Positions 1 through 64,000 of a DNA stretch of 64,000 nt are shown piece after piece. A program made the translations under genes and the position numbers. Numbering within the stretch: the first letter of the stretch is position 1; each line of letters begins with the position of its first letter. This stretch comes from an uncultured Chloroflexia bacterium (GTDB taxonomy: Bacteria; Chloroflexota; Limnocylindria; Limnocylindrales; CSP1-4): assembly GCA_963809375.1 (NCBI GenBank), contig CAWEJO010000004.1, forward strand, positions 350,850-414,849, written 5' to 3'. A model generated the notes under the pieces. The model was not told the origin of the DNA. It was given only the letters and a program-made list of their open reading frames with translations, and searched no databases.

Positions 1-787
1 ATCATCGCCTGCGGAGTGGCGCCGTGGATCAGGCCGAGCGTGACCGCGCTGAAGGCCGGGTGGTCGAGCGAGCCCTGGCCCTCGACGAGCACCCAGTCGC
101 CGCGGTGCTCGCCCTCTTCCACCATCCACTCGACGGTCCCGTTGAGGAAGTCGCTGATCACCCGGTCGACGGCAACTCCCCAGCCCTCGATCATCATGCC
201 GGTCTGGCCGGTCGGGACGAAGGCGACCTTGTCGCCGGCGGCGAGGCCGGCCTTTCGGAGCTCGAGGGCGACCGACATCTTGCCGACCGCGCAGTCGGTG
301 CCGACCGTCAGGATCACGCGCTTGCCGGCCGGGTGAAGCCGGCCGACCGCGCAGTCCCGGCGTTCGGGCGGGCGACGGTAGTCGATGATCTGCTGTCCGT
401 GGGTCGCCGCCGCCGCCGAGAAGTCCGGGTCGTCGCCCAGGAACTGGTGCAGCCCTGAGTGGATGTCGAGGCCGTTCGAGAGCGCCGTCATGATCGTCGC
501 GCGCCAGGCGTCGGGGAGTCGGCCGCCGGTCGGCGCGATCCCGATGAGGAGGCCGTCCGGGCGCGGGCGGCCGGGGATCTCGAACGACTCCTCGAGGGTG
601 GCCACGATCGGGATGTCGACCCCGGGGATCCACTCGCCGGCATTCCGCCCGGCGATCGTCGAATCGAGGACGGCGACCACCTCGTCGGGTCCGTAGCGGA
701 TGACGCCCCACGCGGTCTTGGAATCGTGCGGTCCGAACTGCCCTTCGGTGAGGATGACCAGCCTGCGGGGGCCGTGGGGGTTCATGT
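1..787 (-). CDS. DUF1611-domain protein; 5' end at ATG 787, 3' part runs off the window start
   Basis: Minus-strand translation MNPHGPRRLVILTEGQFGPHDSKTAWGVIRYGPDEVVAVLD...GIAPTGGRLP...TVGTDCAVGKMSVALELRKAGL...VLVEGQGSLDHPAFSAVTLGLIHGA matches the conserved blocks of DUF1611 (PF07755). GGAGG lies 6 nt upstream of the ATG. It is absent from the ORF track only because no stop codon falls inside the window. Confidence 0.6.
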
Positions 788-849
788 GTCCTCCGACGCT
801 TCCGGCGACCCCGGCGGGACGCCGACGGTGCGGCGTCGGGAAAAGGTAA

Positions 850-875
850 CGCCCCCGGGGCGCGGACCGGGGGCG
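850..875 (-). terminator. GC-rich hairpin: perfect 9-bp stem CGCCCCCGG / CCGGGGGCG with an 8-nt loop, flanked by T-rich runs on both strands; likely terminator for tRNA-Glu, possibly bidirectional
   Basis: The inverted repeat is directly visible. It lies 15 nt beyond the 3' end of the minus-strand tRNA, and on the minus strand is followed by TTACCTTTT. Confidence 0.35.
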
Positions 876-890
876 TTGGGTTGTTCGGGT

Positions 891-967
891 TGGTACCGCA
901 TACCGGATTCGAACCGGTGATCTCCGCCTTGAGAGGGCGGCGTCCTGGGCCTCTAGACGAATGCGGC
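891..967 (-). tRNA. tRNA-Glu: tRNA-Glu (anticodon CUC)
   Basis: Minus-strand sequence GCCGCATTCGTCTAGAGGCCCAGGACGCCGCCCTCTCAAGGCGGAGATCACCGGTTCGAATCCGGTATGCGGTACCA folds as a cloverleaf. It has a 7-bp acceptor stem, a CCGCC/GGCGG anticodon stem with loop CTCTCAA (anticodon CUC), a T-arm ACCGG-TTCGAAT-CCGGT and an encoded CCA. It is very similar to actinobacterial tRNA-Glu. Confidence 0.85.
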
Positions 968-1182
968 GCAAGGTCGAGAGGCAATCCGCACGTCGACCGC
1001 GAGCCAGAATACCATCGCCCAGCATCGTCCGGCAAGCGCGCCCGACGCGGCGGCGCGCGGAGCGCGACCGCGGGACACCGGAGCGGTGCCGGCGAGGGAA
1101 GGCAGCCGCTGGACGGACCGGGTCGGCGCGGGACCCAGGCAGGCGATCCTCTCCGGAGATCGTCGGCCCGCGGCCTGCCCTC

Positions 1183-2091
1183 TCAGAACCGGTGCGACTC
1201 GAGGAACAGCTTCACCCGCTCGGCGACCATCCGGTAGCCCTCCTCGGCGAGCGTGAGCCCGTAGTGTGACGCGGCCCCGTATTGCTCGTGCTCCGCGCCG
1301 AGCCAGCTCGCGAGCTGCTCCGCCCCCTCGGCAAGGGGCGATCCGTCGAGGCCGGAGCCGATCACCAGCGCCGGCAGGCCCGCGAGCCGGGTCACGTCAA
1401 CGGGGACGCCGGCCAGCATCGTGGCGCGGGCGCGCCCCGACTCGTGGGGCTTCTGCCCGAGCAGGTGCTGCACGCGCAGCACGTCATCGATCGTGAGGTC
1501 GCGGTTCTCGCGCACGAGCTTCTCCGGGAGGGCGTCCCAGCCCGAGACGCTCCGCCCGTAGGCCGGCGGCACGTCCCGCACGATGTGAGGCTTGGCAGGC
1601 ATGCGCAGCTCGGCCGGCAACTCCGCGTCGACGAGGACCAGGCCGGCCACCGGGGCGCGCTCGGCGGCCGCCTTGAGGACCAGCAGCCCGCCCATGCCAT
1701 GACCGATCGCCACGGCGTTCGGCCCGATCCGCTCGAGGCCGGCCGCGACATCGTCGAGATAGCTCTCGAACGACAGTGTCGCCGGGTCGGCCACCTGGCT
1801 CCAGTAGTGATTGCGCAGGTTGAGCGCGTGGCCCTCCCAGCCGCGGCCGGCGAAGAAGCGCAGCCAGCGCTCCCAGACCCACGACCCCGCCAGCTCCCCG
1901 TGGACGAAGAAGAGGGGCCGGCGCCGCGAGCGGCGCTCGGGGAGCCAGGACTCGATGTAGAGGCCGCGCTCCTCGAGCTCGATCTCGTCCTTGCGGACCG
2001 GGCGCCCGCCGCCTCCGTTGCCGGAGCCGCCGCCGGTCGGAGGCGTGGCCTGCGACACGAGGGGCTCCCGATCGAGGGGGTCGTCGAGCAT
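1183..2091 (-). CDS. alpha/beta-fold hydrolase
   Basis: Translation MLDDPLDREPLV...PLFFVHGELAGSWVWERWLRFFAGRGWEGHALNLRNHY...AVAIGHGMGGLLVLKAA... shows the HG oxyanion motif and a GHGMGG nucleophile elbow (GxSxG-like). The ATG follows the DUF1015 stop immediately (TAGTCATG). The longer upstream extension in the track (670 aa) is Arg/Pro-rich junk. Confidence 0.65.
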   Translation of the reverse strand: MLDDPLDREPLVSQATPPTGGGSGNGGGGRPVRKDEIELEERGLYIESWLPERRSRRRPLFFVHGELAGSWVWERWLRFFAGRGWEGHALNLRNHYWSQVADPATLSFESYLDDVAAGLERIGPNAVAIGHGMGGLLVLKAAAERAPVAGLVLVDAELPAELRMPAKPHIVRDVPPAYGRSVSGWDALPEKLVRENRDLTIDDVLRVQHLLGQKPHESGRARATMLAGVPVDVTRLAGLPALVIGSGLDGSPLAEGAEQLASWLGAEHEQYGAASHYGLTLAEEGYRMVAERVKLFLESHRF

Positions 2092-2093
2092 GA

Positions 2094-3419
2094 CTACGAC
2101 TCGAGTGGGTTGATCACGAGGCCGGTCAGCGGCTTCGGATAGAAGTAGGTCGATTTCTGGGGCATCACGTCGCCCTCGGCGGCGACAGCGGCGATCTCGG
2201 CGACCGGGGTCGGCTCGAGCAGGAAGGCCGCATCGGCGCCATCGGTCCCGGCGTCGACCCAGCCGATCGCCTCGGGCACCGACTTCGTGTACGCGATCCG
2301 GCCGCCCGTGGCGGTGGCGCCCCGGTCGATGCCGCAGAGACGCTCGAGCGCGACCGCCAGCAACGAGACGTCGAGCCGCAGCAGGGCTTCGCCGCCAGCC
2401 GGAAAGATCGGCGCGAATGCAGCCCGGCGGGCGGTCAGGATCGCACCCCCGGCGCGGGTCCACAGCCCGATCCGACCGGCGCCGCCGGCGGCCAGGGTCC
2501 CGGCCCCGAAGCCTCGCTCCAGGGCCTCGCAGGTCGCGGGCTCGACGTCGAACAGGTCGCGGGCAGCCCGCGGCAGGTCGTCGGCCGTCGCGCCGATGCC
2601 ACGAGCCACCCGGTGGGTCGGGAGGACCGTCAGCGGCTCGCCCGCCTCGACGAGGAGCATCAGCACGTAGTCGAACGCCGGGTCCGTCTCGGTCGAGCCG
2701 GTGCGGCGCTCGTCGCGGTAGCGCAGCGCGGTCTCGTAGCGGTGATGTCCGTCGGCGATCGTGACCGGGTCGCGGCCGGCGGCCTCGCGGAGCGTCGCGA
2801 CGGCCGCGCCGTTCGTCTCGTCGTCGGGCACCGCCCAGAGGCGATGGCGCACGCCTTCGTCGTCCCGGACGTCCGCGACGAGCCTCCCGCGCACCCCGGC
2901 GACGACATCGCCGAGCACGCTCGCCGTGGCGCCACCCGGATCCGCATACAGCGCCATGACGCCGCTCAGGTTCGCGGCGGTCGCGCGCATCAGGCGGTAG
3001 CGATCCTCGCGCGGGCCGCTGAGCGTGCGCTCGTGGGGCAGGACGCCTGCTCCCGGCCCGTACGCCTCGAGCCGCACGCGCGCGTAGAACCCGCGCTGCA
3101 CCCGCGTGACGTCCGAGCCGGGGACGGTGTACGACTGCTCGCAGACGTAGACGCTCGCGCGAGGATCCATCCGCAGCGTGCCGTCGGCGCGCCACCGCAT
3201 GAAGAGGCGCGCCGCAGCCCGGTACTTGTCGTCCGGGTCGGTCGCTCCCGACGCGTCGACGGGCTTGTCGATCGCCACGACGTTCCGCGGGTCGCGGGCC
3301 GCCAGAACGGCCCGTTGCGCCGGCGAGATGACGTCGTAGGGCGGGGCGACCACGCGTCCCAGGTCGGGCACGACCTCGGGGCTGTAGCGCAGCGCGCGGA
3401 ACGCGCGGATCTCGGGCAC
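2094..3419 (-). CDS. DUF1015-family protein
   Basis: The GTG start with GGAGG 4 nt upstream gives VPEIRAFRALRYSPEVVPDLGRVVAPPYDVISP..., the characteristic DUF1015 N-terminus. The reading frame is continuous to the TAG at 2094 (441 aa). Upstream in-frame sequence in the track is low-complexity. Confidence 0.6.
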   Translation of the reverse strand: MPEIRAFRALRYSPEVVPDLGRVVAPPYDVISPAQRAVLAARDPRNVVAIDKPVDASGATDPDDKYRAAARLFMRWRADGTLRMDPRASVYVCEQSYTVPGSDVTRVQRGFYARVRLEAYGPGAGVLPHERTLSGPREDRYRLMRATAANLSGVMALYADPGGATASVLGDVVAGVRGRLVADVRDDEGVRHRLWAVPDDETNGAAVATLREAAGRDPVTIADGHHRYETALRYRDERRTGSTETDPAFDYVLMLLVEAGEPLTVLPTHRVARGIGATADDLPRAARDLFDVEPATCEALERGFGAGTLAAGGAGRIGLWTRAGGAILTARRAAFAPIFPAGGEALLRLDVSLLAVALERLCGIDRGATATGGRIAYTKSVPEAIGWVDAGTDGADAAFLLEPTPVAEIAAVAAEGDVMPQKSTYFYPKPLTGLVINPLES

Positions 3420-3747
3420 GCGACCTCCAGGACGGGACCTCGACGCCGCTGGACCCGGAATGGCTGGGGCCGGCGGGCGGACGGGCGATCCGCGGTCAAG
3501 GATACCGCGTCGGGTCCGACCCTTCGAGCCTGCCCCCGGCGGCAGCCGCGGCGCTCGAAAACCTGGGCGCCTCGCCATCCTCCGCCGATCGCGATCAGCG
3601 GCGCTCGCAACCCGGGGCTCCTGCGGTCCGCCGCGCCGACGAATGACGGGGCCACGCGCCTGCGAAACTTTCCAGGGCCATCCGGCGTCCCAATGGCACC
3701 GGCGGCCACGATCGCCGCGTCGTCCGCGCGACCGCAGGGAGGAATTC

Positions 3748-6543
3748 GTGACCAACCGGCGCCGAGCCGCCCCGCTTCCGCCCGCCGCCCTCGGCCGCGC
3801 CGCTCGTCTTCTGGTCCTTGCCGGGCTCCTGGCCGCCCTCGGTGCCGTGCTCCCCGCGATCGCACACGGCGCGCTGGCCGCGGACCCGTCGCCGTCGGCC
3901 TCGCCGGGCGCCTCAGCGGCAGCCGAGCCGGCCGGACTCGGCATGGATGCCCGGGCGCTGCTGCAGGGTCACGCCCGGCCCGGCGCGTGGATGGCCGTCA
4001 ACGTGAGCCTCTCGAACGACGGCCCACCGATCACGGGCGAGCTCCGGATGGTCGGCGGCACGCAGGGGACGACCCGCTTCTCGGTGCCGGTGGACCTCCC
4101 GACCACGTCCCGGAAGTCGTACTCGATGTACATCCAGGCTCCCGTCTTCGGCTCGAAGCTCGACGTGGCCCTCGTCTCCGGCGAGAGGGTCGTGGCGAAG
4201 CGCCAGGTCGCCTTCGCCCTCCACGACGTGAGCCAGCTGAGCGTCGGGGTCGTGGCCGAGCGGCCGGGCGACCTCGTCGCGAGCCTCGCCCGGGTCAGCG
4301 ATCCCACCGCGCCCCGCCCCGCCGTCTTCGGCCTCGTCCCGGCCGACCTGCCGTCACGCCCGGAGGCCTGGGCGCCGGTCGATCGACTGGTCTGGCAGGA
4401 CGTCGACTCGTCCGAGCTCACCCGGGAGCAGATGGCGGCCCTCCGGACGTGGCTCGCCGGCGGCGGCCGCCTCACGATCGTCGGCGGGACGAACGGGGCG
4501 AACGTGCTGGGGGCGTTCCCCGACGAGCTCCTGCCGTATCGCCCCGCCACCACCCTCGACGTGGACCCGAGCGAGCTCCGGGCCCTCGTCGGCGGCACGC
4601 TCCCGGCCAACGCGACGCCCGTCGCGGCCCTCGCCGGCGAGCTCACGCAGGGCCGGGCCATCGCGACGAGCGGCGGCGCGGGCGATCGTCGCCGAGACGA
4701 CCTACGGCTCGGGCGGCGTTGCGATCGTCGGGTTCGACCCGGCCTCTTCGTGGCTCGCCGGGACCGATCGCGCCGACGCCGTCTGGCAGCGCGTGGTGCC
4801 GGCGCGGGCAGGCGCCGCGGGCCAGATCCTCGTCGGGGACGACAGCCCGTTCGTGCAGCTTCTTGGCAACCTGCCGTCGCTCGCCATTCCTTCGATCGAG
4901 GGCCTGCTGCTCCTGCTCGTCGGCTACATCATCCTCGTCGGGCCGGTCAACTACCTCGTCCTGCGCCGCCTCGACAGGCGCGAATGGGCCTGGCTGAGCA
5001 TCCCGCTCATCGTCGTCGGCTTCACCGTCGCGGCGTTCGCCATCGGCAGCTCGCTGCGCGGCAGCAACGTGATCGTGAACCAGGTCGCGGTGGTGCGCGG
5101 CGCGCCGGGCACCGACGCCGCCCAGGCCGAGGTCTTCCTGGGCATCTTCTCCCCCACCCGTTCCACCTACGACGTGACGGTCGGGGCCGGGGCGCTCGTC
5201 ACGGCCCCCGTGAGCGACCCGACCGGGACCGGGACGAGCGGCAACCTCGACGTCATCCAGGCCGACACGGCGACGATCCGCGGCCTGACGGTCGCCTACG
5301 GCTCGATGCGGGCGATGCGCGCCGACTCGACGGTCACCGCGCCAAAGGTTGCGGTCACGCTCGCGGTCCACGACGGGCGCCTGACGGGCACCGTCCGGAA
5401 CGATTCGACGGTTCCACTGGCGAGGGCGACGGTGGTCCTCGGCATGACGGCCGCGCAGGTCGGAGACCTCGCCCCGGGCGCGTCGGCGAAGATCGACGTC
5501 GCACTGCAGTCGGTCGGCGTCCAGGGATCAAATCTGTCGGACCGGGTGTTCGGGCCGCAGGGCGGCGTCATGTTCGACGGCAGCCCCCCGTCGGACTACA
5601 TCCGCGAGATGGTGCGCCGTGGGCTGCTCGACGCGCTCACGTACGACCCGTTCTCGGGCTGGACGGGCACGCTGCCGACGAGCGGGCCGGTCCTCCTGGC
5701 CTGGGGCACGCCCGGGCTCCTCGACGTAAAGGTCGGTTCCGAGAGCCCGGTCACCTCCGGCGAGACGCTCTACTACATCCCGCTCGACTTCAGCATGTCG
5801 GGCCGGACGATCTTCACGCCCGACCTGCTGCGGGTCACGACTGTCGACAACAAGGCCCAGATGTTCCAGAAGGATCCGACCTTCATCGGGATGGGCACCG
5901 GCTCGGTGACGCTCGCCTATCGGCCGATCTCGCTCCAGGGAACGCTCGCGGAGCCGCGCCTCATCATCGCCACCGACACCGGCGACCCGTTCAACATCCC
6001 GACGCCGGCGCAGAAGCTGACGGCCGGTCCGCCCGCCGCGCCCTCTCCCTCGGCCTCCCCGTCACCCTCGGCGTCGCCAGTGGCATCGCCTTCGCCGGGC
6101 GCGTCCTCTTCGCCGGGCGCGTCCTCTTCGCCGGGCGCGCACTCCCGCGCCCTCCTCTCGCCGGGGCGTCTCCCGGATCGCCGTCGCCGGGCGGTCCGGC
6201 CCTGCCGCCCGACTCGCCGCCCCCGACGGACGCGCCCGCGCCGACCGCGTCCGCCGTCCCAACGGTGGCGCCGAGCGACCCGGCCTCCCCCGTCCCGGCG
6301 GCTCCCGTCCCGGCACCCGTGCCTTTCGTTCCGGGCCGGCCTACCTTCGAGCTCTTCGACATCGTGGCAGGAGCGTGGCGCCAGCTGCCGGCCCTGCCGT
6401 CTGGCCAGTCGGTCGAGATCAACGAGGCGGACCACTTCGTCGATCCGGCTTCGGGAACGGTCCTCGTCCGCCTCACGAACAATGACGCCGGCAACCAGAT
6501 CGGGCTCCAGCTCTCCGTCAGGATCGAGGGGACCATCCGATGA
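3748..6543 (+). CDS. large (~930 aa) membrane protein: GldG-like (ABC_transp_aux-type) N-terminal half, a central TM pair, a second extracytoplasmic half with a Pro/Ser-rich linker; reading frame interrupted twice (near 4678 and near 6130-6150)
   Basis: GGGAGG lies 5 nt before the GTG at 3748. The N-terminus is a signal/TM segment (AARLLVLAGLLAALGAVLPAIA), and the block QDVDSSELTREQMAALRTWLAGGGRLTIVGG resembles the GldG/ABC-auxiliary core. After ...AIATSGG the protein continues in the +1 frame (AIVAETTYGSGGVAIVGFDPASS..., TM pair LAIPSIEGLLLLLVGYIILVGPV...WLSIPLIVVGFTVAAFAIG). A second 1-nt frame change inside a PS-rich 18-bp tandem repeat returns it to the frame ending with TGA at 6543, which overlaps the downstream ATG (ATGA). 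Confidence 0.45.
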   Translation: MTNRRRAAPLPPAALGRAARLLVLAGLLAALGAVLPAIAHGALAADPSPSASPGASAAAEPAGLGMDARALLQGHARPGAWMAVNVSLSNDGPPITGELRMVGGTQGTTRFSVPVDLPTTSRKSYSMYIQAPVFGSKLDVALVSGERVVAKRQVAFALHDVSQLSVGVVAERPGDLVASLARVSDPTAPRPAVFGLVPADLPSRPEAWAPVDRLVWQDVDSSELTREQMAALRTWLAGGGRLTIVGGTNGANVLGAFPDELLPYRPATTLDVDPSELRALVGGTLPANATPVAALAGELTQGRAIATSGGAGDRRRDDLRLGRRCDRRVRPGLFVARRDRSRRRRLAARGAGAGRRRGPDPRRGRQPVRAASWQPAVARHSFDRGPAAPARRLHHPRRAGQLPRPAPPRQARMGLAEHPAHRRRLHRRGVRHRQLAARQQRDREPGRGGARRAGHRRRPGRGLPGHLLPHPFHLRRDGRGRGARHGPRERPDRDRDERQPRRHPGRHGDDPRPDGRLRLDAGDARRLDGHRAKGCGHARGPRRAPDGHRPERFDGSTGEGDGGPRHDGRAGRRPRPGRVGEDRRRTAVGRRPGIKSVGPGVRAAGRRHVRRQPPVGLHPRDGAPWAARRAHVRPVLGLDGHAADERAGPPGLGHARAPRRKGRFREPGHLRRDALLHPARLQHVGPDDLHARPAAGHDCRQQGPDVPEGSDLHRDGHRLGDARLSADLAPGNARGAAPHHRHRHRRPVQHPDAGAEADGRSARRALSLGLPVTLGVASGIAFAGRVLFAGRVLFAGRALPRPPLAGASPGSPSPGGPALPPDSPPPTDAPAPTASAVPTVAPSDPASPVPAAPVPAPVPFVPGRPTFELFDIVAGAWRQLPALPSGQSVEINEADHFVDPASGTVLVRLTNNDAGNQIGLQLSVRIEGTIR

Positions 6544-7553
6544 CCGCCATCGTCCGGACCGAGGGACTCGTCAAGCGCTACGCGGGAACCCTCGCCGTCG
6601 CGGGCCTCGACCTCGCGGTGGAGGAGGGCGAGATCTTCGGGATCGTCGGGCCCAACGGCGCCGGAAAGACGACGACGCTGCGAATCCTCGCCACGCTGCT
6701 CGCGCCGACCTCGGGCGACGCGGAGGTTGCCGGCGCATCGGTCCGCCGGAACCCCAACGCGGTGCGGCGGGTCGTCGGGTTCATGCCCGACAGCTTCGGC
6801 GTCTACGACGACATGCGGGTGTGGGAGTATCTCGACTTCTTCGGCCGCTGCCACGGCCTGCCCGCCGACCGGCGCAGGCGGGCCGTGTCCGACCTGCTCG
6901 AGCTGGTGGACCTCGGGGCCAAGCGCGAGGCGTACGTCAACACGCTCTCGCGCGGCATGCAGCAGCGGCTGTGCCTCGCCCACGCGCTCGTCCACGATCC
7001 CGCGGTGCTCGTCCTCGATGAGCCCGCGTCGGGCCTCGACCCGCGGGCCCGGGTCGAGCTCCGCGAGCTGCTCCGCGAGCTCCGGGCGCTCGGGAAGACG
7101 ATCCTGATCAGCAGCCACATCCTGCCCGAGCTCGAGGAGCTGTGCACCAGCCTCGCGATCATCGACCATGGCAAGGTGCTCGCCCAGGGAAGGCTCGCCG
7201 ACATCGAAGCCCGGCTCCGCGTCGGCGCTGTCATCCGGGTGCGCGTCCTCGGCGACGGCGGCGGCCTCGAAGCCGCGCGTGCGCGGATCGCGGCCGAGGC
7301 TGGCGTCGTGGGCGTCGACGAGGCGGGCGATGGGCTGCTCGAGGTCGCCTTCACGGGTGACGACGAAGCGGCCGCGGCCCTGCTGGGGACCCTCGTGCGC
7401 GGGGGCGTGCGAGTCGTCTCGTTCGGCCGGGCGGTGTCCGACCTCGAGGAGCTCTTCCTGCAGATGACCGGCGAACGCGACGTCGAGGCCGGCGAGGTCG
7501 AGACGGCCGAGAGTGTGGCCCCGGCTGCCACGGGCACGGAGGCGCGACGATGA
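6540..7553 (+). CDS. ABC transporter ATP-binding protein (GldA-like, ABC-2 subfamily)
   Basis: Intact 337-aa ORF with Walker A GPNGAGKTT, signature LSRGMQQRL, Walker B VLVLDEPASGLD and H-loop. The start overlaps the upstream stop (ATGA) and the stop overlaps the downstream start. Confidence 0.85.
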   Translation: MTAIVRTEGLVKRYAGTLAVAGLDLAVEEGEIFGIVGPNGAGKTTTLRILATLLAPTSGDAEVAGASVRRNPNAVRRVVGFMPDSFGVYDDMRVWEYLDFFGRCHGLPADRRRRAVSDLLELVDLGAKREAYVNTLSRGMQQRLCLAHALVHDPAVLVLDEPASGLDPRARVELRELLRELRALGKTILISSHILPELEELCTSLAIIDHGKVLAQGRLADIEARLRVGAVIRVRVLGDGGGLEAARARIAAEAGVVGVDEAGDGLLEVAFTGDDEAAAALLGTLVRGGVRVVSFGRAVSDLEELFLQMTGERDVEAGEVETAESVAPAATGTEARR

Positions 7554-8758
7554 GGACACATGTCTCGCTGCTTGCAGCCGGTGTCGGCGCGGTCGCGACC
7601 AAGGAGCTGCGCGGGCGGATGCGCGGCTGGCGGGCGTTCATCTCGCTGACGCTGTACGTGGCCCTGCTGGCCGGGTTCACCATCCTCGTCTACTTCGCGA
7701 TGCGCCGGTCGTACGCGAACGGCGGCAGCTTCGGCGGCACGCCGTTCGCGTCGGCAAGCGTCGGCCAGTCGATCTTCGAAGTCCTGATGGTCATCCAGAC
7801 CATCCTGGTCGTGTTCCTCGCCCCGGCCTTCACCTCCGGCGCGATCAGCCTCGAGCGCGAGAAGCAGACCCTCGACATGCTCGCCGCCACGCCGGTGCCC
7901 AGCCTCGCGATCGTGCTCGGGAAGCTGTTCTCCGCGCTCGCCTTCGTGGGCATGCAGATCCTGGCATCGGTGCCGCTGGTCGCCGTCGTCTTCGTCTTCG
8001 GCGGCATCGCGCCCGACGACATCGTGCGCGGCTATCTCGTGCTGCTGGTGTGCGGTTTCGGGTTCGGCTGCATCGGCCTCGCCCTGTCGTCGATCACCCG
8101 CCGCACCCAGGCGGCGACGGTACTGACCTGGCTGATGGTGCTCGGGCTGACGCTCGGGACCGCGACCATCTTCGCCCTCTGGAACGGCATCGCCGCGCCG
8201 GCCCAGTCGAACATCGGGATGCCGCAGCCGGCTCCCATGGTCGACGACTCGAACGGGGGCTTCGGCGGCTCGACCGGCTCGACGGGAGCGTCGTCGACGT
8301 CGGGCATCCCGCAGCCCCCCGAATGGATCCTGTGGCTCAATCCCGGGGTCGCGATGGGCGACGTCGTGTGCGGCGCTGGCATGGATCCGTACTCGCTCGA
8401 GTGTCGTGGGGTGGCGTTCGCGCTCCACCAGGACGCGGGGCAGGTCTTCAGCCGCGACATGATCATCAAGGGCGGGGCCGCGGGGCTGGTGGGCGGGCCG
8501 GTCAACGTCGGGGTGACGGGCGTGGTCGGTGGCTTCGCGGCCGGTGGGTTCGTTGCCGACCCGACGGCGTCGGCGACCCCGTCCGTCCGAGACCGCCTGT
8601 GGCCCAAGATCGCCGCGGCCTGGCTCGTGGTGTCGCTGCTGCTCATCGCATTCTCGGTCGTCATGGTCCGCCCACGCGGCGCGCGGCGCCGCTCGCTCAG
8701 GCCGGGGCGCCCGCACCTGCGGCGGCGACGCAGCGCGACCCGGGAGACTCCGGCGTGA
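7550..8758 (+). CDS. ABC-2 type transporter permease (GldF-like), 6 TM
   Basis: Intact 402-aa ORF coupled by ATGA to the ATPase. Multiple hydrophobic helices are visible (TLYVALLAGFTILVYF, IQTILVVFLAPAFTSGAI, LVLLVCGFGFGCIGLAL, IAAAWLVVSLLLIAFSVVMV). Confidence 0.7.
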   Translation: MRTHVSLLAAGVGAVATKELRGRMRGWRAFISLTLYVALLAGFTILVYFAMRRSYANGGSFGGTPFASASVGQSIFEVLMVIQTILVVFLAPAFTSGAISLEREKQTLDMLAATPVPSLAIVLGKLFSALAFVGMQILASVPLVAVVFVFGGIAPDDIVRGYLVLLVCGFGFGCIGLALSSITRRTQAATVLTWLMVLGLTLGTATIFALWNGIAAPAQSNIGMPQPAPMVDDSNGGFGGSTGSTGASSTSGIPQPPEWILWLNPGVAMGDVVCGAGMDPYSLECRGVAFALHQDAGQVFSRDMIIKGGAAGLVGGPVNVGVTGVVGGFAAGGFVADPTASATPSVRDRLWPKIAAAWLVVSLLLIAFSVVMVRPRGARRRSLRPGRPHLRRRRSATRETPA

Positions 8759-10760
8759 GGCGACCGCGATCCCTGCGGCGCGGCCGTGCGGTTTCCCGGC
8801 CGCTGGCGGCTCCGATCCTGCCCGCGCTCCCCGCCGAGTCGGCCTCGGACCCGGCGCTGCGGGCCATCCGGGCTGGCCTGCGCCGCCACCGCGACAGGCT
8901 CTGGCTGCGGCGCGCCGCCCGGCGCTGGTGGCGGGTCGTCGCGTCCGTGGCGATCCTCGAGGCGGCCGTCCTGGCAGCCGCGCGGCTGGTCCCGATCGAG
9001 ATCCTGCCGCTGCTGATCGTCGCCATCCCGTTCGGCGGCCTCGCCGTGGCGCTCGTCGCGGGAGCCTTCGCACGACCGACGCTCGGGGCGACGGCCCTCG
9101 CCCTCGACGCCGAGGGCCGCCTGCGCGACCGCGTGGCGACCGCCGTGGCCTTCGCGGCCGCGCCGACGGAGGCGGGCGACGAAGCGCCGCCCGAGGCAGG
9201 CATGCTGGCCCGGTTCGTCCGGCGCCAGCGGGCCGACGCGGCATCCGCGATCGCGACCGTCGCTCCGGACCTCTTCCGGCCGTCGATCGCGCGGCTGCCG
9301 GGCATCGCGACGCTGGTGGCCGCCGCGCTGATCCTGCCGCTGGCCCTCCTGCCGAACGCCATGGACGCCACGATCGCGCGCGACCGCACCATCCGCGAGG
9401 AGGCGGCGCGCCAGGCCGACCGGGTCGAAGCGGTCGCCCGCGAGCTCGAGAAGAAGGGAACCTCGGCCAACGATCCGCGCACGCGCAGCGCGCAGGAGCT
9501 CCGCGACATCGCGAAGCAGCTGCGGGAGCGCTCGTCCGAGCTCGACAAGAACCTGGCCCGCATCGGCGACGCCGAGACCGCCCTGCGCGACCAGCTCGAT
9601 CCCGGCAACGAGCAGCGCGGCGCGGCGCTTGCCGCGCTGAGTCGCGGGCTCTCCCGGGCGGCGACGGGCAACCCGCAGGCGAATCCGGGCGGCGACCCGA
9701 AGACGGCACGCACCGACCTCGAGTCGCTGGCGAACGGGCTCGACAGCAAGTCGAACGCAGACCTGCAGAAGCTTGCCGGCGACCTCTCCGCCCTCCAGCC
9801 GGTCGCGCAGCAGGCGGGTGCGGGGGCCGACGCGGCACTCCGGGCCGCGGCCGATGCGCTCGCCCGAGGGGACCGCCCGGCGGCCGCGGATGCGCTTCGG
9901 CGGCTCGGCGAGACACTCGACAACGCCGATACCGAGGTGCAGACGAACCGCGACCTGGCGGGGGCGGCGGCCCAGCTCCAGGACGCGCGCCGACAGCTCG
10001 CCGACGCCGGGCGGCAGGGTGAAGCCTCGGGGCAGCAGGGCCAGCAGGGCAACGGGCAGCAGGGCTCCGGCCAGCAGGGCTACGGCCAGCAGGGCAACGG
10101 TCAGGCGGGCGCCTCGGGCCAGCCGGGCAACGGCCAGGCGGGCGCCTCGGGCCAGCCGGGCGCCTCGGGCCAGCCGGGCAACGGCCAGGCGGGCGCCTCG
10201 GGCCAGCCGGGCGCCTCGGGTCAGGGCCAGGGGCAGGGCCAGGGCCAGGGCCAGGGCCAGGGGCAGGGCCAGGGCCAGGGGCAGGGCCAGGGGCAAGGCC
10301 AGGGCCAGGGGCAAGGCCAGGGCCAGGGGCAAGGCCAGGGGCAAGGCCAGGGCCAGGGGCAAGGCCAGGGGCAAGGTGCCGGCCTCGGCGGCGGCACGAG
10401 CGCTCGCTACCTGGGCAACCGGACCGGCGGCACCACCAGTCTCGGCCAGCCCACCAACCCCACCAAGCCGTGGACCGTCGGCGCAGACCAGGGCTCGGTC
10501 TTCGCACCCTTCGACCGCGTCGGCAAGCCGGGCGACCCGACCTACATCGCCGGCAGCGGCGGCAACGGCGGGCAGCTCAACCCGGGCTCCACGACCGGCC
10601 AGGGACAGCAGAACCAGGGCATCGTGCCGTACACGAACGTGTTCGCCGACTTCCTCCGGTACGCCCAGGCCAGCCTCGACCGCAGCTACGTCCCGCTCGC
10701 CGTCAAGGACTACGTCCGCGACTACTTCAGCGCGCTCGACCCGACCCAGGAGGCCAAGTG

Positions 10761-10761
<1 letters not shown>
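8755..10761 (+). CDS. membrane-anchored coiled-coil protein with Gln/Gly-rich repeats, (GQ)n tract and conserved C-terminal domain
   Basis: The GTG overlaps the permease stop (GTGA). Three predicted TM segments are followed by a long heptad-like region (EAARQADRVEAVARELEKK...LRDIAKQLRERSSELDKNL...). The low-complexity run GQQGQQGNGQQGSGQQGYGQQGNGQAGASGQP... precedes ~28 GQ dipeptides encoded by (GGCCAG)n. The C-terminal block ends ...YVPLAVKDYVRDYFSALDPTQEAK, and its stop overlaps the moxR start. Confidence 0.5.
10081..10218. repeat. tandem 33/36-bp repeats (GGCAACGGCCAGGCGGGCGCCTCGGGCCAGCCG units) encoding GNGQAGASGQPGASGQP
   Basis: Near-identical units are directly visible between 10081 and 10218, inside the CDS 8755..10761. 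Confidence 0.7.
10219..10380. repeat. hexanucleotide microsatellite (GGCCAG/GGGCAG/GGCCAA)x~27 encoding (Gly-Gln)n
   Basis: An uninterrupted run of GGNCAR hexamers is visible at 10219-10380, inside the CDS 8755..10761. Confidence 0.85.
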
Positions 10762-11765
<1,004 letters not shown>

Positions 11766-11779
11766 CCGGGTCGCAACGC

Positions 11780-12859
11780 GTGGAGCAGGCGAACCGGCCC
11801 GACGCCCCGGCCAGCGCGGCGGCGACGCCGCGCGCGCTCGGAGGCCCCGCAGCCCCCGGTCGACCCGGCGGGGCGAACGCCGGATCGAGCGCCGGATCGA
11901 GCGCCGGATCGAGCGTCGGATCGACACCTGCGACGCCGGGTCGCGAGGGCACACGGGCCGCCTTCCTGCCCTCCGACGTCGACCCGACCGTCTTCGACGA
12001 AGCGTTCCTGCGGAGCCTCGAACGCCTCGTGGTCCTCGTGAAGCGGCCGGTCCGGGGTGGCCTCAAGGGTGGCCGGCGGAGCGTCAAGCGCGGCCAGTCC
12101 GTGGAGTTCGCCGACTACCGCGACTACTCGCTCGGGGACGACCTGCGCCAGCTCGACTGGAACATCTACGCGCGCCTCGAGAAGCTGTTCGTCAAGCTCT
12201 TCATCGAGGAGGAGGACCTGACCGTCACGTTCCTCCTCGACGCATCCGCTTCGATGGCGCACGGCACGCCCGACAAGCTCGTGTTCGCCAAGCGGGCGGC
12301 CGCGGCGCTCGGCTACATCGCCCTCGCGTCCGAGGACCGGGTGACCGTCGCCACGCTCTCGGGGCGGGTCGCCCGGCGGCGCTCGGCGCTGCGGGGATCA
12401 GGCCGCGCGTTCCGCCTCCTGGCGGACCTCTCGGCGATCGAGACGACGCCCGGCCCGACCGACCTCGTGGCGGCCTGCCGGCATGCGGCGGCGCAGCTCC
12501 ACGGGCGCGGCGTCCTCGTGCTCGTGAGCGACCTCCTGGATCCAGCCGCCGACCGCGCGATGCGCGACCTTGCCGGCACCGGCGCCGAGGTCATCGTGCT
12601 CCACGTGCTGGCGCCGGACGAGGTCGAGCCGGACCTCGTCGGCGACCTGCGCCTCGTGGACGCCGAGACGGGGGCGAACGTCGACGTGACCCTCGACCTT
12701 GCGGCCCGCGACCGCTACACCGAACGCGTGCGGGCGTGGCGTGAGGAGCTGGCGGCCCTCGCCGCGCGACGACGGATCGCGTACGTGCCGCTCACCTCGG
12801 ACGTCCCGCTCGCCGACCTCGTCTTCGCCGAGCTCCGGCGCCGGCAGGTCGTCGGGTAG
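11780..12859 (+). CDS. DUF58-domain protein (MoxR-associated, VWA-like)
   Basis: Intact ORF with the DUF58 core GQSVEFADYRDYSLGDDLRQLDWNIYARLEKLFVKLFIEEEDLTVTFLLDASASM, immediately downstream of moxR. Confidence 0.8.
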   Translation: MEQANRPDAPASAAATPRALGGPAAPGRPGGANAGSSAGSSAGSSVGSTPATPGREGTRAAFLPSDVDPTVFDEAFLRSLERLVVLVKRPVRGGLKGGRRSVKRGQSVEFADYRDYSLGDDLRQLDWNIYARLEKLFVKLFIEEEDLTVTFLLDASASMAHGTPDKLVFAKRAAAALGYIALASEDRVTVATLSGRVARRRSALRGSGRAFRLLADLSAIETTPGPTDLVAACRHAAAQLHGRGVLVLVSDLLDPAADRAMRDLAGTGAEVIVLHVLAPDEVEPDLVGDLRLVDAETGANVDVTLDLAARDRYTERVRAWREELAALAARRRIAYVPLTSDVPLADLVFAELRRRQVVG

Positions 12860-12867
12860 GGGCAGCC

Positions 12868-15010
12868 ATGTCGTTCATCGCGCCGCTCGGGCTGCTCGGA
12901 CTGGCGTTCCTGCCGGTCATCGTCGCCTTCTGGATGCTCAAGCTGCGCCGAACGGAGCGCATCGTCGGGTCGACCGTCCTGTGGAAGCGGTTCGGCGAGG
13001 ACCGCGAGGCGAACCAGCCGTGGCAGCGGCTGCGGCGCTCCCTCCTGCTCCTGCTCCAGCTGCTCCTCGTCGTCGTCCTGGCGCTGCTCGTGGCGCGCCC
13101 GTTCGCCGAGCGCCCGGCCGGCCTCGCCAAGGACGTCGTGCTCGTGATCGACGCGTCCGCGAGCATGGCGGCGACCGACGTGGCGCCGTCGCGGCTCGAG
13201 GCCGCCAAGGCGGGGGCGCTCGAGAGGCTGCGCGACCTGCCGGCCGGCGGCCGGGTCAGCGTGGTGGAAGCCGGCGCCGTGCCGCGGGTCGTGGTCAACG
13301 CCACCAGCGACCTCGGGCGGGTCCGGGCGGCAGTCGCCGCCGTGCGGGCCGCGCCCGCGGTCGGGGACATGCCCGCGGCCCTGCGGCTTGCCTCGGGCCT
13401 GGCGTCGCGCTCGGCGGACGCCCAGGTGATCGTGGCGACCGACGCGGCGTTCACCCTGCCCGCGGATCTGCGGGTCGCGGCGCCCGTGTCGGTGGTGGCG
13501 GTCGGCCGCGACCGCCGCAACGTGGCGATCGTGGCGCTCGCGGTGCGCGCCTCGCCGTCGTCGGTCACCCGCTCGGTCTTCGCGTCGGTGGCCAACCTCG
13601 GCGCCGAGATCGCCGCCGTCCGCCTCGAGGTCTACGGCGACGGCAACCTGCTCGAGGCCCGCCAGCTCTCGATCGATCCCGTGACGCGGGCCGACGTGGG
13701 CATCGACGACGTTCCCGCCAACGTCCGGACGATCGAGGTGCGCGTGGTGGGCGGCGACCTGCTGGCCTTCGACGACCGCGCCTGGGCCATCGTGCCGGAC
13801 CAGCGCGCCATCAACGTGCTGCTCGTCTCGGACGGCGACCCGTATCTCGAGACCGCCCTCCAGCTCCTGCCCGGGATCCAGCCCTTCGAGGTCGGCAAGC
13901 AGGGCCTCGCCGCCGCGCTCGCGGAGCGGAGCTACGACGTCCTGATCCTCGACGGCTCGCTCCCGGCGACGCTGCCGCGGATCCCGACGCTGGCGATCGC
14001 GCCGCCGGCCACGAGCGCCCTCGGCACGCTGACGGGCGCACTGACGAACCCGGCGCTCGGCACCCCGAGCCCCGACGAGCCCCTCCTGCGCTACGTGGAC
14101 CTCACCACGCTTCATGTCGCCGCGGCTCAGCGGCTGACGCTTCCCGACTGGGCCCGGACGGTCCTGCCCGGCGCGGCCGGCGACCCGCTTCTCTACGCCG
14201 GCGAGCGCGACGGCATCGCGACCGCCGTCCTCGCGTTCGAGCCGCGACGCTCCGACCTGCCGCTGCAGGTCGCCTTCCCGGTGCTCGTCTCGAACCTCAT
14301 CGGCGCGCTCGCCGGCGCCGCCGAGGCGCCCGAAACGGCGCTGGCCCCGGGATCCCTGGTGACGCTGCCCATCCCGGCCGGCGCCACCGGCCTGCGGGTG
14401 ACGAGGCCCGACGGCACGGCCGTCGAGCTCGTGCCGTCGGTCCCGGGCGGGCTCAGCGCGACCTATGCCGCAACCGACCAGCTCGGGGTCTATGCCGTGG
14501 AGCCGGTCGGCGTGGCAGCATCGCCGGCGCCAAGTGCCGCGACCCCATCGCCGACCCTGAGCGCCGCGACGCCGACGTCCGGCGCGTCGCCGGGCGCCTC
14601 GGCCGGCGCCTCCGCGAGCGTGAACCCGGCGGCGACCGGCCCGACCAGGTTCGCGGTGGACCTCTTCGACGTCGGCGAATTCGACGATCACGCCGGGCGT
14701 CCCGGAGCTGCTGACCGCGGTCGGCGGGCGGGCCGGCGAGGGCGCCGGTCCCGACGCCTCGCCAGGGGCCTCGCCGAACGCTTCTCCCGGTACCTCGCCG
14801 GGCGCATCGCCCGTGACGGCCGGCAGCCCGCCGGAGCGCGCGCCGGCCCGCGACGAGGTCTGGCCGATCGTCGCGGCGATCGCGCTCGTCCTCCTGCTCG
14901 TCGAGATGCTCGTCGCCGAGCGCGACGCATTCGTCCGCCTGCGCCGCTGGCTCGGCGCGCGGGTCGGCCGCCGCCCGAGGCCCGGGACGCCCGTCCGGAG
15001 GGGCACCTGA
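12868..15010 (+). CDS. BatA-type VWA protein (BatA_N double-TM N-terminus, VWA domain, long extension, C-terminal TM); one frame interruption near 14685
   Basis: The N-terminus MSFIAPLGLLGLAFLPVIVAFWMLKLRRTERIVGSTVLWKRF matches the BatA_N/two_anch signature. The VWA MIDAS-like motif VVLVIDASASMAA is present. After ...FDVGEF the protein continues in the +1 frame (STITPGVPELL...WPIVAAIALVLLLVEMLV...) to the TGA at 15010. Confidence 0.6.
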
Positions 15011-18000
15011 TGCCCCTCTCGTTCGCGACGCCCGCCCTCCTGCTGCTCCTGCCGGTCCTGCTCGCGCTCGTCGTTGGCATCCACCTCCTGGCCCGGGGCG
15101 GCTTCGGGGAGGCGCGCTACCGGATCGCGCTCGTGGTTCGCGGCGTCATCATCGGCGCGCTGCTCTTCGCCCTCGCCGGCGCCGCGGTCACGCTCCCGAC
15201 GGACCGCCTGGCAACCGTCTTCGTGGTCGACCTCTCCGATTCGGTCGGCAACGCCGGGCGCCAGCAGGCGCTCGCGTTCGTCCGCGACGCGCTGGCGGCA
15301 CGCCCCCAAGGTGATCTCGCGGGCGTCGTCGCGTTCGGGCGGGATGCCCTCGTCGAGCGCCTGCCCGACGAGCTCGCGGCGATCGACCGGATCGCGTCCA
15401 CGCCGGTCAGGACCGCGACAGACGTCGGCGCCGCGCTCCGGCTCGCCGCCGCGCTCTTCCCGGACGATGCCCAGAAGCGCATCGTGCTGCTCTCGGACGG
15501 GAACGACACCACGGGCTCCGGGCAGGTCGAGGCCGCTCGCGCGGGAGCGCGCGGCGTGACCGTGGACACGCTCCCGATCGGCCTCGGGGGCGCCGACGAG
15601 GTCCTCGTGGAGCGGCTCGGCGTCCCGTCGACCGCCCGCCTCGGCGAGGCGCTCTCGCTGGTCGCGGACATCCGCTCGACGGTCGAACAGCCGGCCACGG
15701 TCCGCCTGTTCGCCGACGGCGGCCTCGTCGACACCACGTCCGTCCAGCTCCCCGCGGGCGTCACCCAGGTCGCCTTCGAGCAGACGCCGGCCGAAGCCGG
15801 GTTCCACCGCTACCGGGTCGTGGTCGAGGCCGGCCGCGACACGTTCGCCCAGAACAACCGTGCCGACGGCGACAGCCTGGTCAGCGGACCGCCGCGCGTG
15901 CTGGTGGTGGCGCCCGAGGGCGACCTCGCTGCCGACCTTGTGACCGCCCTCCGATCGCGCGAGGGGAGCGTGGTCCAGATGCTGCCCGAGCAGGTCCCGC
16001 CGGACGTCGCCTCGCTCATCGGGTTCGACAGCACGGTCCTGGTCAACGTCCCCCGGGCGCGTTTGACCGACAAGCAGCTCGAGGCGATCCGGACGGCGGT
16101 CCGCGACTATGGCAAGGGCCTGGTCATGATCGGCGGCGACGAGAGCTTCGGCGCGGGCGGCTACCGCGACACGCCGATCGAGGCGGCGCTCCCGGTCGAG
16201 ATGCAGGTCCGGAGCAAGCAGAAGCAGCCCGACATCGCGCTCGTGGTCGTGATCGACGAGTCGGGCTCGATGGCGGCCTGCCACTGCAACTCGTTCGACC
16301 GGAGCATGGCCGGCAATCGCCAGCTCGCGGGCGTCCAGAAGGTCGACATCGGCAAGGAGGCGATCCTGCGGGCGGCCGCCGCGATGACCTCGCGCGACGA
16401 GCTCGGCGTGGTGGCCTTCAACGAGGCTGCCCACTGGGTCGTCCACACCGAGCCGCTGGGGGCCGTGACGGACCTCCAGGGCAACCTGTCGGGGATCCGG
16501 GCCGACGGCCAGACGAACATCATGGCGGGCCTCGACGAGGCCGTGAAGTCGCTCGAGCAGACGACCGCCACCCGGCGCCACCTGATCCTGCTGACCGACG
16601 GCTGGTCCACCTCGGGCCAGTACGACGCGATCCTGGCCCGCATGAAGGCCGCCGGAATCACCCTCTCGACAGTCGGCGCCGGCGGGGCGCCAACCCCTTC
16701 CTGCAGCAGCTCGCGGCGCAGGGCGGGGGCCGCTTCTACCCGGCGACCGACCCGTCGACGATCCCGGACATCTTCCTCAAGGAGACGCAGCAGGTCGCGG
16801 GGCAGCAGATCATCGAGGAGAGCTTCTTCCCGACGCTCACCGGCTCGTCGCCGATCATGCGCGGGCTCGACGCCGGGCTGCCGTCGCTGCAGGGCTACGA
16901 CGGGACGACGATCAAGCCGGCCGCCCAGCAGGTGCTCGCCTCGGCGCGGGCCGACCCGGTCCTCGCGCAGTGGCAGTACGGCCTCGGGCGGGCGGTCGCC
17001 TGGACGTCCGACGCCACGGCGCGCTGGGCCCGCAACTGGGTCGGCTGGCCCGGGTTCACGCGGTTCTTCGGCCAGCTCGTGAGCTGGACCTTCCCGGGCG
17101 AGGAATCCGGCGGGATCGAGGCCCGGTTCGTCACGGGCCCAGCCGGCACCACGCTGCGGGTGGAGAGCGTCGGCCCCGACGGATCGCCGCGGGACTTCTA
17201 CTCGACGTCGGTGACGGTGGTCGACCCGGCGCTCGACGAATTGAAGCTGGAGCTCTCCCAGGTCGCGCCCGGCGTCTACGAGGCGCCGATGGGCGAGCTG
17301 ACGTCGGGCGCCTACGCGCTGCGGGTGACGCAGACACGGTCCGGGGCGGCGGCGGTCGGCCGGACGCTCGGCCTGGTGGCGCCGACGCCGGCCGAGTATC
17401 GGCTGCTGGGCACGAACGTGCCACTCCTCGCCGCGATCCGCGCGGCGACCGGGGGCGGCGGTCACGGCGCCGGTCGACGCCTGGCGCCACGACCTGGGCT
17501 CGACGACGCGCGAGACGCCGCTCTGGCCATGGCTCCTCGCCCTCGCGCTCCTCCTCTGGCCGCTCGACGTTTTCCTGCGCCGCGTCGCGATCGGGCGCCG
17601 CGACGTGACCGCAGGGGCGCGCTGGGTGCGGGCGATTCCGGCACGACGTGGGCGCGTCGCGGTCCGCGAGGCGGGCGCAGAGGCGATGCTCGCGGCGCGC
17701 GGACGGGCGGGCTCGAGCGGCGCGCGCAGCGCGCTGGCGACGGCCCGCGAGTCGACGGCCGTGGCAGGATCTGCGGCTGCGGCAGGCTCGGGGGCCACTC
17801 CCGCGCAGACGGCGGCGCCCGGCGACGTGACGCGCACGGCAGCCAGCACCCCTCCGCCGGCCGCTTCCCCGAAGACGGCAGCGCCCGGCGGCGTTGCGAG
17901 CTCGACGGGCGCTGCGGCAACTCCCCCGCCCGGCGCGGCGCCCGGTGGCGTGGCGGGCCCGGCGGCCACCACTCCCCGCCGGCTGGCGCCGCCGGCCCTC

Positions 18001-18149
18001 GTCCGTCGGCAGCTGCCCCGCCGCCGACTGCCGCCACGACCCCGCCAACCGCAGCGGTGACGAAGCCTCCCGCTCCGGCGCCCGCCAGCGGCAGCCCCGA
18101 CGACACCCTCGCCCGCCTCCGCGAAGCGCGCCGCCGCGCCAAGCGATAG
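15010..18149 (+). CDS. large double-VWA membrane protein (BatB-like), at least two frame interruptions (~16690, ~17455)
   Basis: The ATG overlaps the upstream TGA (TGATG). The N-terminal double TM (MPLSFATPALLLLLPVLLALVV...IIGALLFALAGAAV) is followed by VWA#1 VFVVDLSDSVGN and VWA#2 IALVVVIDESGSMAA. The downstream protein-like sequence continues in a second frame (ANPFLQQLAAQGGGRFYP...) and a third (TPLWPWLLALALLLWPLDVFLRR C-terminal TM). The 3' end (18060 vs 18149) is uncertain. Confidence 0.5.
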
Positions 18150-18159
18150 GTGCCCGGGC

Positions 18160-19355
18160 GGCCAAGCGCCGGTTGAGACTGTCCGAGGATCGGAGGCGAC
18201 GTCCGGAGGTGTCGAAGGGCTGCGACTCGCCGAGTAGCCCCGCCAGCGCGCGGAGCTTGCGCATCCAGGCGGGGTGTTCGCGCTCGAGCGATACGAGAGC
18301 GGCCAATGCGTCGGCGCGCCGGCCGGGAGGGTCGAGCCGGGCGAGGAGGACGAGGGCTTCTCCGAGCTCACTTGGCGCCGCGGCCGCGTCTCCGGCGAGC
18401 GACAGGGCTCGTCCCCACGTTTCCTCGTCCTCGTCCGCGAGGTGCCCGAGGCTGCGGGCGGCGGCGGCGCGAGTCCACCCGTCCTCGTGCCCCATCGTCA
18501 CCCGTAGCGCGTCGCGGATCTCTGGGTCGCCGGTCCAGCCGCCGAGCACGGTGGCCGCCCACCGCCGCGCGTAGACGCGCCGCGAGGCGAGATCGGTCAA
18601 CAGCTTGGTGCGCTGCTTCGCCGTCCGTCGAACACGAGGTCGGGGCGTGATCGCGTCGTCGCGGATCGGGCCTCTCGTCTCGATGTGAACGCCGGGCGGC
18701 AGCGCCGCGATGAGTTCCGCGAGCTCCTGGTCGCGCAGCGCCTCCCGCGGGTCCGGGCGTCGCGGCCTGGCGAGTGCCGCGACGATCCGCGCCCGGACAT
18801 CCGCTGCGCCGGCGGCGTCTGCCAGCGCGAGGAGCTCTTCGGCGTGTCCGGGCGCGAGGTTCTCGAGGGGCTCGAAATGCGCCAGGTGTCGGTCGAGGAC
18901 CGCCCGGGCACCGGTGTCCCCGATCGCCGCGATGGCCGCCGGTAGCCCCGTCCGGATCAGCTCAGCGAGTTGCTCCTGGCCGGCCGGGTTGTCGGCATCA
19001 AAGAGGTGCCACTGCTCGCCGCCTGTTGGCCACAGGGCGAGGCTCGGTGAGCCCATCGTGATGTCGTGGACGCCCGGTGGACGGCTCCTGCCGGGCATCC
19101 AGGCCGGCCGCGTGGCGGGAACGGACACGCCGACGCCGATCCTGAACCTGACCTGCGGGTCGTCCTGAGCCTCCTGCGCCTCGAACGGGTCGAGGTGCCG
19201 CCGCTCGAGCGCGAAGACCACCCAGTTGTCACCCTGGCGCCGCCGGAAGACGGGGCCGTAGCCGTCAGGCCTTCGGCGCGCGCGATCGGGGCCACCGATT
19301 TCCGCATCCACGCGGTGAAGGCGTCCGAGCCCCTTCCCGCCATGTGCCCTCCCAA
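18160..19355 (-). CDS. hypothetical protein with HEAT/PBS-lyase-like repeats; frame interrupted near the N-terminus; 3' end uncertain
   Basis: From ATG 19355 the minus-strand translation reads MAGRGSDAFTAWMRKSVAPIARAEGL. After a 1-nt frame change the protein-like sequence continues: GPVFRRRQGDNWVVFALERRHLDPFEAQ...GDPEIRDALRVTMGHEDGWTRAAAARSLGHLADEDEE...LGEALVLLARLDPPGRRADALAAL. The repeated xxRxxAAxxLGxL units resemble HEAT-like repeats. No stop is visible before it overlaps the convergent VWA gene, so the end is approximate. Confidence 0.3.
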
Positions 19356-19430
19356 GACTCTTCGGAGAATGACACGCGCATACCGCCCGGCGCTTCGATC
19401 CTGTCATAGGTACGGTATCCGCGACCGGCT

Positions 19431-21834
19431 TCAGCGCAGCGTGACCTCGACCCGCACCGACCGCGTCCCCGACGCCGGCAGCGGCACGACGTCGCCCGCG
19501 ACGGGGCGCCCGTCGACGACGAGCGACGGCACGTTGCCCGGGCCCTCGCGGCGCACGACGATCTCGTAGGCGGTGCCCCGGAACTCGCGGTGGGCCGTGT
19601 AGCCCGGCCACGCCGCCGGCAGCACCGGCGCGATCCGCAGGCCCTCGAACGTGCGGGCGGATGCCCAGGATCCACTGCGTCGCGGCCACGAACGTCCAGG
19701 CCGCGGTGCCGGTCAGCCAGGCGTTGCGGGCCATCCCGAACGACGGGTGCGCCGGACCGCAGATGTTCTGCGGGTAGGTGTACGGCTCGACCATGTAGCG
19801 GTCCGAGTCGGTCCGGGCGAGCGGCAGGATCTGGCGGTAGTAGCGGTACGCCGCGTCGCCGTCGCCCAGCATCGCCGCCGCGACGATCGACCAGGTGTTG
19901 GCGTGGCAGAAGATGCCGCCGTTCTCCTTGGCGCCCGGCAGGTAGGTCGAGGTGCCCCGCACCCGATCGTCGCCACCGTCGTAGGGCGGCCAGAGCAGCG
20001 CGATGCCGAATCGCGTGTTCAGCTTCTCGTCAGCGGACTGCATCGCCAGCCGGGCGCGCTCGGCGGAGCGACCTCGCCGATCACGCACCAGCTCTGGGGG
20101 ATGAGGTCGATCGGCGTGGTGCGCCGCGCCGGCGACCCCGATCGGGAGCCCCTCGTCGTCGAACGCGCGCGCGTACCAGGCGCCGTCCCAGGCGTGCTCG
20201 TTGATGACCGCCGCCATCCCGTCGTGCAGGCCCGCGAAGCGCGCGGCGTCGACGGACCGGCCGGTCGCCTCGCACAGCTCGACCAGGTCGAGCATCGCCC
20301 GGCAGAACTGCATCCCGGTCCAGACGCTCTCGGCCCTGCCCGAGCCGTGGTCGATGTTGAGGGTGTCGTTCCAGTCGGAGAAGCCGGCTCGCGGCAGGCC
20401 GTGCGGGCCGCGGTGGTCGAGGGTGAACTCGACCGCCCGCAGCATGTGGCCCCAGACGCTCTCGGCGGCCCGGTCGACGTAGGGGACCTCCTGGTCGAGG
20501 TAGCCGAAGTCGCCGGTCTCGCGCAGGTAGGCGCACACCGCGATGACGAGCCACAGGTGGTCGTCGGAGAACCACTGCGGCCAGTCGGGGAACTCGGCGG
20601 CGAGGCCGGGGCCGCCCTCGAGGGTCAGCGGGTAGAACTGGTGCCAGGTGTGGCCGTCGGCGAACTGCATCCGCCAGATCGTGGTCAGCGTCCGGCGGGC
20701 GTGATCGGGGACCGTGTGCATCGTGCCGAGCGTGTCCTGGCCGCTGTCGCGGGTGCCCATGCCCCGCCCGAGCCCGCTCTCGTAGCCCGAGACGAAGCGC
20801 GACCAGTAGAGCGTGGTCCGGCACTGGACCTGGTTCCAGACGTTGAGCATCGCGTTCGTGTCGGCGTCCGGCGTGTTGACGGTGAAGCGGGCGAGGTAGG
20901 CGTCCCAGTCCTCGTGCACGGCCTGCAGCGCCGCCGCCGCGGCGCCCGGCCGCGAGAAGCGGGCCACGACACCGTCGATCGCCGCGGGAGCGTCGGTGGC
21001 TCCCATGACGAACACGATCTCGCGCTCCTCCCCCGGCGCCAGCGCGATGTCGTGGGACAGCGAGCCGACGCTGTTGCCGCGGGGCGAGGGGGCGTTGGAC
21101 GGCACTCCCGTCTCGACGACGATCGGGTCGCGAGGTCGCGGCAGCGACCGACGAAGGCCTCGCGGTCGCACGTGTAGCCGGCGGGCGGCTCGCTGGCGGC
21201 GAAGAAGAACGTCAGCGGCCGGAACTTCGTCGCGACCCGGATGACCCCGTCGAGGCACGAGCTGAACACGATGTGCTGCGCCCAGTCGAGGTTGGCGATG
21301 TCGTTGAACGCGTCGGAGAAGCCGAACTCCGCGTAGGTGAATCGAGCGCAGCCGGCGCGGCGCGGTCGCCCGAGGTTGCGGACCCGGAGGACCCACAGCT
21401 CGCAGGGAGCCGGGTCGTCCGGCGGGCCGGGCGGGACGAAGTAGAGGATCTCGGCCGCGATGCCCTTGTACGTGCCCGAGATCCGCGTGTAGGCGGTGCC
21501 GTGCCGGCACTCGTAGGCGTCGAGGTCGCGCCGGACCGGCTGCCAGGTCGGGCTCCAGTACTCGCCGGTGTCCTGGTCGCGCAGGTAGACGTAGCGGCCG
21601 GGCTGGTCCGCCGGGATCGGCGTTGTAGCGGTAGCGGGTGACGCGCCGGTTGCGCGGGTCGCGATCGAACGAGTAGCCGCCGCCGGTGTTGGAGACGATG
21701 CCGCCGTAGCGGCCCTCGCCGATGTAGTTGAGCCACGGCGTCGGCGTGTCCGGGCGGGTGATGACGTACTCGCGGGCGTCTTCGTCGAAGTAGCCGTACG
21801 GGTTGGCGCCGGGGTGAGCGGCCGTCTCGTTCAC
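19431..21834 (-). CDS. GH94 glycoside phosphorylase (cellobiose/cellodextrin-phosphorylase-like), copy 1; reading frame broken several times
   Basis: The GTG start gives [71 protein letters not shown], the canonical GH94 N-terminus. Internal GH94 blocks are present (GRGMGTRDSGQDTLG, YLPGAKENGGIFCHANTW). The C-terminus ...VVDGRPVAGDVVPLPASGTRSVRVEVTLR ends at 19431. The length is not a multiple of 3, and the pieces lie in three frames. Confidence 0.7.
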
Positions 21835-24302
21835 GCTCCGAACAGGGCCTCGACCTCGATCGACTGGCCGGGACGGGTGGGCAGCGGGACGACGGCGCCC
21901 TCGACGACGGGCCGTCCACGACGAGGCGGGCGACGCGGCCCGGCTCGCCGCTCGGCTTGCGGACCGTGATCCGGTACGTGGCGCCGCGGAACCGGCGCGT
22001 GACCGCGAAGCTCACCCCACGCGTCGGGCACGCACCGGATCGATGCGCAGGCCGTCGTACTCGGCGCGGATGCCCAGGATCCACTGGGTGATCGCGACGA
22101 AGTTCCAGGCGGCCGTGCCGGTCAGCCACGAGTTCTTGGCCTCGCCGTGGGTCGGCGCATCCCGCCCGGCGATCATCTGCGCGTAGACGTACGGCTCGCA
22201 GCGGTGGATCTCGCTGATCTCCTCGCGCGCCGACGGGTTGATGCGCAGGTAGTAGTCGAAGGCGCCCGTCGCCGCGCCCGACCATCGCCTCGGCGATCAT
22301 GATCCACGGGTTGGTGTGGCAGAAGATGCCCGCGTTCTCCTTGTAGCCCGGGCGGATAGGACGAGATCTCGCCCAGGTCGAGGTAGTAGTGCGTGAAGGC
22401 CGGCTGCTGCAGGACGATGCCGTGCGGCGTCGCCAGGCGCTCGCGCGACCGACGTCGAGCGCCTGTCGCGGCCCGGCCGTCGTCCAGGCCGATGCCGGCC
22501 ATGACGCAGATGCCCTGCGGCTCGATGAAGATCTGGCCTTCGTCGCTCTCGCGCGAGCCGATCGGCGTTGCCGAAGTAGTCGTAGGCGCGCCGGAACCAC
22601 GCGCCGTCCCAGCCGTGCTCTCGACGACCGTCGTCCATCGCGCCGGCCGCCGCGGTAACGGGCCGCCTCGTCGCAGCGTCGCCGCGCATGGCCGGCGATC
22701 GCCGCCATCTCGCCCGCCGCCAGCACGAACAGCCCGGCGATGAAGACCGACTCGGCCGACCCGCCCTCCTTGTTCGCGGTCGTCTGGAAGGACTCGCCGG
22801 GCGTGTCGAGAAGCAGTTCAGGTTCAGGCAGTCGTTCCAGTCGGCGCGGCCGATCAGCGGCAGGCCGTGCGGCCCGAGCCGGTCGAGCGTGTAGCGCGAG
22901 CAGCGCTGCAGGTGCTCGTAGAGCGGCGTCTCGGAGCCCGGGCCGTTGTCGTACGGGACCGGCTCGTCGAGGATCGCGAGTCGCCGGTCTCCTTGAGGTA
23001 GGCCGCCACGCCGAGGACCAGCCAGAGCGGATCGTCGTTGAAGTCGCTGCCGACCGCGTCGTTGCCGCGCTTGGTCAGCGGCTGGTACTGGTGGTAGGCG
23101 CCGCCCGTCGGCAGCTGCGTCGCGGCGATGTCGAGGATGCGCTCGCGGGCCCGCTCGGGCACCATGTGGACGAAGCCGAGCAGGTCCTGGTTCGAGTCGC
23201 GGAAGCCCATGCCGCGGCCGATGCCCGACTCGAAGAGCGACGCCGAGCGCGACATGTTGAAGGTGACCATGCACTGGTAGGCGTTCCAGATGTTGACCAT
23301 GCGGTTGGTGTGCGTCGTCGGGCGTCGTCCGACCTGAAGGTGCCCGAGCAGGCCGGATCCAGTAGTCGCGCAGGCGCGTCGAACGCCCGCTCGACTGTCG
23401 CGGGGTCGCAGGTAGCGGGCGATGACCGGCTTGACGCGCCGTCTTGTTGATCGTCTGCGAGCCGGGCGGGTCGAACTTGTCGTCGACCGGGTTCTCCGCA
23501 GTAGCCGAGCAGGAAGATGACCTCGCGGGTCTCGCCGGGCGCGAGCGTCAGCTCGCACGTGGTGCGAGCCGATCGGCGCCCAGCCGTGCGCGATCGAGTC
23601 GCGCGACTGCGCCGCGCTCGACCGCGGCCGGGCGGTCCCAGCCGCGGTAGGGGCCCAGGAAGGCGTCGCGCTGCGTGTCGAAGCCGGCGAGCGGCTCGGA
23701 GCAGGCGAAGTAGGCGAAGTGGTCGCGCCGCTCGCGGTACTCGGTCTTGTGGTAGATGACGCCGTCCTCGACCTCGACCTGGCCGGTGGTGAAGTTGCGC
23801 TGGAAGTTGGTCGCGTCGTCCTAGGCGTCCCACAGGCAGAACTCGACCGAGCGAGAAGAGCGAAAGCTCGCCGCGGCTCGTCGCGCTCGTTCGTCACGCG
23901 GACGCGCCAGACCTCCAGGTTCTCGCCGAGCGGGACGAAGTAGAGCGTCTCGGCGCGATGCCCCGGTAGGTCGAGCGCGATGATCGTGTAGCCCAGGCCG
24001 TGCCGGCAGGCGTAGTCGTCGAGCTCGCGCTGGGTCGGCTGCCAGGCGGGCGACCAGAACTCGCCGGTCGCGTCGTCGCGCAGGTAGATGTAGCGGCCGC
24101 CGACATCGAGCGGCGCGTTGTTGTAGCGGTAGCGCGTCAGCCGGCGCAGGCGCGCGTCGCGGTAGAACGAGTAGCCGCCGGCCGTGTTGGAGATGAGGCC
24201 GAAGTAGGCCTCGCTGCCCAGGTAGTTGATCCACGGCAGCGGCGTGTCCGGCCGGGTGATGACGTATTCGCGCTCAGCATCGTCGAAGTGACCGTAGCGC
24301 AC
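21831..24302 (-). CDS. GH94 glycoside phosphorylase (cellobiose-phosphorylase-like), copy 2; reading frame broken several times
   Basis: The GTG start with AGAGG 6 nt upstream gives [76 protein letters not shown]. Later blocks are scattered over four track ORFs (22854..24470, 22297..23274, 21212..22726, 21831..22031). The stop overlaps the copy-1 start (GTGA). Confidence 0.7.
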
Positions 24303-24455
24303 GACCCGCCTCTGTTCTTGTCGACCTTCCCAACCATCGGGCGTCGCCCGAGCCCGCCACCATCCCGGGGCGCGACCGGCCCCGCGTCGGCTTGGCCCCG
24401 AGCGCTGCGGCGCGATCGCAGGGGTGGCGCGGTCCGATCCCAATTCCCGCTCGGC

Positions 24456-24469
24456 TGAGAGCGCTTCCA
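24456..24469. promoter_or_regulatory. 14-bp imperfect palindrome TGAGAGCGCTTCCA (LacI/CebR/cre-like operator candidate), copy 1
   Basis: Half-sites TGAGAGC / GCTTCCA around a central CG. It lies in the divergent intergenic region between GH94 copy 2 (minus) and the lipoprotein gene (plus). It resembles the CebR box TGGGAGCGCTCCCA and cre TGWAANCGNTNWCA. Confidence 0.4.
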
Positions 24470-24552
24470 CAATGGACGGGCCCAGCCGGGTGGCGGCGCT
24501 CCCATGAGCGCTCGTGTGCAGCGTACCACCTCCGCTCGCGCAACGGAAGGAC

Positions 24553-24566
24553 TGAGAGCGCTTCCA
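24553..24566. promoter_or_regulatory. identical second copy of TGAGAGCGCTTCCA, 97 bp from copy 1
   Basis: The 15-nt CTGAGAGCGCTTCCA is identical at both sites. Exact duplication in a noncoding region is unlikely by chance. Confidence 0.4.
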
Positions 24567-24623
24567 AAGCGTTGGCCAGCGGACTCCTCTGCCGCGGTGT
24601 GCCGCGGCAAGCCGGAGGCGGCG

Positions 24624-25136
24624 GTGATAGCCTCGGGCCCGATGATCCCACGTGGCACCTTCAGGTTCGGCGCGCTGCTGGCGGCGCTGATGCTCACAAC
24701 GGCCGCCTGCAACGCCTTGACGCCCCAGACGCCACCGGCGACCCCGACGGACTTCGCCGGGATCGTGGCCGAGCTGGCGAGCGGCGGGATCGGCGTCGAG
24801 AACGTCACCTCAGGCGACGCCGGGTGCGACGACCAGCGCCTCGCCAGGACGGCGATCAGCTTCGACGCGGAAGGCATCGACCAGCCCTCGCTGGTGCGGG
24901 TCTACCTGTACGCGTTCAAGACCGCGGCGGTCTATGACGAGCTGCGGGCGAGCGTCGACGCCTGCGCCCGCACCTATGCGACCGACCCGGCGACCTTCTC
25001 GTCCGTGGAATCGCCGCCGTACGTGCTCGCGGGCGCCGGGCCGTGGCACGCCGGCTTCAAGGACGCCCTCCGCAAGGCCCTCGACCGGGCCGCCGTGGGG
25101 CGGCTGACTTACACCCTCCGGGCCAGCCGGTGCTAG
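24624..25136 (+). CDS. hypothetical secreted lipoprotein
   Basis: GGAGG lies 5 nt before the GTG at 24624. The signal peptide carries a lipobox (RGTFRFGALLAALMLTTAACNA). The ORF ends at 25136, 10 nt before the regulator gene. Confidence 0.45.
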   Translation: MIASGPMIPRGTFRFGALLAALMLTTAACNALTPQTPPATPTDFAGIVAELASGGIGVENVTSGDAGCDDQRLARTAISFDAEGIDQPSLVRVYLYAFKTAAVYDELRASVDACARTYATDPATFSSVESPPYVLAGAGPWHAGFKDALRKALDRAAVGRLTYTLRASRC

Positions 25137-25146
25137 CCTTCCGCCC

Positions 25147-25839
25147 ATGACCGAGCCGGCGTCCCCGGGCGCGACTCCAGCGACCATGCCCGCGAGCCCC
25201 GATCCCCACGATCGGGCGATCCTCGTCGTCCTGCGCGAGCTCGGCGCGACCTCGCCCGAGACGCTGGCCTCACGGCTCGGCGCCAGCCCGGCCCGGGTCC
25301 GCCAGCGGCTCCGGATGCTCAAGGGCGCGGGCTTCGTGGTGCGCCACTCGATCCGCCACGGCGTCGGGCGCCCGCGCCACCTCTACGACGTGACCCCGGC
25401 CGCCCAGCCGGCCCTTCCCGCCAACTACGACGGCCTGGCGGAGACGCTGCTCCGGTCGATCCGGTCGGTCGGGGGCGACGCGCTCGTGGATGAGGTCTTC
25501 CAGGCCAGGCGGAGGATCCTCTCGGACAGGATCAGGGCGCGCTTCGAGCAGCGGCTGGGTGCCGGCGCCACGCTCGCCGACAAGGTCCGCGAGCTCGCCA
25601 TGCTCCAGGACGAGAACGGCTACCTGTGCCGGGCGGCCGCGCTGGACGGGCCCGCCGGGCCGCTCGAACTGCGCCAATCGAACTGCGCGATCATCTCGGC
25701 CGCGTCGGGCCACCCGGCCGCCTGCCGCGCCGAGCTGCAGCTCATGGAAGAGGTCCTCGACGCCAAGGTCAGCCGCGTGGCGCACATCGCCTCCGGCGAC
25801 CGCGCCTGCACGTACCGGATCGAGCCTCGCGAGGACTGA
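25147..25839 (+). CDS. HTH transcriptional regulator, COG2345/SufR-like, with Cys-rich C-terminal domain
   Basis: Intact 230-aa ORF. The N-terminal winged HTH is (ILVVLRELGATSPETLASRLGASPARVRQRLRMLKGAGFV...GVGRPRHLY). The C-terminal domain carries four Cys (LCRAA...NCAIISAASGHPAACRAE...DRACTYRI), as in SufR-type Fe-S-sensing regulators. Confidence 0.5.
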   Translation: MTEPASPGATPATMPASPDPHDRAILVVLRELGATSPETLASRLGASPARVRQRLRMLKGAGFVVRHSIRHGVGRPRHLYDVTPAAQPALPANYDGLAETLLRSIRSVGGDALVDEVFQARRRILSDRIRARFEQRLGAGATLADKVRELAMLQDENGYLCRAAALDGPAGPLELRQSNCAIISAASGHPAACRAELQLMEEVLDAKVSRVAHIASGDRACTYRIEPRED

Positions 25840-25903
25840 CTGGGGTCAGACGCAACCGGGCTGCGGCACGCTGCCGGTCACCGAACGGCCAGGCCCGAAG
25901 GAC

Positions 25904-26966
25904 GACCCCGCCGTCAGGCCTCTTCACGCTCGACGACCTCGCGCGGCGCCGGCTCGACCCGCGGGAGCGCGATCTCGCTGACCCTGGGCACGAACGATGC
26001 CTGCGCCGGTCCGGGCCACCTCGTGCTGCTCGTCCAGCGTCAGGATCCCCAGCCGGCCGAGCGTCGCGAGCTCGTCGCGCATGTAGGTCTTGAGCATCTC
26101 CGGGCCGTCCGTGTTGATGGTGAAGCGGACGCCGTTGCGCCGGAACGTGTCGAAGATCCAGCGGAACTCGTCCCAGCCGGACACGACGCGGGTGTTGAGG
26201 TTCGACGTCGGGCAGACTTCGAGGGTGATGCCGCGCTCGCGGATCATGGCCATGGTGCGCGGGTCGTAGGCGGCCTTGACGCCGTGGCCGATGCGGTCGG
26301 CTCGAGCTGCTCGATGACCTCGGCGATCTCCTCCACCGGGCCCGACTCACCGGTGTGGACGGTGATGCCGAGGTCGTGCCGGCGGACCCGCTCGAAGAGC
26401 CTTCGGTAGTCGCGGACGGAAGTCGGCCGACTCGGGCCCGGCGATGTCGATGCCGACCACGCCGCGGTCGCGCCAGGCGATGGCCTTCTCGGCGATGATC
26501 TCGTTCAGCTCGTACGGGAAGGCGCGGTCGAGGCAGAGGATCAGGCCGGGCGTGACCGGAGTACTCGAGGATGGCCCGATCCATGCCGCGGATGGCGGCG
26601 CTGATGATGTGGTCCAGGTCCTGCTCGCCGCCGCGGTTGCGCTTCATCGGGTTGAAGCGCAGCTCGATCGTGGTGACGTTGTTCTTGCGGTACGCGCCGC
26701 CGATGACCTCGTACACGGAGCGCTCCACGGCCAGCGGGCTCGACTGGATCAGCTCGGTCCAGTGGAACAGCTCGAGGTAGCCGTCGAACGAGCGGCCGCG
26801 GCGCGCCGAGACGGTGATGAGGTCGCGGAACGCCCAGTAGTCCTTGGTCGGCAGGCGGATGCCCTGCGCGTGGGCGATGCCCCACATGATCGCCGGCGTG
26901 ACGGCGCCGCCCAGATGGCAGTGCAGCTCGGTCAGCGGGACCGTGCGCGGCAGGAGGCGACTCATG
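25904..26966 (-). CDS. adenosine/adenine deaminase-family amidohydrolase; frame broken 2-3 times
   Basis: The start MSRLLPRTVPLTELHCHLGGAV carries the metal-binding HxH motif. Later blocks lie in other frames: GITVHTGESGP, ITLEVCPTSNL and FTINTDGPEM (typical ADA C-terminal motifs). The length is not a multiple of 3. Confidence 0.55.
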
Positions 26967-27115
26967 GCCCGAGGATACCCGTTCGCCCACGGACCGGAAT
27001 CGGGAACGCTCGGGTCGTTTTCGCGTTGACGCTTCGCGCGGGCCCAACCGGCGTAGTACGCTGCGGCCCCATCAAGGGTGACGCCCAGGGGACGGGCGTC
27101 CTGAGGAGGAGATCC

Positions 27116-28090
27116 ATGCCATATCCGCGCTCGCGCGTGCTGGCCATTGCCGGCGCTGCGCTGTTCGTCTTCGGCGCCTGTTCGAGCGCCGCAACTCCTG
27201 CACCGACGCCCGCGCCGGCTACCCCTGCACCGACCGCAGCGCCGACCCCGGCGCCGACACCTGCGGCGACCGAGGCCGCCACCCCTGCGGCGACGCCGGC
27301 CGCCACTCCGGCCGCCACCCCGGCCCCGACGCCGGCGGCCCTGCCCGTCCCGGATCGGATCAAGACCGCGGGCAAGCTCATCTTCTGCTCCGACATCAGC
27401 TACGCGCCCGAGGAGTTCTACGCCAAGGACGGCACCACAGCCCAGGGCAGCGACATCGACATCGCGACTGACATCGCCAAGCGCTGGGGCGTCCCGGTCG
27501 AGATCGACAACACCTCGTTCGACGCGATCATCCTCGCGCTCAACGCGAAGAAGTGCGACCTGATCATCTCCGGCATGAACGACACGGCTGAACGGCAGAA
27601 GCAGGTCGACTTCGTCGACTACCTGAAGGTCGGCCAGGGCCTCCTCGTGCCGGTAGGCAACCCGAAGGGGATCCACACGCTCGACGACCTGTCCGGCAAG
27701 AGCGTGGCCGTGCAGCTCGGGACGACGAACCTCGAGGCGCTCAACGCCAAGAACGCCGAGCTCAAGGCGGCCGGCAAGCCGCAGATTGACATCCAGACCT
27801 TCAAGCAGGACACCCAGGCCTTCGCCCAGCTCGGCCTGAAACGGGTCGACGCATATTCGACCGACTCGCCGGTCGTGGCGTACTACAACACCCTCCCGGA
27901 GAACGCCGGCAAGTACGAGATCGGTGGCCAGCCGATCGACCCGGCCGTCATCGGCATCGCGATGCGCAAGGACGACACGGGCATGAAGGACGCCGTCCAG
28001 GCGACGATCGATGCCATGTACGCCGATGGCGGGCTCAAGGCGATCGTCGACAAGTGGGGCATGACCAACGCCGTTGTCTTCCTGAAGTAG
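27116..28090 (+). CDS. polar amino-acid ABC transporter substrate-binding lipoprotein (family 3 SBP) with Pro/Thr/Ala-rich linker
   Basis: GAGGAGGA RBS and lipoprotein signal LFVFGACSS. The (APTPA)n linker precedes the SBP_bac_3 core ([15 protein letters not shown]...[21 protein letters not shown]...). Confidence 0.8.
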
Positions 28091-28150
28091 GGCCAGGCCG
28101 GGGCGGCTGCCACCAGGCGGCCGCCCCGTTCAATTCCGGGAGGAGCGCGC

Positions 28151-28945
28151 ATGAAATTCGACACGAACGAATTCCTCGCGTTCACGTTCACGTGGCGGGA
28201 CGTCCTCGTCGGAGCGCTCATCACGACGATCACGATGGCGGTCCTCGCCCAGCTGATCGGCGTGCTCCTCGGGCTCATCGCAGCCCTTGCCGGGCGGTCG
28301 CGGAACCGGCCGGTCAAGACGATCTCCGGGATCTATGTCTGGGTCTTTCGCGGGACCCCGGTCCTCGTCCAGATCATGCTGCTCTACTACGGCCTCCCGT
28401 CACTCCTCGGGATCGATCCGTTCCCCAAGCAGTACGGCGATCTCCCGGCGCTCTTCGGAGGCGCCTTCGTCGCGGCGACGCTCGCGCTCGGGGTCAACGA
28501 GGGCGCCTACATGAGCGAGATCATCCGGGCCGGCATCCTGTCGGTCGACTCCGGCCAGGCCGAGGCAGCGAAGTCGCTCGGCATGACGCCGCGACTGACG
28601 ATGCAGCGAATCGTGCTGCCACAGGCCCTCCGGGTGATCATCCCGCCGCTCGGCAACGAATTCAACAACATGCTCAAGACGACGTCGCTTGCATCCGTCG
28701 TCACCGTGCGGGAGCTGCTGCTCCTCGCGGAGGAGCGCTACGGCGGGACCTTCCAGCCGTTCGAGCCTCTCTTCGGCATCTGCGTCTACTACCTCGCGCT
28801 CACCACGATCTGGGGTCTCATCCAGAGCCGGATCGAGAAGCGGCTCGGCGCCGGACAAGCCCGCAACGAGCCCGAACCCGGGTTCTGGTCGCGGATGATG
28901 GGCTTCGGTCGCCCCCGTGCGGGTCAGGAGGGAGGCTCCCGATGA
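28151..28945 (+). CDS. amino-acid ABC transporter permease (His/Gln/Glu/Arg family)
   Basis: Intact 264-aa ORF with the EAA-like loop ([46 protein letters not shown]) and 5-6 TM segments. Confidence 0.85.
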
Positions 28946-29784
28946 CGGGCCCCGTCAGCGGGTCCAACGTCGTCGTCGGCCGCGACCTGCTCGAAGCGAT
29001 CGGCGGGGTACCGAGCACGGTGACCGACGTGGTGGTCGATGCCTCCGGCGTCAACAAGTGGTTCGGGAAGCTCCACGTCCTGCAGGACGTGACGCTGTCC
29101 GTGAAGCGCCAGGAGGTCGTGGTCATCCTCGGGCCGTCCGGGTCGGGCAAGACGACGTTCATCCGGTGCGTCAACCACCTCGAGAAGATCCAGGGCGGCC
29201 GGATCTTCGTCAACGGGCACCTGATCGGCTACCGGGAGGTCAACGGCAGGCTCGTCGAGGACAAGGAGGCGAACATCGCCCGGCAGCGTCAGGAGATCGG
29301 GATGGTCTTCCAGCGCTTCAACCTGTTCCCGCACAAGACGGCCCTCGAGAACATCATCGAGGCGCCCATCCAGGTGCGCGGCACGCCGCGGGACGAGGCG
29401 ATAGCCATGGGCCGGGCCCTGCTGGTCCGGGTCGGCCTGGCCGCGAAGGAGAAGTCGTATCCGTCGCAGCTCTCCGGCGGCCAGCAGCAGCGCGTCGCAA
29501 TCGCTCGCGCCCTGGCGATGAAGCCGGCGCTCATGCTGTTCGACGAGCCGACATCCGCGCTCGATCCGGAGATGATCGGCGAGGTCCTCGAGGTCATGAA
29601 GGAGCTCGCGCGAGAGGGCATGACGATGATCGTGGTCACCCACGAGATGGGCTTTGCGAAGGAGGTCGCAGACCGCGTCGTCATGATGGACGAGGGAGTC
29701 GTCGTCGAGGAGGGCACGCCGGAGCACTTCTTCACGAACCCGACCCACGACCGGACGAAGAGCTTCCTCTCGAAGATCCTCTGA
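28942..29784 (+). CDS. amino-acid ABC transporter ATP-binding protein
   Basis: ATGA overlap with the permease gene. Walker [11 protein letters not shown]-loop, signature [14 protein letters not shown] and Walker [13 protein letters not shown] are present (280 aa). Confidence 0.9.
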
Positions 29785-29885
29785 CGAGGCGGCGCGGACA
29801 GCATCCAGGACGGCCGCCAGACGTCACGTTCCTCCGCCTCGGATCGCTTCGGTGGCCGGCTCGGCACGAGTCGCGAGCGCGCCGG

Positions 29886-30330
29886 CTAGCCATTCCCTTC
29901 CTGGTCCTTCTGGCGCCAGCTGCCCATGCCGTAGACGCGGTCGACATCGACCCGGATCGTGAATCCGGGCGGCATCTGGCGCAGCGGGAACGGCTGGCCG
30001 GGTCCCAGGTAGGTCGTCGCGAGGTGGTCCATCACCGCGAGGGCGCCCCCCGGCGACACGCGGGCGCGGCCGCGGATCACGAGGTACGGGTGAAGCACCT
30101 CGCCGCCACTCTCCTTCGCCAGGAACGACAGCGTGATGCGCGGGTCGCGACGCAGGTTGTCGAGCTTGCGCTGGTCGGAGAACGAGGCCCACACGATCCC
30201 CTCGCCGCTCTCGTCGATGCCGGCCCAGGCCAGCGAGACGTGCGGAGTGCCGTCGGGATCGAGGGTGACGATGTGGGCGAACTGGCCCCCGGCGAGGAAG
30301 GTGCGGGCACCCTCAGGGATTGACGTGCAT
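29886..30330 (-). CDS. PPOX-class (pyridoxamine 5'-phosphate oxidase-like / F420-dependent family) small protein; 1-nt frame problem near the start
   Basis: The body translates as ...EGARTFLAGGQFAHIVTLDPDGTPHVSLAWAGIDESGEGIVWASFSDQRKLDNLRRDPRITLSFLAKESGGEVLHPYLVIRGRARV.... The only start candidate (ATG MHVNP at 30330) is one nucleotide out of frame with the body. Confidence 0.5.
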
Positions 30331-30510
30331 GCCTTCGATCCTATTCCGATGCGGGCGGGGCGCCCGATCGCGAGATTGCCGCCGGCCCATCTGCCGCGTT
30401 TGACGCCCCTGGATGACGGTCGGGCCGGACGCGCTGGTGACCCCGGCGAACCTCCTTTCGATCCTCGCGCTCGCGCCGTCCGGCCGAACGGATCGGCGCA
30501 GCCTGAGGGC

Positions 30511-30600
30511 GATCCTTCGCGACGGTGCGATCCTCCGCGACGATGCGATCCTCCGCGACGGTGCGATCCTTCGCGACGGTGCGATCCTCCGCTATGTGCA
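30511..30600. repeat. 18-bp tandem repeat GATCCTYCGCGACGRTGC x4 plus a degenerate fifth copy
   Basis: The repeat is directly visible. It lies in a ~640-bp stretch with no convincing gene between the PPOX and GMC genes, and in the plus frame would encode AILRDG AILRDD AILRDG AILRDG. Confidence 0.7.
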
Positions 30601-30966
30601 GGCCGTGCACCTTACGGGCGTTTCCGACAGGCGGACCGGCGTGTTCGGTAGGCCCGAGTCTCCGCCGTGAGCGTGACAGTGGCGCCGCGGGCCGCCCGGG
30701 AGTGCCACGAGCGGGGGCCCGACGGCCACGATCGGCGCCAAGGTGCATGCCATGCACTTCGGGGAGGATACCTTCGACCACGGGCCGCGGCGCCGGCCGC
30801 ATCGACCACGCCGCGGCGCCGGCGCGGGCGGACCGGGGTCAGTCGGGTGAGACTCGCAGGGCAGCGAGGCGCCAGGCGGTGAGTCCGCGCCCGCGCCACG
30901 TCCGTCGTGTCGGCGCCGGCCGGTTCGCGACGCGAGCGGTCCTGCGTGACCCCCGGGGAGAGTCCC

Positions 30967-32452
30967 CTATCGACTCGCCATCCCCGTCGCCGTCCGGCGC
31001 GCGAGGGCCATGATCGCCAGCATCGGGTTGACGCCCGTCGGGGTGGGGAACGCCGATGCGTCCGTGACGAACAGGCCCTTCGCGTCCCAGACCTCGCCCG
31101 TCGGGTCGGCGACGCTGTCGCGCGGCGACGTGCCGATCCTGCATGACGACATCTGGTGGGCGGTGAACAGCAGGATCCGGTTCGGGCTGATCGGGCGCGC
31201 CGCGATGGCATCCAGGAACGGATCGAACGGAGAGCCCTCGGCCCACGTCAGCGGCGGCGTGAAGAGCGGCACGATCTCGGTGGCGCCGGCGGCGCGGTGG
31301 ATGCGGGCGAGGTCGAGCATGCCGGCCCGCAGGAGGGCGCGTTCGGCGCTGCCCGGCGCGTAGCTGACCGTGATTCCCCCGTCGCGCGCGAGCGAGACGC
31401 GGCCGGCCGAGCGGTCACGCACGATCGCGATGAACGACGCGATGTGGCCCGCCTGCATCGCCAGGCTCCGGTGCTGGGCCGCCGAGGTCCAGGGGAGGGC
31501 GGTCGCGATCAGACCCGGGTGTGTCGGCGCGGCCTCGAGCCGATAGCCCCACGTGCCGTCCACCTCGGCGAACTCCTCGGACATGACGCCCTGCGGCACG
31601 CCGGCCCACGGCTCGAGCGGCTCCGGGTAGACGGCCGCGACGGCCGCGACCGGGTGGATGTGGAGGTGGCGGCCCGCGTTCGCCGTCGCGACTCCGGATC
31701 GCAGCAGCACCGCCGGCGAGAGGACGCTGCCTCCGGCGAGGGCAACGATCGGCGCCCGCACCGTGATCTCGCCACCCGGGACCCTGGCGCGCACGCCGGT
31801 TGCGCGGCCCCCGGCGAGGAGCACCTCCCGGACCTCCGCGCGATCGAGGATCTCGGTTCCATGGGCGCAGGCGTCGGCGAGGTACGTCCGCAGGACGGAC
31901 TGCTTCGCGCCGATCCGGCAGCCCACGGCGCACGGGCCGCAGTCCGTGCAGCCGCGCACGTTGCGGGGCACGACGCTGACGGGGTACCCGAGGGCCTCGA
32001 GACCGGCCGCCAGCCGCGCGTTCGGGCCGTTCGGGGTGCTCTCGTCGGTCGTGACGTTGATATCGCGCTCCACGGCGCTGAAGTGCTCGTCGAGATCGTC
32101 GCCGATCCCGGCGGCCGCCCACTCGGCGCGGACCGCCGCGGGCGGCCGCAGCGACGTGCTCCAGTTCACGACCGTCCCGCCCCCGACCGCGCTTCCCGCC
32201 CGGATCGAGATCCAGCGGTCGCTCGTCGCGGTGAGGCCGCGGTCCAGGAACAGCTCGCCGACGCCCTCGAGCTCGGGGCCGCCGAAGCGATCCTCGCGCA
32301 CCATCGCGGCCCGCTCGAGGACGACGACCTTCTTCCCGCTGCCCGCGAGGATCCCGGCCGCGACGCCACCGCCCGCGCCCGACCCGATCACGACGGCATC
32401 CGCGTCGATGACCTCGCCCGCCCGCGGGGTCCGGACCTTGACCGCCGCTCAT
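30967..32452 (-). CDS. GMC-family FAD-dependent oxidoreductase; probable 1-nt frame problem near the N-terminus (~32410)
   Basis: The FAD-binding motif DADAVVIGSGAGGGVAAGILA follows an N-terminal stretch MSGGQGPDPAGG read in a different frame. The 474-aa body runs to the TGA at 30967 and includes the HxxGTxxMG-like C-terminal region (HQMSSCRIG...GLFVTDASAFPT). Confidence 0.65.
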
Positions 32453-32890
32453 GCTCGGCGGATCGAGGGCCGGAGCCGTGTACCCGGTCCGGGCGCGCCA
32501 GGGCGAGTCGTCGATGCCATAGGTGAGCAGCAGGGTCAGGCGCTTGAGGTCCTGGAACGCGGTCCGCTTGAGCGCGATCGGGCTGCTCGCGAGCGCCCGC
32601 ATCCAGGCTTCGCGCGACGCGTGGTCCATCCGCGAGAACGGCGTCGGGCGGCCCCGGACGCCGCCGAGGGCGAGATTCCCGACCCGCGTCTCCATGGCTC
32701 GCGTGAGCAGCGTCAGCTGGCTCTCGAAGGAGGGCCGGCGGAGCGCCTGCACCTCCGCCCACAGGCGGCGGTGCACGCCGAGCTCGCTCGCCGACGGCAG
32801 CCCCTCCCCGCCCGGCGCGAACGTGTCGACGATGGCGGCCAGGGCGCGATCGCGGCTGCTCATGACCGCGAAGCGTAGCGCCCCTGACAT
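32453..32890 (-). CDS. gluconate 2-dehydrogenase subunit 3-like small subunit (GMC partner)
   Basis: GAAGG RBS before ATG 32890. MSGALRFAVMSSRDRALAAIVDTFAPGGEGLPSASELGVHRRLWAEVQ... is typical of the PF13618 family. As printed, no stop is visible before the GMC start in the same frame, so the 3' end is uncertain (a fusion or a missed indel). Confidence 0.45.
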
Positions 32891-33025
32891 CCTTCGGCGG
32901 CTCTGTCGCGGGTCGCGACCTTGCGTCGGCATGTGACCGCGAGCCGCGTGGGCGCGAGGGGACGCGGCGACGGGCCGGGCGGTCGCGCGGTGCCACGGGC
33001 GCGGCCGTGGCACCGGCTCGCGCTG

Positions 33026-34117
33026 CTACGCCCCCGGGATCACCCTTCCATCGGGCGCGATCGTCGCCGGGCCGGCGCCCCTGGCCGCCCGGGCCGCGGC
33101 GCCGGGGACCTGGTCGCGGGCGTGATAGCTCGAGCGGACGAGCGGGCCGGACTCGACGTGGCGGAAGCCGAGCGCCAGCGCCTCCTCCCGCATCGCCGCG
33201 AACTCGGACGGGTGGTAGTACCGGACCAGCGGCAGGTGGTCGAGCGTCGGGCGCAGGTACTGGCCGATCGTCAGGATGTCGCAATCGACGGCCCGCAGGT
33301 CGCGGAACGTCGCCGACAGCTCGCCGCGCTCCTCGCCGAGGCCGACCATGATGCTGCTCTTGGTGTGGACGGCCCGCCCGAGCTCGGCCGCCTGGGCCTT
33401 CGCCCGCTCGAGCACCTCGAGGCTCCGGTCGTAGCGGGCGCGCCGTCGGACGGGCTTCTGGAGACGCTCGACCGTCTCGACGTTGTGGTTCAGGATGTCG
33501 GGCCCGGCCTCCATCACCGCGCGGAGCGGGGCCGCCTGGCCGTTGAAGTCCGGGATCAGCACCTCGACGCCCATCCCCGGGCAGCGGTCGCGCAGCCGGC
33601 GGATCGTCTCGGCGAAGACGCTCGCGCCACCGTCGGGCAGGTCGTCGCGCGCGACCGAGGTGACCACGATGTGCTCGAGCCCGAGCTGCGCGACGGCTTC
33701 GGCGACCCGGCGCGGCTCGTCGTCGTCGAACCACGTCGGCCGACCCGTCTTGATGTTGCAGAAGCCGCAGGCCCGGGTGCACGTGTCGCCGAGGATCATG
33801 ACGGTCGCGGTGCGCTGGTCCCAGCACTCGCCGATGTTGGGGCAGCGGGCCTCCTCGCAGACCGTGTTGAGGTTCAGGCCACGCAGCAGGCGGCGGAGAT
33901 CCGCGGCGGTATCGCCATGCGTGATGATCGGCGCCCTGAGCCAGTCCGGATGGCGCCGGGCGGGCGGCCCGCCGGGGCCCGCCGCGCCGGCCAGCCCGCC
34001 TCCGCCGGCGGGCAGGTCGACGGAACCTCCCATCGCGATCGTCGGGGGCAGCGTCGGCCCACCCGCGTGGTGGTGGCCCACGCCGGATGGCGCCAGCATC
34101 GGGAGCTCGCGGCCCAT
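33026..34117 (-). CDS. lipA: lipoyl synthase
   Basis: Intact ORF with the radical-SAM motif CTRACGFC and the auxiliary-cluster motif CPNIGECW, plus conserved VVTSVARDDL and SSIMVGLGE blocks. Confidence 0.85.
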   Translation of the reverse strand: MGRELPMLAPSGVGHHHAGGPTLPPTIAMGGSVDLPAGGGGLAGAAGPGGPPARRHPDWLRAPIITHGDTAADLRRLLRGLNLNTVCEEARCPNIGECWDQRTATVMILGDTCTRACGFCNIKTGRPTWFDDDEPRRVAEAVAQLGLEHIVVTSVARDDLPDGGASVFAETIRRLRDRCPGMGVEVLIPDFNGQAAPLRAVMEAGPDILNHNVETVERLQKPVRRRARYDRSLEVLERAKAQAAELGRAVHTKSSIMVGLGEERGELSATFRDLRAVDCDILTIGQYLRPTLDHLPLVRYYHPSEFAAMREEALALGFRHVESGPLVRSSYHARDQVPGAAARAARGAGPATIAPDGRVIPGA

Positions 34118-34183
34118 CAGCGGCCGCCGGTCATGCGGGTAGCCTCATCGGCAGCGTCGCCGGCCGCAGGTCGGTCGCCCCCA

Positions 34184-35607
34184 TCAGTAGACGCCGATCT
34201 CCGGCCCGACGCCTTCGATCCAGGTCTTGACGTCTCGCAGGAAGGTGCCCGCGCGGGCACCGTCATTCGCGCGGTGATCGATCCCGATCACCATGTTCAG
34301 GATGCTGCGGATCCGGATGACGTCGCCATCGGGGGTCTCGGCGACCACGGCGCGCTTGGTGATCGCCTCCATCGTCAGGATCGCGACCTCCGGGACGTTG
34401 ATGATCGGGAGCGTCAGGATGCTGCCGAACCAGCCGGTGTTGTCGACGGTGAAGCTGCCGCCCCCGAAATCGTCGAGCCGCAGCTTGCCGGCGCGGGCGC
34501 GCGAGGCCACGTCAGCGATGGCGCGGTTGATGCCGTTGATCGACATCTGGTCCACGTCCCGGATGCACCGGCACGATCAGTCCGTCATCCACCGCGACCG
34601 CGACCCCGACGTTGATCCGCCGCTTGGCGACGAGGCCCTGGTCGGTCCAGTGGGCGTTGAACGTCGGGTTGCGCTTGAGGGCCTCGACCGACGCCTTGAC
34701 CACGAAGGGCACGAAGCTGAGCGAGATGCCCTCGCGGGCCTGGTAGTCGCGCTTGAGGCTCTCCCGCAGCCGGACGAGGTTCGTCGCGTCGACCTCGACG
34801 TGGACGTAGGCGTGCGGGACGGCGAGCGCGCGCGTCATCTGGGCGGCGATGCCCTTGCGCATCTGGGTCGCCGGGACGAGGACCTCGTCCACGCCAGGCG
34901 GGAAGGAGATCGCGGCACCGGCCGGCAGGGCGGGCGGCGCAACCTTCGGAGCCGGCGCGGCCGGTCCGGCGGGCGAGGAGGCGCCGACGGGCGAGGGAGC
35001 GCCGGCGGGCGCGGCTTCGCCGACCTGCGAGTGGCTGGCCGTTCGCAGCGCCTCCACGACCGCGAGGACGTCCTCGCGCGTGATCCGGCCGCCACCCCCG
35101 GTGCCGCGGACCTGCGCCGGCGAGAGGTCGTGCTCGCGAAGCAGGCGCCGGACGGCGGGCGTCATGCGGGCGTCGGGATCGGCGGCCTCGGCGCCAGCCG
35201 GTCGCGGGGCGGAGGCAGGCGGTGGCGCCGCGGTTACAGGTGGCAGTGCCGCGGGCGAGGGCGGCGCCGCGGCCGGCGGGGCGGGCGCGGCCGGCGCGGG
35301 CTCGGGCGCAGCTCGCGGGCAACATGGCCGGGGCCGCCGCCACCTGCACGGGCGCCGCCTCGGCCGCCCCATCGGCGGTCTCGATCTCGGCGATCTCTGC
35401 GTTGTTGGGGACGGTCGCGCCTTCCTCGGCGAGGATCTTCGTGAGCGTCCCCGCGAACGGCGACGGCACCTCGGCATTCACCTTGTCGGTGATGACCTCG
35501 ACGATCGGCTCGTACTTCTCGACGCGATCCCCGGGCTTCTTGAGCCACCGCCCGATCGTCCCTTCCGCGACGCTCTCGCCGAGCTGCGGCATCGTCACCT
35601 TCGCCAC
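34184..35607 (-). CDS. dihydrolipoamide acyltransferase (E2 of a 2-oxoacid dehydrogenase complex); two frame interruptions
   Basis: N-terminal lipoyl domain [29 protein letters not shown]...[17 protein letters not shown]; E3-binding domain [33 protein letters not shown] in a second frame; catalytic C-terminus [14 protein letters not shown] in a third frame, ending at 34184. Confidence 0.7.
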
Positions 35608-35858
35608 CGGGCGGAACCTCCTTCGCGGGGACGCCAGTCCCTCCGGACGCAGGATCGCGTCAACGCCCGTCTAGTGTGGCCGAAACCGTCCGGACCGGCA
35701 CGCACGCGCCTGCCGGGATCGGCGCGCGGCGCCCCGGCCCGCCGGGGTTGCACCCGGGCGCGGCGGCCCCCGGCCCGGCAGGGGACGGCGACCCGTCCTC
35801 ATGTCGTTCGCGGCCGCTCCGGGCCATTGGTCCCTTGACCGGGCCTGGCCAGACCCGG

Positions 35859-37211
35859 ATGCTCGTCGCGAGGCGCATGCCGCCGTCCGGGGGAGCTTTG
35901 CTCGTGAACCGCGTGACCGCCGCCGCCGTCGTCGTCGCCCTTGTCGCCGCGAGCGCCTGCGGCGGAGCGGGAGCCAGCCGCGATGCGGGGAGCGGCGGCG
36001 GACCACCGGCGATCGGAGTTGCAGTCGCCCGGGTCGCCCGGGCGGCGACGGCCGCGGATCCGCGACCCGCAGCCGAGGCGATCAACTCGTTTGGCGCCGA
36101 CCTCTACCGGCAGCTGGCCGCGGCGGCAGAGCCGGGCGCCAACCTCGCCGTCTCGCCGACCAGCCTCGGCCTGGCACTCGCCATGGTGCGCCCCGGGGCG
36201 CGTGGGACGACCGCGGCCGAGATGGATGCCGTGCTGCACGGCCTCGCGTCGAGCCCGGCCGCGCTCGACGCGATCAACAGCCTCGATCGGGCGCTCGCCG
36301 CTCGCAGCGGGACCTTCCAGACCACCAAGTACGGCACCCAGGAGCTGACGCTGCGGGTCGCCAGCGCCGCCTTCGCCCAGAAGGGCGGATCGATCGTCGA
36401 TGGCTACCTGCGGACCCTGGCATCCTCGTTCGGAGCGGGCGTCAACCTCGTGGACTTCTCGGGCGACCCCGACGTCGCGCGCGAACAGATCAACGCCTGG
36501 GTCAGCGATCGCACGAACGGCAGGGTCCCGGCCATCGCCGGGCCAGGCTCGATCGATCGCGCCACGCTCCTGGCACTTGCCAACGCGGTCTACCTGAAGG
36601 CGCCCTGGAAGGATCCCTTCGACGCGCCGGTCGACGGCCCGTTCACCCGGCCCGACGGGGCCAGCGTCCAGGTCCCGATGATGACGGCGCACCTCGACCA
36701 GGCGGGCTACGCCTCGGGCGCCGGCTGGCAGGCGGTCGACATCCCGTACGCGGGCGATCGGCTCGCGATGACCCTGATCGTTCCGGAGGAGATGCGCGGG
36801 TTCGGAGCGAAGCTCGACGGCGCGCTGCTCGGTCGGATCGTGACCTCGCTCGAGGAGCGTCGGGTCACCCTGACGGTGCCGCCCTTCGCGATCACGTCCC
36901 GCTCCGACATCGTCCCCGTGCTCGCCGCCCTCGGGATGCCGGCGGCGGTCGATCCGGCGAGGGCCGACCTGTCCGGCATCTCCGCGAACGCGGTGTCGAT
37001 CGACCACGTCCTCCACGAGGTGCACGTCACCATCGACCCGAACGGCACCGAGGCGAGCGCGGCGACGCTGGTGGCGATCCCGGCCGCCGCGTACCCGGGC
37101 GAGCCCGTCACCCTGGTCGTGAACCGCCCGTTCCTGTTCGCGATCCGCGATCTCGAGACCGGGGCCGTCCTCTTCCTCGGTCGAGTCGCGGACCCGGCGG
37201 CGCACAGCTGA
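35859..37211 (+). CDS. serpin-family protease inhibitor with lipoprotein-type signal peptide
   Basis: Intact frame. The signal is MLVARRMPPSGGALLVNRVTAAAVVVALVAASAC. The serpin core is NSFGADLYRQLA...LAVSPTSLGLALAMVRPGARGTTAAEM...ANAVYLKAPWKDPFD...VDIPYAGDRLAMTLIVP.... A hinge/reactive-centre-loop region is present (GTEASAATLVAIPAAAYPGEPVTLVVNRPFLFAIRD). Confidence 0.75.
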   Translation: MLVARRMPPSGGALLVNRVTAAAVVVALVAASACGGAGASRDAGSGGGPPAIGVAVARVARAATAADPRPAAEAINSFGADLYRQLAAAAEPGANLAVSPTSLGLALAMVRPGARGTTAAEMDAVLHGLASSPAALDAINSLDRALAARSGTFQTTKYGTQELTLRVASAAFAQKGGSIVDGYLRTLASSFGAGVNLVDFSGDPDVAREQINAWVSDRTNGRVPAIAGPGSIDRATLLALANAVYLKAPWKDPFDAPVDGPFTRPDGASVQVPMMTAHLDQAGYASGAGWQAVDIPYAGDRLAMTLIVPEEMRGFGAKLDGALLGRIVTSLEERRVTLTVPPFAITSRSDIVPVLAALGMPAAVDPARADLSGISANAVSIDHVLHEVHVTIDPNGTEASAATLVAIPAAAYPGEPVTLVVNRPFLFAIRDLETGAVLFLGRVADPAAHS

Positions 37212-37293
37212 CGCATCCGCGCCCCGAGGCGACCCAGGTCGCCGCCGACGAGCGCGCCCGACCGGCCGCGCCGGCCCTTCCGGCCCTGCGTGC

Positions 37294-38277
37294 TCAGTAG
37301 GCGGCGAGCTTGCGGATCGCCGCCGCGATCCGCTCGGGCGTGAGCAGGAACGCGTCCTCCAGCCGGTCGTTGTAGGGCGTCGCCGGCGACTCCGGGCCGG
37401 CGAGCCGGGTGACCGGGCCGTCGAGGTAGTCGAACGCCTCCTCGGCGACGAGCGCGGCGACCTCCGCCCCGAACCCGGCGAACCGGTTGTCCTCGTGGAC
37501 GACCAGGCACTTCCCCGTCTTGCGGACCGATGCGAGAACCGTCGCCGCGTCCAGCGGACGGATCGTCCGCAGGTCGACCACCTCGGTCTCGATCCCGTCG
37601 TCCGCCACGCGCGCTGCCGCGTCGAGCGCGTAGTGGACCATCAGGCCGTAGGCGACGACAGTGACGCGGCTGCCGGCGCGGGTGATCGTGGCCCGCCCGA
37701 GCGGCACCGTGTAGTCGGTGTCGGGAACCTCGCCGCGCACGCTGCGGTACATCTTCTTGTGCTCGAGGTAGATCACCGGGTCCGGATCGCGGATGGCCGC
37801 CCGAAGGAGCCCCTTCGCGTCGTACGGCGTGGACGGGATCACGACCTTGAGGCCGGGGACGTGGGCGAAGAACGCCTCGACCGACTGGCTGTGGTACAGC
37901 GCGCCGTGCACGCCGGCTCCGAACGGCGCGCGGATCGTGATCGGGCAGCCGAACGTCCCGTTCGAGCGGTAGCGGACGCGGGCCGCCTCCTGGATGATCT
38001 GGTTCATGGCCGGGAAGATGAAGTCGGCGAACTGGATCTCGGCGACCGGCCGGATGCCGTTGGCGGCCGCCCCGATGCTCACGCCCGCGATCATCGACTC
38101 GGTGAGCGGCGTGTCGATGACCCGGTCGTCGCCGAACTCGGCCCACAGGCCGTCGGTGGCGAAGAAGACGCCGCCCTTGCGCCCGACATCCTCGCCGAGC
38201 ACGACGACCGAAGGGTCCTTGCGCATCTCGTCGCGGAGGCCCTCGCGGATGGCCTCGATGAACGTCCGGATCGCCAT
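37294..38277 (-). CDS. 2-oxoacid dehydrogenase E1 component beta subunit (PDH/BCKDH/acetoin-DH type)
   Basis: Intact 327-aa reading (MAIRTFIEAIREGLRDEMRKDPSVVVLGEDVG...) with the transketolase-like Pyr and C-terminal domains. The start overlaps the E1alpha stop (TGATG). Confidence 0.85.
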   Translation of the reverse strand: MAIRTFIEAIREGLRDEMRKDPSVVVLGEDVGRKGGVFFATDGLWAEFGDDRVIDTPLTESMIAGVSIGAAANGIRPVAEIQFADFIFPAMNQIIQEAARVRYRSNGTFGCPITIRAPFGAGVHGALYHSQSVEAFFAHVPGLKVVIPSTPYDAKGLLRAAIRDPDPVIYLEHKKMYRSVRGEVPDTDYTVPLGRATITRAGSRVTVVAYGLMVHYALDAAARVADDGIETEVVDLRTIRPLDAATVLASVRKTGKCLVVHEDNRFAGFGAEVAALVAEEAFDYLDGPVTRLAGPESPATPYNDRLEDAFLLTPERIAAAIRKLAAY

Positions 38278-39305
38278 CAGCCGTCGCTCGCCTCGAAGTA
38301 CACGTGGCGGGTGAGCGTCGCCGGGTCGGGTTCGGGGGAGGCCTCGGCGAAGTCCGTCGCATCGTCGACGATCGCCCGGATCTCCGCGGCCGTGGCGGCC
38401 TCCCACGCGGCGTCGATGACGCCCGCCGCCCGGAGCTCGTGGCCGAACGCCGGGATCGGGTCTCCCGCCGTGAGCGCGCCGAGCTCCTCGGCCGACCGGT
38501 ACTTCGACTGCTGGTCGTCGGACGAGTGACCGGTCAGCCGCGCCACCTTGGCTTCGATGAACGTCGCTCCCTCGCCCGCCAGCGCGCGGGCGACCGCGTC
38601 GCGCATGGCGAGATAGCAGCCGATCACGTCGGTCCCTTCCACGGTAACGCCCGGCATGCCGTACCCGGCGGCCCGCACGGCGAGGTCCTGCACGGCGATC
38701 TCGCGCTCTGCCGGAACCGAGATGGCATACCCGTTGTTCTCGACGAGCAGGATCATCGGCAGGCGGTGGATGCCCGCGAAGTTGAGCGCCTCGTGGACGT
38801 CGCCCTGGTTGGACGACCCCTCCCCCATCATCGTGAGCGTCACCTGGCCGAGGCCCCGCAGCTTCGAGGCCAGGGCGAGCCCGGCGGCATGCAGGGCCTG
38901 CGTCCCGACCGGCGACGACGACGTGAAGACCTGGCGGCCGGCGTGCCCGTAGTGGGCCGGCATCTGGCGGCCGCCCGAGCCCGGATCGGCAGCCTTGCCG
39001 AACTGGAGGAGCATGATCTCGCGGGGCGTCATGCCGAACGCCAGGACGGCGGTCATGCTCCGGTAGTAGGGGACGAGCCAGTCGCGTCCCGGCACGAGGG
39101 CGGCGCACGCGCCCGCCTCGGCGCCTTCGTGGCCCTGGGCGGAGATCACGAAGTGGACCCGCCCGCTCCGGTTCAGGATCCAGGCCCGCTCGTCGAGCGC
39201 GCGGGCGAGCGTCATGAGCCGGTACGTCTCGCGCAGGCGCTCCGGAGCCAGTCCGGACCGCTCGACTGGGTCGGTCGCGGGCGGATGCTGGGCTGGGTTG
39301 TTCAC
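38277..39305 (-). CDS. 2-oxoacid dehydrogenase E1 component alpha subunit (TPP-binding)
   Basis: TPP motif GEGSSNQGDVHEALNFAGIHRLPMILLVENNGYAIS. The chosen GTG start (VNNPAQHPP...) is uncertain, and the upstream in-frame sequence is Arg/Pro-rich junk. Confidence 0.7.
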   Translation of the reverse strand: MNNPAQHPPATDPVERSGLAPERLRETYRLMTLARALDERAWILNRSGRVHFVISAQGHEGAEAGACAALVPGRDWLVPYYRSMTAVLAFGMTPREIMLLQFGKAADPGSGGRQMPAHYGHAGRQVFTSSSPVGTQALHAAGLALASKLRGLGQVTLTMMGEGSSNQGDVHEALNFAGIHRLPMILLVENNGYAISVPAEREIAVQDLAVRAAGYGMPGVTVEGTDVIGCYLAMRDAVARALAGEGATFIEAKVARLTGHSSDDQQSKYRSAEELGALTAGDPIPAFGHELRAAGVIDAAWEAATAAEIRAIVDDATDFAEASPEPDPATLTRHVYFEASDG

Positions 39306-39556
39306 GGGGCGGATGCTACAGGCGCGGGCGACGCGCGACCATCCCGCACGCTCGGCGTCCCGCGTCGCGGAGAGCGGGGCGCGGTGCCATGGCCGGGGCC
39401 GGCTGCTCCCGACGGGCTGCGCCGCGACCGCCCGCCGGTGCCACCGGCCGGGCCGCGGCCCATCAGCGGAACCGGGCGCGACCGCAGGACCCGGCAGCCA
39501 CGACCCGGCGAGTTCCGATACAGTCTCGCGCACGGCTCAGCGGAGGGTGGCAACCG

Positions 39557-42500
39557 ATGGTCTGCCCGGCGTGCGGGATGGACAACCGACCGGGGCGGCG
39601 CTTCTGCGTCGAGTGCGGCGCGCCCCTCGCGGCCGCCTGCCCGACGTGCGGGGCGCCCGTCGAGGGCGCCGAGAAGTTCTGCGGCTCGTGCGGCACGCGG
39701 CTGGCCCCGGCGCCGCCGGCCGAGCGCTCGACCGCGACGCCGACCACGACATCGGGCCTTGCAGCCGCGGCCCACCTCCCGCTCCCCGAGCCGGTCTCCG
39801 AGCGGCGGCTCGTCTCGGTGCTGTTCGCGGACCTCGTGGGCTTCACCGCGATCGCCGACGGCCGCGACGCGGAGGACACCCGCGAGCTCCTCTCACGCTA
39901 CTTCGAGCTCGCGAAAGACGTGGTGGACAGGCACGGCGGGCGGGTCGAGAAGTTCATCGGCGACGCCGTGATGGCCATCTGGGGCGCGCCGGTCGCGCGC
40001 GAGGACGACGCGGAACGAGCCGTCCGGGCCGCGCTCGACCTGGTGGGCGCCGTGCACGCGCTCGGGCCGTCGGTCCAGGCCCGGGCTGGCGTCCTGACCG
40101 GCGAAGCCGCCGTGACCCTCGGCGCCGTCGACCAGGGCATGGTCGCCGGGGACCTCGTCAACACCGCGGCTCGCCTGCAGGCGGTCGCCACGCCGGGCAC
40201 GGTGCTCGTCGGTGAGGCGACCCAGCGAGCGGCCAGCCGGGCGGTCACGTTCGAGCCCGCCGGCGACCAGGCGCTCCGCGGCAAGGCCGCGCCCGTGCCC
40301 GCCTGGCGGGCGCTCCGCGTCGTCGCCCGGATGGGCGGGCGCGATCGGACGAACGTGCTCGAGGCTCCGTTCGTCGGGCGCCAGGAGGAGCTCCGCCTGC
40401 TCCAGGACCTCTTCCACGCGACCACCCGTGAGCGGCGCGTCCGGCTCGTCTCCGTCATCGGCCCGGCCGGGATCGGCAAGACGCGCCTGGCCCGCGAGTT
40501 CCTCCACTACGTCGACGGCCTGGCCGACGACGTCTGGTGGCACGAGGGACGCTCGCCGGCCTACGGCGACAGCCTCACGTTCTGGGCCCTGGGCGAGATG
40601 GTGCGCCGCCGCTGCGGGCTCGCCGAGACCGACGACGAGGAGACCACGCGGCGGCAGGTCGCAGCCACGCTCGACGAGCACGTCGAGGACCCGGCCGAGC
40701 GGCGCTGGCTCGAGGAGGCGCTGCTCACGCTGCTCGGCGTCGAGGCGCGCGCGGGAAGCGACCAGCTCTTCGGGGCGTGGCGGACGTTCTTCGAGCGACT
40801 CGCGGCGTCCCACCCGGTCGTGCTCGTCTTCGAGGACTTCCACTTCGCCGATTCGGGCCTCCTCGACTTCGTCGATCACGTCCTCGAGTGGTCCCGTGGC
40901 CTGCCCATCTACGTCGTGACCCTGGCGCGTCCCGAGCTCCTCGAGCAGCGCCCGGACTGGGGGGCGGGCAAGCGCAACTTCGTGAGCCTCGGCCTGGAGC
41001 CCCTTCCCCGGGCCGCGATGCGCGAGCTGCTGCAGGGCCTGGTGCCCGGCCTGCCGGAGCCGGCGGTCGACCACATCGTCAGCCGCGCCGACGGGATCCC
41101 GCTGTACGCCGTCGAGACCATCCGGATGCTGCTGGCCGAAGGCCGCCTTACGCCGGTCGGAGACGTCTACGAGCCGACCGGCGACCTTGGCCACTTCGCC
41201 GTGCCCGAGACGCTCACCGCCCTCATCGGCAGCCGCCTCGACGCCCTCGAGCCGACCGAGCGGGCACTCCTCCAGACCGCGTCCGTGCTCGGCCGGAGCT
41301 TCGCGCCGGCTGCCCTCGCCGCCGTCTGCGAGCTGCCCGAGGCCATCATCGCGCCCCACCTGCGCAACCTGGTCCGGCGCGAGATCCTGGTCGTCGACGC
41401 CGATCCGCGGAGTCCCGAGCGGGGCCAGTACGCGTTCGTCCAGGCCCTGATCCGCGAGGTCGCGTACGGCACGCTCGCGAAGCGGGAGCGCAGGATTCGC
41501 CATCTGGCCGCGGCCCGCTACTTCGAGGGGCTCGGGTCCGACGAGCTCGCCGGCGCGCTGGCCGGCCACTACCTGGCCGCCCACGCCAACGCCGCCGAGG
41601 GAGCCGAGGCCGACGCGCTGGCGAGCCAGGCGCGGCTGGCCCTGCGGGGCGCCGCGGAACGGGCGGCCGCCCTGGGCGCCCACGACCAGGCCGTCACGTT
41701 CCTGCGCCAGGCATTGATCGTGGCGCCGGACGACGCAGAACGGGCGGACATCCTCGAGCGCGCCGGATCGGAGGCGTCCGCCGCCGGGCAGCACGCGGCA
41801 GCCGAGGAGCTCCTCCGCCAGGCGCTCGAGCGGCGGATCGAGGCCGGCGAGGCCGGTGGAGCGAGCGACGCCGGCGAGGCTAGGGGTGCCGGCGGGGCCG
41901 GGGGCGCCGTCGAAGCGAGCGGGGCAGGGGCGCAGGCGGGGCCGTCGGAGCGACCGGGTCCGGCGAGGCCGGGGATGCCACCCCGCGAACCTGCCGAGGC
42001 CCGTGCGACCGCTCGGACCATGACCCTCCTCGCGCGGGCGATGCTCTCGGCACGCAGGCCGGACCGGGTCCTCGAGTTCGTCGAGCCCGCGGTCGAGCAG
42101 GGTCGCCACCTCGGCGGCCTCCCGGCCGACGATCCGGCGTACGTAGCGCTCCTGGCCCAGTACGCGCGGGCGCTCCTCCTGAACGACCAGTTCCGCCGCG
42201 CGCTGGCCGTCGTCGACCGCGCGCTCGAGGCCGCCGAGCACGCCGATCTCCAGGACATCCTCGCCGACGCCCTCGTCACGCGCGGCTCGACGCTCGGGGG
42301 GCTCGGCCGGCCGCGCGAGGGCCTCGGGGTGATCGAGATCGGCGAGGGTCTCGCGAGATCGCGCGGCATGACGCGAACGCTGATGCGGGCGATCAACAAT
42401 CGGGCCGGGTCCTTGTTCGAGTTCGATCCGCCGGCGTCCCTCGAGCTGTGCCGCGAGGGCCTCGCCCTCGCCCGGCGCGTCGGCGATCGAGGGGCGATGT

Positions 42501-43287
42501 TCGCCATGCATGGCATGCTCGGCTACGGCATGCTGATGACGGGCGACGCGGACGGCGGCCTTGCCTCATTCGAGACCGGCCTCGCGGAGGATCCCGAGCC
42601 GGCCGACCGCCTGCTCCTCCTGGCCGGCACGATCATGATCCGGGCGTGCCGCGGCGAGGTGACGCAGGAGCTCCTCGACGAGCTGCTGCACCTCGCGGGT
42701 GCCGTCAGCGACTCGAACGTCCTCTGGACGATGACCGATGCGCCCTGCTGGGTCGCCTTCGCCGACGGCCGCTTCGGCGAGGCGGCTGCGGGATGGCGCC
42801 AGGGCGGCGCACGGATCGACTTCCAGGCCACCACCTGGTATCCGCAGGCCGCCGGAGCCTCGCTCCTCGATGGCGACGCGGCCTCGGCCGAGGGCGACCT
42901 CGCCGCGCTCGACGCGACCGGGTTCCACCGCCGGTCGCCGAGCTCCACCGGCAGCGGATCCGGGCCGGGCTGGCCGCATCGGCCGGCCGGCGCCAGGACG
43001 CCCTCCGCCAGTACCGCGACGCGCTTCAGGGCTACCTGGACATCGGCCTCGTCTGGGAGCACGCCCTCGGCGTGATCGAGATGGCAACCCTGCTCGGCGG
43101 CGGAGACCCGGAAGTCATGGCCGCGGTCGCGATCGCCCGGCCGCCGCTGGAGCGCATGGGCCTGCGGCCGTTCCTGACCCGGCTGGACGCGGCCGTCGCG
43201 CGACGACCAGTCAATGCGCCGGCGCGCGAACCGGAACGGCCCGGCCCGACACCGGCGCCTACCGACGCGTCGGTCGCCGCCCCTTAA
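39557..43287 (+). CDS. multidomain signalling protein: double zinc-ribbon, class III adenylate/guanylate cyclase, AAA/STAND NTPase, TPR-like helical repeats; one frame interruption near 42930
   Basis: GGAGGG RBS. Zinc ribbons MVCPACGMDNRPGRRFCVECGAPLAAACPTCGAPVEGAEKFCGSCG; cyclase core LVSVLFADLVGFTAI...FIGDAVMAIWGAP; P-loop IGPAGIGKTRLAREF; ~600 aa of Ala/Leu-rich helical repeats. The true C-terminus (..RQDALRQYRDALQGYLDIGLVWEHALGVIEMATLLGG.., ending at 43287) is in another frame. Confidence 0.7.
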
Positions 43288-43289
43288 CG

Positions 43290-44096
43290 TCAGCGGAAGC
43301 GGGCGAGGGCGGCCAGGAGCGGGATGCCCATCACGAACGGGCCGATGATGACGAGCTCGGACGGCCCGCCCGCGGTCAGGTTCGAGACGAGCATCGCGCC
43401 GTACGCCACGAGGGGCGGCCATGCCAGCCCGAGGCGCCGGTCGGCAGGCGCCGCCGACGGAGTCCGTGACTCGTAGACCCGGTAGAGGGCGTAGACCGTG
43501 AACGTGGTCACGAGCCAGCCGACGTAGTTGCGGACCGGGACGCCGAAGTACGGCCCGCCAGCCTCCCAGATCCAGGCCCGGAAGCCCGGGCCCGACAGGA
43601 TGGGGTCGACCACGACGTCCCAGGCGGTCATCACGACCGCGCCGAGGGCTGCCAGCCAGGCGATGCCGACGACGCCGCCCCGCGTCCCGTACGGCCTGCC
43701 GTCGGCGAGCAGGCCGCCGATCACGTAGCTCGGGTAGATCATCATGAACCAGGCGCACGGGATCAGGAGCGGCACGTCGCCCAGCTTCGGGCCCAGGACG
43801 TCGGTGTAGTGGTAGGGGCCGTAGACGAGGCCGGTGGCAACCCCGGCCTGCTCGAAGCACCACGACACGACGGCGCTGAGGCCGAAGAAGATCGCCGCGT
43901 GGCGGCCGCCGAGGATGAAGGTGGCGTGGCAGACGCTGAACACGACGAGCAGCGTCGTGAGCCCGTTGAGGCCGCCCGGCACGGCCGGCAGGCGCAGATC
44001 CGGCAGCAGGCCGCGAACGGGCCCGTCGTAGATGAACAGGCCGAGCGCGACGAGGCTCGCCCAGAGCCAGTATCGCCGCCGGCCGCTCACCTCCAA
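43290..44096 (-). CDS. polytopic membrane protein (possibly carotenoid-biosynthesis-protein/PF04240-like)
   Basis: Intact 268-aa ORF that is almost entirely hydrophobic helices. It is convergent with the cyclase gene and begins 10 nt downstream of the lpd stop. The family assignment is from memory only. Confidence 0.45.
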   Translation of the reverse strand: MEVSGRRRYWLWASLVALGLFIYDGPVRGLLPDLRLPAVPGGLNGLTTLLVVFSVCHATFILGGRHAAIFFGLSAVVSWCFEQAGVATGLVYGPYHYTDVLGPKLGDVPLLIPCAWFMMIYPSYVIGGLLADGRPYGTRGGVVGIAWLAALGAVVMTAWDVVVDPILSGPGFRAWIWEAGGPYFGVPVRNYVGWLVTTFTVYALYRVYESRTPSAAPADRRLGLAWPPLVAYGAMLVSNLTAGGPSELVIIGPFVMGIPLLAALARFR

Positions 44097-44105
44097 TGCC
44101 GCCCG

Positions 44106-45548
44106 TCAGAAGTTGATCGACCGCCCGTCGACCGCCATCGCCGCCTCGCCCAGCACCTCGGAGAGCGTGGGGTGCGGATGCGTCGACCCGCCGATCTCCC
44201 AGGGAACAGCCTGCAGCGTCGTCGCGAGCGACGCCTCGGCGATCAGCTCGGTCGCGTGGGGGCCCATCACGTGGATCCCCAGCGTCTCGCCAGTCTCCGC
44301 GTGGGCGATCACCTTGGCGAACCCCTCGTAGTCGCCGTGGATGATGGCCTTGGCGATCGCCTGGAACGGCACCTTGCCGATCTTGACCGGCAGGCCCGCC
44401 TTCTCGCACTCCTGCTCGGTCCGGCCGATCGAGGCGATCTCGGGGCGCGTGTACGTCGCGCGCGGCTGGCCGACATAGTCCATCGCGTGGACGTCGGGGT
44501 CGCCGGCGATCGTGTGGACCGCGGTGAGGCCCTCGTGCGCCGCCGTGTGGGCGAGCCACAGCCCGCCGACGATGTCGCCGATCGCCCAGACATGCGGCTC
44601 GGCAGTCCGCATGTGCCCGTCCACCTTGACGATGCCGCGGTCGGTCTCCACCCGGGTGGTCTCGAGGCCGAGGTCCTCGACGTTCGCGGCCCGGCCGGCG
44701 GCGACGAGCAGCACCTCGGCCGCGATCTCCTTCGCCTCGCCACCTTCGGGGCCGACCGTCAGGCGGATGCCCTCGTCGCCGACCACGAGCGACCCCGCGT
44801 CGAACCGCGCGTTCGTGATGACGTCGATGCCGCGCCGCTTGAAGCTCCGCTCGAGGTCCTTCGAGACCTCCCGGTCCTCGAGCGGCACGATCGCCGGGAG
44901 GTACTCGAGGAGGGTCACCTTGGCGCCGAGGTCATGGAATGCCGAGGCGAACTCGGCACCGACCGCGCCCGCCCCGATGATCACGATGCTGGCGGGCAGG
45001 TCGACCATCCGGAGGACGTCGTCGGAGGTCAGGATCCGGCGACCGTCCGGCGTGATGCCGGCGAGCGACTTGACCCGCGAGCCGGTGGCGAGGATCACGT
45101 CGGTCGCCTCGAGGAGCCGTTCACCGCCGGTGCCGGGCGTGCCGTCCTCGCCGTGGAGGCGGACCCGGACGCGACCCGGGCCCTCGAGGCGGCCCCGGCC
45201 GGCGACCCATTCGACCTTGTTCTTGCCGACGAGGCCCCGCAGGCCGGTCCACATCCGGCGGACGACCTGGTCCTTGCGGGCCGCGATCGCCGCGTACTCG
45301 ATCGCGACGTCGCCGACGTGGATGCCCATCTCGCGGCCCTTCTCCCGGACGCGGTGGGCGAGCTCCGCCGACTCGAGGATCGCCTTGGTTGGAATGCAGC
45401 CACGGTGGAGGCAGGTGCCGCCGATCTTGTCCTCGTCGACGAGGGCGACCTTCAAGCCGAGCTGGGCCGCCCGGAAGGCCGCCGTGTAGCCGCCGGTGCC
45501 CGCGCCGAGCACGATGAGATCGAACGAGTTGGACGAGCCGACGGCCAT
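44106..45548 (-). CDS. lpdA: dihydrolipoyl dehydrogenase (E3)
   Basis: Intact reading. FAD motif LIVLGAGTGGY, redox-active disulfide GGTCLHRGCIPTK, NAD motif IGAGAVGAEFA and the C-terminal HAHPTLSE interface motif are present. GAGGAG RBS before ATG 45548. Confidence 0.85.
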   Translation of the reverse strand: MAVGSSNSFDLIVLGAGTGGYTAAFRAAQLGLKVALVDEDKIGGTCLHRGCIPTKAILESAELAHRVREKGREMGIHVGDVAIEYAAIAARKDQVVRRMWTGLRGLVGKNKVEWVAGRGRLEGPGRVRVRLHGEDGTPGTGGERLLEATDVILATGSRVKSLAGITPDGRRILTSDDVLRMVDLPASIVIIGAGAVGAEFASAFHDLGAKVTLLEYLPAIVPLEDREVSKDLERSFKRRGIDVITNARFDAGSLVVGDEGIRLTVGPEGGEAKEIAAEVLLVAAGRAANVEDLGLETTRVETDRGIVKVDGHMRTAEPHVWAIGDIVGGLWLAHTAAHEGLTAVHTIAGDPDVHAMDYVGQPRATYTRPEIASIGRTEQECEKAGLPVKIGKVPFQAIAKAIIHGDYEGFAKVIAHAETGETLGIHVMGPHATELIAEASLATTLQAVPWEIGGSTHPHPTLSEVLGEAAMAVDGRSINF

Positions 45549-45786
45549 GGGTGGGATGCTCCTCGCGTTCCGGATGGAGAGTGCGCCCATCGTACCAAGC
45601 GCGGGCTGCCCTCCCGGGCGGGCGCGCTGGTGAGGGCGGGAAGGAACGCTGGCCGCGGCGGGGAGGCGAGCTGGTGGCTACCGCCACCCCGCAAACGCGC
45701 GAGAATGAGCAGGGGCAGCATCTCTGCCCTTCCGGTGCCTAATCGGCCGGACACGGGACGCGCGTTCGGCCACCAGAGGGGACCCG

Positions 45787-47995
45787 ATGCAGATCGAGCT
45801 CGACCGCACCGACCCGGCATGCCCGGGCGCCGCCCGCGCCGGACACCATCCGGGCAGCAGCCACGTGGGAGGCCACGCCCCACGCAGCCGCGCGGGACGC
45901 CACGCCGCACGCGGCGGCGCCCGCACGCGGACCGCCATCGCCGCTACCCTGGCCGTCGTGCTCGTGCTGCTCGTCTCGGCGATCGCCCTCGCCGCGAGCC
46001 CCAAGCGCCTGAACAACCCGCTCACGGACGACGTCGGCGCGCTGGGGAGCGACCGCGCGACGGCCCAGGCGGCGATGGACAAGCTGCTCGCGGACCAGGA
46101 CGTCCAGCTCTGGGTCTGGTTCACGGACACGTTCTCGGGAACGCCTGCGTCGGATTTCGCGGTCTCGACGTTCAACCGCAACAGCTTCGGGGGCAACGAC
46201 CTGCTGCTCACGATCGCGATGAGCGACCGCGAGTACGGCTTCGCCAAGCACGACTCCCTGCCGCTCTCGAACGCCACGATCGAATCGCTGCTCTCGAGCA
46301 CCCTCGAGCGCGGGCTCCGGGCCGGCAATCCGGCGCAGGGCGTCGCCGACTTCGCCACCGCCATCAACCAGGAGCTCGCGAGCGGCTCGGTCGTCACGCC
46401 GGGCCCGATCGTCACCACGGTCCCCGACGGCCAGGCGGGCGGCGGAACCACCACCGGCACGTCCGGGGGCGGCGGCTCCTGGGTGGGCATCCTCCTCGTG
46501 ATCCTCGTCGTCGGCGTCGTCGCCATCGCCGGCTGGTGGTTCGTGGTCCGGTCGCGCGCCGGCGGCGCCGGGGGTCCGGCCGGCCAGGCGCCGGGCGGTC
46601 CGGTCGACGATCTCGCGGCCATGGAGCCCAAGGAGCTCGAGCAGCTCGCGAGCAAGTCGCTCCTCGACGGCGACGACGCCATCCGCGACAGCGAGCAGGA
46701 GCTCGGGTTCGCGCAGGCGCAGTACGGCGACCAGGAGGCGGCGCCGTTCCAGCAGGCGATCGAGGCCGCCAAGGGAGACCTGAAAGCCGCCTTCCAGATC
46801 CGCCAGCAGCTCGACGACGCGACCCCCGAGACGCCCCAGCAGCGGCGGGCAATGCAGCAGGAGATCGTCCGCGCCTGCCGCCGCGCGCAGGCCCGCCTCG
46901 ACGAGCAGGCCGAGCGCTTCGAGCAGTACCGGGCGATCGAGAAGAAGGCGCCCGAGATCCTGGCGGCCCTCCCCACCCAGATCACCGCCCTCCAGGCCCG
47001 CCTGCCGACCGTCAGCGCGACGCTCACGCGCCTCCAGGCGTACGCCGACCCGCTGTGGCAGCCCGTCGCTACCAACCTCGACGAGGCGGGCAAGAGGATC
47101 CAGGCCGCCCAGCTCGCGACCGACGAAGGCACGAAGGCCCTCGCGGCGAACGACGCAGCGACCGCCGGGCGGGCCGCGCGCCTCGGCCAGGACGCGCTCG
47201 GCCAGGGCGCCGGGTTCCTCGACGCCGTCGAGCGCCTGGACCGCGAGGCCAGCGAGGCGATCTCCAAGGTCGACGCCATGCTCGCCGAGGCCGTCGCGGA
47301 CGTCGCTCGGGCCAAGGTGGGCCTCGAACGACGGCCGAATGCCGATGCGACGGCCGCCCTCGCCCAGGCCGACCAGCTGGTAACCCAGGCGCAGCAGGAG
47401 CTGGCGCCGCCGAAGCCGAACCCGGGCGCCGCCTACCGGATGGCGAGCCAGGCGAACGACATCGCCGACCAGCAGATCGCCGTCCAGCGCACGGCGGCCG
47501 AGCAGCAGGCCCGGACGGCGGCCCGCCTCGACGCGTCGGTGCGGGCGGCGCAGACGACCGTGACCCGCGCCGCGGACTACATCGCGGCCCGTCGAGGCGG
47601 CGTCGGAACGGACGCGCGAACCAGGATCACCGAGGCGCAGCGCCACCTCGACCAGGCGGTCGCCCTGGGGCCGACTGATCCGGACTCGGCGATCCGCGAG
47701 GCGGAGGCCTCGGCGAACCTGGCCAACCAGGCGCTGTCGGCGGCCCAGAGCGACTACGACAGGTGGAACGACCCGTGGAACGGTCCCCGCGGCCGCGGAG
47801 GCGGCGGCGGAGGCACCGACATCGGCACCGCGATCATCGGCGGGATCATCGGGGGCATGCTGTCGGGCGGCGGCCGCCATGGCGGCGGCTTCGGCGGCTT
47901 CGGCGGGGGCGGTGGCCGGCGGCTTCGGCGGCGGCTGGGGCGGTGGAGGAGGCGGGGGCGGTGGCGGCGTCTCGGGCGGAGGCGGCCGCTGGTGA
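45787..47995 (+). CDS. TPM-domain (TLP18.3/Psb32/MOLO-1 phosphatase-like) membrane protein with long coiled-coil region and Gly-rich tail; frame slip in the terminal Gly run
   Basis: N-terminal TM; TPM core LTDDVGALGSDRATAQAAMDKLLADQDVQLWVWFTDTF...NDLLLTIAMSDREYGFAKHDSLPLSN; second TM WVGILLVILVVGVVAIAGWWFVV; ~400 aa of heptad-rich Ala/Gln sequence; a GGGGGGFGGFGGGGG tail whose plausible ending (..GGGWGGGGGGGGGGVSGGGGRW, TGA ~47995) is in the +1 frame. Confidence 0.6.
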
Positions 47996-48130
47996 GCGAA
48001 GGCGCGGACCACCGGCGGGTTCGCACTCGCCGATCGGCGTAGGAGGCTTTCGAAGGGCGCTACGATGAGCGCGACAGAACAGCGATAGAGCGGGACCGTC
48101 GGTCCCGCCAGCACGAAGGGGTGCCGAGAC

Positions 48131-48895
48131 ATGCCGCAGACGTCCATCCTCGGGCGGGTCAGCCAGCTGCTCCGGGCGAACGTGAACTCCATGATCGACC
48201 AGGCCGAGGACCCGGAGAAGATGCTGGACCAGATGGTCCGCGACTTCACCAACAACATCGCCGAGGCGCAGGACGCCGTTGCCCAGACGATCGGCAACCT
48301 GCGGCTCCTCGAGGACGACAGCAAGGAGGCCCAGGAGGCGGCGGTCGAATGGGGCCACAAGGCCCTCGCCGCGTCGCAGCGCGCAGACCAGCTGCGCGCC
48401 GGCGGCCAGGCCGCCGACGCCGACAAGTTCGACCAGCTGGCCAAGATCGCGCTCAAGCGGCAGATCAGCTTCGAGGACCAGGTCAGGACGTTCGCGCCGC
48501 AGATCGAGCAGCAGACGGCGCTCGTCAACCAGCTCAAGAACGGGCTGACCCAGATGCAGGTCAAGCGCGAGGAGCTGGTCCAGAAGAGGGACGAGCTGAT
48601 CGCGCGGGCGAAGATGGCCCAGGCGCAGGTCCAGGTCCAGGAGACGCTCAAGAGCGTCAACGTCATGGACCCGACCTCCGATGTCGCCCGCTTCGAGGAG
48701 CGGATCCGCCACCAGGAGGCGAAGGCCACGGGCATGGCCGAGATCGCCGCGAACTCGCTCGACGCCCAGTTCTCGAGCCTCGACGACGCGGAGGACGACA
48801 TCGAGGTCGAGACGCGCCTCGCGCAGCTGAAGGGCGGCTCCGCACCCGCGGCCGCGATCCCGGCCACGACCGGCCCGGACGCACCGGCCGGCTGA
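48131..48895 (+). CDS. pspA: PspA/IM30 (phage-shock protein A / Vipp1) family protein
   Basis: Intact 254-aa ORF. MPQTSILGRVSQLLRANVNSMIDQAEDPEKMLDQMVRDF is the canonical PspA N-terminus, and the body is coiled-coil throughout. Confidence 0.85.
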   Translation: MPQTSILGRVSQLLRANVNSMIDQAEDPEKMLDQMVRDFTNNIAEAQDAVAQTIGNLRLLEDDSKEAQEAAVEWGHKALAASQRADQLRAGGQAADADKFDQLAKIALKRQISFEDQVRTFAPQIEQQTALVNQLKNGLTQMQVKREELVQKRDELIARAKMAQAQVQVQETLKSVNVMDPTSDVARFEERIRHQEAKATGMAEIAANSLDAQFSSLDDAEDDIEVETRLAQLKGGSAPAAAIPATTGPDAPAG

Positions 48896-48946
48896 TCGCC
48901 GACGACCAGACGACGGCCCGGGCCTGACCGCCCGGGCCGTTTCGAT

Positions 48947-49366
48947 TCAGTCGCGCGGCGCCCGCCGGACGAGGGCGAGGAGCACGGCCAGCGTCCCCAC
49001 GACAAGCACGATGATGGTCGTCGGGAAGCGCCCGAACACGTCGTCGACCGCGGGGATGAGCCGGCTCGCGATCTCGATCGCGAAGATCACCGCCAGCACG
49101 ACGCTCGCGATCACGACCACGTCGCGCCATCCCGGCGGCCGGCCGGGCCGATCTACGGGAGGGAGCGCCTGGCCGCCTCCGGCGGCGCCCGAATCGTCGC
49201 CCCCGACGCCGCCCGGTTGGTCGCTTCCGGCGTCCCCGGCTCCGCCGCCTCCGGTGCCCGTGGCTTCGGCGTCGGACGGGCCTCCCGGGGCGCCCGGCCG
49301 AGCTGCCGGATCCGGGCCGGAATCGGTCTCCGCGATCCCCCCGCCTGCGGGGCGCGCGTCAGACAC
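48947..49366 (-). CDS. small membrane protein: Gly/Asp-rich disordered N-terminus, two C-terminal TM helices
   Basis: 139-aa ORF convergent with pspA. The TM segments are VVVIASVVLAVIFAIEIA and IIVLVVGTLAVLLALV. The GTG start overlaps the nnrE stop by 8 nt. Confidence 0.4.
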   Translation of the reverse strand: MSDARPAGGGIAETDSGPDPAARPGAPGGPSDAEATGTGGGGAGDAGSDQPGGVGGDDSGAAGGGQALPPVDRPGRPPGWRDVVVIASVVLAVIFAIEIASRLIPAVDDVFGRFPTTIIVLVVGTLAVLLALVRRAPRD

Positions 49367-50183
49367 GATCCGCGGCGGGCGGAATGCCGATGGGTGCGAC
49401 CAGCACGCGGCCAGCCACCGCCGCCCCCCTGCGCGTGAGGAGCCCAGCCTTCGGCCGGTGGAAGGTCACCGTGACGTCGGCCCTGACGACCGGGTCGGAG
49501 AGCTCGCCCGAGGTGAGGTCGCAGGAGGTGGGCGTGTCCACCGCGAGGATCGGGACGCCGGCGGCCCTGGCCCGGATGCAGAGGTCCACCGCCGAGCGGA
49601 TCGGCTCCCGCAGCTCCCCGCTGACGCCCGTCCCGAGGAGCGCGTCGATGACGAGGGCTGCCTTCTCGATGCCCTGGCCGATGATCGCGACGTCGCGGGC
49701 TGTCGCAGCGTGGATCCGGTCGATCGACGCGTCGGCCCCGAGGCGGTCCCAGTTCCGAAGCGCGTCCGGGGTCCTGGGGCGCGGATCAGATCCGACGAGC
49801 ACGACCGCGACCCGGGCACCGTGCGCTGCGAGGCGGCGCGCCGCAACGAGACCGTCCCCGCCGTTGTTGCCGGGGCCGCACAGGACGAGGATCGGACCGT
49901 GGCCCGGTCCCCAGCGCTCGGTGACCACGGCCAGCGCCCGCGCCGCCGCTGCCACGGCGGTCCCCGCGTGCTCCATCAGCCGGATTCCGGGCACCCCGAG
50001 ACGCTGGGCCTTGAGGTCGGCGCCCGTCATCGCCTGGGCGGTCATCGGCAGGCGTCCGGCGGTCTCGGACCATCGAACGGCCAGGCCGCCGAGATCGACG
50101 TCGAAGAGCCTGGCGTCGTCGGCGGGGAGCGGCGGCGGGGCGCCTTCCGGGCGCGTCGGCGCGCTGCGAGGTTCGGGCGGCAT
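49359..50183 (-). CDS. nnrE: NAD(P)H-hydrate epimerase (YjeF N-terminal domain)
   Basis: ADLKAQRLGVPGIRLMEHAGTAVAAAARALA...ILVLCGPGNNGGDGLVAARRL...DALLGTGVSGELREP matches YjeF_N. The start (MPPEPRS at 50183) is one of several candidates. The upstream in-frame sequence in the 558-aa track ORF is junk. Confidence 0.6.
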   Translation of the reverse strand: MPPEPRSAPTRPEGAPPPLPADDARLFDVDLGGLAVRWSETAGRLPMTAQAMTGADLKAQRLGVPGIRLMEHAGTAVAAAARALAVVTERWGPGHGPILVLCGPGNNGGDGLVAARRLAAHGARVAVVLVGSDPRPRTPDALRNWDRLGADASIDRIHAATARDVAIIGQGIEKAALVIDALLGTGVSGELREPIRSAVDLCIRARAAGVPILAVDTPTSCDLTSGELSDPVVRADVTVTFHRPKAGLLTRRGAAVAGRVLVAPIGIPPAADRV

Positions 50184-50259
50184 GCGTCGGCAAGCGTAGC
50201 CGGTCGCGTCGGCTGCCGGGGGGAGGATGCCCGATCCGAGCGCCGGTGTCTCCCCTGCC

Positions 50260-53183
50260 CTACCCCGTGCCCTGCACGCCGGCGGCGATCCCGGAGATCG
50301 TCTGCCCGACGAGCCGATCGAGGTCGTCGCGTGTCGGGTCGTCGGGCGCAAGCGCCGCGAGACGCCGCAGCAGCAGGACCTGGAGCTCCGACAGGGGGTC
50401 GAGGTAGGGCGCCCGCAGCACCACCGAGCGCTGCTGCTCGGGGACGCCGTCGAGCAGCGCGTCGCGACCGAGCAGCCGGAGCAGGTGGCGGGTCGAGCGC
50501 TCAAGCTCGGCGACGATGATCTCGCCGATCCGGGTCCCGTCCTCGCCCGCAAGGGCGAGATGGCGCCGACCGGCTGACGGATCGCTGCGCGCAAGGGCGA
50601 TCTCGGCGTTCTGGAGGAGGACCCGGAAGAAGAGCCACCCGTCCGCCATCGTGCGCAGGAGGGCGACCCCGGCCGGCCCATGCAAGCGCTCGTATGCCTC
50701 GAGCGCCGAGCCCAGCCCATACCAGCCCGGAATCGGGAGGCGGACCTGGGTCCACGAGAAGACCCACGGGATCGCCCGGAGCGCGGCGATGGCGGGCGGT
50801 GGGGCGCTGCCCGGGCCCCGCTCCCCGGCGCCGCGAGCCGACGGCCGCGACCCGAGGTTGAGGTTCGTGATCTGGACGATCGGGGTCGCCGTCGCGAAGA
50901 CCCGTTCGAACGCCGGATCCTCCCAGACGAGCGCCCGATACGCGGCGCGAGCCGACTCCGCAAGCTCGTCCATCGCTGCCGACCAGGCCGGAGAGGCCAT
51001 GCCCCGGCGCCCGGCCACGGACGCGGACCCGACACCCTCCGCGACGGCGGTGAGGAACGTGGCCGAGGCCGCCTGCTCGAGGCCGCGCAGGGCGAGGACC
51101 GGGTTCGCGTAGCGGGCCGCGATGACCTCGCCCTGCTCGGTCAGCTTGAGCCGGCCGCTCACGGAACCCCGGGGAGCGGCGAGGACCGCGCGATGCGCCG
51201 GGCCGCCGCCACGGCCCACCGCTCCCCCGCGGCCGTGGAAGATCGTCAGCTCGACGCCGTCGCGGCGCGCCGTCGACGCGAGGTCCTCCTGCGCCCGGTG
51301 GAGCAGCCAGTTCGCCGCCAGGTAGCCCGACTCCTTGTTCGAATCGGAGTAGCCCAGCATCACCTCCTGGCGGTCGCCGCGCGACCGCAGGTGGTCGCGG
51401 TACGCCGGGTCGGCGAGCAGCGCCGAGAAGATCGCTCCCGCTCCTTCGAGCGCGTCGGCCGATTCGAAGAGCGGCACGACGTCGAGGTTCGGCGTGGCCG
51501 GGCCGAAGCCGGCCGTCGCCGTGGCCGCGATCTCGGTCGAGCCCGCGAGCTCGGCGAGGCGGAGCACGAGCGCCACGTCCCGCGGGCCGGAGGTGAAGCT
51601 GATGACGTAGCGTCGGATCGCCTCCTCGCCGACCCGGCGCTGGAGCGCCGCCAGCGCCCGGAACGTGGCGAGCACCTCTCCGGCGGTCACGCCGGGAGCC
51701 ACCTCGCAGGCTGGCTCGGGTGGCGCGGCTGTGAGGGCGTCGAAGGCAGCCCGATGGACCGCGCTGTGCTGGCGGACCTCGAGCGAGGCGAGGTGGAACC
51801 CGAACGTCTCGACCTGCCAGCGGAAGTCCTGGAGCGCGCCGTAGGCGATCCGCTCGAGACCTTCGCCCGCCAGCGCGTCGCGCAGCTCGGTCAGCTCGTC
51901 CGAGCAGCTCCTCCGGCGAGGCGTACCGGCCGACCTGCGCGCCCGGCCGCGACGCCAGGTGGGCGCGCGTCCGGCGGATCCGCTCGGCGATGCCGCCCAG
52001 GCGCCGGCGGTACGGCTCGTGGGGGAAGCGGTCGTCGAGGTCGCGGACCGTCTCGGGCAGCTCCGCGTGGTCACGGGCGAGGCGCTTGACGATCGCCGGC
52101 GGCAGGCCTGAGCCAGGCGCCGGGCGGGCCGAGATCGTGCTCATCAGGCGCACGGCGACCGCCTCGTACCCGTGCAGCAGGTGGTCGGCGTAGATGCGCT
52201 GGCCCTCGACCGTGGTCTCGGCCGTGACGTACGGGTGGCCGTCGCGGTCGCTGCCGATCCAGCTGCCCCAGCGCAGGAACGCCGGCACCCGCGGCGGCCG
52301 GGTCCCGCTCCGGCCGTGATCGGCAGCCAGCCCGCGTTCGACGACTGGACGCGGCGGTTCGACGGCGAAGTTCGGCTGCGAACGGCAGCGAGCCCGCCGA
52401 CGCTCCGCCGACGAGATCGAGGGCCGCGTCGGCCGCCCGGTAGAGCTGTGGCGTCGCGGTGAAGATCGTCGCGTCGAAGAACACCATCGCGGTCCGGATC
52501 TCGTCGATCGGCGTGGGACGCGCCTGGCGCAGGTCGGCCGTTCGCCACAGGATCGTGATCTCCTCGCGCAGGCGCCGGCGGAGCGTCATGTCGTCGTCCG
52601 GCGTGAGGCGCCGGTCGTCGAGGGCATCGAGCAGGCCGTAGATGCGGCGCAGGGCGAGAAGGACCGTCCGGCGGCGCGCCTCGGTCGGGTGGGCAGTCAG
52701 CACGGGCGCGATCCGGAGGCCGCGGAAGGCGGCTTCGAGCTCTTCGGCTGCGGCGCCTTCGGCCGCCAGGCGGGCGATGACCTCCCCGAACGTGTCGTCG
52801 ATGGGGCCGCGATTGCCCGCCCGGGCGCGGCGCCGCAGCGAGCGGACGCGGTCCTTCTCCTCGGCGAGGTTGACGAGCTGGAAGTACGTGCTGAAGGCGC
52901 GGGCGAGGACCGCGATCCTGCCGCTGTCGAGCGCCGCCAGGTCCGCGTCCAGGGCGGCACGCAGGTGGGGGTCGGGCGCGCGCCGGAGTGCGATCGTGCG
53001 GCGCCGAACGCGCTCGACGAGATCGAGCGCCGCCGCCCCTTCCTGCTCCGCGATCACCTGGCCGAGGAGGGCGCCGAGCAGGCGGACCTCGAGGGCGAGG
53101 GGGTCGCGAGCCCGGCCCGTCCCGACCGACCGCGGCTCGGCACGGACCGCCGGGCTGGCGGCGCCGGCCCGCGGCCGCTTCAT
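50260..53183 (-). CDS. ppc: phosphoenolpyruvate carboxylase; reading frame broken at least twice
   Basis: N-terminal block LTAHPTEARRRTV (52071..54521 frame), middle block ..WIGSDRDGHPYVTAETT.. (50501..52288 frame), and C-terminal blocks MLGYSDSNKESGY, FHGRGGAVGRGGGP and ..GIAAGVQGTG stop (50260..52074 frame). ATG 53183 overlaps the mutY stop (ATGA). Confidence 0.75.
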
Positions 53184-54164
53184 CGATCGCTCCCGGGAAG
53201 GCGGGCAGCGCCACCGGGTGCGAGGTCCGCCATCCCCTCCCCCGCGAGTGCGTGGAGCGCGGCGAGCACCGCGGGGAGGTCGTGGCTGCCGATCGGGCCG
53301 TCGAACGTCGTCCATTCGCCGCCCGACGCGTCGCGGAGGCGCTCGACGATCCGGCCCCGGAGCCAGCGCCGCGTCTCCTCGAACCGGATGGGCGATCGCC
53401 GATCCGTGGGCGGAAGGCCCGCCTGCCGAGCGGGCGGAGAGCCCGCATCCCCGGGCTCGGCCGGTCGCTCGGGGTCGGGCGATGTGGCCGCGGCGTGCGC
53501 GCACCAGGCAGCGGCCGGGCAGCCGTCGCACCGCGGCGCAGCAGGCGCGCAGACGGTGGCGCCGAGGTCCATCAGGGCGTGCGTCCAGGCGCCCGGCCGG
53601 GCCGGGTCGACGAGCGCGTCGGCGGCCGCCTGGAACGCGGCGGGCGATGCCGGCAACGGGCCCAGGACCCGTCCCACGACCCGCCGCACATTGACGTCGA
53701 CCGGCGCGACGGCGGCCCCGAACGCGATCGCCGCGACGGCCCGCGCCGTGTACGGCCCGATCCCTGGCAGTGCCGCCAGCCTCGGCGAGGGCGCTGGGAA
53801 CCTGGCCGCCCGACGCCGAGATCTCCCGGGCGGCGCGCTGGAGTGCGAGCACCCGGCGGTTGTATCCGAGGCCGCGCCACGCCCGGATCGCCGCCGCAGG
53901 CGGGGCGGCGGCGAGCGCCGCCGGCGTCGGGTACTCGGCCATGAACGCGGGCCAGCGCTCCTCCACCCGGGCGACCTGCGTCTGCTGGGCCATCACCTCC
54001 GACACCAGCACGCCCCAGGGGTCGGGGCGGCTCTCATCCTGCGCCCGGAACCGCAGCCGGCGCCCGTCGCGCTCGAACCAGGCGAGCACCGCGGCGCGGA
54101 ACGCACGGAGATCGCCCTCGTCGGCGGGCAATGTGCTGCGCTGGGTCGGCGCGGCTGCAGGCAC
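53180..54164 (-). CDS. mutY: A/G-specific adenine DNA glycosylase-like (HhH-GPD + 4Fe-4S, MutY/Nth superfamily); one frame interruption
   Basis: HhH-GPD blocks WGVLVSEVMAQQTQVARV...WRGLGYNRRVLALQRAA. The FeS loop CAPAAPRCDGCPAAAWC lies in the 53180..53689 frame. The start is taken as GTG ~54164 (VPAAAPTQRSTLPADEGDLRAF), with no clear RBS. Confidence 0.55.
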
Positions 54165-54333
54165 GCGCGAAGGATAGCCGGGAGCGCGGCGCGGGCAGGA
54201 ATCGGCGGTCAAGGCGGGCAGGAATTGGCGGTCAGGGCGACCCGGCCTGGCGGGCACGAAGGCGGCGCCCCGGCAGCCTCCAGGTCGGCGGCTCGTCCGT
54301 CGGCCGATCTTCGGCGGCCCCGCCTCCGCGGGC

Positions 54334-54696
54334 CTAGCGCTTGGGCGGGATCGAGAGGACGGTGCCGATCTTGAGCGCGGTCGCCTTGACTTTCGGGTTG
54401 GCGGCCTGGAGCGCTTCGACCGTGATCCCGTACTTCTTGGCGATCGAGTAGAAGGTGTCGTTCTTCTTGACCTTGTACGACTTGGTCCCCGCAGGCTTCT
54501 TGGTCGGCGCAGGCGTGACATCCGGACTCGAAGATGCCGACGGCGTCTCGGCCGGGCTGGCGCTCGGCGGCGCGTCGGACGGCGCCAGGATGTCGGTCGG
54601 GGCCGCCGTCAGGGTCGGTGCGGGGGTGGGACTCGCGCTGCTGCCGCACCCGGCGACGAGGATGGCCCCCACGAGCGCAAGTGCGAGTCGCCGCAT
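54334..54696 (-). CDS. LysM-domain lipoprotein
   Basis: GGAGGG RBS and lipoprotein signal MRRLALALVGAILVAGCGSS. A Pro/Ser/Ala linker precedes the C-terminal LysM (YKVKKNDTFYSIAKKYGITVEALQAANPKV..IGTVLSIP). Confidence 0.65.
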   Translation of the reverse strand: MRRLALALVGAILVAGCGSSASPTPAPTLTAAPTDILAPSDAPPSASPAETPSASSSPDVTPAPTKKPAGTKSYKVKKNDTFYSIAKKYGITVEALQAANPKVKATALKIGTVLSIPPKR

Positions 54697-54861
54697 GCTT
54701 CCCTCCTCGGATCCGGCCGGCCGCCGAGTGCGGATTGCTGCCCTCGCGAATCGTAGCGCGCCTGGACGGGTCGCGGGTATGACGGGCGCACGGTTTCGAA
54801 TGTCACGCCCGGAAATCACAGGCTGCTGCGCGACCGTCACGCGCGACCCGTCGACGGACCG

Positions 54862-57547
54862 TCACTTGTAGATGTACGAGACCGAGACGGTGTCGAGGTC
54901 CTGTGACACGGCGAACGTCACCACGAGGCGTGGCGTCTCGCCGGCGCCCGGCACCACGCGGTCAGGGACCGCGAAGCTCCCCGACCCGGATCTTCGATGG
55001 GACCATCGTACCGGCCGCCTCATCGCAGCCGATGGAGACGTCCACGATCCGGACCGACGGCGGATTGGGCACCGCCGGCCCGCTCGAAGCACCTTCGACG
55101 CCGGAGCCGTTCACGGCGGAGACGTTCAGCCAGCCGTCCTCCGGGCCGAGCTGGTGCATGCCGGATCCGCAGAACTCGTTCGCCCGGGAGTCGAAGTCGA
55201 GGGTCGCCTTGAGCGACCCCGACACGTCCACCTCCGTCCCGGGCGTCAGGCGATCGGGGATCTGCCAGGTCGCATCGAGCCGGGCGTGCGCGGCCGGCAC
55301 CGAGTTCTCCACCGCCCAGGTGGTGACGATCCCCCCGCGCCCATCCCCATCCCAGGACCACGTGTAGTCCTGGTTCACGGAGATGCCGGTGTGCTTGACC
55401 TGCACATCGGCCAGCTCCCAGTCCGACGATTCGCCACTCGTCACCGTCAGCCGGACGAAGTCCACGTACTGCCACCCGGCGCCGGCCCGGTTGCCGAACT
55501 CGGAGATGCCGAGCGGGTTCGCGCCGTCGGCGAGGTCGATCGTCTGCTTCCCGGAGAACGGCCCGACCGGCGTCGCCGAGGTGCCCGGGTAGACCCGCAT
55601 GGTCACCGAGTCGTGCGCCGCGGGATCGCGGAGCCGGATCGTCAGCTTCTTGTCGGGCGTCTGGTAGCCGTCCACGAGGGGCACCCAGACCTCCTTGCCC
55701 GCGGCGTCCTTGCCCGCCAGCGCCTCGACGACGAAGCCCGGGAACGTCCCGTCGCCGACGGTGCCCGCGTCGAACTCCGCCCAGCGCTGGCCGATGCGTC
55801 CCCAGTCGGCGATCGCGCTCTTGGCCGAATACAGGAGCTGCTCATAGGCGACCGCCCCGTCCTGCGCGATGCTCGCGGCGTTGGTCCCCGACGAGTACGT
55901 CAGCAGGTCCTGGGTGGCGTCATCCCAGCGGATCGTCCGAAGCCGGCCAGGATAGTTCGGGTCCGCGACGAAGATGCGGTCGCGGGTGACCCGGTAGGCC
56001 GTGATCGCGTGGCCGCTCCCGCCGTTGGCGTCGTAGATGAGGAGCTGCTGGGGCTCGCCCGTGACCGCCATCGCGTAGCGGAGCGCCATCCGGTGGATCG
56101 CGTCGGGGGTCTTCTCGCTGTTCTCGAAGAGCTTGGCGGCCCAGCTGTCGAAGTCCGTGTCGTGCTGGACCATCGAAGCCAGGCGATAGCCGTCCGAGTC
56201 GTCGACCCAGAGCGCCGGCGTCGGCGTGCCGCCGTTGTCGTCATAGGTGCCGAAGAGCGACGCCGCCCCGATCGCCCGGCGACGCTCGGTGTAGTAGTAC
56301 ATCGCGCTGACGGCCTGGCCGCTGCAGTGGCCGCCGGGTGCGATGATCGAGCCGCGGTTGGTGAACTGCCAGTCGTCGACGCCCGGCCGGAAGCCCGAAT
56401 CGACCGTGTCGGGGAGGCCGCCGGTGGCGATCGCGGGCAGCAGACCCGAGAAGTGCCGCGTCGCGATCGTGATCCCGGTCGCGTCGACCGCCACGGTCGG
56501 CAGGCCCTCGAGGCGACCGGTCACCTCGTCGTAGTAGAAGACCCCCGCGACCGCGCCATCCGGGATCGTGGCCGGGATCCGCAGCCGCAGCAGGCCGTCG
56601 GCATAGCCACCGCCGTCGTCGATCGTGACGAGCGGGCCCGCCGGCGTGACCAGCGGCCCGTAGTCGCTGCCGGTCACCGGTCGGGACGAGATCGTGACGG
56701 TTCGGTCGCCCGCGAACGCGCCCGCCGGCACCTCGAGACGGAGGCCGTCGAGCGGTTCGCCGGGACGGGAGACGGCGATGGTCCCGCCGGCGGCGCCGAT
56801 CGCCTGGGCTGCCAGCTGCGTCGCCGGCCCGAGCGAGAGCTTCCCGCTGACCGGCGTCGGCTGCTCGGGCGCCGGGACGTCGCCGTCCTCCACGATCGGT
56901 GGGACGAGCCCGGTCTCGTCGGCGAAGCCGTCGACGAGTGGCGGCGTCGTGAGCCCGGACGCGGGAGCGCCATCGGTGGCTGCCGTGGAGGCCGTCGGAG
57001 CGGCCGGACTCGGCGCGCCGGCGGGCCCGCCGGCCGGGGCGGCAGCGTCGTCGCGGGGCCGCAGGATCAGGCCCGCCCCGACACCCGCGGCAATGATCGC
57101 GAACGAGGCGATCAGCGCCAGGAGGATCACTGAGGCACCCGGCCGGCGGCGATCGACCCGGGTCGTCGCGGGGGCCATGGCTCGCACGGACTGGGTCGGC
57201 GGCGGCTCGGGCGTGAAGGGCGGCGCCGGAACTGGCGAGAGCGGCGGCGGGACCGCGTGCAGGGTCGCGGGCGAGACCGCGTGGAGGGTCGCGGCCGGGA
57301 CCGCGGGTTGCTGGGGCGCCCGGACCGCATTCAGGGTCGGCGGCCCGACCGCGGGCTGCGTCGGCGCGGGCCACACGGCGGCGGGCTCGGGCGCTTGGGG
57401 CGCCGGCGTGCTGGGGAACGCCCCGGCGGAGGGCGCGGACGTCGTCGGGACGCGTTCGATCGGCCTGCCGCATCGGCCGCAGAACGCGGCGGTCGGGCTG
57501 ACGGGCCCACCGCACCAGGGACACGCGCCGAACAGACCTGGCTCCAC
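54862..57547 (-). CDS. large membrane-anchored protein: N-terminal zinc ribbon, Pro-rich segment, single TM, ~700-aa extracytoplasmic region of unrecognised family; frame slip near 54960
   Basis: GGAGG is 5 nt before the GTG start. The zinc ribbon is MEPGLFGACPWCGGPVSPTAAFCGRCGRPI, and the TM is ASVILLALIASFAIIAAGVGAGLIL. The beta-rich C-terminus ..RVVPGAGETPRLVVTFAVSQDLDTVSVSYIYK sits in the +1 frame and ends at 54862. Confidence 0.5.
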
Positions 57548-57698
57548 AGCTGCCTCCGATCACGGGTGCGCTCCGCGTCACCGGGACGCCGGTGTCAGCT
57601 TCCCCGTAGCAGACCGTGCGATGACCGGGGCGGCAAGGGCCGTCCGTCACGATCCGCGCCGAGTCGCCTCTTCGCGAGCCTCGCGGCGGGTAGCCCGG

Positions 57699-58445
57699 TC
57701 AGGCATCGTCGTCGATGCCGAGCAGCTTCGGCAGCAGCTCGCCGGCGCGACCCTGGGCGACGCGGTCGAACGCACCGGCGTTGTCGGCGGCGTCGAGATT
57801 CACGAGCCACGTCTCCGCGCCGCGCAGCGCGGCGAGCTCGACGTAGCCGGCCGCGGGCCAGACCGCGCCCGACGTGCCGACCGCGATGAAGAGCCAGCGA
57901 TCGCCCGACCGGCCGGCCTCGAGCATGAACCTCTCGACGCGGCGCGTGTCGCCCGCCTCGAGCGGTTCGCCGAACCAGACGATGTCCGGGCGCTGCGTGG
58001 CGCCGCAGCGCGGGCACACGGGCAGCGGCGGCTCGACCGGGAAGCGCCGATCCTCGAACGGTGGCGCCAGGCAGCGCGAGCACCGGGTCCGCCAGAGGCT
58101 GCCGTGGATCTCGACGAGACGCTCACTGCCGGCCGCGCGGTGGAGGCCGTCGACGTTCTGGGTCGCGAGCAGGAACCGGTCGCCGAGCCGCCGCTCGAGC
58201 GCGGCGAGCGCGTGGTGCGCGAGGTTCGGCCGGACCCGGGCCGCCTCCTCCCGCCGCATCGAGTAGAAGCGCCAGACGAGCGCGGGATCGGCCGCGAACC
58301 CTTCGGGCGTCGCGACGCGATCGACGGGATGGCCCGCCCACAGGCCACCGCCGCCGCGGAACGTCGCGAGCCCGCTCTCGGCGGAGATTCCCGCGCCCGT
58401 GAGCACGAGCACCCGGGTCCGCTCGTCGATCCGTGGCCGCTGCAC
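57699..58445 (-). CDS. cobB: NAD-dependent protein deacylase, Sir2 family (CobB-like)
   Basis: Intact 248-aa ORF with VLTGAGISAESGLATFRG, QNVDGLH and the zinc tetrad CSRC...CPRC. Confidence 0.8.
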   Translation of the reverse strand: MQRPRIDERTRVLVLTGAGISAESGLATFRGGGGLWAGHPVDRVATPEGFAADPALVWRFYSMRREEAARVRPNLAHHALAALERRLGDRFLLATQNVDGLHRAAGSERLVEIHGSLWRTRCSRCLAPPFEDRRFPVEPPLPVCPRCGATQRPDIVWFGEPLEAGDTRRVERFMLEAGRSGDRWLFIAVGTSGAVWPAAGYVELAALRGAETWLVNLDAADNAGAFDRVAQGRAGELLPKLLGIDDDA

Positions 58446-58490
58446 GGGTCGACGGGTCTCTACCTGCCGAGGAACCGGCCTGCCGAGGAG

Positions 58491-59949
58491 CTACCTGCCG
58501 ATGTTCGCCATGACGTGCTTGACGATCGTGTAGTCCTCGAGCGCATAGGCGGACTGGTCCTTGCCCCAGCCGCTCTCCTTGAACCCGCCGTGCGGCATCT
58601 CGGAGACCAGCGTGAAGTGCTCGTTGATCCAGACGGTCCCGAACTGGATCGCCTTCGCGACCCGGAACGCCCGGCCGAGATCCGCCGTGAAGACCGACGC
58701 GGCGAGGCCGAACCGGACGTCGTTCGCCCAGGCGATCGCCTGCGCCTCGTCGCTGAAGCGCTGGACCGTGACGACCGGCCCGAACACCTCGTCCTGGACG
58801 ATCTCGGACTTCTGGTCGGGGCCCGCGATGACCGTCGGCTCGTAGTAGTTGCCGGGACGTTCGACCCGATGCCCCCCGACCACGACCTCGGCGCCGCCTC
58901 GGGCGCGGTCGACCATGCCCTCGACCTTGTCGACCTGGCCGCGCGCGATCAGCGAGCCGAGGTCGAACGTGCCTTCGGCCGGGTCGCCGAAGGTGATCTG
59001 CCTGACTTGGTCGGAGAGCGTGGCGACGAACCGGTCGTAGACCGCCGGCGCCGCCATGATGCGCGTCGCCGCCGTGCAGTCCTGGCCGTAGTTCCAGTAG
59101 CCGAAGTAGCGGATCTGCTCGGCCACGAAGTCGAGGTCGGCGTCTTCGAACACGATCACCGGCGCCTTGCCGCCGAGCTCGAGGTGGAGCCGCTTGACCG
59201 TGTCCGAGGCCAGGCGCGCGATCTTCTTGCCGGTGTCGGTGTCGCCGGTGACCGAGATCATGCCGATCCCCGGGTGGGCGACCATCGCGGTCCCGGTCTC
59301 GTCGCCGGTGCCGGTGATGACGTTGAGGACGCCCGGCGGGAGGATCTCCGACGCGATCTCGGCGAGCAGCAGGGCCGTCAGCGGAGTCCGGGCGGAAGGC
59401 TTGAGGACGACCGTGTTGCCGGTCGCGAGCGCCGGGCCGACCTTCCAGCCGGCCATCATGATCGGGTAGTTCCAGGGCGCGATCGACCCGACGACCCCGA
59501 TCGGGTCGCGCCGGATCATCGAGAGGTGGCCGGCCAGGTACTCGTTTGCGGCCTTGCCCTCCATCACCCGGGCGGCCCCGGCGAAGAAGCGGAGGTTGTC
59601 GACGACGACCGGCACCTCCTCGATGGCGGCCTGGGTCGGCTTGCCGGCGTTGCGGGATTCGAGCCGGCCGATCTCGTCCGCCCGCGCCTCGATCGCGTCG
59701 GCGAGCTTGAGGAGCAGGAGGCTGCGCTCGGCCGGCGTCGTCGCGCCCCACGTCTCGAACGCGGCGGACGCGGCCCGCACCGCGCGGTCGACGTCCTCGG
59801 GGCCGCTCTTCGGGACCCGGGCGATGACCCGGCCGTTGGCTGGGTTCTCGACGTCGATCGTCTCGCCCGAAGCGGCATCGACCCACGCGCCGCCGATGAG
59901 CTGCTGCCTGGTCTCGACCGCGGAGAGCGTGTCGGTCATGGTCATGCCT
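58491..59949 (-). CDS. NAD(P)-dependent aldehyde dehydrogenase
   Basis: Intact reading with the catalytic-Cys region FGYWNYGQDCTAATR, the Glu motif LELGGKAP and the NAD-binding GSIAPWNYP. The start was chosen at the second ATG (MTDTLS..), which has AGGAGG 7 nt upstream. Confidence 0.85.
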
Positions 59950-60104
59950 CCTGCGCGTGCCCGGTGCGGGCGCCGAACGTCGTCGTGGCCTCCCATGCTA
60001 GCCACGCCGTCGATGCCGCCTGCGGCGGGCGCACGGGGCGGGACTCGCCGGGCGGATGACGCGGCGGCACGTACGGCGCATGTCGCCGGGGCGAGCGGGG
60101 TGTC

Positions 60105-60189
60105 GCCTCCGCGACGGCATCAGGCGGCGGGCTCGGCCCCGCCCGGTGCCGCCTCCGCGAAGGCATCGGGTGGCCGGCTCGGCCCCGCC
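60105..60189. repeat. imperfect 39-bp direct repeat x2 (GCCTCCGCGAMGGCATCRGGYGGCSGGCTCGGCCCCGCC) separated by 7 bp
   Basis: Visible in the 240-bp divergent intergenic region between the aldehyde dehydrogenase (minus) and HDOD (plus) genes; ~35/39 identical. Confidence 0.5.
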
Positions 60190-60245
60190 TTCGCCGGTTC
60201 CGAGCGCCCATGGAGCGGCGCCCCGCGAGGACGTATCCTTCGCCA

Positions 60246-61109
60246 ATGACCTCCGGGAACCCCGCCCTTCAACGTGCCCGCGACATCGTGCGGGCGGCCC
60301 ACACGCTCGGCCCGTCGCCCAGCCTGCTCCGGATCGAGGAGCAGCTTCGATCGGGCGACGCCAACGCCCGCCAGCTGGCCCGCCTGATCGAGGGCTCGCC
60401 GGCGCTCGCGGCCCGCGTGCTCCGGATGGCCAACTCGGCCTTCTACGCGCCGCTCGAACCGGTCGTCACGCTCAACCGGGCCGTCGCGATGCTCGGCGAC
60501 ACCGTGCTCCGCCAGCTCGTCCTGACCTCGCTCGTGATGGCCCGGGGGGCCGGCCGGCGCAACGCGCGCCAGGCGCTCGCGGCCGCCCGACTGACCAGCG
60601 ACGCCGTCCGCGCGGCGGTCGTCGCGCGCTCGCTGGCGGTGAAGACGAAGTCGGCGGCAGCCGACGAGGCGTTCGCCGCCGGGCTGCTCCACGACCTCGG
60701 CCACGTCTACCTGCTCGACTCGGTGGGCGACGCCTACGCCGAATACCTGCTCAGCGCCGGCACCTCGATCGGCGACATCGAGCGCGAGATGGAGCTTGCG
60801 GCGACCAGCCACCAGGAGGTCGGCGCCGTCTTCGCGTATGAATGGAACCTTCCCTCGTCGGTCGCGGGCGTCCTCTGGGAGCACCACTGCCCGCCCGGGA
60901 CGAGCCTCGTCGGGCTTGTCGCGACGGCGGACGTGCTGATCGGCGACTTCGCGTCGCACCAGCCCGACGCCGCCCACGACGCCCAGTCGACCGCCGACGA
61001 GGCGCTGACCGCCGTGGGCTTCACCCGCGAGGCGTGGGAGGAGATGCTCCCCCGGGTTCGCGACGACATCTCGGAGCTGCTGACGGTCTTCGATCTCACG
61101 GAGGGCTGA
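60246..61109 (+). CDS. HDOD-domain signalling protein
   Basis: The core LRIEEQLRSGDANARQLARLIEGSPALAARVLRMANSAFYAPLEPVVTLNRAVAMLGDTVLRQLVL...AGLLHDLGHVYL matches HDOD (PF08668). The start MTSGNP at 60246 is tentative (the track ORF begins at 60210). Confidence 0.6.
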   Translation: MTSGNPALQRARDIVRAAHTLGPSPSLLRIEEQLRSGDANARQLARLIEGSPALAARVLRMANSAFYAPLEPVVTLNRAVAMLGDTVLRQLVLTSLVMARGAGRRNARQALAAARLTSDAVRAAVVARSLAVKTKSAAADEAFAAGLLHDLGHVYLLDSVGDAYAEYLLSAGTSIGDIEREMELAATSHQEVGAVFAYEWNLPSSVAGVLWEHHCPPGTSLVGLVATADVLIGDFASHQPDAAHDAQSTADEALTAVGFTREAWEEMLPRVRDDISELLTVFDLTEG

Positions 61110-61111
61110 GC

Positions 61112-61516
61112 ATGGCGAACCAGTTCGTGATCGAGCTGCCGAACCGGCCGGGCTCGCTCGCCGATCTCTCGGAGCAGCTGGCGTCCCGCGGCGTCGACCT
61201 GCGCGCCATCGGCGGCGGCGGCATCGGCGACAGCGCGCACCTGATCTTCAAGACGTCGGACGACCCGACGACGCGGGCGGTCCTCGAGGCGGGCGACTAC
61301 CGGTTCATCGAAGGCGAATCGCTGCTCGTGGAGGTCAACGACTCCCCGGGCGGAATGGCCCGCGTCACGCGCCGGCTCGCCGATGCCGGGATCAACATCT
61401 ACGGCCACCTGTTCATCGGGCGGTGGGGCGACCAGGCGCAGTTCAGCTTCGTCGTGAGCGACATCGACGGGGCCCGGAAGGCGCTCGAAGGGCTGAGCTC
61501 GATCCAGACGGGCTGA
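61112..61516 (+). CDS. ACT-domain protein
   Basis: GGAGGG RBS. MANQFVIELPNRPGSLADLSEQLASRGVDLRAIGGGG...LLVEVNDSPGGMARVTRRLADAGINIYG suggests two ACT-like halves. The start lies 3 nt after the HDOD stop. Confidence 0.6.
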   Translation: MANQFVIELPNRPGSLADLSEQLASRGVDLRAIGGGGIGDSAHLIFKTSDDPTTRAVLEAGDYRFIEGESLLVEVNDSPGGMARVTRRLADAGINIYGHLFIGRWGDQAQFSFVVSDIDGARKALEGLSSIQTG

Positions 61517-61530
61517 CCCGGTCCGGCGGG

Positions 61531-62343
61531 ATGGGCGGCTGGCGCGAGATCGGCGATCGGACCTGGATCCGCAGGTTCGCGTTCCTCGACCAGACGATCG
61601 GTGTGGTGGTGGGTGAGGAGCGCGCGCTCGTTGTCGACACGCGGTCCACGGCCGCGCAGGGCGCCGAGCTGCTCGCCGAGCTCCGGGAGCTGACCGCACT
61701 CCCCCACGTCCTGGTGAACACCCACCATCACTGGGACCACGCCTTCGGGAACGCCGCGTTCCGACCATGCCTGGCGTGGGGCCACGAACGCTGCGCCGGG
61801 ACGCTCAGGGCGGGCGGGGCGGCGATGATGGCCCGGGTCGCGCTGGAGCTGCCGCAGCTCGCCGCGGACCTCGCTGCCACGCCGATCGACCCGCCTGACC
61901 TGACGTTCGCCGATCGGGCCGATATCGACCTGGGCGGTCGGATCGTCGCCTTGCGCCATCTCGGGCGGGGCCACACCGACAACGACATCCTGGCGGCGAT
62001 CGACGGGATCGTGTTCGCCGGCGACCTCATCGAGCAGGGCGCCCCACCGTCGTTCGACGACGCGTTCCCGCTGGAGTGGCCGGCGACGCTGGGGCAGGCG
62101 CTCGATCTCGGGGATGACGCCACGGCGTTCGTCCCGGGGCACGGCGAGCCGGTCAACGCTGACTTCGTGCGCGGCCAGCTGACCGAGATCGCGTACGTCG
62201 CGGAGGCCGCGCGGCGGGCGGCCCCGGGCGCCGCCGCAGACGAGCTCGCCGTCGACGTCGGGCGGCACCTCGGCTGGCCGGCCGGCACGGCCGCGATCGC
62301 GCTGGCGCGCGCCCTCGGGCAGGTGCGGGGCGAGATCACGTAG
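61531..62343 (+). CDS. MBL-fold metallo-hydrolase
   Basis: HxHxDH motif NTHHHWDHAFGN, plus the later GHTDND and PGHGEP blocks. The start MGGWREIGDRTWIRRFAF at 61531 is tentative. Confidence 0.6.
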   Translation: MGGWREIGDRTWIRRFAFLDQTIGVVVGEERALVVDTRSTAAQGAELLAELRELTALPHVLVNTHHHWDHAFGNAAFRPCLAWGHERCAGTLRAGGAAMMARVALELPQLAADLAATPIDPPDLTFADRADIDLGGRIVALRHLGRGHTDNDILAAIDGIVFAGDLIEQGAPPSFDDAFPLEWPATLGQALDLGDDATAFVPGHGEPVNADFVRGQLTEIAYVAEAARRAAPGAAADELAVDVGRHLGWPAGTAAIALARALGQVRGEIT

Positions 62344-62965
62344 GGCGACAGGCGGTACGGCCCCCCGCGCGCGGTGGGCCGGCCGAACCACGCGCCCCGG
62401 GCCGATCGGCCGGGCGACCGCGGTACCAACGTCGGGAGCGAGGTGACCGAGGGCCCATGGCGGGCGACGCGTGCCGCCGCGAGCATGGGGCGGTGATCCT
62501 TCGCCATCGAACGTCCTTCACCGCCCCGAACCGCCGCCGCGGCATGCTCGACGCCGGGATCCGGCGACGCCACCACCTCGACATCGTCGGCGACCACGAG
62601 CCGGGCGCCCTGCTTCAGCCCGCGATCGACGGGGCGGACGCACCCGTCGCAGCTGCGGCGCCCGACGCTGCGCCGCCGGCGCCCGAGGCCGCCCTTCGGA
62701 CCCAGGACCGCCGCAGCGCAGCCGGCTGATCCTTGACCGGGCGATCGGCGACGCGCCCAAGGGCTCGACGTCGCGGGGGCCAGGCAGCCGGGCGACGCGC
62801 GCCACCCGCACGACCTCGCGCGCACCGATGGCGCTACCGGACGTCGTAAGATGGCGAGCGCAGCGCGGTCGCCGGCGGAGGAGCCGGCCCGCTCGCATGA
62901 ACACCCCCGGGATGTTCGGCCTGGCATTCCCGGTCCCTGACGACGAGCCGGGAGTCGCCGCGACG

Positions 62966-64000
62966 TGAGCACCCAGACGCCGATCTCGCCAGAGCGGAAC
63001 GACTTCATCCGCGAGATCGTGGCCGCCGACGTCCGGAGCGGCCGGCATGCGACGATCGTCACCCGCTTCCCGCCCGAGCCGAACGGCTACCTGCATATCG
63101 GCCACGCGAAGTCGATCTGCCTGAACTTCGGGATCGCCCGCGAGTTCGGCGGCCGCTGCCACCTCCGGTTCGACGACACGAACCCCACCAAGGAGGAGCA
63201 GGAGTACATCGACGCCATCGAGGCCGACGTCCGCTGGCTCGGGTTCGACTGGGGCGAGCACCTGCACCACGCGTCCGACTACTTCGAGCAGCTGTACGCG
63301 TGGGCCGTCCACCTGGTCCGGAATGGCGACGCCTACGTCGACGACCTGACCGCCGACGAGATCCGCGAGCATCGCGGGACGCTCACCGAGCCCGGCCGGC
63401 AGAGCCCGTACCGGGACCGCTCCGTCGAGGAGAACCTCGACCTGTTCGAGCGGATGCGCGCCGGCGAGTTCCCCAACGGGGCCCGCGTCCTGCGCGCGCG
63501 GATCGACATGGCCAGCCCGAACATCAACCTCCGCGACCCGGTCCTGTACCGGATCGTCCACGCCGCGCACCCGCGGACCGGCGACGCGTGGTGCGTCTAC
63601 CCGACCTACGACTTCGCCCACGGCCAGTCCGACGCGATCGAAGGGGTGACCCACTCGATCTGCACGCTCGAGTTCGAGGTCCACCGGCCGCTCTACGACT
63701 GGCTGATCGAGCACCTGCCGGTGCCCCACGTCCCCCACCAGTACGAGTTCGCCCGACTGAACATCACGTACACGATCCTCTCGAAGCGGGTGCTCCTGCG
63801 CCTCGTCAACGAAGGGTTCGTGCACGGCTGGGACGATCCCCGGATGCCGACGATCTCCGGCCTCCGCCGGCGCGGGTTCCCGGCCGAGGGCATTCGCGAG
63901 TTCGCGTCGCTCGTCGGCGTCTCCAAGGCCGACAGCATCGTCGAGGTCGGCATGCTCGAGCATGCGGTCCGCGACGTCCTCAACCGGACCTCCGCCCGGC
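62966..64000 (+). CDS. glnS: glutamine--tRNA ligase (5' portion; continues beyond window end)
   Basis: GTG start; [42 protein letters not shown] carries the class I HIGH motif and is GlnRS-specific. It is absent from the ORF track because no stop falls within the window. Confidence 0.85.

Follow-up and report, generated by a model that had tools for sequence, protein, structure and literature searches.

Gene content and junctions of the locus

The plus strand of the window (the whole 64,000-nucleotide stretch of DNA analysed) carries eight co-directional genes at positions 3748-18149, as a first-pass annotation of this DNA had proposed. Their order is a DUF4350/DUF7408-type membrane protein, an ABC ATPase, an ABC-2 permease and a helical membrane protein of no known family, followed by a MoxR protein, a DUF58 protein, a BatA-VWA protein and a double-VWA protein with a GATase1-like domain. 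Content and order were both borne out by Pfam matches, among them ABC_tran, ABC2_membrane_2, AAA_3, DUF58, BatA and VWA. Reading the plus-strand sequence directly at the junctions showed that five of the seven overlap, through ATGA at 6540 (genes 1 and 2) and 7550 (genes 2 and 3), GTGA at 8755 (genes 3 and 4) and TGATG at 10759-10763 (gene 4 and MoxR) and at 15008-15012 (genes 7 and 8), the other two being gaps of 14 nt (MoxR/DUF58) and 8 nt (DUF58/BatA). Of the five overlaps listed in the earlier description, the one given as ATGA at 10761 exists but reads TGATG, and the TGATG placed at 15010 required only a change of position. No terminator-like sites were found on the plus strand within the locus, and no composition break was seen across it.

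Gene 1 (3748-6543, plus strand; frameshifted twice) comprises an N-terminal anchor, a beta-sandwich, a GATase1-like/GIFT-fold domain, a TM hairpin and a beta-rich C-terminal part. It had been described as GldG-like, yet neither the window pieces (Pfam, E ≤0.01; NCBIfam, E ≤0.1) nor any of 34 orthologues (E ≤0.1) matched ABC_transp_aux/GldG. The window pieces gave only a weak match to DUF4350 (PF14258; 17.9 bits against a cutoff of 30.4), and weak matches over the same region were obtained in 33 of the 34 orthologues for DUF4350 and in 26 for DUF7408. Some orthologues carry a precomputed PF14258 assignment, and Brevibacillus homologues, ∼25-27% identical, carry PF24157 (DUF7408). The GIFT or GATase1-like fold is that of GldG, IFT52 and OST48 domains, and the alpha/beta domain of gene 1 matched GATase1-like and IFT52 N-terminal structures. 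The likeness to GldG survives at the level of fold only and finds support in no sequence model. Membership of the GldG family was rejected, and we refer to the protein as DUF4350/DUF7408-type.

Gene 2 (6540-7553, plus strand) encodes an ABC ATPase of the ABC-2/type V exporter class (DrrA/ABCA/NosF-like), with ABC_tran at 99.3 bits (cutoff 25), a weak Pfam match to DrrA1-3_C and undamaged Walker A, signature and Walker B motifs. Its nearest solved sequences are the NBDs of ABCA3/4/7/1, NosF and Rv1218c. Gene 3 (7550-8758, plus strand) encodes an ABC-2 permease (Pfam ABC2_membrane_2, 58 bits against 27.2) with seven hydrophobic segments and a ∼140-aa Gly-rich insertion ahead of the last TM helix; a search by sequence for a solved homologue found none. 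With ATPase and permease both above gathering scores, the pair qualifies as an ABC-2 (type V) exporter. Assignment to GldA and GldF was rejected since both scores fall far under the equivalog cutoffs (TIGR03522, 211.7 bits against 402.6; TIGR03518, 37.1 bits against 288.5) and gene 2 scored higher against drrA (248 bits, likewise below the NCBIfam cutoff) than against GldA.

Gene 4 (8755-10761, plus strand) encodes a 668-aa helical membrane protein that matched no family in Pfam or NCBIfam. Three TM helices are predicted, and the protein further contains a ∼225-aa helical ectodomain, a G/Q-rich disordered linker and, at the C-terminus, a small conserved domain with the motif VPY...LD..IP...KDxVRDYFSxLxP. 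The (GQ)n tract already remarked on in this protein was recovered by Tandem Repeats Finder at 10218-10373 on the plus strand (periods 12/18/30, 87-93% matches) and belongs to a longer G/Q/S/N-rich repeat region starting at ∼10030. G/Q-rich low complexity is retained throughout the gene 4 family.

The remaining four genes, all on the plus strand, form the MoxR/DUF58/VWA part of the locus. Gene 5 (10761-11765) encodes a MoxR-type AAA+ ATPase, identified by AAA_3 (211.8 bits against 27) and AAA_lid_2 (62 bits against 22.7); its Walker A motif reads GVPGLGKT and, in the ORF translation, its Walker B region reads VLADEINR, and no TM segment was seen. Gene 6 (11780-12859) encodes a soluble VWA-like protein belonging to the DUF58 family (128.7 bits against 23.4), with a MIDAS-like motif DASAS (DxSxS) at residue 154 and no TM segment found; where exactly it starts is uncertain owing to the low complexity of the N-terminus, which has a 12-nt repeat at 11874-11924. 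Gene 7 (12868-15010; frameshifted near 14690) encodes a Bat-type membrane protein in which a BatA_N double-TM domain (Pfam BatA, 46.1 bits against 25.9; NCBIfam TIGR02226 two_anch, 24.9 bits against 23.05) is joined to a VWA domain (Pfam VWA_2, 54.7 bits) with a MIDAS motif DASAS at residue 95, and the unbroken orthologue has a C-terminal TM segment. Gene 8 (15010-18149; frameshifted three times) starts with a double-TM anchor, a VWA domain, a CARDB-like sandwich and a GATase1-like domain into which a second VWA is inserted, and ends in a beta-sandwich, a TM helix and an Arg-rich tail. Pfam recognized both VWA domains, whose MIDAS motifs lie at residues 74 and 416, and GATase1_like, the latter with 37.6 bits in the piece of frame 0 at 16686-17438; frame 0 also carries the terminal motif PDDTLARL...*, which ends at 18149.

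Conservation of the gene order

Among the 80 closest loci listed by a genome scan, 52 extend 10 kb upstream, and in all 52 of these Limnocylindria-type Chloroflexota loci the eight-gene order is repeated, in agreement with the earlier proposal that the genes act as a single unit. All eight genes recur in this order in a Limnocylindria-type relative (L001), in Brevibacillus brevis (L002 and L003) and in two metagenomic contigs (L087 and L092), while the order is kept as far as gene 7 in an Acidimicrobiales contig (L086) and as far as MoxR in Anaerolineae (L089), where the respective contigs end. Hosts of the operon belong to the Chloroflexota (Limnocylindria, Anaerolineae), Bacillota (Brevibacillus, Ferviditalea) and Actinomycetota (Acidimicrobiales), and the order is identical over these three phyla despite protein identities of 25-35%. 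L001, L002/L003, L087 and L092 all retain the ATGA overlap at each of the first two junctions, and flanking synteny is conserved up to a DUF1015 gene. The operon is not rare: it is the standard arrangement throughout one class of Chloroflexota and in the genus Brevibacillus as a whole.

Departures from this order were also found. One locus (L085) has gene 4 with DUF58-BatA-VWA2 only, another (L088) has only gene 1, the ABC ATPase, the permease and gene 4, and in a third (L090) MoxR remains with the ABC half, so the two halves need not be encoded together. In every context of gene 1 that was examined, both the gene 1 type and the gene 4 family nonetheless adjoin ABC-2 genes.

Integrity of the sequence

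GC3 frame analysis, together with tblastn using intact orthologues, showed that three of the eight genes, all on the plus strand, change frame, six times in total. Gene 1 leaves frame 1 for frame 2 near 4680 and returns to 1 between ∼6010 and 6160; gene 7 passes from 1 to 2 near 14690, with its stop TGA at 15008-15010; and gene 8 passes from 1 to 0 near 16690, from 0 to 1 near 17445 and from 1 to 0 somewhere in 17750-18090. The tblastn match is correspondingly divided between two frames in gene 7 and between frames 1/0/1 in gene 8. Genes 1, 7 and 8 are non-intact ORFs in this sequence, a point absent from the first-pass annotation, and the sizes given there for their products (∼930, 713 and ∼1000 aa) hold only once the frameshifts are corrected.

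We regard the six frameshifts as most probably sequencing or assembly errors rather than gene decay, because similar breaks occur throughout the window: ∼20 unexplained frame switches were counted over the entire 64 kb, and in a GH94 gene outside the locus the supersandwich domain is matched at only 40 of 251 positions before the frame breaks. That the locus is instead a decaying pseudogene cluster in this organism, its frameshifts genuine, might be argued from the presence of six changes in three of eight genes and from the occurrence of some of them away from long homopolymers, which do not account for all the sites. We consider this improbable, not only on account of the comparable switches elsewhere, GH94 included, but also since in-frame stops are absent, GC3 periodicity is kept (codon-position GC >0.9 beyond every shift), similarity resumes past every shift and the catalytic and MIDAS motifs of the locus are undamaged. 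The orthologues in L001 and in Brevibacillus L002/L003 are unbroken. Moreover, the closest loci come from the same clade and lie on long-read MAG contigs, identified from names of the form 'MFD...bin...contig_', which we take to denote error-prone long-read assembly. Error-prone sequence might also suggest a chimeric locus produced by an assembly join, which the first-pass annotation had named as grounds for abandoning its proposal. This is vanishingly improbable: the order is shared by >55 independent assemblies and by isolate genomes, and composition is unbroken through the locus, and its recurrence in other genomes rules out an assembly join or chance juxtaposition.

Relation to known systems

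A literature search turned up neither a paper nor a named system for this eight-gene arrangement, which is a conserved but unstudied membrane system. The earlier statement that the arrangement was undescribed is upheld; of its further caveat, that the order might prove both common and already named, the first half is true, whereas for the second no named system was found. Bat (Bacteroides aerotolerance) type operons comprise moxR, DUF58, batA, batB, batC, batD and batE and occur in Bacteroides, Leptospira and Borrelia. The present operon shares with them a MoxR AAA_3 ATPase followed by DUF58 and then by BatA double-TM and MIDAS-bearing VWA membrane proteins, but differs in its second VWA protein (∼1000 aa, double-VWA, with a GATase1-like domain), in the addition of an ABC-2 transporter, a DUF4350/DUF7408 protein and a family-less helical membrane protein, and in its hosts, which come from phyla assumed to be single-membrane. 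Bat operons also have TPR proteins and BatD, whereas this operon is without either: TPR (BatC/BatE) and BatD were unmatched by Pfam and NCBIfam in the eight proteins and intact orthologues, and none occurred among the called genes of L001, L002, L087 and L092. A further likeness is the location of the VWA domain outside the membrane, predicted here and in agreement with Borrelia BB0173, where the VWFA domain is periplasmic by experiment (PMC5700661).

Like GldA/GldF/GldG and other ABC_tran/ABC-2/ABC_transp_aux clusters, the operon combines an ABC-2 ATPase, a permease and a membrane-anchored accessory protein whose outward alpha/beta domain has a GATase1-like/GIFT fold. In contrast to those clusters, all three Gld models are far below cutoff or absent here, the accessory gene comes first and has an internal TM hairpin and ∼400 further beta-rich residues, and there is no DUF4340 partner. 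NosDFY-type ABC-2 systems likewise have an ABC-2 pump that works with an extracytoplasmic partner, there in assembling an envelope-side complex, and NosF is among the nearest solved ATPases. This likeness is a mechanistic analogy of architecture only and not one of membership, since neither NosD nor NosL has a homologue in the operon and nothing connects it with N2O reductase.

The nearest precedent is an archaeal DUF4350/MoxR/vWA prediction from 2015 (PMC5898192). Makarova, Galperin and Koonin used HHpred to identify DUF4350 as homologous to GldG, described its presence in operons of archaea alongside MoxR and secreted vWA proteins, and proposed that the set is a secretion or membrane-remodelling complex (PMC5898192). 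These operons weaken the earlier contention that GldA/F/G-like and MoxR/VWA modules are normally separate. The archaeal arCOG01314 (DUF4350) complex and the present operon have in common a DUF4350 membrane-anchored protein, a COG0714 MoxR ATPase and extracytoplasmic vWA proteins; archaeal hosts and Ig-like S-layer-type proteins are confined to the former, and the ABC transporter, the DUF58/BatA pair and the gene 4 family are confined to the latter as compared with the archaeal description (PMC5898192).

Predicted topology and possible function

Topology was predicted by a simple hydrophobicity scan and the positive-inside rule. The ABC ATPase, MoxR and DUF58 are predicted to be cytoplasmic, since they are without TM segments, and the VWA, GIFT-like and helical domains to face outward. 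Four membrane proteins would thereby expose large domains at the outer surface of the cytoplasmic membrane: the beta-sandwich, GIFT-like and beta-rich domains of gene 1; the helical bundle, flexible G/Q linker and small end domain of gene 4; one VWA/MIDAS domain of gene 7; and two VWA/MIDAS domains and the GATase1-like domain of gene 8.

As to identity and conservation, we are highly confident that this is a conserved eight-gene operon in which a Bat-like MoxR/DUF58/VWA module is combined with an ABC-2 (type V) transporter and its GIFT-fold accessory protein. Taking identity, conservation and mechanism together, the explanation given here is the best we can offer and is, on balance, probable; the mechanism as a whole is tentative, as is the function put forward in the first-pass annotation. 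The outward MIDAS and GIFT-like domains may together provide a platform for metal-dependent binding in the envelope of these bacteria, whose cells we presume to be single-membrane. MoxR would assemble or remodel the membrane VWA proteins, with DUF58 as a cytoplasmic VWA-type adaptor; as MoxR could not directly touch VWA domains that face outward, such a role needs DUF58 or cytoplasmic tails. The ABC-2 pump and its gene 1 accessory might export a hydrophobic or polymeric envelope component to the platform or, alternatively, the pump might pass ATP-driven movement to it.

A role in conflict or anti-phage defence, as for MoxR-vWA systems of multicellular bacteria, is suggested by a weak bpMoxR match on the MoxR protein (35 bits) and by the existence of MoxR-vWA ternary conflict systems (PMC7159879). 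It is very unlikely, since PADLOC returned no specific match on the locus (only generic ABC-ATPase similarity and a weak TRIP13 match, 18.9 bits), there are no effector, beta-propeller or NTPase sensor domains, and the operon is retained vertically and almost universally throughout a class, with the flanking synteny noted above. A Bat-like role in stress or oxygen tolerance, exerted by MoxR-driven membrane VWA proteins with the ABC transporter as a mere accessory exporter, would fit the shared MoxR, DUF58 and BatA_N-VWA core, the last a membrane protein whose VWA faces outward. We think it unlikely given the missing TPR and BatD proteins and the strict retention of two extra families unique to this operon; it also names a phenotype rather than a mechanism.

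Bat operons and GldAFG-like clusters are each known alone elsewhere, and the exporter and the Bat-like unit could accordingly be functionally independent operons, merely adjacent and co-transcribed, as the separated halves in L088 and L085 would allow. Such independence is unlikely in view of the identical order in three phyla at so low a protein identity and of the association of MoxR with the ABC half in L090. Two further points speak against it: the families specific to this operon, the gene 1 type and gene 4, stand beside ABC-2 genes in all gene 1 contexts examined, and gene 4 occurs with either half when the operon is split, with DUF58-BatA-VWA2 in L085 and with the ABC half in L088.

Gene content and junctions

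Because the window has a G+C content of ~74%, raw ORF lists are crowded with long spurious frames. We followed the coding frame through codon-position G+C and then checked it with Pfam and NCBIfam, which confirmed eight co-directional genes at 3748–18149 on the + strand, in the order proposed by the first-pass annotation. The ABC half comprises gene 1 (3748–6543), encoding a large membrane protein; gene 2 (6540–7553), an ABC ATPase (ABC_tran, 99 bits); gene 3 (7550–8758), an ABC-2 permease (ABC2_membrane_2, 58 bits); and gene 4 (8755–10761), a family-less protein of 668 aa whose previously described G/Q tract is real. The MoxR half comprises gene 5 (10761–11765), encoding MoxR (AAA_3, 212 bits); gene 6 (11780–12859), a DUF58 protein (129 bits); gene 7 (starting at 12868), a BatA_N–VWA protein; and gene 8 (15010 to the locus end at 18149), a double-VWA protein with a GATase1_like match in its later part. 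Read directly, the junctions are ATGA at 6540 and 7550, GTGA at 8755 and TGATG at 10759–10763 and 15008–15012, with gaps of 14 and 8 nt flanking the DUF58 gene. The overlapping start and stop codons first reported are present, albeit with two of the descriptions wrong by motif or by two bases. A promoter and terminator scan was uninformative at 74% GC.

Two tandem repeats lie within the coding regions: a perfect 18-nt repeat (2.8 copies, 6090–6139) within gene 1, in its Pro/Ser/Ala-rich linker, and a 12-nt repeat (4.2 copies, 11874–11924) within the low-complexity N-terminus of the DUF58 protein. The ABC-2 permease varies in length because of an insertion ahead of its last transmembrane helix, from 286 aa in Brevibacillus (contig L002, 9137–9997) and 402 aa in the window (7550–8758) to 537 aa in an Anaerolineae MAG (contig L089, 8391–10004); the window insertion is Gly-rich and holds two cysteines.

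Frameshifts in the locus and the window

Comparison with intact orthologues by tblastn showed that three of the eight genes are broken, with six frame changes in total: gene 1 is spread over frames 1, 2, 1, gene 7 over frames 1, 2 and gene 8 over frames 1, 0, 1, 0. The second frameshift of gene 1 falls in or beside its 18-nt repeat. Such damage might be read as genuine pseudogenisation of the locus. However, past every shift third-position G+C stays above 0.9 and similarity to orthologues carries on, the Walker and MIDAS motifs are whole despite the frameshifts, and codon-position G+C reveals ~20 unexplained switches of coding frame without a stop codon across the 64-kb window, those beyond the locus including 19434–21835, 22032–23313, 26011–26957 and 50228–54102, all on the − strand. 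From the assembled sequence we infer on these grounds that the locus frameshifts are assembly errors; the window-wide switches point to an error-prone, probably long-read, assembly and to nothing specific to the locus. Proteins 'reconstructed' from the window therefore need comparison with intact orthologues.

The 1567-aa ORF at 17131–21834 (−), which overlaps the gene 8 tail in antisense, is a further artefact that fuses a GH94 glycoside phosphorylase with a HEAT-repeat region (HEAT_2, aa 1082–1136). Its GH94 supersandwich domain is broken by frameshifts, only 40 of 251 positions being matched before the frame is lost, and is followed by a full catalytic domain (375 bits).

Conservation across genomes

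We detected 90 homologues of the gene 4 protein and looked up their contigs for neighbourhood; the family is small (clustering 1.84 billion representatives at 50% identity gives it 360 clusters). For the weakest match, P0080, the neighbourhood is that of an unrelated exosortase, and we took it as a low-complexity false positive. All eight genes occur in identical order in a Limnocylindria-type MAG (L001), in isolates L002 and L003 of Brevibacillus brevis, whose gene 1 carries the annotation DUF7408, and on two more contigs (L087 and L092); the order is also kept as far as the contig end in an Acidimicrobiales MAG (L086) and in the Anaerolineae MAG. The arrangement is thus no oddity of one genome, since the same operon is kept across three phyla. 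The DUF7408 branch extends across the genus Brevibacillus and also to Ferviditalea, and the source annotations in Brevibacillus read hypothetical or 'DUF7408 domain-containing'.

A scan with the gene 8 alignment, taking one genome per species, found relatives in at least 524 species. The best 80 of these loci are all Limnocylindria-type, and by tblastn all eight genes are present in order in each of the 52 among them that reach 10 kb upstream. Because the scan loci listed are close Limnocylindria-type relatives only, the breadth of the operon was taken from the single look-ups. A search of public assemblies for an exact copy of the window's MoxR protein gave no match, and nucleotide identity to the window is ~78% at best among the loci compared. 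Flanking synteny is kept within the clade, since in the window (2094–3420, −) as in L001 (3609–4919, −) the operon is immediately preceded by a divergent DUF1015 gene.

Contig L092 (ena:ERZ27286121:k141_444002) carries a complete operon ~40% identical to the Brevibacillus version, and the source label of one of its proteins (P0254) reads 'Candidatus Bathyarchaeia archaeon'. Mis-binning of a bacterial contig is the probable reason; were the label genuine, the operon would have been transferred into archaea. In the Acidimicrobiales MAG the BatA–VWA gene (L086, 6336–9100) runs on into a second VWA as a single ORF, at least 921 aa long and with a faint DUF7407 match, possibly a fusion of genes 7 and 8.

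Alternative explanations

A chimeric locus, in which an assembly join would have brought the two halves together, is excluded by the same order in independent contigs. A second reading is that two independent operons happen to adjoin, and the halves do occur apart: one contig (L088) has genes 1–4 only and another (L085) has gene 4 with DUF58, BatA and VWA2 only, while a third (L090) has genes 1–5, the ABC half plus MoxR. That gene 4 accompanies either half, and that MoxR can remain with the ABC half, argues for the two halves being functionally linked rather than mere neighbours. A Bat-like stress function would account for the MoxR, DUF58 and BatA–VWA core, which the locus has in common with Bacteroides aerotolerance (Bat) operons, but by Pfam and NCBIfam the TPR proteins and BatD of those operons are absent from it. 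A role as a conflict system finds no support from PADLOC. In L088, contractile-injection-system genes (Pvc16_N, phage sheath) are found ~8 kb from the genes 1–4 variant (19749–21878), probably by coincidence.

Genes 1 and 4 and comparison with known systems

Gene 1 had been called GldG-like, a reading without support from sequence models, as neither Pfam nor NCBIfam gives an ABC_transp_aux or GldG match. A piece of the window protein scores 17.9 bits against DUF4350, below the cutoff of 30.4. Among the orthologues DUF4350 is matched in 33 of 34 and DUF7408 in 26 of 34, weakly and over the same residues (~186–303), which indicates that the two Pfam models cover one kind of domain. The orthologue P0199, ~49% identical to the window protein, gave a good AF2 model (pLDDT 80.7, pTM 0.79): an anchor helix at the N-terminus is followed, in order, by a beta-sandwich, an alpha/beta domain, a transmembrane helical hairpin and ~400 beta-rich residues. 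Foldseek of this model against the PDB returned low-TM beta-sandwich matches only, a profile of the orthologues found no match among PDB sequences, and hhalign gave no more than a suggestive match between the profiles of genes 1 and 8 (probability 31%). For gene 4, kinship to the DUF4175-type proteins of alphaproteobacterial MoxR operons was considered and dropped, as neither NCBIfam TIGR02302 nor other models matched.

The locus shares its ABC-2 class and accessory-domain fold with GldAFG but fails all three Gld family models. By HHpred, DUF4350 (arCOG01314) is a GldG homologue, and in archaeal operons it occurs with MoxR and secreted vWA proteins, for which a secretion or membrane-remodelling complex has been proposed (Makarova, Galperin and Koonin 2015, PMC5898192). 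This archaeal DUF4350/MoxR/vWA complex is the closest conceptual precedent, although neither an ABC transporter nor a DUF58/BatA pair nor the gene 4 family forms part of its description (PMC5898192). Our literature search found the operon described in no paper and the name DUF7408 used in none.

The original observation is therefore real, with corrections, and its interpretation right in part only: the locus combines known modules into a conserved but uncharacterised hybrid, its parts familiar and the operon not confined to its source genome. Few bacterial gene clusters that still lack a known mechanism are as widespread as MoxR/DUF58/VWA ('Bat-like') modules, and GldG-type ABC-2 systems are likewise unexplained. 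The operon joins these two worlds in fixed order across three phyla, adds two families found only here and makes physical coupling of the ABC-2 and MoxR/VWA modules a concrete hypothesis. The genus Brevibacillus is cultivable and includes strains used in the laboratory and for protein production; its possession of the operon, together with the cross-phylum coupling, makes what MoxR/Bat systems do more testable.

Topology and a proposed mechanism

Topology was predicted from a Kyte–Doolittle scan and the positive-inside rule. The ABC ATPase, MoxR and DUF58 proteins lack transmembrane segments and are thus predicted to be cytoplasmic. The anchor of the gene 7 and 8 proteins is predicted to run N-out, loop-in and TM2-out, with a C-terminal transmembrane segment followed by a cytoplasmic tail, which would place their VWA domains outside. 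This is consistent with the BatA-like Borrelia protein BB0173, whose VWFA domain was mapped experimentally to the periplasm (PMC5700661). The gene 1 protein is predicted to lie mostly outside, and gene 4 to have an ~85-residue cytoplasmic loop and an outward helical domain. All four VWA-type domains retain the DxSxS MIDAS motif.

From the established gene content, conservation, gene 1 domain fold and intact motifs, a mechanism can be sketched. Together with the helical tether, the MIDAS and GIFT-like domains that face outward would form a metal-dependent binding platform at the outer face of the membrane, in host phyla that we take to be single-membrane. Acting from the cytoplasm, MoxR with soluble DUF58 as adaptor would assemble or remodel the membrane VWA proteins, and the ABC-2 pump may supply the platform with an envelope component or pass ATP-driven motion to gene 1. 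We regard this scheme, taken whole, as tentative and somewhat doubtful. Bolder, and in our judgement unlikely, is that the operon encodes an unrecognised envelope machine in which the gene 4 tether and the DUF4350/DUF7408 protein hold the ABC-2 and MoxR AAA+ motors in obligate coupling, and which builds, exports or anchors a surface structure held by three outward MIDAS sites. Such a machine would add a new type to the known systems of envelope biogenesis or secretion, and MoxR/Bat systems would gain a first definite task.

The gene 2 ATPase is nearest to ABCA, NosF and Rv1218c. The window holds a second ABC ATPase (29032–29757, +), ~29% identical to gene 2, and a large signalling protein (39389–43075, +) with double zinc ribbon, adenylate/guanylate cyclase and AAA_16 ATPase domains.

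What the first reader, a model, noticed from the sequence alone, without database searches (positions are those of the whole stretch)
10019..10380. Hexanucleotide microsatellite (GGCCAG)n encoding ~28 Gly-Gln dipeptides, preceded by 33/36-bp tandem repeats, inside a membrane coiled-coil protein
A perfect in-frame 6-bp microsatellite of ~160 bp sits directly next to longer tandem repeats (GNGQAGASGQP units). It is a natural site for replication slippage. Changes in units of 6 bp keep the frame, so the Q/G-rich spacer between the coiled-coil stalk and the conserved C-terminal domain could vary in length between cells or strains, like contingency loci in surface proteins. Q/G-rich low-complexity linkers are also typical of phase-separating or elastic segments.
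Basis: seen in the sequence. Interest (0 to 1): 0.6.

Follow-up and report, generated by a model that had tools for sequence, protein, structure and literature searches.

The report
Gly-Gln repeat tether in membrane protein
A run of 26 glycine-glutamine pairs is part of a long, floppy, uncharged tether in a membrane protein of an uncultured Chloroflexota bacterium. The tether is real and conserved and changes length by repeat slippage over evolutionary time, but nothing here shows it to be a fast-switching "contingency" locus.

Summary
The repeat is real. Nucleotides 10219-10374 encode an uninterrupted (GQ)26. It is preceded by three 33-bp GNGQAGASGQP units mixed with 18-bp GASGQP units, and by 9/15-bp GQQ units. 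It is not a perfect microsatellite: 16 GGCCAG, 6 GGGCAA, 3 GGGCAG and 1 GGTCAG, with a longest pure run of 4 units. All differences are synonymous.

The gene (8755-10761, 668 aa) encodes a 3-TM protein with a confident helical domain, a roughly 190-aa disordered region and a conserved C-terminal helix hairpin. It lies in a conserved operon: ABC ATPase, ABC-2 permease, this gene, MoxR, DUF58, BatA/VWA.

Orthologues about 52-61% identical carry (GQ)20, 21 and 28, with even more scrambled synonymous codons. CAA makes up 23-50% of Gln codons in the tracts against 0-5% in flanking genes. Other orthologues have only (GQ)3-5. Linker length ranges from 34 to 125 aa. One near-identical pair of homologues differs by exactly one 45-bp linker unit.

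The tract therefore evolves by slippage under protein-level selection and most likely acts as a flexible spacer. It lacks the marks of a contingency locus. Long (GQ)n tracts also occur in unrelated viral proteins. Verdict: new member of a known kind, modest interest.

The parts
8755..10761 (+). Host gene, 668 aa. The GTG start overlaps the stop of the upstream permease, and the stop overlaps the ATG of MoxR. It belongs to an uncharacterised membrane protein family with no Pfam or NCBIfam model.
   Evidence: ORF and start codon. GC3 0.93. Orthologues. No family hit.
8755..8934 (+). Arg-rich N-terminal tail (aa 1-60, 18 K+R against 3 D+E), inferred to be cytoplasmic.
   Evidence: Charge counts for the window protein and 141 relatives. 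The location follows from the positive-inside rule and is an inference.
8935..9069 (+). Transmembrane hairpin: TM1 at aa 61-79 and TM2 at aa 84-105.
   Evidence: Mean hydropathy +1.7 and +2.1 across the family. Predicted helices H33-78 and H84-104.
9070..9309 (+). Loop (aa 106-185) with the conserved D-x-E-x-x-L-x-D-R...A-L-E motif. Net positive across the family, inferred to be cytoplasmic.
   Evidence: Invariant A114, D118 and A130. Charge counts.
9310..9360 (+). TM3 (aa 186-202).
   Evidence: Mean hydropathy +1.9. Predicted helix H180-198.
9361..10038 (+). Helical domain (aa 203-428): about nine helices with pLDDT above 90, ending in a 55-residue helix. It is net acidic across the family, about -24 over family segments 203-420. 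Inferred to be extracytoplasmic.
   Evidence: AlphaFold2 model. Charge counts.
10030..10092 (+). Repeat zone a: GQQ and GxGQQ units (9 and 15 bp).
   Evidence: The same GNGQQ units occur in L001 and L003.
10093..10218 (+). Repeat zone b: three 33-bp GNGQAGASGQP units plus 18-bp GASGQP units (51-bp composite). The copies are almost identical at the DNA level, which points to recent duplications.
   Evidence: TRF period 33 at 95% matches and period 51 at 89%. Unit list.
10219..10374 (+). Repeat zone c: (GQ)26 encoded by an imperfect hexanucleotide array (16 GGCCAG, 6 GGGCAA, 3 GGGCAG, 1 GGTCAG).
   Evidence: CAA is 6/26 here against 3% of Gln codons in the window's genes, p = 2e-4.
10375..10758 (+). 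Conserved C-terminal region (127 aa). It holds the short motifs GGG(S/T)xAR.LG and SVFAPFDR.GKPGDP.Y in a low-confidence segment. A helix hairpin follows (aa 626-661, nt 10630-10737), and the protein ends in the family signature VP..VKDYVRDYFS.LDP.
   Evidence: Alignment. pLDDT profile. The signature is present in about 147 family representatives.
6540..7553 (+). Operon neighbour: ABC transporter ATPase.
   Evidence: PF00005, E = 3.7e-28. Synteny in seven loci.
7550..8758 (+). Operon neighbour: ABC-2 family permease.
   Evidence: PF12679, E = 1.2e-15. Synteny.
10761..11765 (+). Operon neighbour: MoxR-type AAA+ ATPase.
   Evidence: PF07726 AAA_3, E = 3.3e-63. 76-85% identical in orthologous loci.
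11780..12859 (+). Operon neighbour: DUF58 protein.
   Evidence: PF01882, E = 2.4e-37.
12868..14694 (+). Operon neighbour: BatA N-terminal domain plus VWA protein. Its C-terminus continues in another frame after about nt 14690, an apparent frameshift.
   Evidence: PF07584 and PF13519. tblastn and frame translations.
15010..16900 (+). Operon neighbour: protein with two VWA domains. Its orthologues also carry a GATase1_like domain.
   Evidence: Orthologue domains.

Best explanation
The (GQ)26 run and the repeats before it form the core of a roughly 125-residue, uncharged, intrinsically disordered G/Q-rich tether. The tether links a membrane-anchored, acidic helical domain to a small conserved C-terminal module. 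That module consists of short linear motifs plus a helix hairpin ending in ...YVRDYFS.LDP.

The host is a 3-TM protein that is a fixed component of an operon: ABC transporter, this gene, MoxR, DUF58, BatA/VWA. By the positive-inside rule, the helical domain, the tether and the C-terminal module lie outside the cytoplasmic membrane. VWA domains of BatA-type proteins are found on that side too.

The tether most likely acts as a flexible spacer, like a fishing line. Its job would be to let the C-terminal module reach a partner at a distance.

The DNA repeat is how the tether is made and resized. Slippage or unequal recombination of 6-, 12-, 18-, 33- and 45-51-bp units expands and contracts it over evolutionary time. 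Purifying selection on the peptide removes every non-synonymous change. Synonymous changes accumulate and, if anything, are favoured, because they reduce repeat purity and self-pairing.

Shown: repeat anatomy, coding frame, conservation of the tract, synonymous scrambling, length variation between orthologues, predicted disorder, and operon context. Inferred: topology, the spacer function, and the partner.
For: 1. Anatomy and frame.
2. AlphaFold2 gives pLDDT below 50 for aa 433-456, 459-578 and 583-621, between confident helices (pLDDT above 90, aa 205-425) and a C-terminal hairpin.
3. Orthologues only 52-61% identical elsewhere keep uninterrupted (GQ)28, (GQ)21 and (GQ)20 at the same position. 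Frame-corrected L006 and L007 also hold long tracts.
4. All unit differences are synonymous. CAA makes up 23-50% of Gln codons in the four tracts against 0-5% in flanking genes (p = 5e-4 to 2e-6). In L001-L003 the modal unit is rarer than under synonymous randomisation (P = 0.013, 0.023 and 0.000). The RNA fold is weaker than 99.7-100% of synonymous randomisations in L002 and L003, and weaker than 91% in L001.
5. Linker length is loosely constrained at 34-125 aa, with G+Q at 58-82%. Long and short forms are interleaved on the tree.
6. One near-identical pair differs by one 45-bp unit.
7. In about 147 family representatives the pre-C-terminal region is G 18%, Q 17%, A 13%, S 9%. A G/Q-rich tether is therefore a family trait.
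8. The operon is conserved in seven Limnocylindrales-type loci and partly conserved in distant members.
9. Charge distribution over 142 sequences (the window protein and 141 relatives) fits N-in and C-out. A BatA-type VWA domain was shown to face the periplasm in Borrelia (PMC5700661).
Against: - No experiment or structure bears on the function. PDB fold search found nothing significant, and there is no Pfam or NCBIfam model.
- Topology rests only on the positive-inside rule. If the C-terminal part were cytoplasmic, the partner would differ (for example MoxR or DUF58).
- In the window itself, unit heterogeneity and RNA fold energy do not differ from the codon-usage expectation, apart from CAA. 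The six GGGCAA copies are probably not independent events.
- The short tracts in P0001, P0002, P0003 and P0005 could be assembly collapses rather than real contractions. Two metagenome contigs end inside the tract.
- A 3.7-fold range of linker length argues against a precise ruler function.
Confidence: 0.55

Rival explanations
1. Contingency-type hypervariable locus. The tract slips often enough that cells or strains of one population carry different spacer lengths, and this heterogeneity is itself adaptive, as with repeat regions of surface proteins in pathogens.
For: - Tandem repeats with several unit sizes, including nearly identical 33-bp copies.
- Higher-order patterns in the GQ run that imply recent multi-unit duplications.
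- Large length differences among orthologues, interleaved on the tree.
- One near-identical pair that differs by one 45-bp unit.
- Pure (GGCCAG)n would fold very stably (-132 kcal/mol), so it is prone to slipped structures.
Against: - The longest pure run is only 4 units.
- Orthologous tracts are more scrambled than codon usage predicts (L001-L003). The rare CAA codon is enriched in all four tracts. Purity is not maintained.
- The changes keep the frame, so no switch results.
- Another near-identical pair has identical linkers.
- The host is an environmental Chloroflexota bacterium. The protein is a housekeeping-type operon member, and no obvious selective agent such as an immune system is known to act on it.
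- No population data exist for this organism.
Confidence: 0.12
2. Neutral low-complexity expansion. The linker only has to be disordered and hydrophilic. The pure GQ run is a by-product of slippage in a G/Q-rich region and has no function of its own.
For: - Across the wider family the linker is G/Q/A/S-rich but not a strict GQ repeat. The longest run in about 147 representatives is 5 units.
- Close relatives manage with (GQ)3-5 and linkers of 34-56 aa.
- Linker length varies 3.7-fold.
Against: - Four lineages keep 20-28 uninterrupted GQ units while accumulating many synonymous differences and no amino-acid change. Only 4 of the 18 possible single-base changes in GGCCAG are synonymous.
- No decayed GQ-like units flank the run.
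- A caveat applies. The tract was delimited as the perfect run, and the units are not independent.
Confidence: 0.2
3. Sequence-specific self-association. In a beta-strand, alternating Gly/Gln would form a Gln polar-zipper face and a Gly face, as in silk (GA)n. The tract would then drive oligomerisation, gel formation or condensates of the protein at the envelope.
For: - Strict conservation of the alternation at the protein level.
- Q/G-rich composition, which in other systems occurs in prion-like domains (established knowledge; Rnq1 QG repeats are mentioned in papers listed).
Against: - There is no direct evidence.
- AlphaFold predicts no structure, although it could not detect such assemblies.
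- Family members without strict GQ presumably work.
- The tract coexists with very different lengths.
Confidence: 0.08
4. Assembly artefact. The repeat count, or the whole tract, results from mis-assembly or collapse.
For: - Two metagenome contigs of relatives end inside the tract.
- The window has apparent frameshifts in three neighbouring gene regions, so it contains indel errors.
- L006 and L007 have frameshifts inside their tracts.
Against: - The tract is in frame.
- Its units are heterogeneous enough to give unique anchors.
- Independently assembled orthologues hold tracts of similar length at the same place.
- The flanking sequences align with homologues on both sides.
Confidence: 0.03
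5. Nucleic-acid-level element. The sense-strand (GGGCCA)n G-quadruplex motif, or the GGCC-based hairpins in the mRNA or DNA, regulate translation or transcription of the operon. The peptide would be secondary.
For: - The longest G-quadruplex-motif cluster in the window lies at 10191-10293 on the coding strand. Three of the 7 plus-strand motifs are in this linker.
- The tract folds strongly (-88 kcal/mol).
Against: - Variation is confined to synonymous sites of one frame, which shows that selection acts on the peptide.
- Orthologous tracts have much weaker folds than expected (-33 to -50 kcal/mol). Structure is not conserved.
- The GGGCAA units break the G4 spacing in the 3' half.
Confidence: 0.02

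Closest known systems
Ser-Asp (SD) dipeptide-repeat R region of staphylococcal ClfA/Sdr surface proteins
   Same: - A long, perfect dipeptide repeat encoded by a degenerate array of synonymous hexanucleotide units.
- It lies between an anchor and a functional domain of an envelope protein.
- Repeat number differs between strains (PMC5902956). Its role as a wall-spanning spacer is established knowledge.
   Different: - SD is acidic and is glycosylated; GQ is uncharged, and nothing is known about its modification.
- Sdr proteins are sortase-anchored adhesins of a pathogen. This is an N-terminally anchored 3-TM protein in a MoxR/VWA operon of an environmental Chloroflexota bacterium.
- There is no sequence homology.
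TonB proline-rich linker, (Glu-Pro)n-(Lys-Pro)n
   Same: A dipeptide-repeat, intrinsically disordered or extended linker joins an inner-membrane anchor to a small C-terminal partner-binding domain across the envelope (PMC10771500).
   Different: - TonB repeats are charged, form rod-like polyproline-II helices, and are short (about 70 residues in all).
- GQ is Gly-rich and expected to be highly flexible.
- A different system, with no homology.
Simple-sequence contingency loci of Haemophilus and Neisseria (Moxon-type phase variation)
   Same: A short tandem DNA repeat inside a gene for an envelope protein, with slippage as the mutational mechanism.
   Different: - Contingency loci have long, pure tracts. 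Unit changes shift the frame or the promoter spacing and so switch expression.
- Here the tract is impure (at most 4 identical units), the unit is 6 bp and in frame, and no population heterogeneity is documented.
TIGR02302 / DUF4175 proteins of Alphaproteobacteria (recalled from memory: N-terminal TM helices and a long extracytoplasmic region with Gln/Gly-rich low complexity)
   Same: The overall design is the same: an N-terminal TM anchor, a long helical region, and Q/G-rich low complexity.
   Different: No sequence match. Neither the window protein nor 10 diverse family members hit PF13779 or TIGR02302 (E up to 10 for the window protein against Pfam, 0.01 against NCBIfam, and 0.1 for the ten relatives). 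Any relationship is unproven.
(GQ)n tracts in unrelated proteins of viral contigs
   Same: Tracts of (GGNCAR)12 or more, up to 45 + 44 units, with mixed synonymous codons, lying between folded domains. There are 76 tracts in 73 of 2.9 million contigs, and the GQ frame is the longest ORF in 53 of them.
   Different: The protein families are different and mostly low-GC. One example is a secreted protein with Asp-rich calcium-binding-type repeats. The tract is not in a MoxR operon, and there is no homology outside it.

Membership tests
Contingency (phase-variable simple-sequence) locus | Long uninterrupted tract of identical short units | tested here: not met
   The longest run of identical hexamers is 4 in the window and 3-4 in orthologues. 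Four unit types are mixed.
Contingency (phase-variable simple-sequence) locus | Unit number varies within a population or between near-identical strains | tested here: inconclusive
   No reads and no close relative of the window organism were found. In homologues, one pair more than 99% identical differs by one 45-bp unit. Another such pair does not differ.
Contingency (phase-variable simple-sequence) locus | A unit change switches or modulates expression, by frameshift or promoter spacing | tested here: not met
   All unit sizes (6, 9, 15, 18, 33 bp) are multiples of 3 and lie inside the ORF. The frameshifts seen in L006 and L007 are single-base, homopolymer-type indels and look like sequencing errors.
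Dipeptide-repeat envelope spacer (SD-repeat / TonB type) | Perfect dipeptide repeat at the protein level, encoded by degenerate synonymous units | tested here: met
   (GQ)26 with only synonymous differences. The same holds in L001-L003.
Dipeptide-repeat envelope spacer (SD-repeat / TonB type) | Disordered or extended segment between a membrane anchor and a distal conserved module | tested here: met
   pLDDT is below 50 for aa 433-621, between 3 TM helices plus a helical domain and a conserved C-terminal hairpin.
Dipeptide-repeat envelope spacer (SD-repeat / TonB type) | Located on the extracytoplasmic side and spanning the envelope | tested here: inconclusive
   Positive-inside charge pattern over 142 sequences (the window protein and 141 relatives) fits N-in and C-out. 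No experimental topology and no dedicated predictor were available.
Dipeptide-repeat envelope spacer (SD-repeat / TonB type) | Function requires a minimum spacer length | not testable with these tools
   Needs genetics. Natural linkers range from 34 to 125 aa.
DUF4175 (PF13779) / TIGR02302 | Match to the family HMM | tested here: not met
   No hit for the window protein (Pfam, E up to 10; NCBIfam, E up to 0.01) or for 10 diverse relatives (E up to 0.1).
MoxR-DUF58-BatA/VWA (Bat-like) gene module | Conserved adjacency to MoxR (AAA_3), DUF58 and BatA/VWA genes | tested here: met
   The order ABC ATPase, ABC-2 permease, this gene, then MoxR, DUF58 and BatA-VWA is complete in the window and in L001, L002, L003 and L007; L004-L006 end before MoxR. 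Distant members lie next to DUF58/BatA or to VWA+GATase1_like genes.

The most novel reading that the evidence does not exclude
The strict Gly-Gln alternation is itself the functional element rather than a generic spacer. It could be a silk-like polar-zipper segment that assembles the protein into an envelope-associated mesh or gel. Alternatively, it could be an array of glutamines that a partner enzyme of the operon modifies or cross-links; the VWA proteins downstream carry a GATase1-like domain in orthologues. Under this reading, the excess of rare synonymous codons would be selected to keep such a long repeat genetically stable.
Probability: 0.1. Interest if true: 0.6.

Novelty: new member of a known kind. 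Interest (0 to 1): 0.3.

Why it matters
- The case shows how a bacterial low-complexity linker can be built and resized by slippage while selection acts on the peptide. The tract stays perfect as protein for 20-28 units in lineages that are only about 52-61% identical elsewhere, while its codons are scrambled.
- It warns against reading every in-frame microsatellite as a contingency locus.
- The host protein is the more useful lead. It belongs to a large family (1,867 clusters at E <= 1e-30) with no Pfam or NCBIfam model, and it is a fixed partner of the poorly understood MoxR-DUF58-BatA/VWA modules in Chloroflexota. A tethered C-terminal motif gives a concrete hypothesis to test about how these modules work at the envelope.
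- For assemblers, the tract is a place where contigs break and where long-read indels create false frameshifts.

Tried and rejected
- Exact look-up of the protein returned no record.
- Genome and metagenome scans for close relatives found only orthologues with 52-57% identity over the best segment. Strain-level repeat counts for this organism could therefore not be obtained.
- Pfam and NCBIfam found no family for the protein, its halves, or 10 relatives.
- Foldseek against PDB gave no match below E = 0.5. The AFDB library was unavailable.
- A profile comparison with a Planctomyces plasmid protein from a DUF58-BatA-VWA cluster gave only a weak N-terminal resemblance (probability 10%). It was rejected as evidence of homology.
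- Literature searches for GQ or Gly-Gln repeats in bacteria and for DUF4175/TIGR02302 found nothing relevant.
- The idea that P0004 and P0007 show real frame-switching in the tract was considered. It was judged unlikely because all the indels are single-base changes in G or C homopolymers, and both contigs come from ENA assemblies with adjacent accession numbers. This was not proven.
- The G-quadruplex or hairpin regulatory reading was rejected because structure is not conserved in orthologues.
The full-length alignment was used instead.
Full report
**Observation.** The window is about 72-75% G+C. On the + strand, an ORF in the frame of 7513-10761 holds the repeats. The only start codon near the end of the upstream gene is GTG at 8755, which overlaps the permease stop. 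The gene is therefore 8755-10761 and encodes 668 aa. Its stop overlaps the ATG of the next gene. GC3 is 0.93 in this frame.

Codon-by-codon reading shows three nested repeat zones:
- 10030-10092: GQQ and GxGQQ units of 9 and 15 bp.
- 10093-10218: three 33-bp units (GNGQAGASGQP, with one mismatch among the three copies) interleaved with 18-bp GASGQP units. Together they form a 51-bp composite. TRF reports period 33 at 95% matches and period 51 at 89%.
- 10219-10374: exactly 26 Gly-Gln codon pairs.

The last zone is not a perfect (GGCCAG)n. It has 16 GGCCAG, 6 GGGCAA, 3 GGGCAG and 1 GGTCAG, and the longest run of identical units is four. Every difference is synonymous. The other five reading frames give dipeptide runs of only four units. 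This is the strongest tandem-repeat block in the 64 kb and the only match to (GGNCAR)4 or more on either strand.

**The protein.** Neither Pfam nor NCBIfam matches it, even at E = 10 against Pfam for the whole protein and its two halves. AlphaFold2, run on a 12-sequence alignment, predicts the following:
- Helices through residue 428, with pLDDT above 90 for roughly 205-425. They form about nine helices rather than a single coiled coil.
- Very low confidence for 433-456, 459-578 and 583-621.
- A C-terminal helix hairpin at 626-661, with pLDDT about 70.

Foldseek against PDB found nothing below E = 0.5. There are three hydrophobic segments (aa 61-79, 84-105 and 186-202). Across 142 sequences (the window protein and 141 relatives):
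- the N-terminal tail is net positive (+3.9);
- the TM2-TM3 loop is net positive (+2.3);
- everything after TM3 is strongly acidic (-7.9 and -16.5).

By the positive-inside rule, the helical domain, the G/Q region and the C-terminus lie outside the membrane. This is an inference.

**Gene context.** The neighbours, in order, are:
- an ABC ATPase (6540-7553);
- an ABC-2 permease (7550-8758);
- this gene;
- a MoxR AAA+ ATPase (10761-11765);
- a DUF58 protein (11780-12859);
- a BatA-N plus VWA protein (from 12868);
- a double-VWA protein (from 15010).

The same order occurs in the seven related loci I recovered, as far as each contig reaches; the MoxR-DUF58-BatA side is present in L001, L002, L003 and L007. 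More distant family members lie next to DUF58/BatA or to VWA+GATase1_like genes. In Borrelia, a BatA-type protein was shown to be an inner-membrane protein whose VWA domain faces the periplasm (PMC5700661). This is compatible with an extracytoplasmic partner for the protein studied here.

**Relatives.** The word-indexed search found 13 homologues. Those that carry a source name are Chloroflexota or Candidatus Limnocylindrales MAG proteins, and the closest full-length ones are 50-55% identical by BLASTP. The exact protein is not on record. Genome and metagenome scans found only orthologues with 52-57% identity over the best segment.

An exhaustive profile search found 10,610 proteins at E <= 1e-3 and 1,867 at E <= 1e-30. 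These are mostly full-length matches of 530-640 aa. The ones that carry names are hypothetical proteins of Chloroflexota, and ten diverse members have no Pfam or NCBIfam hit. All end in a signature like (Y/I)(V/I)P..L(K/R)D(Y/V)V(R/K)(D/E)YF..L(E/D)P. The region before that signature is 18% G, 17% Q, 13% A and 9% S. A G/Q-rich tether is thus a family trait, but the longest strict GQ run among about 147 representatives is five units.

**The tract in orthologues.** Long strict tracts are a feature of the Limnocylindrales-type clade. The counts are (GQ)28 in L001, (GQ)21 (plus 5 and 4) in L002, (GQ)20 in L003 and (GQ)26 in the window. Two ENA contigs (L006, L007) have called proteins that pass through other frames of the repeat (AKAR..., PGPG...). 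When the single-base indels are ignored, they too hold long GQ tracts. All the indels lie in G or C homopolymers, so I read them as sequencing errors. This is an inference. Other orthologues (P0001, P0002, P0003, P0005) have only (GQ)3-5.

From the end of the last helix to the GGG(S/T)xA motif, the linker measures 34-125 aa with 58-82% G+Q. On a neighbour-joining tree of the non-linker columns, long and short forms are interleaved. Two metagenome contigs end inside the tract. Assembly evidently breaks there, so some short forms may be collapses.

**Selection at the DNA level.** In all four in-frame long tracts the units are mixtures of GGC/GGG/GGT and CAG/CAA. None has an amino-acid interruption.
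- CAA is 3% of Gln codons in 21 genes of the window and 0 of 42 in the rest of this gene, but 6 of 26 in the tract (p = 2e-4).
- In the four loci, CAA is 23-50% of tract Gln codons against 0-5% in flanking genes (p = 5e-4 to 2e-6).
- I compared each tract with 300 synonymous randomisations drawn from the local codon usage. L001-L003 have a rarer modal unit (P = 0.013, 0.023 and 0.000).
- L002 and L003 have much weaker RNA folds than those randomisations. L001 leans the same way, being weaker than 91% of them.
- The window's own tract is close to expectation: 16 modal units against 17.7 expected, and an MFE of -88 against -95 +/- 10 kcal/mol.
- A pure (GGCCAG)26 would fold at -132 kcal/mol.

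Only 4 of the 18 single-base changes to GGCCAG are synonymous. Tens of synonymous differences without one replacement therefore indicate purifying selection on the peptide. Two caveats apply: the units are not independent, and the tract was delimited as the perfect run. This pattern is not what a locus kept mutable would be expected to show.

**Short-term change.** Two pairs of near-identical homologues could be compared. P0003 and P0176 differ by three substitutions and by exactly one 15-residue unit (PGQSPGQGQGSGSPQ; two copies against three) in the G/Q linker. P0001 and P0175 are 99% identical and have identical linkers. Unit-count change between close strains does therefore occur in this family, unless one assembly collapsed a unit. 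It is not ubiquitous, and it is documented for a 45-bp unit rather than for the hexamer.

**How common the feature is.** A pattern scan for (GGNCAR)12 in 2.9 million viral contigs found 76 tracts in 73 contigs, with up to 45 + 44 units. The GQ frame is the longest ORF in 53 of them. They lie in several unrelated, mostly low-GC proteins, and again have mixed synonymous codons. Long (GQ)n linkers are thus rare but recurrent, and not peculiar to this family. I found no paper describing bacterial GQ dipeptide repeats.

**Interpretation.** The best-supported reading is a disordered, uncharged G/Q tether that joins a membrane-anchored helical domain to a small conserved C-terminal module. The protein belongs to the MoxR-DUF58-BatA/VWA machinery. 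The DNA repeats are the means by which the tether expands and contracts over evolutionary time. The peptide is what selection sees.

The closest functional analogues are:
- the Ser-Asp repeat region of staphylococcal Sdr/Clf proteins, which vary in SD repeat number (PMC5902956);
- the Glu-Pro/Lys-Pro linker of TonB (PMC10771500).

The protein is not a member of DUF4175/TIGR02302 by HMM, although the overall design, as I recall that family, is similar. The contingency-locus reading fails two of its three defining features (a pure tract and a switching effect). The third, population heterogeneity, cannot be tested here. An assembly artefact is unlikely for the existence of the tract, but the exact count of 26 remains unverified.

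**Quality note.** The window itself has apparent frameshifts in neighbouring genes: near 4670, inside 5990-6330, and near 14690. Single-base indel errors therefore probably exist in this assembly. The gene studied here is nevertheless in frame throughout.

**Verdict.** The feature is real and conserved, but an ordinary kind of thing: a slippage-built dipeptide-repeat linker. It has a neat signature of protein-level selection, and it sits in an uncharacterised but widespread protein family. Novelty: new member of a known kind. Interest: about 0.3.

Noticed in passing
window 3943-6543: The gene upstream of the ABC ATPase is the orthologue of an 826-aa membrane protein in L007 and has a weak DUF4350 hit. 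In the window it is split over frames: 3943-4674 in frame 1, 4685-5986 in frame 2, and 6334-6540 in frame 1. It therefore has at least two apparent frameshifts, one of them inside a Pro/Ala/Ser-rich low-complexity linker. That linker also holds a perfect 18-bp x 2.8 repeat at 6090-6139.
   Followed up: partly
window ~14690 and ~16900: The BatA/VWA gene matches its orthologue only to nt 14694 in frame 1. A plausible C-terminus with a TM segment continues in frame 2, which is another apparent single-base indel. The end of the next VWA gene, near 16900, also reads like out-of-frame sequence. Together with the previous item, this suggests indel errors in the assembly of the window.
   Followed up: partly
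window 8755-10761 and proteins P0019-P0165: The host protein belongs to a large family: 10,610 hits at E <= 1e-3 and 1,867 at E <= 1e-30 among 50%-identity representatives. The members that carry names are almost all 'hypothetical' Chloroflexota proteins. The window protein and ten diverse members have no Pfam or NCBIfam match, and the loci examined place the gene beside MoxR/DUF58/BatA/VWA genes. It is a candidate for a new family definition.
   Followed up: partly
L006 7231-7500; L007 7288-7600: In two ENA contigs, the called orthologues read the GQ repeat in other frames (AKARVK..., PGPGSRAG...). L006 returns to frame after three single-base deletions. L007 never returns and loses the C-terminal domain in the call. 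All the indels lie in G or C homopolymers, so they are probably sequencing errors rather than biology.
   Followed up: partly
L004 (end of contig) and L005 (end of contig): Two JGI metagenome contigs carrying orthologues stop inside the G/Q repeat block (L005 within the long GQ tract). Up to its end, L005 is identical to the MAG contig L002. The tract is a breakpoint for short-read assembly.
   Followed up: no
window 10029-10293 (+ strand): Three of the seven plus-strand G-quadruplex motifs of the window lie in this linker, including the longest cluster (10191-10293). The GGGCAA units in the 3' half lengthen the loops beyond 7 nt and break the motif.
   Followed up: partly
proteins P0003 and P0176: Two homologues in one 90% cluster differ by three substitutions and by exactly one 15-aa (45-bp) unit, PGQSPGQGQGSGSPQ, in the G/Q linker. 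This is either strain-level copy-number variation or an assembly collapse.
   Followed up: yes
L012-L084 (viral contigs), e.g. L047, L018, L069, L015: Long (GQ)n tracts, up to 45 + 44 units and sometimes interspersed with GE units, occur in unrelated proteins on viral contigs. One example is a secreted protein with Asp-rich calcium-binding-type repeats. Another is a family starting MEEEKQLLASLL. Their codons are also mixed.
   Followed up: partly
window 11874-11924: A 12-bp x 4.2 tandem repeat lies in the N-terminal, non-conserved part of the DUF58 gene and encodes GSSA-like units. It is another in-frame low-complexity repeat in the same operon.
   Followed up: no
L011 6297-8531 (Planctomyces sp. 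SH-PL62 plasmid pPL62-3): A 744-aa hypothetical protein lies after DUF58-BatA-VWA genes. Its N-terminal TM hairpin plus 'D..L.L..R' region weakly resembles the N-terminus of the family studied here (hhalign probability 10%). It may be an analogous component in Planctomycetes.
   Followed up: partly

What the first reader, a model, noticed from the sequence alone, without database searches (positions are those of the whole stretch)
33026..39305. Serpin gene inserted in opposite orientation between E1beta and E2 of a 2-oxoacid dehydrogenase / lipA operon
E1alpha-E1beta-E2-lipA are all on the minus strand with overlapping or close junctions, but a 1.35-kb plus-strand serpin gene with a lipoprotein signal sits between E1beta (start 38277, end 37294) and E2 (start 35607). 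The serpin is one of the few long genes here with an intact frame. A reactive-centre-loop region is recognisable in the sequence. Serpins are patchily distributed in bacteria and often horizontally acquired. Insertion into a core metabolic operon would split its transcription and is a candidate recent acquisition.
Basis: partly seen in the sequence, partly recalled or inferred. Interest (0 to 1): 0.55.

Follow-up and report, generated by a model that had tools for sequence, protein, structure and literature searches.

The report
Lipoprotein serpin gene in a variable operon gap
A membrane-anchored protease-inhibitor (serpin) gene sits backwards between two genes of a 2-oxoacid dehydrogenase cluster in a soil Chloroflexota genome, but this gap holds different cargo genes across the whole class, so the insertion is real yet fairly ordinary.

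Summary
On the minus strand lie lipA (33026-34117), E2 (34184-35607), E1beta (37294-38277) and E1alpha (38277-~39302). A full-length serpin (35904-37211, or ATG 35859) lies on the plus strand between E1beta and E2. The genome belongs to the class Candidatus Limnocylindria (Chloroflexota).

None of 80 related species has a serpin at this position, and the closest relatives have only 158-260 bp there. The gene is therefore a lineage-specific insertion.

However, the E1beta-E2 gap varies across the class from 84 to more than 7,400 bp (median 1.8 kb), with 41 different cargo layouts in 67 species. E2 also carries its own conserved upstream element. The serpin therefore landed between two likely transcription units, not inside a tight operon.

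Its codon usage matches the host and no mobile-element marks are present. "Recent foreign acquisition" is not supported.

The serpin belongs to a family of lipoprotein serpins that is common in this class. Together with one relative it forms a divergent long branch that has lost the Glu342-Lys290-Thr203 breach network. The hinge is intact and P1-P1' is Ala-Ala.

E2 is broken by two frameshifts, most likely long-read assembly errors.

Verdict: a new member of a known kind, of modest interest.

The parts
35904..37211 (+). Serpin gene (435 aa from GTG 35904; alternative ATG at 35859 gives 450 aa)
   Evidence: Pfam PF00079 covers 2-370/370, E = 3e-83. An identical 435-aa protein (P0001) is in public databases. 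PDB sequence hits reach 4e-49. AF2 model pLDDT 85.7, and all top Foldseek hits are serpins.
35904..35960 (+). Lipoprotein signal peptide with lipobox (MNRVTAAAVVVALVAASA|C19), followed by a ~35-residue low-confidence linker
   Evidence: Matches the PROSITE PS51257-type pattern. 99 of 120 family members match the same pattern. Cys19 is nearly invariant in the 44-sequence family alignment. Most of residues 1-32 have pLDDT below 50, and the mean stays below 55 to about residue 40.
37038..37103 (+). Reactive-centre loop, P17-P5' (P379 N G T E A S A A T L V A I P A A395|A396 Y P G E): hinge GTEASAAT, predicted P1-P1' Ala-Ala
   Evidence: Alignment to alpha1-antitrypsin, conserpin, chloropin and 119 homologues. 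P1 was assigned by counting 14 residues from P15 Gly. The loop has pLDDT 36 in the model.
35608..35903 (.). Divergent intergenic region between the E2 and serpin starts. Homology to relatives ends about 85-90 nt upstream of E2, and the rest is window-specific.
   Evidence: Alignment with L001/L078/L003/L005. No sigma-70 consensus match. No significant RNA structure.
35671..35687 (-). Conserved E2-upstream element, degenerate in the window: GGTTTCGGCCACACTAG versus class consensus GGATG[C/G]GCGACACTAG
   Evidence: Present in 62 of 68 sequences, 30-92 nt before the E2 start; 2.2 expected by chance. The stricter pattern has 59 matches in 1.1 Mb of loci, all directly upstream of E2.
37212..37293 (.). 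82-nt convergent spacer between the serpin stop and the E1beta stop. No similarity to relatives' spacers and no canonical terminator.
   Evidence: folding z-scores -1.4 and +0.4.
37294..38277 (-). E1 beta subunit, intact, 327 aa
   Evidence: Pfam. NCBIfam NF006667 scores 352 bits against a 321-bit cut-off. 91% identical to L001/L078.
38277..39302 (-). E1 alpha subunit, intact (the ORF stays open up to 39533)
   Evidence: Pfam E1_dh covers 1-299/300. About 78-79% identical to L078/L001 in one frame.
34184..35607 (-). E2 acyltransferase, read in three frames. One extra base near 34567 (GTGCATC versus GTCATC in L078) and a second shift in the repetitive Ala/Pro linker (~35250-35310).
   Evidence: Pfam pieces. 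tblastn with L078 E2 gives three collinear HSPs in three frames. Sequence shown. Tandem repeats in the linker.
33026..34117 (-). Lipoyl synthase lipA, intact
   Evidence: Pfam. TIGR00510 scores 355 bits against a 310-bit cut-off.
44106..45590 (-). E3 dihydrolipoyl dehydrogenase. It lies directly upstream of E1alpha in relatives but is separated from it here.
   Evidence: TIGR01350 scores 494 bits against a 409-bit cut-off. Synteny.
39389..44096 (.). Second window-specific insert in the same cluster, between E3 and E1alpha: a cyclase/STAND-ATPase/TPR gene (+, ~39557-43075) and a CruF-like membrane protein (-, 43290-44096)
   Evidence: blastn against L078/L001. NCBIfam. The E3-E1alpha junction exceeds 600 bp in only 1 of 78 relatives.

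Best explanation
A single-gene, lineage-specific insertion put a divergent member of the Limnocylindria lipoprotein-serpin family into the spacer between two adjacent units of a 2-oxoacid dehydrogenase cluster (E3-E1alpha-E1beta | E2-lipA).

**Why the insertion is tolerated (inferred).** This spacer gains and loses genes throughout the class. It appears to lie between the end of the E1 unit and an E2-specific upstream element that looks like a promoter or operator. An insertion there would not cut a transcript.

**What the protein does (inferred from sequence).**
- It is exported and lipid-anchored through Cys19 on the outer face of the cell membrane, held on a flexible linker of about 35-40 residues.
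- It acts as a suicide-substrate inhibitor. A serine protease that prefers small aliphatic P1 residues (elastase-like, alpha-lytic-protease-like or subtilisin-like) cleaves Ala395-Ala396.
- The loop then inserts into beta-sheet A and traps the enzyme. The likely benefit is protection of the cell surface against exogenous or the cell's own secreted proteases.

**Shown:** gene identity, orientation, absence from 80 relatives, variability of the junction, the conserved E2 element, host-like codon usage, and the hinge, lipobox and fold.

**Inferred:** transcription-unit structure, export, inhibitory activity, target class and route of acquisition. The route is most likely relocation or transfer within the class.
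For: **Serpin identity**
- Pfam match covers the full profile, E = 3e-83.
- 40 of 51 classic conserved serpin residues are kept.
- AF2 model has pLDDT 85.7 and pTM 0.83. Foldseek TM-scores to solved serpins, normalised to target length, are mostly 0.8-0.9.
- The hinge P15-P8 is GTEASAAT, with no bulky or charged residues at P12-P9.
- A lipobox is present in the window protein and in 99 of 120 homologues.

**Insertion**
- No serpin hit in any of 80 loci from related species.
- The E1beta-E2 gap is 176 and 228 bp in the closest relatives, L078 and L001.
- Homology resumes at the E1beta stop and about 85 nt upstream of E2.
- An independent Logan contig supports both junctions.

**Variable junction**
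- E1beta-E2 gaps have a median of 1777 bp and a range of 84-7476 bp. 53 of 67 exceed 600 bp. By contrast, only 1 of 78 E3-E1alpha junctions exceeds 600 bp.
- There are 41 cargo layouts, including cyclase/STAND, HEAT-cNMP, AlkZ, HTH, PhzF, HAD and an IS30-like transposase.

**Separate E2 unit**
- The element GGATGsGCGACACTAG is found in 62 of 68 sequences. All 59 matches to the strict pattern in 1.1 Mb lie upstream of E2.

**Origin within the class**
- Best hits are 47-54% identical and come from Chloroflexota/Limnocylindria MAGs. P0089 is on the same contig as locus L005.
- Codon usage is host-like.
Against: - No transcript data exist. The promoter role of the E2 element and the absence of read-through from E1beta are both inferences. 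No terminator-like structure was found in the 82-nt spacer.
- The window's copy of the E2 element has lost its conserved GATG half, and E2 carries two frameshifts. The possibility that E2 expression was damaged in this lineage cannot be excluded.
- The serpin deviates at 18 of 111 near-invariant family positions, including all three residues of the Glu342-Lys290-Thr203 breach network. Its inhibitory competence is therefore less certain than for typical family members.
- The P1 assignment rests on counting from the hinge, and the RCL is 3 residues longer than in alpha1-antitrypsin on the primed side.
- No closer homologue than 54% identity exists in any collection searched, so the donor or source locus is unknown.
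Confidence: 0.75

Rival explanations
1. Recent horizontal acquisition from a distant donor that split a functional operon. In this reading the frameshifts in E2 and the degenerate E2 upstream element are downstream damage, so the complex is being lost.
For: - The serpin is absent from all relatives at this site.
- E2 has two frameshifts.
- The E2 element has lost GATG only in the window.
- The serpin sits on a long branch.
Against: - Codon usage and GC3 cannot be told apart from the neighbours.
- The nearest homologues come from the same class.
- There are no mobility genes or repeats.
- The junction is variable class-wide, and E2 has its own element.
- E1alpha, E1beta, E3 and lipA are intact. 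Each E2 segment remains 68-95% identical to L078 with GC3 of 0.92-0.93 in the two end segments (0.85 over the ORF that holds the middle one).
- Frameshifts also hit PEP carboxylase, a GH94 gene and an adenosine-deaminase-like gene. That pattern is typical of indel errors in long-read MAG assemblies.
Confidence: 0.12
2. The serpin is a decaying or non-inhibitory copy: a relaxed paralogue or a chaperone-like or substrate serpin, rather than a working protease inhibitor.
For: - It differs at 18 of 111 near-invariant family positions, against a family median of 1.
- Pro replaces Glu342 (P17), Lys290 and Thr203. In alpha1-antitrypsin, loss of the Glu342 interactions causes misfolding and polymerisation (PMC4151987).
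Against: - The 435-codon ORF is intact in a frameshift-prone assembly and is identical in a second assembly.
- GC3 is 0.91.
- The inhibitory hinge is intact.
- 93 of 111 near-invariant positions are retained.
- The closest relative, P0002 (54-56% identical), shares K290P and P16 Asn and has also replaced Glu342 and Thr203. It is nevertheless full length. This argues for a maintained variant rather than decay.
Confidence: 0.15
3. The arrangement is an assembly or binning artefact: a chimeric join in a long-read MAG.
For: The window carries many indel-type frameshifts, so assembly quality is imperfect.
Against: - The independent 1,818-bp Logan contig carries the same serpin with 309 bp upstream (reaching the E2 start region) and the convergent gene 81 nt downstream.
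- GC and codon usage are continuous across both junctions.
Confidence: 0.03

Closest known systems
Miropin (Tannerella forsythia), a surface lipoprotein serpin (PDB 5ncs)
   Same: Both are bacterial serpins with an N-terminal lipoprotein signal, so both would be tethered at the cell surface and are presumed to protect against external proteases. 5ncs is among the structural matches. That miropin is a lipoprotein is from my own knowledge (Ksiazek et al. 2015, cited in PMC10090351).
   Different: The phylum differs (Bacteroidota, host-associated) and sequence identity is only about 26%. Miropin uses several RCL bonds, and no such data exist here. The window protein lacks the Glu342/Lys290/Thr203 network.
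Chloropin (Chlorobium limicola), PDB 8gxv
   Same: It is the best sequence match among solved structures (E = 4e-49, full length) and superposes at 2.8 A rmsd. It comes from a free-living environmental bacterium, is a secreted inhibitory serpin, and has the canonical hinge (PMC10090351).
   Different: Chloropin has a plain signal peptide rather than a lipobox. Identity is about 29%, and the RCL sequence and target profile differ.
Limnocylindria/Chloroflexota lipoprotein serpins (unnamed; e.g. P0006 from Chloroflexi bacterium GWC2_73_18, P0089, P0050)
   Same: They share the architecture: MxRRLAALL...AC lipobox, a linker carrying an 'A.A.VPRA...P.DA' motif, then the serpin domain with RCL consensus GTEAAAATAVVM.A.... 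They are 47-54% identical to the window protein.
   Different: In two relatives the canonical copy sits next to a Beta_elim_lyase and lipoate-ligase-like (LplA-B) gene pair (L082, L084), not in the dehydrogenase cluster. The window protein and P0002 form a long-branch pair with a remodelled breach.
Alpha1-antitrypsin (SERPINA1)
   Same: Both have the serpin fold. The RCL segment A-I-P-A-A resembles AAT's A-I-P-M-S (P4-P1'), and a small or hydrophobic P1 suggests elastase-type targets.
   Different: P17 Glu342, Lys290 and Thr203 are all replaced by Pro here. The window protein is membrane-anchored and bacterial.
Variable-cargo intergenic sites (genomic islets) between conserved flanking genes
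   Same: Flanking genes are conserved while contents are highly variable across species. The contents include an IS30-like transposase in one relative.
   Different: There is no tRNA, integrase, att-like repeat or compositional shift at the window's insert. Cargo is mostly single housekeeping-like or regulatory genes.

Membership tests
Serpin superfamily (PF00079) | Full-length serpin domain and fold | tested here: met
   Pfam match covers 2-370/370, 280 bits against a 27-bit cut-off. 167 PDB serpin sequences match at E <= 1e-20. AF2 model pLDDT 85.7; Foldseek TM-scores (normalised to target length) mostly 0.8-0.9.
Serpin superfamily (PF00079) | Conserved core residues (51 positions of Irving et al. 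2000; the list is recalled from memory) | tested here: met
   40 of 51 are identical to the alpha1-antitrypsin residue, including S53, P54, S56, N186, W194, H334, G344 and P391.
Inhibitory serpins | Hinge P15-P9 of the type G-T-E-A-A-A-A, with small uncharged P12-P9 and Thr/Ser at P14 | tested here: met
   The hinge reads G-T-E-A-S-A-A. The motif is as defined in PMC8233489.
Inhibitory serpins | P17 Glu with its Lys290 salt bridge and Thr203 hydrogen bond (breach network) | tested here: not met
   All three positions are Pro. The role of the network is described in PMC4151987. P0002 also lacks it (Q/P/G).
Inhibitory serpins | Formation of a covalent, SDS-stable complex with a target protease | not testable with these tools
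   This needs recombinant protein.
Bacterial lipoproteins (PROSITE PS51257-type lipobox) | Positively charged n-region, hydrophobic h-region, then [LIVMFWSTAG]2-[LIVMFYSTAGCQ]-[AGS]-C | tested here: met
   The signal is M-N-R + VTAAAVVVALV + A-A-S-A-C19. A regex test gives 99 of 120 homologues positive. No dedicated predictor (SignalP/LipoP) was available.
Mobile element or genomic-island insertion | Integrase, transposase or recombinase gene, or terminal or target-site repeats | tested here: not met
   The insert holds only the serpin ORF. No meaningful direct or inverted repeats flank it, and no tRNA is nearby.
Mobile element or genomic-island insertion | Atypical base composition or codon usage | tested here: not met
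   GC 0.732, GC3 0.91, RSCU correlation 0.967 and KL 0.051, all within the range of neighbouring genes.
Mobile element or genomic-island insertion | Presence/absence polymorphism against close relatives | tested here: met
   The serpin is absent from all 80 related species, and the closest have gaps of 158-260 bp.
2-oxoacid dehydrogenase complex gene cluster (E3-E1alpha-E1beta-E2 plus lipA) | All subunits present and co-oriented | tested here: met
   E1beta, E3 and lipA score above NCBIfam cut-offs. E1alpha and E2 fall below the equivalog cut-offs, so substrate class (pyruvate or branched-chain) is undecided; JGI names homologues 2-oxoisovalerate dehydrogenase E2.
2-oxoacid dehydrogenase complex gene cluster (E3-E1alpha-E1beta-E2 plus lipA) | Single uninterrupted operon | tested here: not met
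   The E1beta-E2 junction is over 600 bp in 53 of 67 relatives. E2 has its own conserved upstream element. In the window the cluster is interrupted at E3|E1alpha and at E1beta|E2. Transcripts were not tested.

The most novel reading that the evidence does not exclude
Two readings remain open.

1. The E1beta|E2 spacer of the 2-oxoacid dehydrogenase cluster may be a class-wide, integrase-independent hotspot for gene gain and loss in Limnocylindria. It would be bounded by a 16-nt E2-specific element (GGATGsGCGACACTAG) of unknown function.
2. The serpin found there, together with P0002, may represent a maintained subclade of membrane-anchored serpins that work without the otherwise near-universal Glu342-Lys290-Thr203 breach network. 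That would imply altered loop-insertion control.
Probability: 0.25. Interest if true: 0.45.

Novelty: new member of a known kind. Interest (0 to 1): 0.27.

Why it matters
- **Interpreting 'operon interruptions'.** A gene that looks like an insertion into a core operon can sit at a spacer that is open to cargo throughout a lineage. Judging it needs synteny across many relatives, not one genome.
- **Serpins in an abundant soil lineage.** Limnocylindria, an abundant and uncultured soil and freshwater class, commonly encode lipid-anchored serpins. The literature I could search does not mention this. They may be part of how these cells cope with protease-rich soil.
- **A natural test case for serpin mechanics.** The divergent pair lacking the Glu342/Lys290/Thr203 network tests how essential that network is. 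This is the network whose loss underlies the human Z alpha1-antitrypsin defect.

None of this overturns current understanding.

Tried and rejected
- **Metagenome scan with the serpin.** The best hit was 49% identical. It gave no closer relative and no shared context.
- **Search for an intact copy of this strain's E2, using a frame-corrected sequence.** The best hit was 73-78% identical, so the frameshifts could not be settled as error or real.
- **Look-up of the source contig.** Only the short Logan contig came back, without DNA. The rest of the genome could not be checked for a canonical serpin copy.
- **Promoter and terminator consensus scans and RNA folding of both spacers.** Nothing significant was found.
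- **Repeat search around the insert.** Only short chance-level matches appeared, with no target-site duplication or terminal inverted repeats.
- **Rfam and tRNA scans.** Nothing was found near the locus.
- **Is the E2-upstream element a general promoter consensus?** Rejected. A loose version of the pattern is at chance level in the window, and the strict version is exclusive to E2 in 1.1 Mb of loci.
- **Is the window's cyclase/STAND gene the same gene as the cyclase/STAND cargo in relatives' E1beta-E2 gaps?** Rejected. They share only about 30% domain-level similarity. The true orthologue lies elsewhere in L004 and L005.
- **Are the E1 genes next to the serpin in L084 the same cluster?** Rejected. 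They are a paralogue, 36% identical.
- **Does the AF2 model say anything about conformation?** The top structural matches being latent or cleaved serpins was not interpreted. It is a known tendency of such models and gives no evidence about the native state.
- **Is a protease partner gene nearby?** None was found among the window ORFs scanned.


Full report
**1. What is in the sequence**

The window is about 73% G+C. Between 33.0 and 39.3 kb the minus strand encodes four genes.
- Lipoyl synthase, 33026-34117.
- An E2 acyltransferase, 34184-35607.
- E1 beta, 37294-38277.
- E1 alpha, 38277-~39302. Its stop overlaps the E1beta start by one base.

These identities come from Pfam and NCBIfam. On the plus strand, between E1beta and E2, lies a 435-450 codon ORF. 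It matches the Pfam Serpin model end to end (positions 2-370 of 370, E = 3e-83). Its best solved relative is the bacterial serpin chloropin (8gxv, E = 4e-49). An AlphaFold2 model built on 44 homologues is confident (pLDDT 85.7, pTM 0.83). That model matches only serpins in the PDB.

The most likely start is GTG 35904. It follows GGGGGAG by 8 nt and is the start used for the identical database protein P0001. It gives the N-terminus MNRVTAAAVVVALVAASAC, which is a lipoprotein signal with Cys19. A low-confidence linker of about 35 residues follows.

An independent Logan assembly of run ERR12037368 contains the same 435-aa protein. It has 309 bp upstream and a convergent gene 81 nt downstream, so the junctions are not peculiar to one assembly.

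**2. Two corrections to the observation**

First, E2 is not intact. L078's E2 aligns to the window in three collinear pieces in three frames. One shift is a single extra base near 34567, where the window reads GTGCATC and L078 reads GTCATC. The other lies in the Ala/Pro linker, which is made of imperfect 6-18-nt tandem repeats (35250-35309).

Second, the serpin is not one of only a few intact long genes.
- Of 14 genes shared with L078/L001, 12 are in one frame.
- ORFs of 1404, 1228, 861 and 751 aa are intact.

Frame breaks do occur elsewhere: in an adenosine-deaminase-like gene, in a giant GH94 gene at 17.1-24.5 kb, and in PEP carboxylase.

Core enzymes are hit. Each E2 fragment remains 68-95% identical to relatives, and GC3 is 0.92-0.93 in the two end fragments. 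The relatives are largely long-read MAGs. I therefore read these breaks as assembly indels, with a probability of about 0.75. I could not prove it, because no near-identical intact E2 exists in the protein database.

**3. Who the organism is, and what relatives look like**

An E1beta search of one genome per species returned 80 loci, 71-91% identical at the protein level. They come from Chloroflexota MAGs labelled Limnocylindria, Limnocylindrales or "Chloroflexia".

In these species the backbone is E3-E1alpha-E1beta ... E2 ... lipA on one strand. None of the 80 loci contains a serpin within 8 kb, even at E = 1e-3. The relatives with the highest E1beta identity have short E1beta-E2 spacers: 176 bp (L078), 228 bp (L001), 159 bp (L003) and 260 bp (L005).

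DNA alignment shows where homology to the window holds.
- It runs up to the E1beta stop.
- It resumes about 85-90 nt upstream of the E2 start.
- The intervening 1.6 kb is window-specific: serpin ORF, about 210 bp of 5' region and 82 bp of 3' spacer.

That test comes out in favour of a lineage-specific insertion.

**4. The junction is not a tight operon joint**

The three junctions of the cluster behave very differently across the class.

| Junction | Median (bp) | Range (bp) | Over 600 bp |
|---|---|---|---|
| E3-E1alpha | 83 | 33-782 | 1 of 78 |
| E1beta-E2 | 1,777 | 84-7,476 | 53 of 67 |
| E2-lipA | 876 | 108-2,509 | 28 of 43 |

- E2-lipA sizes cluster in two groups, near 130-180 bp and near 1,100-1,200 bp.
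- Thirteen further loci have no E2 detected downstream of E1beta. In three of them a full 8 kb of flank was available.

The E1beta-E2 gaps hold 41 different gene layouts in 67 species. The contents are as follows.
- A ~120-aa ORF on the operon strand directly after E1beta, in 35 gap ORFs from about 30 loci.
- Large cyclase/STAND-ATPase/TPR proteins.
- HEAT-repeat proteins with a cNMP-binding domain.
- AlkZ-like glycosylases.
- HTH and response regulators.
- PhzF-like and HAD-like enzymes.
- In one locus, an IS30-like transposase.
- About two dozen singleton genes.

Most of this cargo lies on the opposite strand, as the serpin does.

Immediately upstream of E2 there is a conserved element, consensus GGATG[C/G]GCGACACTAG.
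- It is present in 62 of 68 sequences, 30-92 nt before the start codon. Shuffled sequence gives 2.2 matches.
- The stricter pattern occurs 59 times in 1.1 Mb of loci on both strands, and every occurrence is directly upstream of E2.
- It is often preceded by CTCGACC at promoter-like spacing.

I infer that E2-lipA has its own promoter or operator, and that the spacer is a terminator-to-promoter interval where insertions are tolerated. This is an inference, because no transcript data were available and no terminator-like fold was found.

The window's lineage also carries two other inserts relative to L078/L001.
- A CruF-like membrane protein plus a cyclase/STAND gene between E3 and E1alpha. This is unusual, because that junction is tight in 77 of 78 relatives.
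- A GMC-oxidoreductase segment after lipA.

**5. Where the serpin came from**

Its GC (0.732), GC3 (0.91) and codon usage (r = 0.967, KL = 0.051 against the rest of the window) are typical of the host. No integrase, transposase, tRNA or flanking repeats are present.

Its homologues are 47-54% identical and come from Chloroflexota MAGs. One of them, P0089, is encoded on the same 2.08-Mb contig as locus L005, which is 85% identical in E1beta.

In that genome and in another (L084), the family copy sits next to a Beta_elim_lyase and lipoate-ligase-like gene pair. The DNA there is 79-87% conserved between the two genomes. That suggests a vertically inherited canonical locus. Other homologues lie in unrelated contexts.

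The window's protein pairs only with P0002 on a long branch.
- Its nearest-neighbour distance is 0.64, against a family median of 0.18.
- Nothing closer exists in the metagenome contigs searched.

The best reading is an origin within the class, either as a relocated or duplicated family copy or by transfer between Limnocylindria, followed by fast divergence. "Recent foreign acquisition" has no positive support.

**6. What the protein probably does**

Of 120 homologues, 99 carry the same lipobox pattern. This is a family of membrane-tethered serpins.

The hinge P15-P8 is G-T-E-A-S-A-A-T, which fits the inhibitory motif quoted by Spence et al. (PMC8233489). Counting from P15 gives P4-P2' = I-P-A-A|A-Y, so P1-P1' is Ala395-Ala396. 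The neighbouring A-I-P-A resembles alpha1-antitrypsin's A-I-P-M.

A small aliphatic P1 points to elastase-like, alpha-lytic-protease-like or subtilisin-like targets. That step is inference from general serpin knowledge. No protease gene was found among the window ORFs scanned.

The unusual feature is the breach region. Glu342 (P17), Lys290 and Thr203 (alpha1-antitrypsin numbering) are all Pro here. Across 120 family sequences, Lys290 is K or R in 112, Thr203 is T in 115, and Glu342 is E in every homologue inspected except P0002. [quoted passage not shown]

P0002 has Q, P and G at the same three positions. It shares Asn at P16 and deviates at 18 of 111 near-invariant positions, as the window protein does (family median 1). 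Two full-length proteins only about 55% identical to each other share this remodelling. I therefore favour a maintained variant over a decaying gene, but whether it inhibits remains untested.

**7. Comparison with known systems, and verdict**

The gene is a member of the serpin superfamily by every sequence and fold criterion tested. It fails one conserved-network criterion. By design it works like the surface lipoprotein serpin miropin and the secreted environmental serpin chloropin (PMC10090351).

The insertion has only one property of a mobile island, its absence from relatives. It lacks the others. The "operon" fails the test of being uninterrupted across the class.

Overall this is a correct observation of an ordinary kind of event, placed in a useful context. 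It is a new, divergent member of a known protein family sitting in a naturally permissive spacer. Interest is modest (0.27). The side observations may repay follow-up: the E2-specific element, the class-wide variable spacer, and the breach-less serpin pair.

Noticed in passing
window 34184-35607 (-); shifts near 34567 and within 35250-35310: E2 of the dehydrogenase complex is read in three frames, with two frameshifts. One is a single extra base in non-repetitive sequence. The other lies in a tandem-repeat Ala/Pro linker. It could not be decided whether these are assembly errors or real.
   Followed up: partly
window 35671-35687 (-); e.g. L078:9075-9091, and upstream of E2 in 62 of 68 sequences: A 16-nt element, GGATG[C/G]GCGACACTAG, lies 30-92 nt upstream of E2. 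All 59 strict matches in 1.1 Mb of related loci are at this position. The window copy has lost the GATG half. It may be a promoter or operator, but its function is unknown and it matches no Rfam family.
   Followed up: partly
L001-L080, between E1beta and E2 (e.g. L011:8985-16459, L047:2833-2915): The E1beta-E2 spacer ranges from 84 to over 7,400 bp, with 41 cargo layouts in 67 species. The E3-E1alpha junction is tight in 77 of 78. This looks like a class-wide hotspot for gene gain and loss without recognisable integration machinery.
   Followed up: partly
L050:8989-9375 (+) and 34 other gap ORFs (about 30 loci) directly after E1beta: A conserved ~115-130-aa ORF on the operon strand has the motif GKSCFNF..DE.L..EL and no Pfam or NCBIfam hit. 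It is sometimes duplicated in tandem. It is absent from the window and its closest relatives.
   Followed up: partly
window 39389-44096: A second window-specific insert lies between E3 and E1alpha: a zinc-ribbon/adenylate-cyclase/STAND-ATPase/TPR protein (1228-aa ORF, +) and a CruF-like carotenoid-hydratase-type membrane protein (-). The cyclase orthologue sits elsewhere and in the opposite relative orientation in L004/L005, so a local rearrangement has occurred.
   Followed up: partly
window 29784-33036: A third insert relative to L078/L001 lies after lipA. It holds a GMC-family oxidoreductase (30967-32391) preceded by an ORF piece in another frame (32400-33013), which may be a small subunit or another frameshift. 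An 18-nt x 4.7 tandem repeat sits at 30509-30592.
   Followed up: no
window 17131-24470 (-) and 50260-~54400 (-); 25941-26980 (-): A giant GH94 (cellobiose/cyclic-glucan phosphorylase-type) gene, PEP carboxylase and an adenosine-deaminase-like gene are each split over several frames. Together with E2 this gives roughly one frameshift per 3-4 kb, typical of long-read MAG consensus errors.
   Followed up: partly
L053:8978-14689, L051, L075, L034 and about 13 other loci: A recurring opposite-strand pair fills the E1beta-E2 gap in 16-17 species: a cyclase/STAND-ATPase/TPR protein (~890 aa) and a HEAT-repeat protein with a C-terminal cNMP-binding domain (~1000 aa). This may be a cAMP signalling module associated with the dehydrogenase cluster.
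   Followed up: no
L082:4020-7941 and L084:3667-7278: In two Limnocylindria genomes the canonical family serpin is divergently adjacent to a Beta_elim_lyase and lipoate-ligase-like (LplA-B) gene pair, with 79-87% DNA identity between the loci. In L084 a paralogous E1alpha/E1beta pair lies 4.5 kb away. This recurring proximity of serpin genes to lipoate or 2-oxoacid-dehydrogenase genes may be coincidence.
   Followed up: partly
L081:1182-5384: Another family serpin (52% identical) also lies on the opposite strand, between housekeeping genes gatC and ligA. In four of the seven distinct contexts examined (counting the window and treating L085/L086 as one), the serpin is flanked on both sides by opposite-strand genes. 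This is not statistically tested.
   Followed up: no
window 10470-17082 (+): An intact MoxR-type AAA ATPase, DUF58 and BatA/VWA (1404 aa) gene set lies here, resembling an aerotolerance-operon arrangement. It is unrelated to the finding.
   Followed up: no
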